Below are positions 1-15,132 of a stretch of DNA of 15,132 nucleotides, one piece after another (within the stretch, counting starts at the first letter, position 1; every line of letters starts with the position of its first letter). The DNA comes from a virus (Duplodnaviria; Heunggongvirae; Uroviricota; Caudoviricetes). The stretch lies in IMG/VR virus record IMGVR_UViG_2627853771_000002; one strand, given 5' to 3'. The translations under genes were made by a program, and so were the position numbers. Under the pieces are notes generated by a model. That model saw only the letters and a program-made list of their open reading frames with translations, was not told the origin of the DNA and did not search any database.

Positions 1-798
1 TTAATGAACATTCGTCGCCGAAAACGAGTCTGTATCATTAGTGCGATGCAGTCTCTGCAAAGGATCTTGTTGATAAAATTGGCAGAAACGTTGCCACAAT
101 GAAGGGAAACGAGGAGCAAAAAGTTCTGGGGCGCTAAAGAAATATTCAGAAAGTACGGCAAAACATTCAGCAGGATCACTGGCAGCATAAGCATCAATGC
201 TCGCCGCATTCTCGCCAACCAATTCGATTTCTTCCTGAATGTTGTTCATTGCAGCATGAAGATCGTGTTCCCAGCCAGCAACCTCACGCAACGGAATAAA
301 GGGAACTCCGCTGGCGCGATCGCCGTTACGGGTGTCCAGCTTATGAGCGACTTCATGAATAATCAGGTTAAAACCAGAAGCATCAAAAGAATCTTGTATA
401 TCCAACCAGTTCAAAACGATAGGCCCTTGCTGCCAGCTCTGACCTGACTGAACAATACGTTGGTTATGCACCAGACCGATATCGTCTTCCCATTCATCAT
501 CGACCACAAATGGCGCAGGATAAATTAAGACTTCATGAAAACCATCCAGCCATTCCAGTCCTAACTCCAGAACGGGTAGGCAAAATAGAAGTGCTATCCG
601 GCAGCTTCTTAATGAATCCAGTTCAAAGCCCTGTAAAGGAACAAGCCGCTTTTGCTGTAAAAAACGTTCGGCAAGAGTGACTAATTTGCTTTGTTCCTGT
701 TCCGTCAGACCCGTTAAAAGGGGGATCGATAGTGCTTCCTGCCAGGGAAGGGCAGTTTGATGTGCTGATTCTTGTACTTTCCAGGGCCACTTAATCAT
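1..798 (-). CDS. mtfA: MtfA-like zinc-dependent peptidase (Mlc titration factor A), complete
   Basis: Minus-strand ORF 1..837; likely start is the ATG at 798-796 giving MIKWPWK..., stop TAA at 3-1. Contains an HExxH metallopeptidase motif (HEVAH). Sequence recalled as E. coli MtfA/YeeI; not searched. Confidence 0.85.
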
Positions 799-891
799 CG
801 TTTTGCTCGCAAACTCGTCACTTGAACAAAATTGCACGGACAGGGACTGTTAAAATGCCAAATTTCCTGGCATCATGGCAACCATCTGAAC

Positions 892-981
892 GGAGAGATG
901 CCGGAGCGGCTGAACGGACCGGTCTCGAAAACCGGAGTAGGGGCAACTCTACCGGGGGTTCAAATCCCCCTCTCTCCGCCA
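892..981 (+). tRNA. serU: tRNA-Ser, anticodon CGA
   Basis: GGAGAGA...TCTCTCC acceptor stem, discriminator G and terminal CCA; anticodon loop CUCGAAA gives anticodon CGA; long variable arm typical of class II tRNA-Ser; TTCAAATCC T-loop. Folded by eye. Confidence 0.9.
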
Positions 982-1028
982 CTATTCAAACACTTACAGC
1001 ATTCCCTTTCAGTGACCTGCATCCCGAT

Positions 1029-1062
1029 GAGAAAAATTGAGAAAATCCACTGAGAAAAATTC
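1029..1062 (+). repeat. Three direct copies of GAGAAAA(A)T between the tRNA and the integrase gene; candidate integrase arm-type binding sites
   Basis: gagaaaaatt at 1029-1038, gagaaaatcc at 1039-1048, gagaaaaatt at 1053-1062, lying 48-81 bp past the tRNA 3' end and just beyond the integrase stop. Confidence 0.3.
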
Positions 1063-1093
1063 TAGCGCCGAAGCATGCTCCGACGCCAAAGAA

Positions 1094-2068
1094 TCATCTC
1101 ATTTTCTTGTTCAACGTGGGGCTGATTTTAACTTTCCTGTCGTAAACAAGTACCTGTGATTCTGTCTTATGACCACTGAATTTTTGCTTATCCCTGCCAG
1201 ATCCTTCATAGTCTGAGATCCCTTTAGCCTTTAGATCATGGAAGGTGCAATCAAGTGGCCTACCAAGTTCTTCAGAAGCCGCGTTTCTCGCTTTTCTCCA
1301 TGCTTCATTAAATCCCTTGTATGAATAACGCTCACCATACATTGTCCTGATAACAGGGCCATCCTGTCCCCATTCCCTGCAAATATCCACAGCCGCACTA
1401 AGACGCTCAGTCCAGGCTTTGATCTGTTTAATACCAGTTTTACCTTGCTGTATGAAAATTCCTTTATCAAGAATCTGATTCCAGTTCATTTTAAGAACAT
1501 CAGATACCCTTGCAGCGCAAAGATACGCAATTTCCATCGCGGCTTTAACTGCAGGTGTCGCATGAGTGAAGATAGCTATGTACTCTTCATCAGTTATGTA
1601 GCGGTCGCGCTGGGGTTTAGGAAACTTATCGACACCAACACACGGATTACCTGGTACATAACCACGCTGATAACCCCAGCGGTATACACGAGACATTGAA
1701 CTATGCTCGTGATTAGCCTGAACACGGCTTCTTTTACCACGTGCATCCATGTAGCGTCGGACGTGTTCTGGTTTAATGGCCTTTGCTTCTGCATCGCCGA
1801 AAACCGCTAACAAGTATTTTTCATGTGCCAGGTAATCTTTTTGTGTCCTGGGGGCAAGGTCTGCATAGTCAGCACTATTTAAAAATTTTTTCCACAATTG
1901 TTGAAAGGTGAGTAGTTTTTTTCGACCTTCAACGACTTTCTCGTAAGCTAACCAAACCTCCGCTTTAGAAGCGTTTGCTGGGGCTAGATTCTCGGTAGTA
2001 CCTCCTGGCTTCCAGTAGTAACCGGAAGGGCGGAAAAACACACCCTTCGGCATCCACTCATTCAGCAT
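1094..2068 (-). CDS. Tyrosine-type site-specific recombinase (phage integrase)
   Basis: Minus-strand ORF of about 324 aa; C-terminal region carries an integrase-like motif (FHDLKAKGISDY). It ends 113 bp from the tRNA 3' end and reads toward it, the usual prophage arrangement. Start taken as ATG at 2068-2066 (TTG at 2071 is also possible). Confidence 0.85.
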   Translation of the reverse strand: MLNEWMPKGVFFRPSGYYWKPGGTTENLAPANASKAEVWLAYEKVVEGRKKLLTFQQLWKKFLNSADYADLAPRTQKDYLAHEKYLLAVFGDAEAKAIKPEHVRRYMDARGKRSRVQANHEHSSMSRVYRWGYQRGYVPGNPCVGVDKFPKPQRDRYITDEEYIAIFTHATPAVKAAMEIAYLCAARVSDVLKMNWNQILDKGIFIQQGKTGIKQIKAWTERLSAAVDICREWGQDGPVIRTMYGERYSYKGFNEAWRKARNAASEELGRPLDCTFHDLKAKGISDYEGSGRDKQKFSGHKTESQVLVYDRKVKISPTLNKKMR

Positions 2069-2216
2069 CAATCACATCTTGGGATACAGACGCTTGGATA
2101 ATATCTGCTTCGCTATAGTCGCCCCGCATAACCAGAAAACGAGCCTCATCGGAGCAGAGGTAATCAACTGCCCCATCAAATTTCCCCTTGCTGGTTGGTT
2201 TGGTTACGTTGCTCAT
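2058..2216 (-). CDS. Small hypothetical protein (52 aa) in the excisionase position upstream of the integrase
   Basis: ATG at 2216-2214 preceded by GGTGGA; translation MSNVTKPTSKGKFDGAVDYLCSDEARFLVMRGDYSEADIIQASVSQDVIDAE. Its start overlaps the upstream stop as ATGA and its end overlaps the integrase start. Below the 60-aa cutoff of the ORF track. No recognisable Xis motif. Confidence 0.4.
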   Translation of the reverse strand: MSNVTKPTSKGKFDGAVDYLCSDEARFLVMRGDYSEADIIQASVSQDVIDAE

Positions 2217-2347
2217 GCTGTCCACCATTCAATAAACATGCAGATACCAACGGTTACTACGGCAATCAGCACCCAGCAGATCACATCTAACAGGGCGGCG
2301 AGCCGACGCAGGGTGTATTTGCTGTAATTCTCAGGTTCAAAATTCAT
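2213..2347 (-). CDS. Small single-pass membrane protein (44 aa)
   Basis: ATG at 2347-2345 preceded by GGAGG; translation MNFEPENYSKYTLRRLAALLDVICWVLIAVVTVGICMFIEWWTA with a hydrophobic C-terminal half. ATGA overlap with the ParB-like stop and with the next ORF's start. Confidence 0.4.
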   Translation of the reverse strand: MNFEPENYSKYTLRRLAALLDVICWVLIAVVTVGICMFIEWWTA

Positions 2348-3129
2348 TGCGCCTCCCCAAGCACCCAGCGCAGAGCCTCGGCATATTCGCCACTGGCATC
2401 TTCGAGTGCTTTTGTAATTTCTTTGCGGGTTTTCAGGCGCGGCTTTGCATCACCGAGGATCTGACGCTGACGCCGAGCTTTTTCATGGCCCGTGGTGCCG
2501 GCGGTCGCTGTCTCGATCTGCTTGACCTTCTCTCGTTGCTCTTCGGGTTTAAGCGATGCCAACTGACGCGCCTGGGTAACAGTGACCGTTCCGGACTCCA
2601 CTGCATCGCGAACAGCTTGGGTGGCATCCAGCAGTGACAGAGTTGCGCGTACGGTCTGGACACTCACGCCAAACATCAGCGCTAAATCATCCTCATCGTG
2701 CCCGCGCTCCAGCGCATCAGCCATTTTCTTTGCTCGGCCTAGCGGCGTATCTGCCTGGCGGATTTCGTTAGCACTTACCATCGCCTGCGCCATGCGAATG
2801 GCAGAGCCACGTTTAGGGACTCCCGGAACCAGTAACGGTTCTTTGCCCAATTTTGACAGACGCTTATTGGCTTCCAGTGTATGGCGCACACGCTGGCGAC
2901 CATCAACCACACAAGACAGCCCTGTTTCCGGGTCTTTCCAGACGATAATCGGCTCAAGAACGCCCTGGTCCATGATGTTCAGCACCATTGCCTCGCTGAT
3001 AGGCAGGTGGATACGCTCATCGTAAAGCGGGTGCGTTTTGTCGGTAACCAGGTGCAGTTTTTCAGGTTCAAACGCTAAAACGTTCGTTTTGCCACTCGCG
3101 CCATATACCAGCTTTGAGTCTTTAGCCAT
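2344..3129 (-). CDS. ParB-like nuclease-domain (ParB/Srx fold) protein
   Basis: 261-aa ORF with a ParB N-terminal-domain-like core (EPIIVWKDPETGLSCVVDGRQRVRH) and an HTH-like segment (DDLALMFGVSVQTVRATL). Start ATG at 3129 shares its A with the upstream gene's TGA (TGATG). Confidence 0.7.
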   Translation of the reverse strand: MAKDSKLVYGASGKTNVLAFEPEKLHLVTDKTHPLYDERIHLPISEAMVLNIMDQGVLEPIIVWKDPETGLSCVVDGRQRVRHTLEANKRLSKLGKEPLLVPGVPKRGSAIRMAQAMVSANEIRQADTPLGRAKKMADALERGHDEDDLALMFGVSVQTVRATLSLLDATQAVRDAVESGTVTVTQARQLASLKPEEQREKVKQIETATAGTTGHEKARRQRQILGDAKPRLKTRKEITKALEDASGEYAEALRWVLGEAQ

Positions 3130-3428
3130 CAGAGAGCCTCCACGTTACGGAAGCTGGTGGGGCAAATTGCCTTCAAATCGCGCATAGCCTCTAGAACATG
3201 CATATTTGTGCGATTCTTGGTGTGTCGCTCGGTCAGGCGATCACACTCTTTCGCCCATGATTTGACCTCTGCAAGAAGGGCGTCACGTTCGGTGCGCGTC
3301 TGGCGCAGAGCTACATTCGAAACATCGAGGACGGTAGCCAGTTCCTTGATGATTGCTGCCTGTTCTGGTGGCATAGTTTTGGCTATTTCGTACGCCTGTT
3401 TAATCAGTTGTTTTGCTGTCTTAGCCAT
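3129..3428 (-). CDS. Hypothetical protein (99 aa), first gene of the leftward operon
   Basis: ATG at 3428-3426 preceded by GGAGAA; translation MAKTAKQLIKQAYEIAKTMPPEQAAIIKELATVLDVS.... The ORF track extends to 3479 only through a TTG. No family recognised. Confidence 0.55.
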   Translation of the reverse strand: MAKTAKQLIKQAYEIAKTMPPEQAAIIKELATVLDVSNVALRQTRTERDALLAEVKSWAKECDRLTERHTKNRTNMHVLEAMRDLKAICPTSFRNVEAL

Positions 3429-3721
3429 CTTTTGTTCTCCATCTGACGCTCTGCAACGCGTAAATTTAGGGTGCAGCAACCCAACCCATGAGAATGGGTG
3501 AATAGCTGGTTAAAATTTCTTGCTGATGGGGGACCGCCACTGCAATGGCGGTACGTTAGTTCTCCACACAACACAGAAGAGCACCTGCGGCCGCAAATCC
3601 GCTCGGGCGGATTGTGTTAGGGCACGTCACTCGGTGGTGCTCTGATGTCTTTTGTAAAAGGGCGAACCAGAAACAATGGGGAAACTGGTGCCGCCAAGAT
3701 GACATAGTCCATCAGACTCAC

Positions 3722-3772
3722 TTGATGTTAGGTTATGCCTAATGTCATGTCAATAGGCTTAGCCTAATGTTG
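3722..3772. promoter_or_regulatory. OL-like operator pair with an overlapping leftward promoter
   Basis: Two palindromes: ttaggt-tat-gcctaa (3728-3742) and ataggc-tta-gcctaat (3753-3768). On the minus strand a -35 TTGACA (complement of 3748-3753), a 17-bp spacer and a -10 TAACAT (complement of 3725-3730) overlap them. Confidence 0.5.
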
Positions 3773-3781
3773 GTCGGCGGT

Positions 3782-3807
3782 CAAAAAAAATCCCGCATAA
3801 GCGGGAT
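3782..3807 (-). terminator. Rho-independent terminator ending the repressor operon (hairpin plus T-run on the minus strand)
   Basis: Stem ATCCCGC/GCGGGAT (3790-3807) with loop ATAA; an A8 run at 3782-3789 on the plus strand is a T8 run after the hairpin on the minus strand. Lies between the native stop of the nuclease-like gene (3838) and the operators. Confidence 0.5.
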
Positions 3808-3837
3808 TTGTGTGAAATAAAGCTAGTGTTTTTATGA

Positions 3838-3882
3838 TTATGGACGACGCTTTCTGAAATTCTCATCATTCTGTACATATTG
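3838..3882 (-). other. Orphaned native 3' end (14 codons plus stop) of the IS1-interrupted nuclease-like gene
   Basis: Joining the reading frame of CDS 4660-5769 across the target duplication continues ...L-QYVQNDENFRKRRP-stop, with TAA at 3840-3838. Confidence 0.45.
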
Positions 3883-3891
3883 TAAAGAATC
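3883..3891. repeat. IS1 target-site duplication, left copy (TAAAGAATC)
   Basis: The 9 bp immediately left of the IS1 end are identical to 4660-4668. Confidence 0.85.
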
Positions 3892-3946
3892 GGTGATGCT
3901 GCCAACTTACTGATTTAGTGTATGATGGTGTTTTTGAGGTGCTCCA

Positions 3947-4222
3947 GTGGCTTCTGTTTCTATCAGCTGTCCCTCCTGTTCAGCTACTGACGGGGTGGTG
4001 CGTAACGGCAAAAGCACCGCCGGACATCAGCGCTATCTCTGCTCTCACTGCCGTAAAACATGGCAACTGCAGTTCACTTACACCGCTTCTCAACCCGGTA
4101 CGCACCAGAAAATCATTGATATGGCCATGAATGGCGTTGGATGCCGGGCAACTGCCCGCATTATGGGCGTTGGCCTCAACACGATTTTACGTCACTTAAA
4201 AAACTCAGGCCGCAGTCGGTAA
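3947..4222 (+). CDS. insA: IS1 InsA
   Basis: 91-aa [43 protein letters not shown]..., recalled as IS1 InsA. Confidence 0.9.
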
Positions 4223-4644
4223 CCTCGCGCATACAGCCGGGCAGTGACGTCATCGTCTGCGCGGAAATGGACGAACAGTGGGGCTATGTCGGGGCTAAAT
4301 CGCGCCAGCGCTGGCTGTTTTACGCGTATGATAGTCTCCGGAAGACGGTTGTTGCGCACGTATTCGGTGAGCGCACTATGGCGACGCTGGGGCGTCTTAT
4401 GAGCCTGCTGTCACCCTTTGACGTGGTGATATGGATGACGGATGGCTGGCCGCTGTATGAATCCCGCCTGAAGGGAAAGCTGCACGTAATCAGCAAGCGA
4501 TATACGCAGCGAATTGAGCGGCATAACCTGAATCTGAGGCAGCACCTGGCACGGCTGGGACGGAAGTCGCTGTCGTTCTCAAAATCGGTGGAGCTGCATG
4601 ACAAAGTCATCGGGCATTATCTGAACATAAAACACTATCAATAA
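4141..4644 (+). CDS. insB: IS1 InsB (expressed as an InsAB' fusion by -1 frameshifting)
   Basis: 167-aa [28 protein letters not shown]... in the -1 frame relative to insA, overlapping its 3' end. Confidence 0.85.
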
Positions 4645-5769
4645 GTTGGAGTCATTACCTAAAGAATCAAGGATTAAACCTGAAATCCTTAATACATCCT
4701 CGGGATGTTCAATGAAAATACGATTGTTATCATGTTCAAGTCCGGCTCTTTTAATTTCATTACCGGTTATTTCATTGATATCAATTGGTAACTGTATGTT
4801 TGAGCGATTCTTCTTGTCATAATAGCGAACCAGCCAGCGGTTTGTTTTTCCTTGGAAAAGAATAGAGTAATAGGACTCTGTATCTTTGGCTTGAAGTTCG
4901 TATGCAGGGCCTATAATAGAACAGATTTTTTCAAATAAAATTCTTTCATTATAGGTTGTTACTATGTTGGGGTTCTCTGCATCGACAATATCTGCGCGCT
5001 CATCAATTACATTATTTTCAGTTACATCAGCAGGGGATTCTAATTCAGGAATAGATGTTCTTGATGAAAGACCAGAAACAACCATTTCACTTACTGACCT
5101 CTCTACGGCCTGCCTCACCAATGGAGTTATTGTTTCTATAAATCTTTGATTTAATTGACGACCAATATTTGCTCGTCCTGCAACATATCTAACAAATTCA
5201 TGATCTACTTCCCGAAGGCTTGTACTCACGACTTTAACAAATGCAGAAATATAAACACTCTCTTCTGCAAGGGTTCTTAGGGCCTCTGGTTTGAATTTGT
5301 CATGGCGGAATCTAAATAATTGCTCAGCATCAGAATCTTTAATGTCATCCATCATGATTCGTAAAAATGGCGTTGAATCCATTATATTTTTTTCATTGAG
5401 ATCCGTAAAAAAGCGCCATTCAATTCCATTAGTAATTGCTGATATTGTCACCTCAGGAGTAGAATTAAAATACCTAGATAATTGAGGACAATGGTTGTCC
5501 ATTTTTTCTTTACAACCTTTGGCCTCAATAAACATAACGGGAACACCTTGGCAGAATAGAGCATAATCTACACGCTCACCCACTTTCACACCAGGGAAGT
5601 CCGCACCATATTCAGCTTTGACTTTTTGCGGATCATATGCGTTAAAGCCTAGGATGTCCAAAAAAGGAAGTATCAAAGCCTGCTTGGTTGTCTCTTCCGT
5701 TGTGCAGTGTTCTCTAACATTTTTAACATGTTCAATGTGATTTTTAAGACGTACTTTGAAGTTTTCCAT
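4579..5769 (-). CDS. Repressor-linked protein with an HsdR-N-like PD-(D/E)xK nuclease N-terminal domain and an uncharacterised C-terminal domain; 3' end replaced by IS1 sequence
   Basis: ATG at 5769 (MENFKVRL...) after GGAGGA. The first 130 aa or so follow the pattern I associate with the type I restriction HsdR N-terminal nuclease fold (D...VDYALF...[10 protein letters not shown]...QLSRY...TNG). Codons 4660-5769 are native; 4579-4659 are read from the IS1 right end. Lies downstream of, and on the same strand as, the repressor gene, inside the operator-bounded immunity region. Confidence 0.6.
4660..4668. repeat. IS1 target-site duplication, right copy (TAAAGAATC)
   Basis: Identical to 3883-3891. 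Confidence 0.85.
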
Positions 5770-5939
5770 GCATCCTCCATGCAAAGTGAAAACCTGCTGT
5801 TAAATCAAAGCAAGTCACAATCCCGGATAGGCTTCATACAAGCCAATCCCCCACAGGGATTGAGTTATGCAAGCGAATCAATCTCAGAGCTTTTAACATG
5901 TATGGAGCTTAGAGATATTGTCCGTTAGACCATATAAGC

Positions 5940-6416
5940 TTAAGCTCTGGCTTTCGTTTGTTTTTTTCCATCTTCCTCCTGCTCTGCCCATCTCCTTATC
6001 TTCATCTCTAATGAGTCTAAATATGCTTTAGCATCGCTATCTACCCAGCCAGGTATACGCTGTCCTTGCTCTAAGAGGACAAAATCAATGATAGCCTTTT
6101 TTTCTCTCGAAGCCTTATTATAGAGCTCGTCAATAGAACCATTTTTAACTATGGGATCTGTTGCGGGCTCACATGTATCAGTTAGCGGGTATCCCTTTAG
6201 TCCCCAGTGCTCGGGGCCCACAACATCAGAAAAGTAGTTCCAAAGCTCTGGTAGCTTCTCTTTCGATATGGAGCCTTTATTGATCCAGTCATGGATTGAT
6301 GGGGGTTTTATTTTGAAATGACGTGCGATTTCCGCCTTACTCTTGGCAGAACCTATTGAAAGCTTCTTGTCTATGGCCTGCTCGATCGCTCGGCCCAATT
6401 CTTTACCACTAAGCAT
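5940..6416 (-). CDS. CI/RacR-like helix-turn-helix repressor with no S24 peptidase domain
   Basis: 158-aa ORF with an N-terminal HTH-like segment (LSGKELGRAIEQAIDKKLSIGSAKSKAEIARHFKIKPPSIHDW); no Ala-Gly/Ser-Lys autocleavage features seen. Divergent from a Cro/YdaS-like gene across an operator-containing region. Confidence 0.7.
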   Translation of the reverse strand: MLSGKELGRAIEQAIDKKLSIGSAKSKAEIARHFKIKPPSIHDWINKGSISKEKLPELWNYFSDVVGPEHWGLKGYPLTDTCEPATDPIVKNGSIDELYNKASREKKAIIDFVLLEQGQRIPGWVDSDAKAYLDSLEMKIRRWAEQEEDGKKQTKARA

Positions 6417-6443
6417 TGCCTAATAATCCTCATAACCTATAGC

Positions 6444-6486
6444 TTAGGCAATTCCTATTGATTGTTTATTAGGCTTAGCCTAATAT
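6444..6486. promoter_or_regulatory. OR-like operator region with a rightward promoter
   Basis: Perfect 8+3+8 palindrome TATTAGGC-TTA-GCCTAATA at 6467-6485 and a degenerate copy at about 6444-6459. -35 TTGATT (6458-6463), 17-bp spacer, -10 TAATAT (6481-6486); the palindrome sits in the spacer. Confidence 0.55.
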
Positions 6487-6517
6487 CTGCTTGTGTGGAA
6501 ATCATAGGAATCCGTTT

Positions 6518-6781
6518 ATGAGAAGTAGCCTTGAAGCAATCAGTGAAGCCTGCCGCATTGTTGGGGGACAAGCCGCTTTGTCAAGGAATCTAGGCATCTC
6601 ATCACCAACAGTGAATCAATGGACAACGGGCATTAGGCAAATACCTGCGGAACGATGTCCTGCGATTGAGAAAGCTACTGGTGGTGCTGTCACCTGCGAA
6701 GAGCTTCGTCCTGACATTGACTGGGCCTATTTAAGAGGTGCAGCAATGCGAAAGCTTAATGTCACTGCATCAAATTTGTAA
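6518..6781 (+). CDS. YdaS/Cro-like HTH regulator
   Basis: 87 aa from the ATG at 6518 (AGGAA seven nt upstream). Motifs GGQAALSRNLGISSPTVNQW...IPAERCPAIEKATGGAVTCEELRPD match my recollection of the YdaS/Cro-type family. The ORF track starts at a TTG at 6491. Confidence 0.7.
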   Translation: MRSSLEAISEACRIVGGQAALSRNLGISSPTVNQWTTGIRQIPAERCPAIEKATGGAVTCEELRPDIDWAYLRGAAMRKLNVTASNL

Positions 6782-6809
6782 CTACCACCCGAGTTTGAAA
6801 GGAGTAGGT

Positions 6810-7262
6810 ATGAACCTCAAAGAAGTCGTGAAATCTATGTGCAAAGCATATCCAGGTGGGCGCGAAGCAATGGCTGGCGCACTGGGAATGACGGTGACGC
6901 AGTTTAACAACAACCTTTACGAGAAAAACGGCTGTCGTTTCTTCGAAGTCAGCGAACTGGAAGCGATGGAGGACATCTCGAATACATCTCACCTGGCTGA
7001 ATATTTTGCCCGCCGTCGTGGTGCTCTGCTGGTGGATGTTCCGCACCTGGAAGAACTGGACCGCGTGGACTTGTTTAGCCGGGCAATGCGTACCTCTGCC
7101 GCCAGGGGGCAGGTTGATCAGATTATCGAACAGGCGCTTGAAGATGGCGTTATTGAAAGGCACGAGGCCGAAGAAATCATGGTGCATCACCGCCGTCACC
7201 TGGCAGCTCGTGAAGAAGAGATTGCCGCAATCATCACGCTTTTTTCACGCAAAAAGAAGTGA
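6810..7262 (+). CDS. CII-like / YdaT-like regulatory protein
   Basis: 150 aa from the ATG at 6810 (AAAGGAG five nt upstream), directly after the YdaS-like gene as in Rac-type prophages. Family assignment is from position and general resemblance only. Confidence 0.45.
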   Translation: MNLKEVVKSMCKAYPGGREAMAGALGMTVTQFNNNLYEKNGCRFFEVSELEAMEDISNTSHLAEYFARRRGALLVDVPHLEELDRVDLFSRAMRTSAARGQVDQIIEQALEDGVIERHEAEEIMVHHRRHLAAREEEIAAIITLFSRKKK

Positions 7263-7289
7263 CGCCAGCGAGTTGCAGCTCCTGGCGTC

Positions 7290-8129
7290 GTGGCGTGTCG
7301 TTATCAGTGGAGATTACTAACGCATGAACAGTTTATCAACACAATACCGCAGGTCGCAACTTGTAGCGCGGCCAGTTCCTGGTGGAGCAGGGCCGGTGCA
7401 GTTCGTGTAGAGCCATTCGTTGGTGGTGGGTCGGTATTCCTGAACAGCGAAAAGCACGCAGATTACCTGCTGGCGGACGTTAACCCGGACCTGATTAATC
7501 TGTATCAGATGTTAGCGGTCGTGCCGGATGAAGTGGAATTGAAGGCCCGCTGGATGTTCGAGCACATGCGGTCACCAGAGCGCTATGAGCTGATCCGTTC
7601 CGAGTTCAACTCTCAGACGCTGGATGCTACTGAACGCGCAGCTGCATTCCTGTATCTCAACCGGCATTGCTTCAATGGTCTGATGCGCTACAACCAGGCG
7701 AACAAGTTCAATGTGGGCTGGGGAGGCTACAAGGCTCCGTATTACCCGATGGATGAGATGAAAGCCTTCGCGGCTATGGCGCATAACTGCGTATTCATGA
7801 CGGCTGATTACCGCCGGACAATCAGCCTGGCCGGGAAAGGGGATGTGGTTTACTGCGATCCGCCTTACGAACCGATGCCGGGAACAACCGGATTCACCGC
7901 CTACGCCGCTGGTGGTTTTAACTGGGAGAACCAGGTAGACCTGGCGAAGCAATGCGTATCAGCCTTTCACCGTGGGGCTCGGGTAGTGATTTCTAACTCA
8001 TCTGCACCGAAGGTTCTCGACCTGTACCGGGAGCATGGTTTTAACCTGCAATTCATCAACGCGCGCCGTTCGATCTCCTGCAAAAGCAGTACGCGGGAAG
8101 TCGCAAAAGACGTTGTAGCGATCCTTTAA
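7290..8129 (+). CDS. DNA adenine methyltransferase (Dam family, N6-adenine)
   Basis: Motif I EPFVGGGSVFLN and motif IV CDPPYEP; overall resemblance to E. coli Dam (FLYLNRHCFNGLMRYN, ISNS). The only in-frame start after the upstream stop is the GTG at 7290; the nearest ATG (7324) is out of frame, so the start is uncertain. Confidence 0.75.
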   Translation: MACRYQWRLLTHEQFINTIPQVATCSAASSWWSRAGAVRVEPFVGGGSVFLNSEKHADYLLADVNPDLINLYQMLAVVPDEVELKARWMFEHMRSPERYELIRSEFNSQTLDATERAAAFLYLNRHCFNGLMRYNQANKFNVGWGGYKAPYYPMDEMKAFAAMAHNCVFMTADYRRTISLAGKGDVVYCDPPYEPMPGTTGFTAYAAGGFNWENQVDLAKQCVSAFHRGARVVISNSSAPKVLDLYREHGFNLQFINARRSISCKSSTREVAKDVVAIL

Positions 8130-8138
8130 GGGGGCTAA

Positions 8139-8981
8139 ATGAAACTGACTTTACCATTTCCACCGAGCGTAAATAGTTACTGGCGCGCCCCGAGCAAGGG
8201 ACCGCTGAAAGGCAGGCATCTGGTAAGCGAGACAGGGCGCAAGTTCCAGCAGGCAGCGAGAGCGGCGATTATTGAGCAACTGCGGGCCGTTCCCCGGCCA
8301 TCCTCAGATCTGGCCGAGGTTCACATAAACGTTGTTGAGGGCGCGGGGCTTGAGCTTGATCCTGATGATGATTCACAGGTTCTTAAAGCGATTGGTGGCG
8401 GTCGCCTGCTTAATATTGTCACCTTTACTAAGTCAGGGACTTACACTCCAACTAAAGGGACGAAAAGAGTGCGGGTGAAAGTTTGGGGAGCGGGGGGAGG
8501 TGGCCAGAATGCTCCAGTTAGTGTGGGCGCATCTGGAGGTTGTGCTGGTGGATTTTCGGAAGGGTTATTTAATATTTCTGATAACGAAACTATATCTGTG
8601 ACGATAGGTACTGGTGGCAGTGCTGTTGCTGCTGGTGTCTCGTCTAAAGGCGGGAATGGTGGTGATACAAGGTTCGGGAGTTTAATCTCAGCTACTGGAG
8701 GGAGTGGTGGCGGGGCTACAGTTCCTGCTGGAGGTATCGGAAGTGGCGGGAACATTTTAAATATTACTGGCGAAATATCTCAAGGTGGTCTGTATTATGG
8801 TTCTGATGCTTTTATTGGCGGGGCTGGAGGATCTGCATTTTCATCAACGGGTGGCAATGGCCACTTCGGTAGTTCTGGCGATGATGGCGGTTTCCCCGGC
8901 TCAGGTGGTGCCGGGGGGAATGGTAACTATTCATCAGGAAAAGGAGCGAATGGTTTAGTTTACCTTGAAGAGTTTTCCTGA
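8139..8981 (+). CDS. RusA-like N-terminal region fused in frame to a glycine-rich, fibre-like C-terminal region
   Basis: N-terminus MKLTLPFPPSVNSYWR... resembles the RusA resolvase N-terminus (ITLPWPPSNNRYYR), and ...GGGRLLNIVTFT resembles the RusA C-terminus. From about aa 110 the protein is a GGxGG-rich tract of about 170 aa. ATG at 8139 follows AAGGGGG. Confidence 0.5.
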   Translation: MKLTLPFPPSVNSYWRAPSKGPLKGRHLVSETGRKFQQAARAAIIEQLRAVPRPSSDLAEVHINVVEGAGLELDPDDDSQVLKAIGGGRLLNIVTFTKSGTYTPTKGTKRVRVKVWGAGGGGQNAPVSVGASGGCAGGFSEGLFNISDNETISVTIGTGGSAVAAGVSSKGGNGGDTRFGSLISATGGSGGGATVPAGGIGSGGNILNITGEISQGGLYYGSDAFIGGAGGSAFSSTGGNGHFGSSGDDGGFPGSGGAGGNGNYSSGKGANGLVYLEEFS

Positions 8982-10051
8982 TTATTTTTGCTTTGAGCGT
9001 CCGCCCTTATTTTTGCTCTAATTTTAATTAGTGGCTTGTCTATTAATATTACACAAACGATCCCAAGTGCAATTGATATTGGGTAGCCTAATAAAAAGAT
9101 GGATAAGCCACGATTTTCACCACCAATAGCAAGCCATGCTAGAAATCCACCAAAATATTGACAAAGAAAAATTGGATAGGCCAGGTCACCAAACCACTTG
9201 AGTATTTTCTCAAGATGTATGTTTGTCTTTATTTTTAATAATACCAGGGTTGTAAACAATGCTATTACATTATTGGTGTAGTAAAGTATTATGTTGTACT
9301 GACCTAATGGATTAATTGTATATAAATGCCAATTGGTAATAAAAATCCCGATGCAAATAAATGTTATTAAAAAAGCTTTGTGTGGAGAAAGATACATAGC
9401 TTTGAACTTTCTATGGGCAAAATAACCCAGAGAACCCATGCTAAAAGGAAGTGTTGCAGCAAGGAATGGGAAATACGCCATATCAAAAGAATGGTGTACT
9501 ACATATACGTAAGCATGATAAAGCAGTGAAAGCAGAATCGACGTAATGGCTGTAAATTTATTTCGGGCTATGAAAAGCCACAATAAAAAATAACATGTTA
9601 TCTCAACACCCACTGACCATGATGATGTGACTATTCTGAATCTATTACCATCAATAGCAAAGTGATAAATGGATGAAAAGGCACCGAATGGATTTGCTAC
9701 AGCATTATCAGAAAGGAAAGCCCAGGGGAAGATTAAGAGGTTTCCTAATAAATCTCCAGGTAAGAAATTGCCTGTCCAGTTTGAGTGGAATTCCTTTGCG
9801 GATGGAATTAATTTTATAATAAGAAAGCCCATGACGAGAAAAAATATATATGCCGGGAATAACCTCAGTATTCTATTTTTCCAAAACATAGAGAAGTTGA
9901 ACTTGTATGTTTCATGCAAAATGTATGTTATTAAAAAACCACTAATAACATAGAAGCAATTCACTGCAAAGTTGCCAAGTGCAGGTATGCGAGCCGTTAA
10001 GTGAAAAGCAATGACGCACGATGCCAAAAAAAACCTTATTAGGCCAAGCAT
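8960..10051 (-). CDS. Acyltransferase-3 family integral membrane protein (O-antigen O-acetyltransferase-like, Oac/OafA type)
   Basis: 363-aa very hydrophobic ORF with motifs typical of the family (RFFLASCVIAFH, FYVISGFLITY); strongly AT-rich relative to its flanks. Its 3' end overlaps the convergent glycine-rich ORF by about 22 bp. Confidence 0.75.
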   Translation of the reverse strand: MLGLIRFFLASCVIAFHLTARIPALGNFAVNCFYVISGFLITYILHETYKFNFSMFWKNRILRLFPAYIFFLVMGFLIIKLIPSAKEFHSNWTGNFLPGDLLGNLLIFPWAFLSDNAVANPFGAFSSIYHFAIDGNRFRIVTSSWSVGVEITCYFLLWLFIARNKFTAITSILLSLLYHAYVYVVHHSFDMAYFPFLAATLPFSMGSLGYFAHRKFKAMYLSPHKAFLITFICIGIFITNWHLYTINPLGQYNIILYYTNNVIALFTTLVLLKIKTNIHLEKILKWFGDLAYPIFLCQYFGGFLAWLAIGGENRGLSIFLLGYPISIALGIVCVILIDKPLIKIRAKIRADAQSKNNQENSSR

Positions 10052-10314
10052 TATTTTATCTCCGCGCCAATATCGCGCATTTTATTTATTACATTGTTAA
10101 GTTGCTCATCAGACAGAACAAGCTGAGCTGCAATATAAAACAGTATGTGTCTTGACATTACCCTGGGGCTCTCTCCGCCAGTGTATTTCCGCCATTGGCT
10201 ATCGCTGGCTACACCTGCGAGCCCTGCCATTTGGTTTCCGGAGTAATTTAGTGCGGATTTCAGTCTGGCTAAATCTTCCTGCGTTGGAGGGGTGTATTTA
10301 TTTATTAAAATCAT
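10051..10314 (-). CDS. Small XRE-type HTH protein co-transcribed with the acyltransferase
   Basis: 87 aa from the ATG at 10314 (track ORF starts at a GTG at 10338). HTH-like segment LARLKSALNYSGNQMAGLAGVASDSQWRKYTGGESPR. Its stop overlaps the acyltransferase start (TAATG). Confidence 0.5.
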   Translation of the reverse strand: MILINKYTPPTQEDLARLKSALNYSGNQMAGLAGVASDSQWRKYTGGESPRVMSRHILFYIAAQLVLSDEQLNNVINKMRDIGAEIK

Positions 10315-10415
10315 TCTCTTATTTAACCGTTTAAACACGTAAGGCGATGTTAGCCCTGAAGGGGCGGGGCGTCAATCTTAATTGCTTCATTGAAAAGATG
10401 AAGACAGGAACAGGT

Positions 10416-12410
10416 ATGGACAAAAGATATAATACCGGCAATCCAAGACCTTCAAATAGCATGAAGGATCTGAATGATAACGCCCTGGCGTACGATGATT
10501 TCCTGAACAGCGAAAGCGATACTTTTATAGATCGTTTTGGTAACGCCCAGGATACGATAATTGGGGCTACTAAAAAAATGGCAGCTGCTACCGACGCTGT
10601 TATTGATGAAGCCCGCCAAAACCTGATCCCTCTCAGCCGGCAGTACATGACGCTGGCGGCGGCGCAGGCGGATATTGCGAATATTCCGGCAGGTTCAACA
10701 ACCTATGTCCGCAGTCAGGACGGAAGCTCTCTGGCCGATGAGTATATCAACCTCGCTGGAACGCTGCAGCCAACCGGACGGCGGATGGTTCGTGACGACT
10801 ACGCATACCAGGTATCGCCAGACAGCGTGACCCTGGCAGCATATGATCCGGAGACTTCCCGCGTGGCTCCATTTTTAAATACAAGCGGCAGATTAATTCA
10901 AATCGGTCCTGACGGAAAATATTACGAACTTTTAACCCAACAAGAATCCGAACTCTATGCGCTGGGCCGGGAGGGTTCTATACCGCAGTTTATTGGCGGT
11001 GAAAAAGTGTGGCGGATGACGGTTGATTCAACCACAAACCAGATCGTTGAAGCTTATACGGTTGGTGGGAAGCACTGGATTTACTCAGACGGTGGCCTGG
11101 TAGCTGTTAATAACGGAAATGGCGGTGGTGGTGGCGACGATGATGCCAACCAGCTCCCTGAGTATGGACTTCATTTGTCAGGGTCTACTGTGTACCCCTA
11201 CTCAGAGACAGTGCCTGTATGTTTTATCTTTGTGACTGCTGGGCAATCCAACGCTCGAGGATATTGTCCTGACGCCGATCAAACCATTGTCGCAGCAACG
11301 CCGATATATCCTGATAACGCTTTCATGCTCAGCGGCGGGGTTAGGCGTACAGGGACACGCAGCACTACTCTGGTGCCACTGGTTGAGGCAGTAAGTGGGA
11401 CAGATAAAGAAACGGCCGCAAGCGGCCTCGCGAACACCTTCATTCGCGATATGGCTGCAGCTACCGGAATCATGCCGCGCACGCTATCAATCGTATGTGC
11501 GCAGTCTGGTCAGGCTTACGAGTACCAGAAACGGGGTAACCAGGTATATCAGTATCTGCTCGATTCAATCGAAGACTGCGTAACGGCCTGTAAAGCACGC
11601 GGCTGGCTGCCGATTGTTCTCTGCGTTGACTGGATGCAGGGAGAGTCCGACGAGGACTGGTCAGGATTACGAGAAGGAATGTATGAATCACGGATGAGGC
11701 AGTACCAGAGACAAATCACCAGCGACATCATCGCAAGAACGGGTCAAAACGAACCGCCGATTATCGCCATTACCCAGCTGGGGTATGTCAATGACGGGCA
11801 TGGTGCATTTACAGGCCAGTACGCGCGACTGGCGTCGACGCGATTGCACGGAAAAGAGCAATTCAGGCTGGTCAATAGTTTGTACCAGTACGATTTTATT
11901 TCAGACGGTCTGCACTTGACGTGTGCGGGCCAGAACCGGCGCGGAGCAGCTGTGGCGAGAGCGCTTCTCCAGGAGTGGTTTACGAGCGGCTGGTCAGGGA
12001 TGGTTCCGACCAGTTTCGTGTGGAACTCACCCACGCAGATACAAATCAATGTCCCAGCGTATACGAACCTGGTGCTGGACACGACTACGATCAACACCTC
12101 CGGTCTGGCCAATTACGGCTTTAGCTACACGGATGAGACTGGTGCTCCACCTGCTATATCGAGCATCGCGATCAGCTCGGACGGCAAGGGCGTGCTGATT
12201 AACCTGGCGACCGCCCCCTCTGGACGTTTTGGGCGCGTTTCCTATGCGACAGCAGAAAACCCACTTCAGAGCGGCGCATCTGTAAAACCTTCCGGGCGGA
12301 CTCTTGGTGCAAGAGGGTGTGTTCGATCTTCCGCTGGAATCATATGGGTGTATGACACATCCGTGACTCTTTACGACTGGCTCCCCGCTTTTCGTATTAA
12401 CGTTTTCTGA
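10416..12410 (+). CDS. Tail-fibre/tailspike-like protein with an internal SGNH/SASA-type carbohydrate esterase domain
   Basis: Esterase block motifs in order: GQSN (VTAGQSNARGY, nt about 11241-11252), QGESD (DWMQGESDED, nt about 11631-11651) and DxxH (SDGLHLT, nt about 11904-11918). A Gly/Asp linker (NGNGGGGGDDD) precedes the domain. Start taken as the ATG at 10416 (AGGAACAGG upstream); the maximal ORF begins at 10347. Confidence 0.55.
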   Translation: MDKRYNTGNPRPSNSMKDLNDNALAYDDFLNSESDTFIDRFGNAQDTIIGATKKMAAATDAVIDEARQNLIPLSRQYMTLAAAQADIANIPAGSTTYVRSQDGSSLADEYINLAGTLQPTGRRMVRDDYAYQVSPDSVTLAAYDPETSRVAPFLNTSGRLIQIGPDGKYYELLTQQESELYALGREGSIPQFIGGEKVWRMTVDSTTNQIVEAYTVGGKHWIYSDGGLVAVNNGNGGGGGDDDANQLPEYGLHLSGSTVYPYSETVPVCFIFVTAGQSNARGYCPDADQTIVAATPIYPDNAFMLSGGVRRTGTRSTTLVPLVEAVSGTDKETAASGLANTFIRDMAAATGIMPRTLSIVCAQSGQAYEYQKRGNQVYQYLLDSIEDCVTACKARGWLPIVLCVDWMQGESDEDWSGLREGMYESRMRQYQRQITSDIIARTGQNEPPIIAITQLGYVNDGHGAFTGQYARLASTRLHGKEQFRLVNSLYQYDFISDGLHLTCAGQNRRGAAVARALLQEWFTSGWSGMVPTSFVWNSPTQIQINVPAYTNLVLDTTTINTSGLANYGFSYTDETGAPPAISSIAISSDGKGVLINLATAPSGRFGRVSYATAENPLQSGASVKPSGRTLGARGCVRSSAGIIWVYDTSVTLYDWLPAFRINVF

Positions 12411-12419
12411 GGATAAAAA

Positions 12420-13220
12420 ATGAGACTGATTTACACACTAACTGGACTGAATAACCCCTTACTCCCTGTGTACTCACAAACAGCGGCAGAGAAAGCGATC
12501 TCAGAACTATCCCCATCAGTATGGACACCAGTGAAGACAGAGTTTCTAAAAATGGGGTCTGGTGCAAAAGTAGTAGCTATCTCTAACCGATTAGATGGCG
12601 GACTTTTCAAGTCACTGGAGACCCTCGAGCCATCCACAAAGCTGAATGGTTCTGTTTTGCAGGGGCTTAATTTCTCCGGTGCATCCGGCATGGCTGGTGA
12701 TACGGCGGTGGTTATGGACGCAAACATCAATACTTTTGCATTCATCTATCAGCTGCCAGGTGGGGCGCTTCCGGCTACGCCACAGGACAGAGCGGTTATC
12801 GCAACCCAGGAAAGCACACCTCATGGCGTCGGCATTCGTACAACGTCAGCAGGTTCATTCCCGATTTTTCTGAATGGAGGGATCGAGGCCGATCTGGCAT
12901 TTACTCCTAACAATATAGGGCAATCTTTATTCTGCGCTGTAGTTATGTGCTCTAACAAGGCTGCTGGATCCTATGCAATTGCATACCAGCGGTCAGATCA
13001 GTCTGCAGTGACCAGCCGACAAGTGACGGGCTATACAATCCCAGCGTATAGCCCGTCTCAAAAAATGAGTATTGGCGGAGCAGGCAATGGTTCAGTGTCT
13101 CCGTTAACATCCGTTTTGTCAGAATGTTTGGTTTTCCCCGGCAAATATGCATATGGGACCAGCACACTGGATGTCATCCTGGCATATCTGATGGAGAGGA
13201 TTGGAAAAATCACGGCCTAG
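12420..13220 (+). CDS. Hypothetical 266-aa protein co-transcribed with the fibre/esterase gene (possible fibre partner or assembly protein)
   Basis: ATG at 12420 lies 6 nt after GAGGA and 9 bp after the upstream stop. No recognisable motif. Confidence 0.5.
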   Translation: MRLIYTLTGLNNPLLPVYSQTAAEKAISELSPSVWTPVKTEFLKMGSGAKVVAISNRLDGGLFKSLETLEPSTKLNGSVLQGLNFSGASGMAGDTAVVMDANINTFAFIYQLPGGALPATPQDRAVIATQESTPHGVGIRTTSAGSFPIFLNGGIEADLAFTPNNIGQSLFCAVVMCSNKAAGSYAIAYQRSDQSAVTSRQVTGYTIPAYSPSQKMSIGGAGNGSVSPLTSVLSECLVFPGKYAYGTSTLDVILAYLMERIGKITA

Positions 13221-13254
13221 AATTTGCCGAATGCATCCGAGTCGGTCCGCAGCG

Positions 13255-13413
13255 ATGGAGCAGGAGAGAGTCGGCGGCCGCCGCCGGATAATGACTGAAG
13301 AAGTGGTGGAGCGGTGCCGCAGAATGCTGGAGAACGGCGCTACCCGGCAGCAGGTGGCTGATGTGACAGGCGTGGACGTGAAAACAATCTACAAGTACCT
13401 CCCGGCGACTTGA
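13255..13413 (+). pseudogene. 3' fragment of a serine DNA invertase gene (Hin/Gin/Pin-type C-terminal HTH only)
   Basis: ...GGRRRIMTEEVVERCRRMLENGATRQQVADVTGVDVKTIYKYLPAT-stop resembles the C-terminal HTH of Hin/Gin/Pin invertases; no catalytic N-terminal domain precedes it, because the upstream sequence is the end of the 266-aa gene. Confidence 0.55.
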
Positions 13414-13490
13414 AGGCAAAGATTTCACTACTTTTCCTGATATGTTACGTTTGGCTTAATCAATTCATTCAGCTTTGAAAACAGTTTGGT

Positions 13491-13913
13491 TTGTTCGTGA
13501 ACGGTAAGAAAACAATAAGTTTTGAGCAATTTTTAACTATTAACAGCAATCTTGTTTCCATCTCAGATACATGGGCTGACTTGTGGGCGTTAATTTTTCA
13601 CACGGGTTTAAGCGCTGGAAGGCTGCTGAGTATTCGATATGATGATATTGATGGTGACTTGATACTGATACGAAAACAGGGTCACCTGAAGGAGCTACGT
13701 GTTAAATCAACCCCTCCAGTGGAGGGGATCATTGCTCGTAGAAGAGAACGCTATCCAGAAGATGTTTTTTTATTTCAGAGCCATTCTAACCGTGTGAAGT
13801 ACCAATGCCGGCCGGTCACTATAATTGCTTTCAACGCCGCTTTACGTCGCGCCGCTAGATCATTACCAGACGTTAACGTAAGCAGTAGTAGCGCGAGAAA
13901 CATACCGGACTAA
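13491..13913 (+). pseudogene. FimB/FimE-like small tyrosine recombinase remnant, C-terminally truncated and degenerate
   Basis: Box-I-like region LWALIFHTGLSAGRLLSIRYDDIDGDLILIRKQG parallels FimB/FimE, but the catalytic Arg position is Ser and the His/Arg/Tyr C-terminal motifs are absent. No ATG start (TTG/GTG only). Confidence 0.4.
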
Positions 13914-13931
13914 CCGCCTGTCCAGTCGCGT

Positions 13932-13985
13932 GTGGCCGATGTGACAGGCGTGGGGGTGAAGACTATTTACAAATATTTGCCAGTA
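13932..13985 (+). repeat. Second diverged copy of the invertase 3'-end segment
   Basis: gtggccgatgtgacaggcgtgggggtgaagactatttacaaatatttgccagta encodes VADVTGVGVKTIYKYLPV; most differences from copy 1 are synonymous. In frame with ORF 13491-13913 but separated from it by a TAA. Confidence 0.5.
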
Positions 13986-14003
13986 CAATACGGCGATAAA
14001 AAC

Positions 14004-14029
14004 CCCCTTGAGCAGGCACACTCAAGGGG
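14004..14029 (-). terminator. Hairpin with a T-run on the minus strand; possible terminator for leftward transcription
   Basis: CCCCTTGAG (14004-14012), 8-nt loop, CTCAAGGGG (14021-14029); the preceding plus-strand AAAAA is a T-run after the hairpin on the minus strand. Confidence 0.3.
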
Positions 14030-14140
14030 AAAATACTACATAACATCATTGCTGTGTGCGTCTTTGCGCTCGTCTATCTTCCAAGAATATGCCTAAAGCT
14101 TCCAGATATTTCTGGTCTGAGCTGTTACATCATGGAGTAG

Positions 14141-14198
14141 GTGCCGATGTGATAGGTTAAGAGCGAAGATGATCTGTAAGTACCTTCCGACGTCGAGG
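14141..14198 (+). repeat. Third, more degenerate copy of the invertase 3'-end segment
   Basis: gtgccgatgtgataggttaagagcgaagatgatctgtaagtaccttccgacgtcgagg aligns with copy 1 (gtggctgatgtgacaggc...aaaacaatctacaagtacctcccggcgact). Confidence 0.35.
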
Positions 14199-14533
14199 GG
14201 CAATGACCATGAATTTGGGTCTATACCATCCCAATTCATATATTCTTTGTAAGTCTATGAAATATAGAGCAAAGTATTCTGTTCGAAATGAACCATATGG
14301 AATAGCCAAAGGCTAAAATGCCCAGAGTAAAAACAACAATCAGCAAGTCCGTCTGTGACATCTTATATCCATTTTGCAGTAGCAGGTTTTGAGAAAAGAT
14401 AGTTCATAGTTGGCACATAGACAACATAATCACTAAGTGAAACCAATATCAGAGGCTAAAAGGTGACTGGTTTCCTCCTCAGTGTTCCTGATTGATAGCT
14501 GGAACCTGTATTGATCAGATCTCTTAATGAATC

Positions 14534-14553
14534 TACTGTATATAAAAACAGTA
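14534..14553 (+). promoter_or_regulatory. LexA (SOS) box overlapping a promoter
   Basis: TACTGTATATAAAAACAGTA matches the E. coli consensus TACTG(TA)5CAGTA at 18 of 20 positions (CTGT-N8-ACAG intact). A possible -35 TTGATC lies at 14510-14515. Confidence 0.75.
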
Positions 14554-14571
14554 TTTTCGGGAGGTGAAGTT

Positions 14572-14730
14572 ATGCCGCGAAACTCAGATATCGAAATAGC
14601 CTGGCGTCAGGCAATTGTCATTGAGCCTAATGGCCGTCGCACCGTGACAACGTCCGGTTTTATCCGGGAACTCGCAAAAGTTAACTGGATATGGTCACCG
14701 CGCCAGGCTAACCAGTGGATAGAGCACTGA
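14572..14730 (+). CDS. Small hypothetical protein (52 aa) immediately downstream of the LexA box
   Basis: ATG at 14572 lies 7 nt after GGGAGG; translation MPRNSDIEIAWRQAIVIEPNGRRTVTTSGFIRELAKVNWIWSPRQANQWIEH; stop 9 bp before the UmuD-like start. No family recognised. Confidence 0.45.
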   Translation: MPRNSDIEIAWRQAIVIEPNGRRTVTTSGFIRELAKVNWIWSPRQANQWIEH

Positions 14731-14739
14731 CATTCCGGG

Positions 14740-15132
14740 ATGTCTCAACGCAGGAAGGCGATGAGCTCACGTTCCAGTTATACAACCCAAACGGAGGGCT
14801 ATAACGTGGGATTTCCGTCGCCAGCTGCTGACTATGTTGAACGGCGTCTGACCGTTGATTCACTCTGCGGTACCGGCCCCAATACTCGGATAGTACAAAC
14901 AGAAACCGGCTATGCCGTAGTGGATTGCTTCGTAAAACCAAAGCAAGGAGATACCGTTTTAATTCAATACGGCGGCGGCACTGATTTTGCAAAAATTATG
15001 GGCCGGGCATTTATTACACGAGACGGTGAAGCGTTGGAAGGTGAGGCCCTGGATGATGTTACAGTTGTCGGGGTAGTGACATTCGTTATCAATCGGATAG
15101 GGAAGGATGATGATGATTATCCAGTAATATGA
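14740..15132 (+). CDS. UmuD-like (peptidase S24-like) protein, apparently lacking the catalytic serine and the Cys/Ala-Gly cleavage site
   Basis: GFPSPAADYVERR matches the conserved UmuD/MucA/RumA segment and the C-terminus (DDVTVVGVVTFVI) matches UmuD (LDVFGVVIHVV). Where those proteins have GDSM/GSSM, this one has GYAV, and VG replaces CG/AG before FPSPAADY. An alternative start is the ATG at 14761 (AGGAAGG upstream). The stop TGA at 15130-15132 overlaps an ATG at 15129. Confidence 0.7.
   Translation: MSQRRKAMSSRSSYTTQTEGYNVGFPSPAADYVERRLTVDSLCGTGPNTRIVQTETGYAVVDCFVKPKQGDTVLIQYGGGTDFAKIMGRAFITRDGEALEGEALDDVTVVGVVTFVINRIGKDDDDYPVI

Follow-up and report, generated by a model that had tools for sequence, protein, structure and literature searches.

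A LexA-box cassette with a predicted HumD-type, pre-cleaved UmuD' analogue at the end of a degraded Escherichia coli prophage island

Introduction

Does a UmuD-like gene at the end of a phage-derived stretch of DNA encode a UmuD that cannot be cleaved, or a protein that has no need of cleavage? The question is raised by a sequence of 15,132 nucleotides, recorded as a Caudoviricetes virus (IMG/VR record IMGVR_UViG_2627853771_000002) and called the window here. The original prediction, made from the letters of the window, described an SOS-controlled module at its end, in which a LexA box precedes a small open reading frame (ORF) and a UmuD homologue. This homologue was thought to lack both the nucleophilic serine and the cleavage site, to stay full-length, and to be followed beyond the window edge by a umuC-like partner. 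Here, we place the locus in its genomic context, determine where its genes begin and end, and weigh what its products might do. The coordinates of all features are collected in Table 1.

Table 1 Features of the window that are discussed in the text
Feature	Position	Strand	Remarks
tRNA-Ser(CGA)	892..981	+	attL side of the island; ARAGORN and Rfam
Putative -35 hexamer TTGATC	14511..14516	+	17 bp upstream of TACTGT; predicted function
LexA box TACTGTATATAAAAACAGTA	14534..14553	.	perfect CTGT-N8-ACAG; 18/20 consensus positions
Shine-Dalgarno GGAGG	14560..14564	+	7 nt before ATG 14572
52-aa ORF, front part of the small gene	14572..14730	+	stop TGA made at the deletion junction
Putative pseudogene of the 79-aa family (predicted winged helix), full span	14572..14804	+	original stop TAA 14802-14804
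N-terminal extension of the 130-aa ORF	14740..14805	+	non-coding in that frame
Shine-Dalgarno GGAGGG	14793..14798	+	7 nt before GTG 14806
Predicted HumD-type UmuD' analogue, 108 aa, M-GFPSPAADYVE...DDDDYPVI	14806..15132	+	GTG start

Results

A single LexA box overlapping the promoter

The LexA box of the original prediction was borne out as a perfect CTGT-N8-ACAG site. It is the sole match in the 15-kb window, in which 0.03 matches are expected by chance. The search was done with a 20-mer pattern allowing up to three mismatches, and a looser consensus scan gave the same single site. The first hexamer (6 nt) of the box, TACTGT, doubles as the putative -10 element, and TATTGATC in the promoter region is invariant across three aligned loci. 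A LexA operator overlapping a promoter, as expected for a member of the SOS regulon, is therefore predicted at 14534-14553, where LexA would bind, and this overlap supports the SOS control originally proposed for the module. In other phages the picture is similar. In all ten loci compared, P1 humD and N15 gp26 included, a perfect CTGT-N8-ACAG site stands immediately ahead of the cassette or of the humD-type gene.

The UmuD-like gene begins at a GTG codon

As originally read, the UmuD-like ORF runs to the window end and includes the GFPSPAADY segment. In its longest form it has 130 codons (14740-15132) and opens with ATG 14740. Its 22-codon extension upstream of the GTG is the 3' end of the small gene, read out of frame. 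Klebsiella phage Kp4882-3 and E. coli phage vB_EcoS-733R5 (hereafter 733R5) were compared over the 66 nt before the GTG; read in the frame of the small gene, eight of the codon changes between them are synonymous and one is nonsynonymous. Moreover, an extra base in 733R5 closes the HumD frame ahead of the GTG, where ATG codons are absent and a stop lies 15 codons upstream. Positions 1-104 of the PHROG profile phrog_3469 (“UmuD-like protein”) correspond to residues 23-126 of the long ORF (E 7e-49). The synonymous pattern in the small-gene frame, the closed frame of 733R5 and the profile start at residue 23 together indicate that the 22-residue extension is non-coding. It also has no similarity to the N-terminal 24 residues of UmuD in phmmer comparisons.

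The same start is found elsewhere. A GTG or ATG stands directly before GFPSP, 0-2 nt past the small-gene stop, in every homologue examined, and the order stop, 0-2 nt, ATG/GTG, GGx-TTY-CCx recurs in phiES15, Midgardsormr38, mEp390, LAU1, Kp4882-3 and 733R5. At the Shine-Dalgarno and start region, GGAGGGCT is invariant across three aligned loci. Judged by these comparisons, the UmuD-like gene begins at GTG 14806 and not at ATG 14740, and its predicted product is pre-cleaved rather than uncleavable. The supposed “VG” cleavage site dissolves accordingly: its V is the GTG start codon, followed by Gly25, and there is no Ala/Cys-Gly site. Nor would the protein stay full-length, as had been proposed, since the 24 residues ahead of the cleavage site in UmuD have no counterpart in it, and its sequence opens with the Gly just past that site.

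A divergent relative of phage HumD

In phmmer searches against the PDB, residues 2-53 align with residues 25-74 of UmuD, and the match to UmuD' sets in at residue 1 of the latter. Analogues of UmuD' with their start at residue 25 are known from P1 (HumD), P7, D6, N15 (gp26), phiKO2, HK639, HK140 and others. Using hhalign, a 71-member profile of the window family matched P1 HumD, N15 gp26, HK140 gp28 and UmuD' (98.8 %, E 1e-16), and the alignment to the HumD group runs end to end over 108/108 columns with one 11-residue deletion over the Ser loop. A C-terminal tail, DD[CY]P[VA][IL], is common to HumD and the window family and absent from UmuD (P1 FDDCPVI, N15 FDDCPVL, window DDDDYPVI, mEp390 NDDCPAI). 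The arm M-G-F-P-S-P-A-x-D-Y is invariant in the 71 sequences. Strong constraint on the family is also indicated by a mean column identity of 76 % and by invariant motifs, while the identity of the globular domain to UmuD' is only 21 %.

The 108-aa protein has the S24 beta-barrel fold. It is nevertheless far from the established families, having no Pfam match at E<=1, PF00717 included, and falling below the Pfam and NCBIfam thresholds beyond its first 27-52 residues. The NCBIfam model NF051876 (“HumD family”) scores 33.7 bits against a cut-off of 120, over a match limited to residues 23-49 of the long ORF, which makes the protein a divergent HumD relative and not an equivalog. NF007621 also misses its threshold (27.3 bits, cut-off 110). 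Across Pfam, NCBIfam and PADLOC nothing was above threshold, and the protein is recognised by PHROGs only. It shares with the HumD group the start before GFPSPAxDY, the upstream LexA box in a temperate phage without umuC, and full-length homology including the tail. By these features the 108-aa protein is classed as a divergent phage HumD-type protein, predicted to be translated directly in the UmuD' form.

The protease site has been lost

Both MAFFT and hhalign delete 11-12 residues that equal S57-D68 of UmuD, Ser60 included, and pair GYAVVD with the following UmuD strand, DLLIVD. In agreement with a deleted Ser loop, the predicted model, which is of moderate confidence, has a tight hairpin between E27-31 and E35-40. 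The original prediction had set GYAV against the serine-containing GDSM. Profile alignment and model place GYAVVD on the strand after the deleted loop, and the earlier pairing is probably a misalignment. The same pairing of GYAV with GDSM was also returned by phmmer. Under either alignment, no serine stands at the nucleophile position; when read with the earlier pairing, this column holds Ala in 58, Val in 10 and Thr in 3 sequences (n=71). The multiple alignment upholds the absence of the serine and speaks against the Ser-to-Ala exchange.

The Lys97 column is Ala in 68/71 sequences, in a register that a solved structure might shift by one residue. The residue next to it is Lys in 63/71, and T, R or N in 8/71. 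Seen across the HumD-type proteins, the site decays stepwise: P1 retains both residues, Ser and Lys; in N15 and HK140, Thr stands in place of Ser and the Lys remains; the window subfamily has neither Ser nor Lys. Such a stepwise loss is expected under relaxed selection, because the gene encodes the processed form directly.

The small ORF is the front part of a gene from a conserved family

The small ORF with its Shine-Dalgarno sequence is present as predicted (52 aa, GGAGG), but it is not a whole gene. Aligned with the intact copies in Kp4882-3 and 733R5, it shows a 7-bp deletion at 14728/14729 that creates the TGA, so that the window holds a 79-aa gene minus 7 bp. Of the 79 positions in the PHROG profile phrog_3893, the 52-aa product covers 1-52, and a frame-corrected 77-aa reconstruction matches this profile end to end (E 5e-31). 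The alignments identify the 52-aa ORF as a putative pseudogene of a conserved 79-aa family, inactivated by the 7-bp deletion. PGAP annotates 14572-14804 as “DNA polymerase V, frameshifted”. The family is predicted to have a winged-helix fold, the wing of which the truncation at residue 52 removes. The original remark that this small ORF is foreign to canonical umuDC operons is supported.

A profile search brought up 553 proteins of the family, and an exhaustive search found 178 representatives when clustered at 50 % identity. Nearly all members are about 79 aa long, short and stand-alone, with no Pfam domain. The named matches come from Enterobacterales, many of them labelled “DNA polymerase V” at NCBI. 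In Pfam, NCBIfam and PADLOC nothing was above threshold for the small protein, which is recognised by PHROGs only. Among the database representatives, the small gene is often frameshifted or truncated. Apparent fusions of 139-187 aa, joining the small protein with a HumD-like one, had garbled linkers in the four that were inspected and are frameshift products, as in the window. We also considered a LexA-like protein divided in two at the cleavage site, and dropped this idea, as the hhalign probability between the small protein and the LexA N-terminal domain was 0.09.

No polymerase gene follows

The stop codon of the UmuD-like gene does overlap an ATG (ATGA) at the window edge, as had been noticed. 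In the identical sequence of E. coli HS, this ATG opens only 14 codons (MKSGAHLNFILTPG, then a stop), and PGAP annotates nothing between the UmuD-like gene and the attR tRNA fragment and yodB. Extending the sequence downstream gave no Y-family polymerase gene, which refutes this part of the original prediction: in place of the expected umuC-like partner there are the 14-codon ORF, the attR tRNA-Ser fragment and yodB. The homologous phage loci that we examined likewise have no adjacent umuC, mucB or rumB. When the sequence was scanned for terminators and promoters, no intrinsic terminator was detected immediately behind the UmuD-like gene.

The cassette lies at the end of a prophage island

The 3' 62 nt of the tRNA-Ser(CGA) gene recur about 270 nt past the window end in E. 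coli HS. The tRNA gene and this repeat are attL and attR of a degraded prophage, of which the cassette of the UmuD-like gene is the last coding unit. The 653 bases from 14480 to 15132 recur unchanged (100 % identity) in 15 or more complete E. coli chromosomes, strain HS among them, and the whole window is also matched in E. coli strains, where it forms a small island. The order there is mtfA, tRNA-Ser, integrase, ParB-like, IS element, RacR-like repressor, Dam methylase, acyltransferase, a SASA-esterase tail-spike-like gene, the cassette, the tRNA-Ser 3' repeat and yodB. Nearly all structural genes are gone from the island, and IS elements are present. The cassette region gave no RNA feature in scans with Rfam and for tRNAs. 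Intact as well as frameshifted versions of the cassette occur in E. coli, and about 1 % of the complete genomes have it.

Outside of these islands, the cassette is found in about 60 temperate enterobacterial phages. Searches by tblastn retrieved 62 phage records with the 108-aa protein (Klebsiella, Enterobacter, Escherichia, Cronobacter, Erwinia and Pantoea) and 45 with the small protein. In the siphophage loci examined, the pair lies between the tail-fibre genes and att/int, and the small gene, where present, comes first. HK140 is a bridging case, with dinI on the minus strand, a LexA box, the 79-aa gene, a 129-aa HumD-type gene and attP.

Discussion

Most likely, the 108-aa protein would act upon SOS induction as a surrogate for UmuD' that is made in its final form and serves the UmuC of the host. 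We give this explanation as a whole a probability of about 0.55. It includes that a degraded lambdoid prophage island of roughly 14 kb, inserted at tRNA-Ser (serU) in E. coli, has its attR-proximal end in this region, that the two genes form an accessory cassette which temperate Enterobacterales phages conserve at a site between their tail-fibre genes and att, and that the S24 protease site decayed because nothing was left to cleave off. DNA damage would lead to LexA self-cleavage, and the single LexA-repressed promoter would then transcribe the cassette. The HumD-like protein, presumably a dimer, would engage host UmuC through its arm. This would provide a Pol V-type translesion activity without the RecA*-dependent delay between UmuD and UmuD', as reported for P1 HumD, which according to the P1 record “functionally complements E. 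coli UmuD'”. In this scheme, dimerisation, the contact with UmuC, the binding of LexA and the physiological outcome are inferred.

AlphaFold models of Pol V give the surrogate a structural frame. One UmuD' places its conserved N-terminal arm between the palm and the little finger of UmuC, near the active site, and the C-terminus of UmuC is held by the second UmuD' at a site close to S36/T71/K73 (PMC11791011, PMC12926913). These residues correspond to S60/T95/K97 of UmuD. A docking pocket of this type is predicted to be missing in the window protein, so UmuC binding may be altered or lost. Other observations also weigh against a surrogate. The Pol V paradigm does not account for a conserved winged-helix partner, the scores in Pfam and NCBIfam stay below threshold beyond the first 27-52 residues, the structural model is of moderate confidence only, the cassette in the window is partly decayed and its island degraded, and the repressor and LexA box of phiES15, described below, fit a role in induction.

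The missing pocket would suit a decoy or modulator, which is the least unlikely of the alternatives, though still improbable. Here, a protease-dead UmuD' look-alike would bind UmuC, the RecA* filament or, in a heterodimer, UmuD/UmuD'; it would not support synthesis, and would damp or retime host SOS mutagenesis or signalling to the benefit of the phage, like the adjacent DinI homologues. The loss of the Ser60/Lys97 pocket, predicted to hold the UmuC C-terminus, in a protein that keeps its arm would be in line with this, as would the low identity of the globular domain to UmuD' (21 %). A dinI-like gene diverges from the same LexA box in HK140, and from a shared upstream region in mEp390, HK225 and Eeyore. 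However, P1 HumD, the closest characterised relative, is annotated as complementing UmuD', and the N15 and HK140 proteins, with Thr for Ser yet with the Lys kept, form a graded series and not a clean change of function. Somewhat more speculative is a two-protein SOS effector of an undescribed type, in which the protease-dead, born-cleaved UmuD' analogue and a dedicated winged-helix partner would redirect the host Pol V or replisome while the prophage is being induced. The analogue would combine the UmuC-inserting arm with an SSB-tip-like C-terminal tail and would lack the pocket for the UmuC tail. Tails of this kind are DDDDYPVI in the window protein and DDDIPIM, DDDDLPV and EEDDAIPI in relatives, compared with DDDIPF in SSB. 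Alternatively, the two proteins might connect SOS to induction in phages with non-cleavable repressors such as phiES15.

A switch for induction proper, with the winged-helix protein, the HumD-like protein or both acting as a LexA-controlled antirepressor like Tum (186), GfoA/GftA (Gifsy) and AntC (N15), we hold to be more doubtful again. Its logic is that of SOS antirepressor operons, in which a small antirepressor is encoded together with a homologue of an SOS protein, DinI (PMC3121763), and the promoter architecture resembles that of 186 p95. In phiES15, recorded as UV-induced, the repressor is a 133-aa HTH-only, non-S24 protein, and the sole LexA box in 40 kb precedes the cassette; the RacR-like repressor of the window island also has no Peptidase_S24 match. 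Against this stands the repressor typing of six cassette-bearing phages with an identified repressor. HK140, mEp390, Kp4882-3, Kp4872-1 and Kp4856-1, that is 5/6, combine the cassette with HTH+Peptidase_S24 repressors, and therefore the cassette is not generally needed for induction. Furthermore, the hhalign probability between the small protein and Tum is 0.1, tblastn of the small protein retrieved no Salmonella phage and hence no Gifsy homologue, and P1 and N15 carry a HumD gene without the small gene. A mere relic, a cassette decaying in the island with its function gone, seems a little less probable still. The frameshift of the small gene, the loss of structural genes and the IS elements of the island, and the frequent broken copies in databases would all fit decay, but the 108-aa ORF, its Shine-Dalgarno sequence, the promoter and the LexA box are intact, the segment is identical in at least 15 complete E. 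coli genomes, and the wider family is under strong constraint (76 % mean column identity). Very improbable, finally, is the starting point of this study, a full-length, non-cleavable UmuD that would act in the UmuD2 “checkpoint” form next to a umuC-like gene. The serine nucleophile is indeed absent, and a 130-aa ORF with an ATG is open in the window sequence; yet its extension is the out-of-frame small gene, unconserved and closed in 733R5, and no umuC lies downstream in the window or in any homologous locus examined.

If the surrogate explanation holds, born-cleaved UmuD' analogues would let a mobile element turn on error-prone synthesis once LexA falls, with no delay timed by RecA*-dependent cleavage. 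Members of the subfamily are frequent in prophages of Klebsiella, Enterobacter and some E. coli. With its arm invariant and its Ser60/Lys97 pocket gone, the subfamily represents a natural separation-of-function variant. It thereby offers a direct test of the recent AlphaFold models of Pol V, which give the arm a place inside UmuC and let the pocket receive the C-terminus of UmuC. The results also point to an uncharacterised, conserved partner of phage HumD-type proteins with a predicted winged helix. Several database entries are misleading, namely the labels “DNA polymerase V” for the 79-aa protein and “S24/S26 family peptidase” for the 108-aa protein, and the gene models of 123 aa (RefSeq) and 130 aa. 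A literature search returned nothing specific to the window subfamily. As far as our searches reach, the complete loss of the protease site, the SSB-tip-like tail and the conserved winged-helix partner, a pseudogene in the window, are undescribed.

Comparison with known systems

Accessory operons behind a LexA box that overlaps the -10 element, as in the window, are found in 186 (tum-orf97), Gifsy (dinI-gfoA-irsA) and N15 (antC). In phage 186, a CTGT-N8-ACAG box lies before tum, and p95 is annotated in the same way as the window promoter, with a LexA box overlapping the -10. The homologue of an SOS protein is DinI-like in these antirepressor operons, whereas it is UmuD'-like in the window. For the protein itself, two systems from other families offer a likeness in principle only. 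The C-terminal domain of the phage 186 CI repressor is a non-catalytic S24 fold, with other partners, and the B. subtilis YqjX/YolD variants are arm-only accessory subunits of Pol Y; the Bacillus accessory subunits are related only by the arm (PMC12926913).

The comparison with E. coli UmuD/UmuD' is one of contrasts. UmuD has the N-terminal 24 residues, the cleavage site, Ser60, Lys97 and an operon partner, umuC, while the acidic-Pro C-terminal tail is present in the window protein and absent from E. coli UmuD. The closest match is the HumD type of P1, N15 (gp26) and HK140 (gp28). Like the window protein, these start directly before GFPSPAxDYVE, and their genes have a LexA box immediately upstream and no adjacent umuC. 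The window protein differs from them in its length (108 aa, compared with 129 aa for the HumD type), in the 11-residue deletion that removes the Ser loop, in a further shortened C-terminal half, and in the replacement of Lys73 of HumD by Ala. A co-oriented 79-aa gene precedes the humD-type gene in HK140 as it does in the window, whereas P1 and N15 have the humD-type gene alone.

The degraded prophage island

Positions 892-15132 of the window correspond almost exactly to one degraded prophage island, which lies in tRNA-Ser(CGA), with mtfA and yodB on either side. Its recognizable genes are listed in the table below, together with the other features discussed here. The right end of the island also occurs in Escherichia coli HS, where it adjoins a far larger prophage that includes genes for head and baseplate.

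A 140-aa ORF lies upstream of the cassette formed by the LexA box, the 79-aa winged-helix gene and the HumD-like gene. E. coli HS has this ORF ahead of the cassette as well, and phage 733R5 probably does too. Besides its phrog_19751 match, it is weakly similar to the C-terminal part of integrases (phrog_1), and may be either a piece of an integrase or a small family in its own right.

Features of the prophage island and of related phage loci (L019-L022)
Feature	Location	Strand	Remark
Integrase	window 1094-2071	minus
ParB-like gene and IS element	window
RacR-like repressor	window 5940-6416	minus
Dam methylase	window 7290-8129
Gly-rich protein	window 8139-8981
O-antigen-type acyltransferase	window 8960-10051	minus
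SASA-esterase tail-spike-like protein	window 10347-12410		687 aa
140-aa ORF	window 13491-13913		phrog_19751, E 5e-46
HumD-like tail	window 15109-15129		DDDDYPVI
LexA-like ORF, mEp390	L019 10267-10587 (record 31266-31586)		106 aa; E. coli LexA, E 5e-18
Second LexA-like box, Kp4882-3	L020 6070-6089		CACTGTTTATATGTACAGTA
Second LexA-like box, Kp4872-1	L022 7696-7715		CACTGTTTATATGTACAGTA
Solitary HumD-like gene, Kp4865-1	L021 12731-13105
HumD-like tail, Kp4865-1	L021 13082-13102		...SDDDIPIM

Apparent decay of the 79-aa gene, and LexA-related features

Among the database representatives retrieved by the exhaustive profile search, the 79-aa gene was often truncated or frameshifted, and many of these copies were fragments of 40-60 aa. 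Several broken copies continue into the HumD-like frame, giving pseudo-fusions of 139-187 aa (P0349, P0350, P0282, and P0391). The pattern suggests that the gene is repeatedly inactivated in lysogens, with fragments from short contigs as a possible alternative source. The profile of the small protein matches, at positions 16-47, 11 separate stretches of P0318, a database protein of 1019 aa (E 1e-12), which may be a repeat protein made from a related helix-turn segment.

Two LexA-related features were seen in cassette-bearing phages. Klebsiella phages Kp4882-3 and Kp4872-1 carry a second LexA-like box within the coding sequence of their own HTH and S24 repressor gene. Phage mEp390 encodes a LexA-like ORF that is only about half as long as LexA. 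Should this ORF retain the DNA-binding but not the cleavable portion of LexA, its product could keep LexA-box promoters, including that of the cassette, repressed.

The HumD-like gene and its C-terminal tail

In the Klebsiella Uetakevirus Kp4865-1, an epsilon15-like podophage, a solitary HumD-like gene follows its own LexA box, directly upstream of what look like terminase genes. The 79-aa partner is absent beside it at this locus; the HumD-like gene therefore moves from one type of phage to another on its own, separately from the small gene.

HumD-family proteins end in a stretch of acidic residues and then x-Pro-hydrophobic, which forms the C-terminus. Besides DDDDYPVI in the window and DDDIPIM in Kp4865-1, examples are DDDDLPV, EEDDAIPI, and, in P1 HumD, FDDCPVI. 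In the AF2 model of the window protein, residues 99-108 have a pLDDT below 50 and the tail is disordered. These tails are similar to the C-terminal interaction tip of SSB, DDDIPF (PMC5872125), and the tail may be a short linear motif mimicking it.
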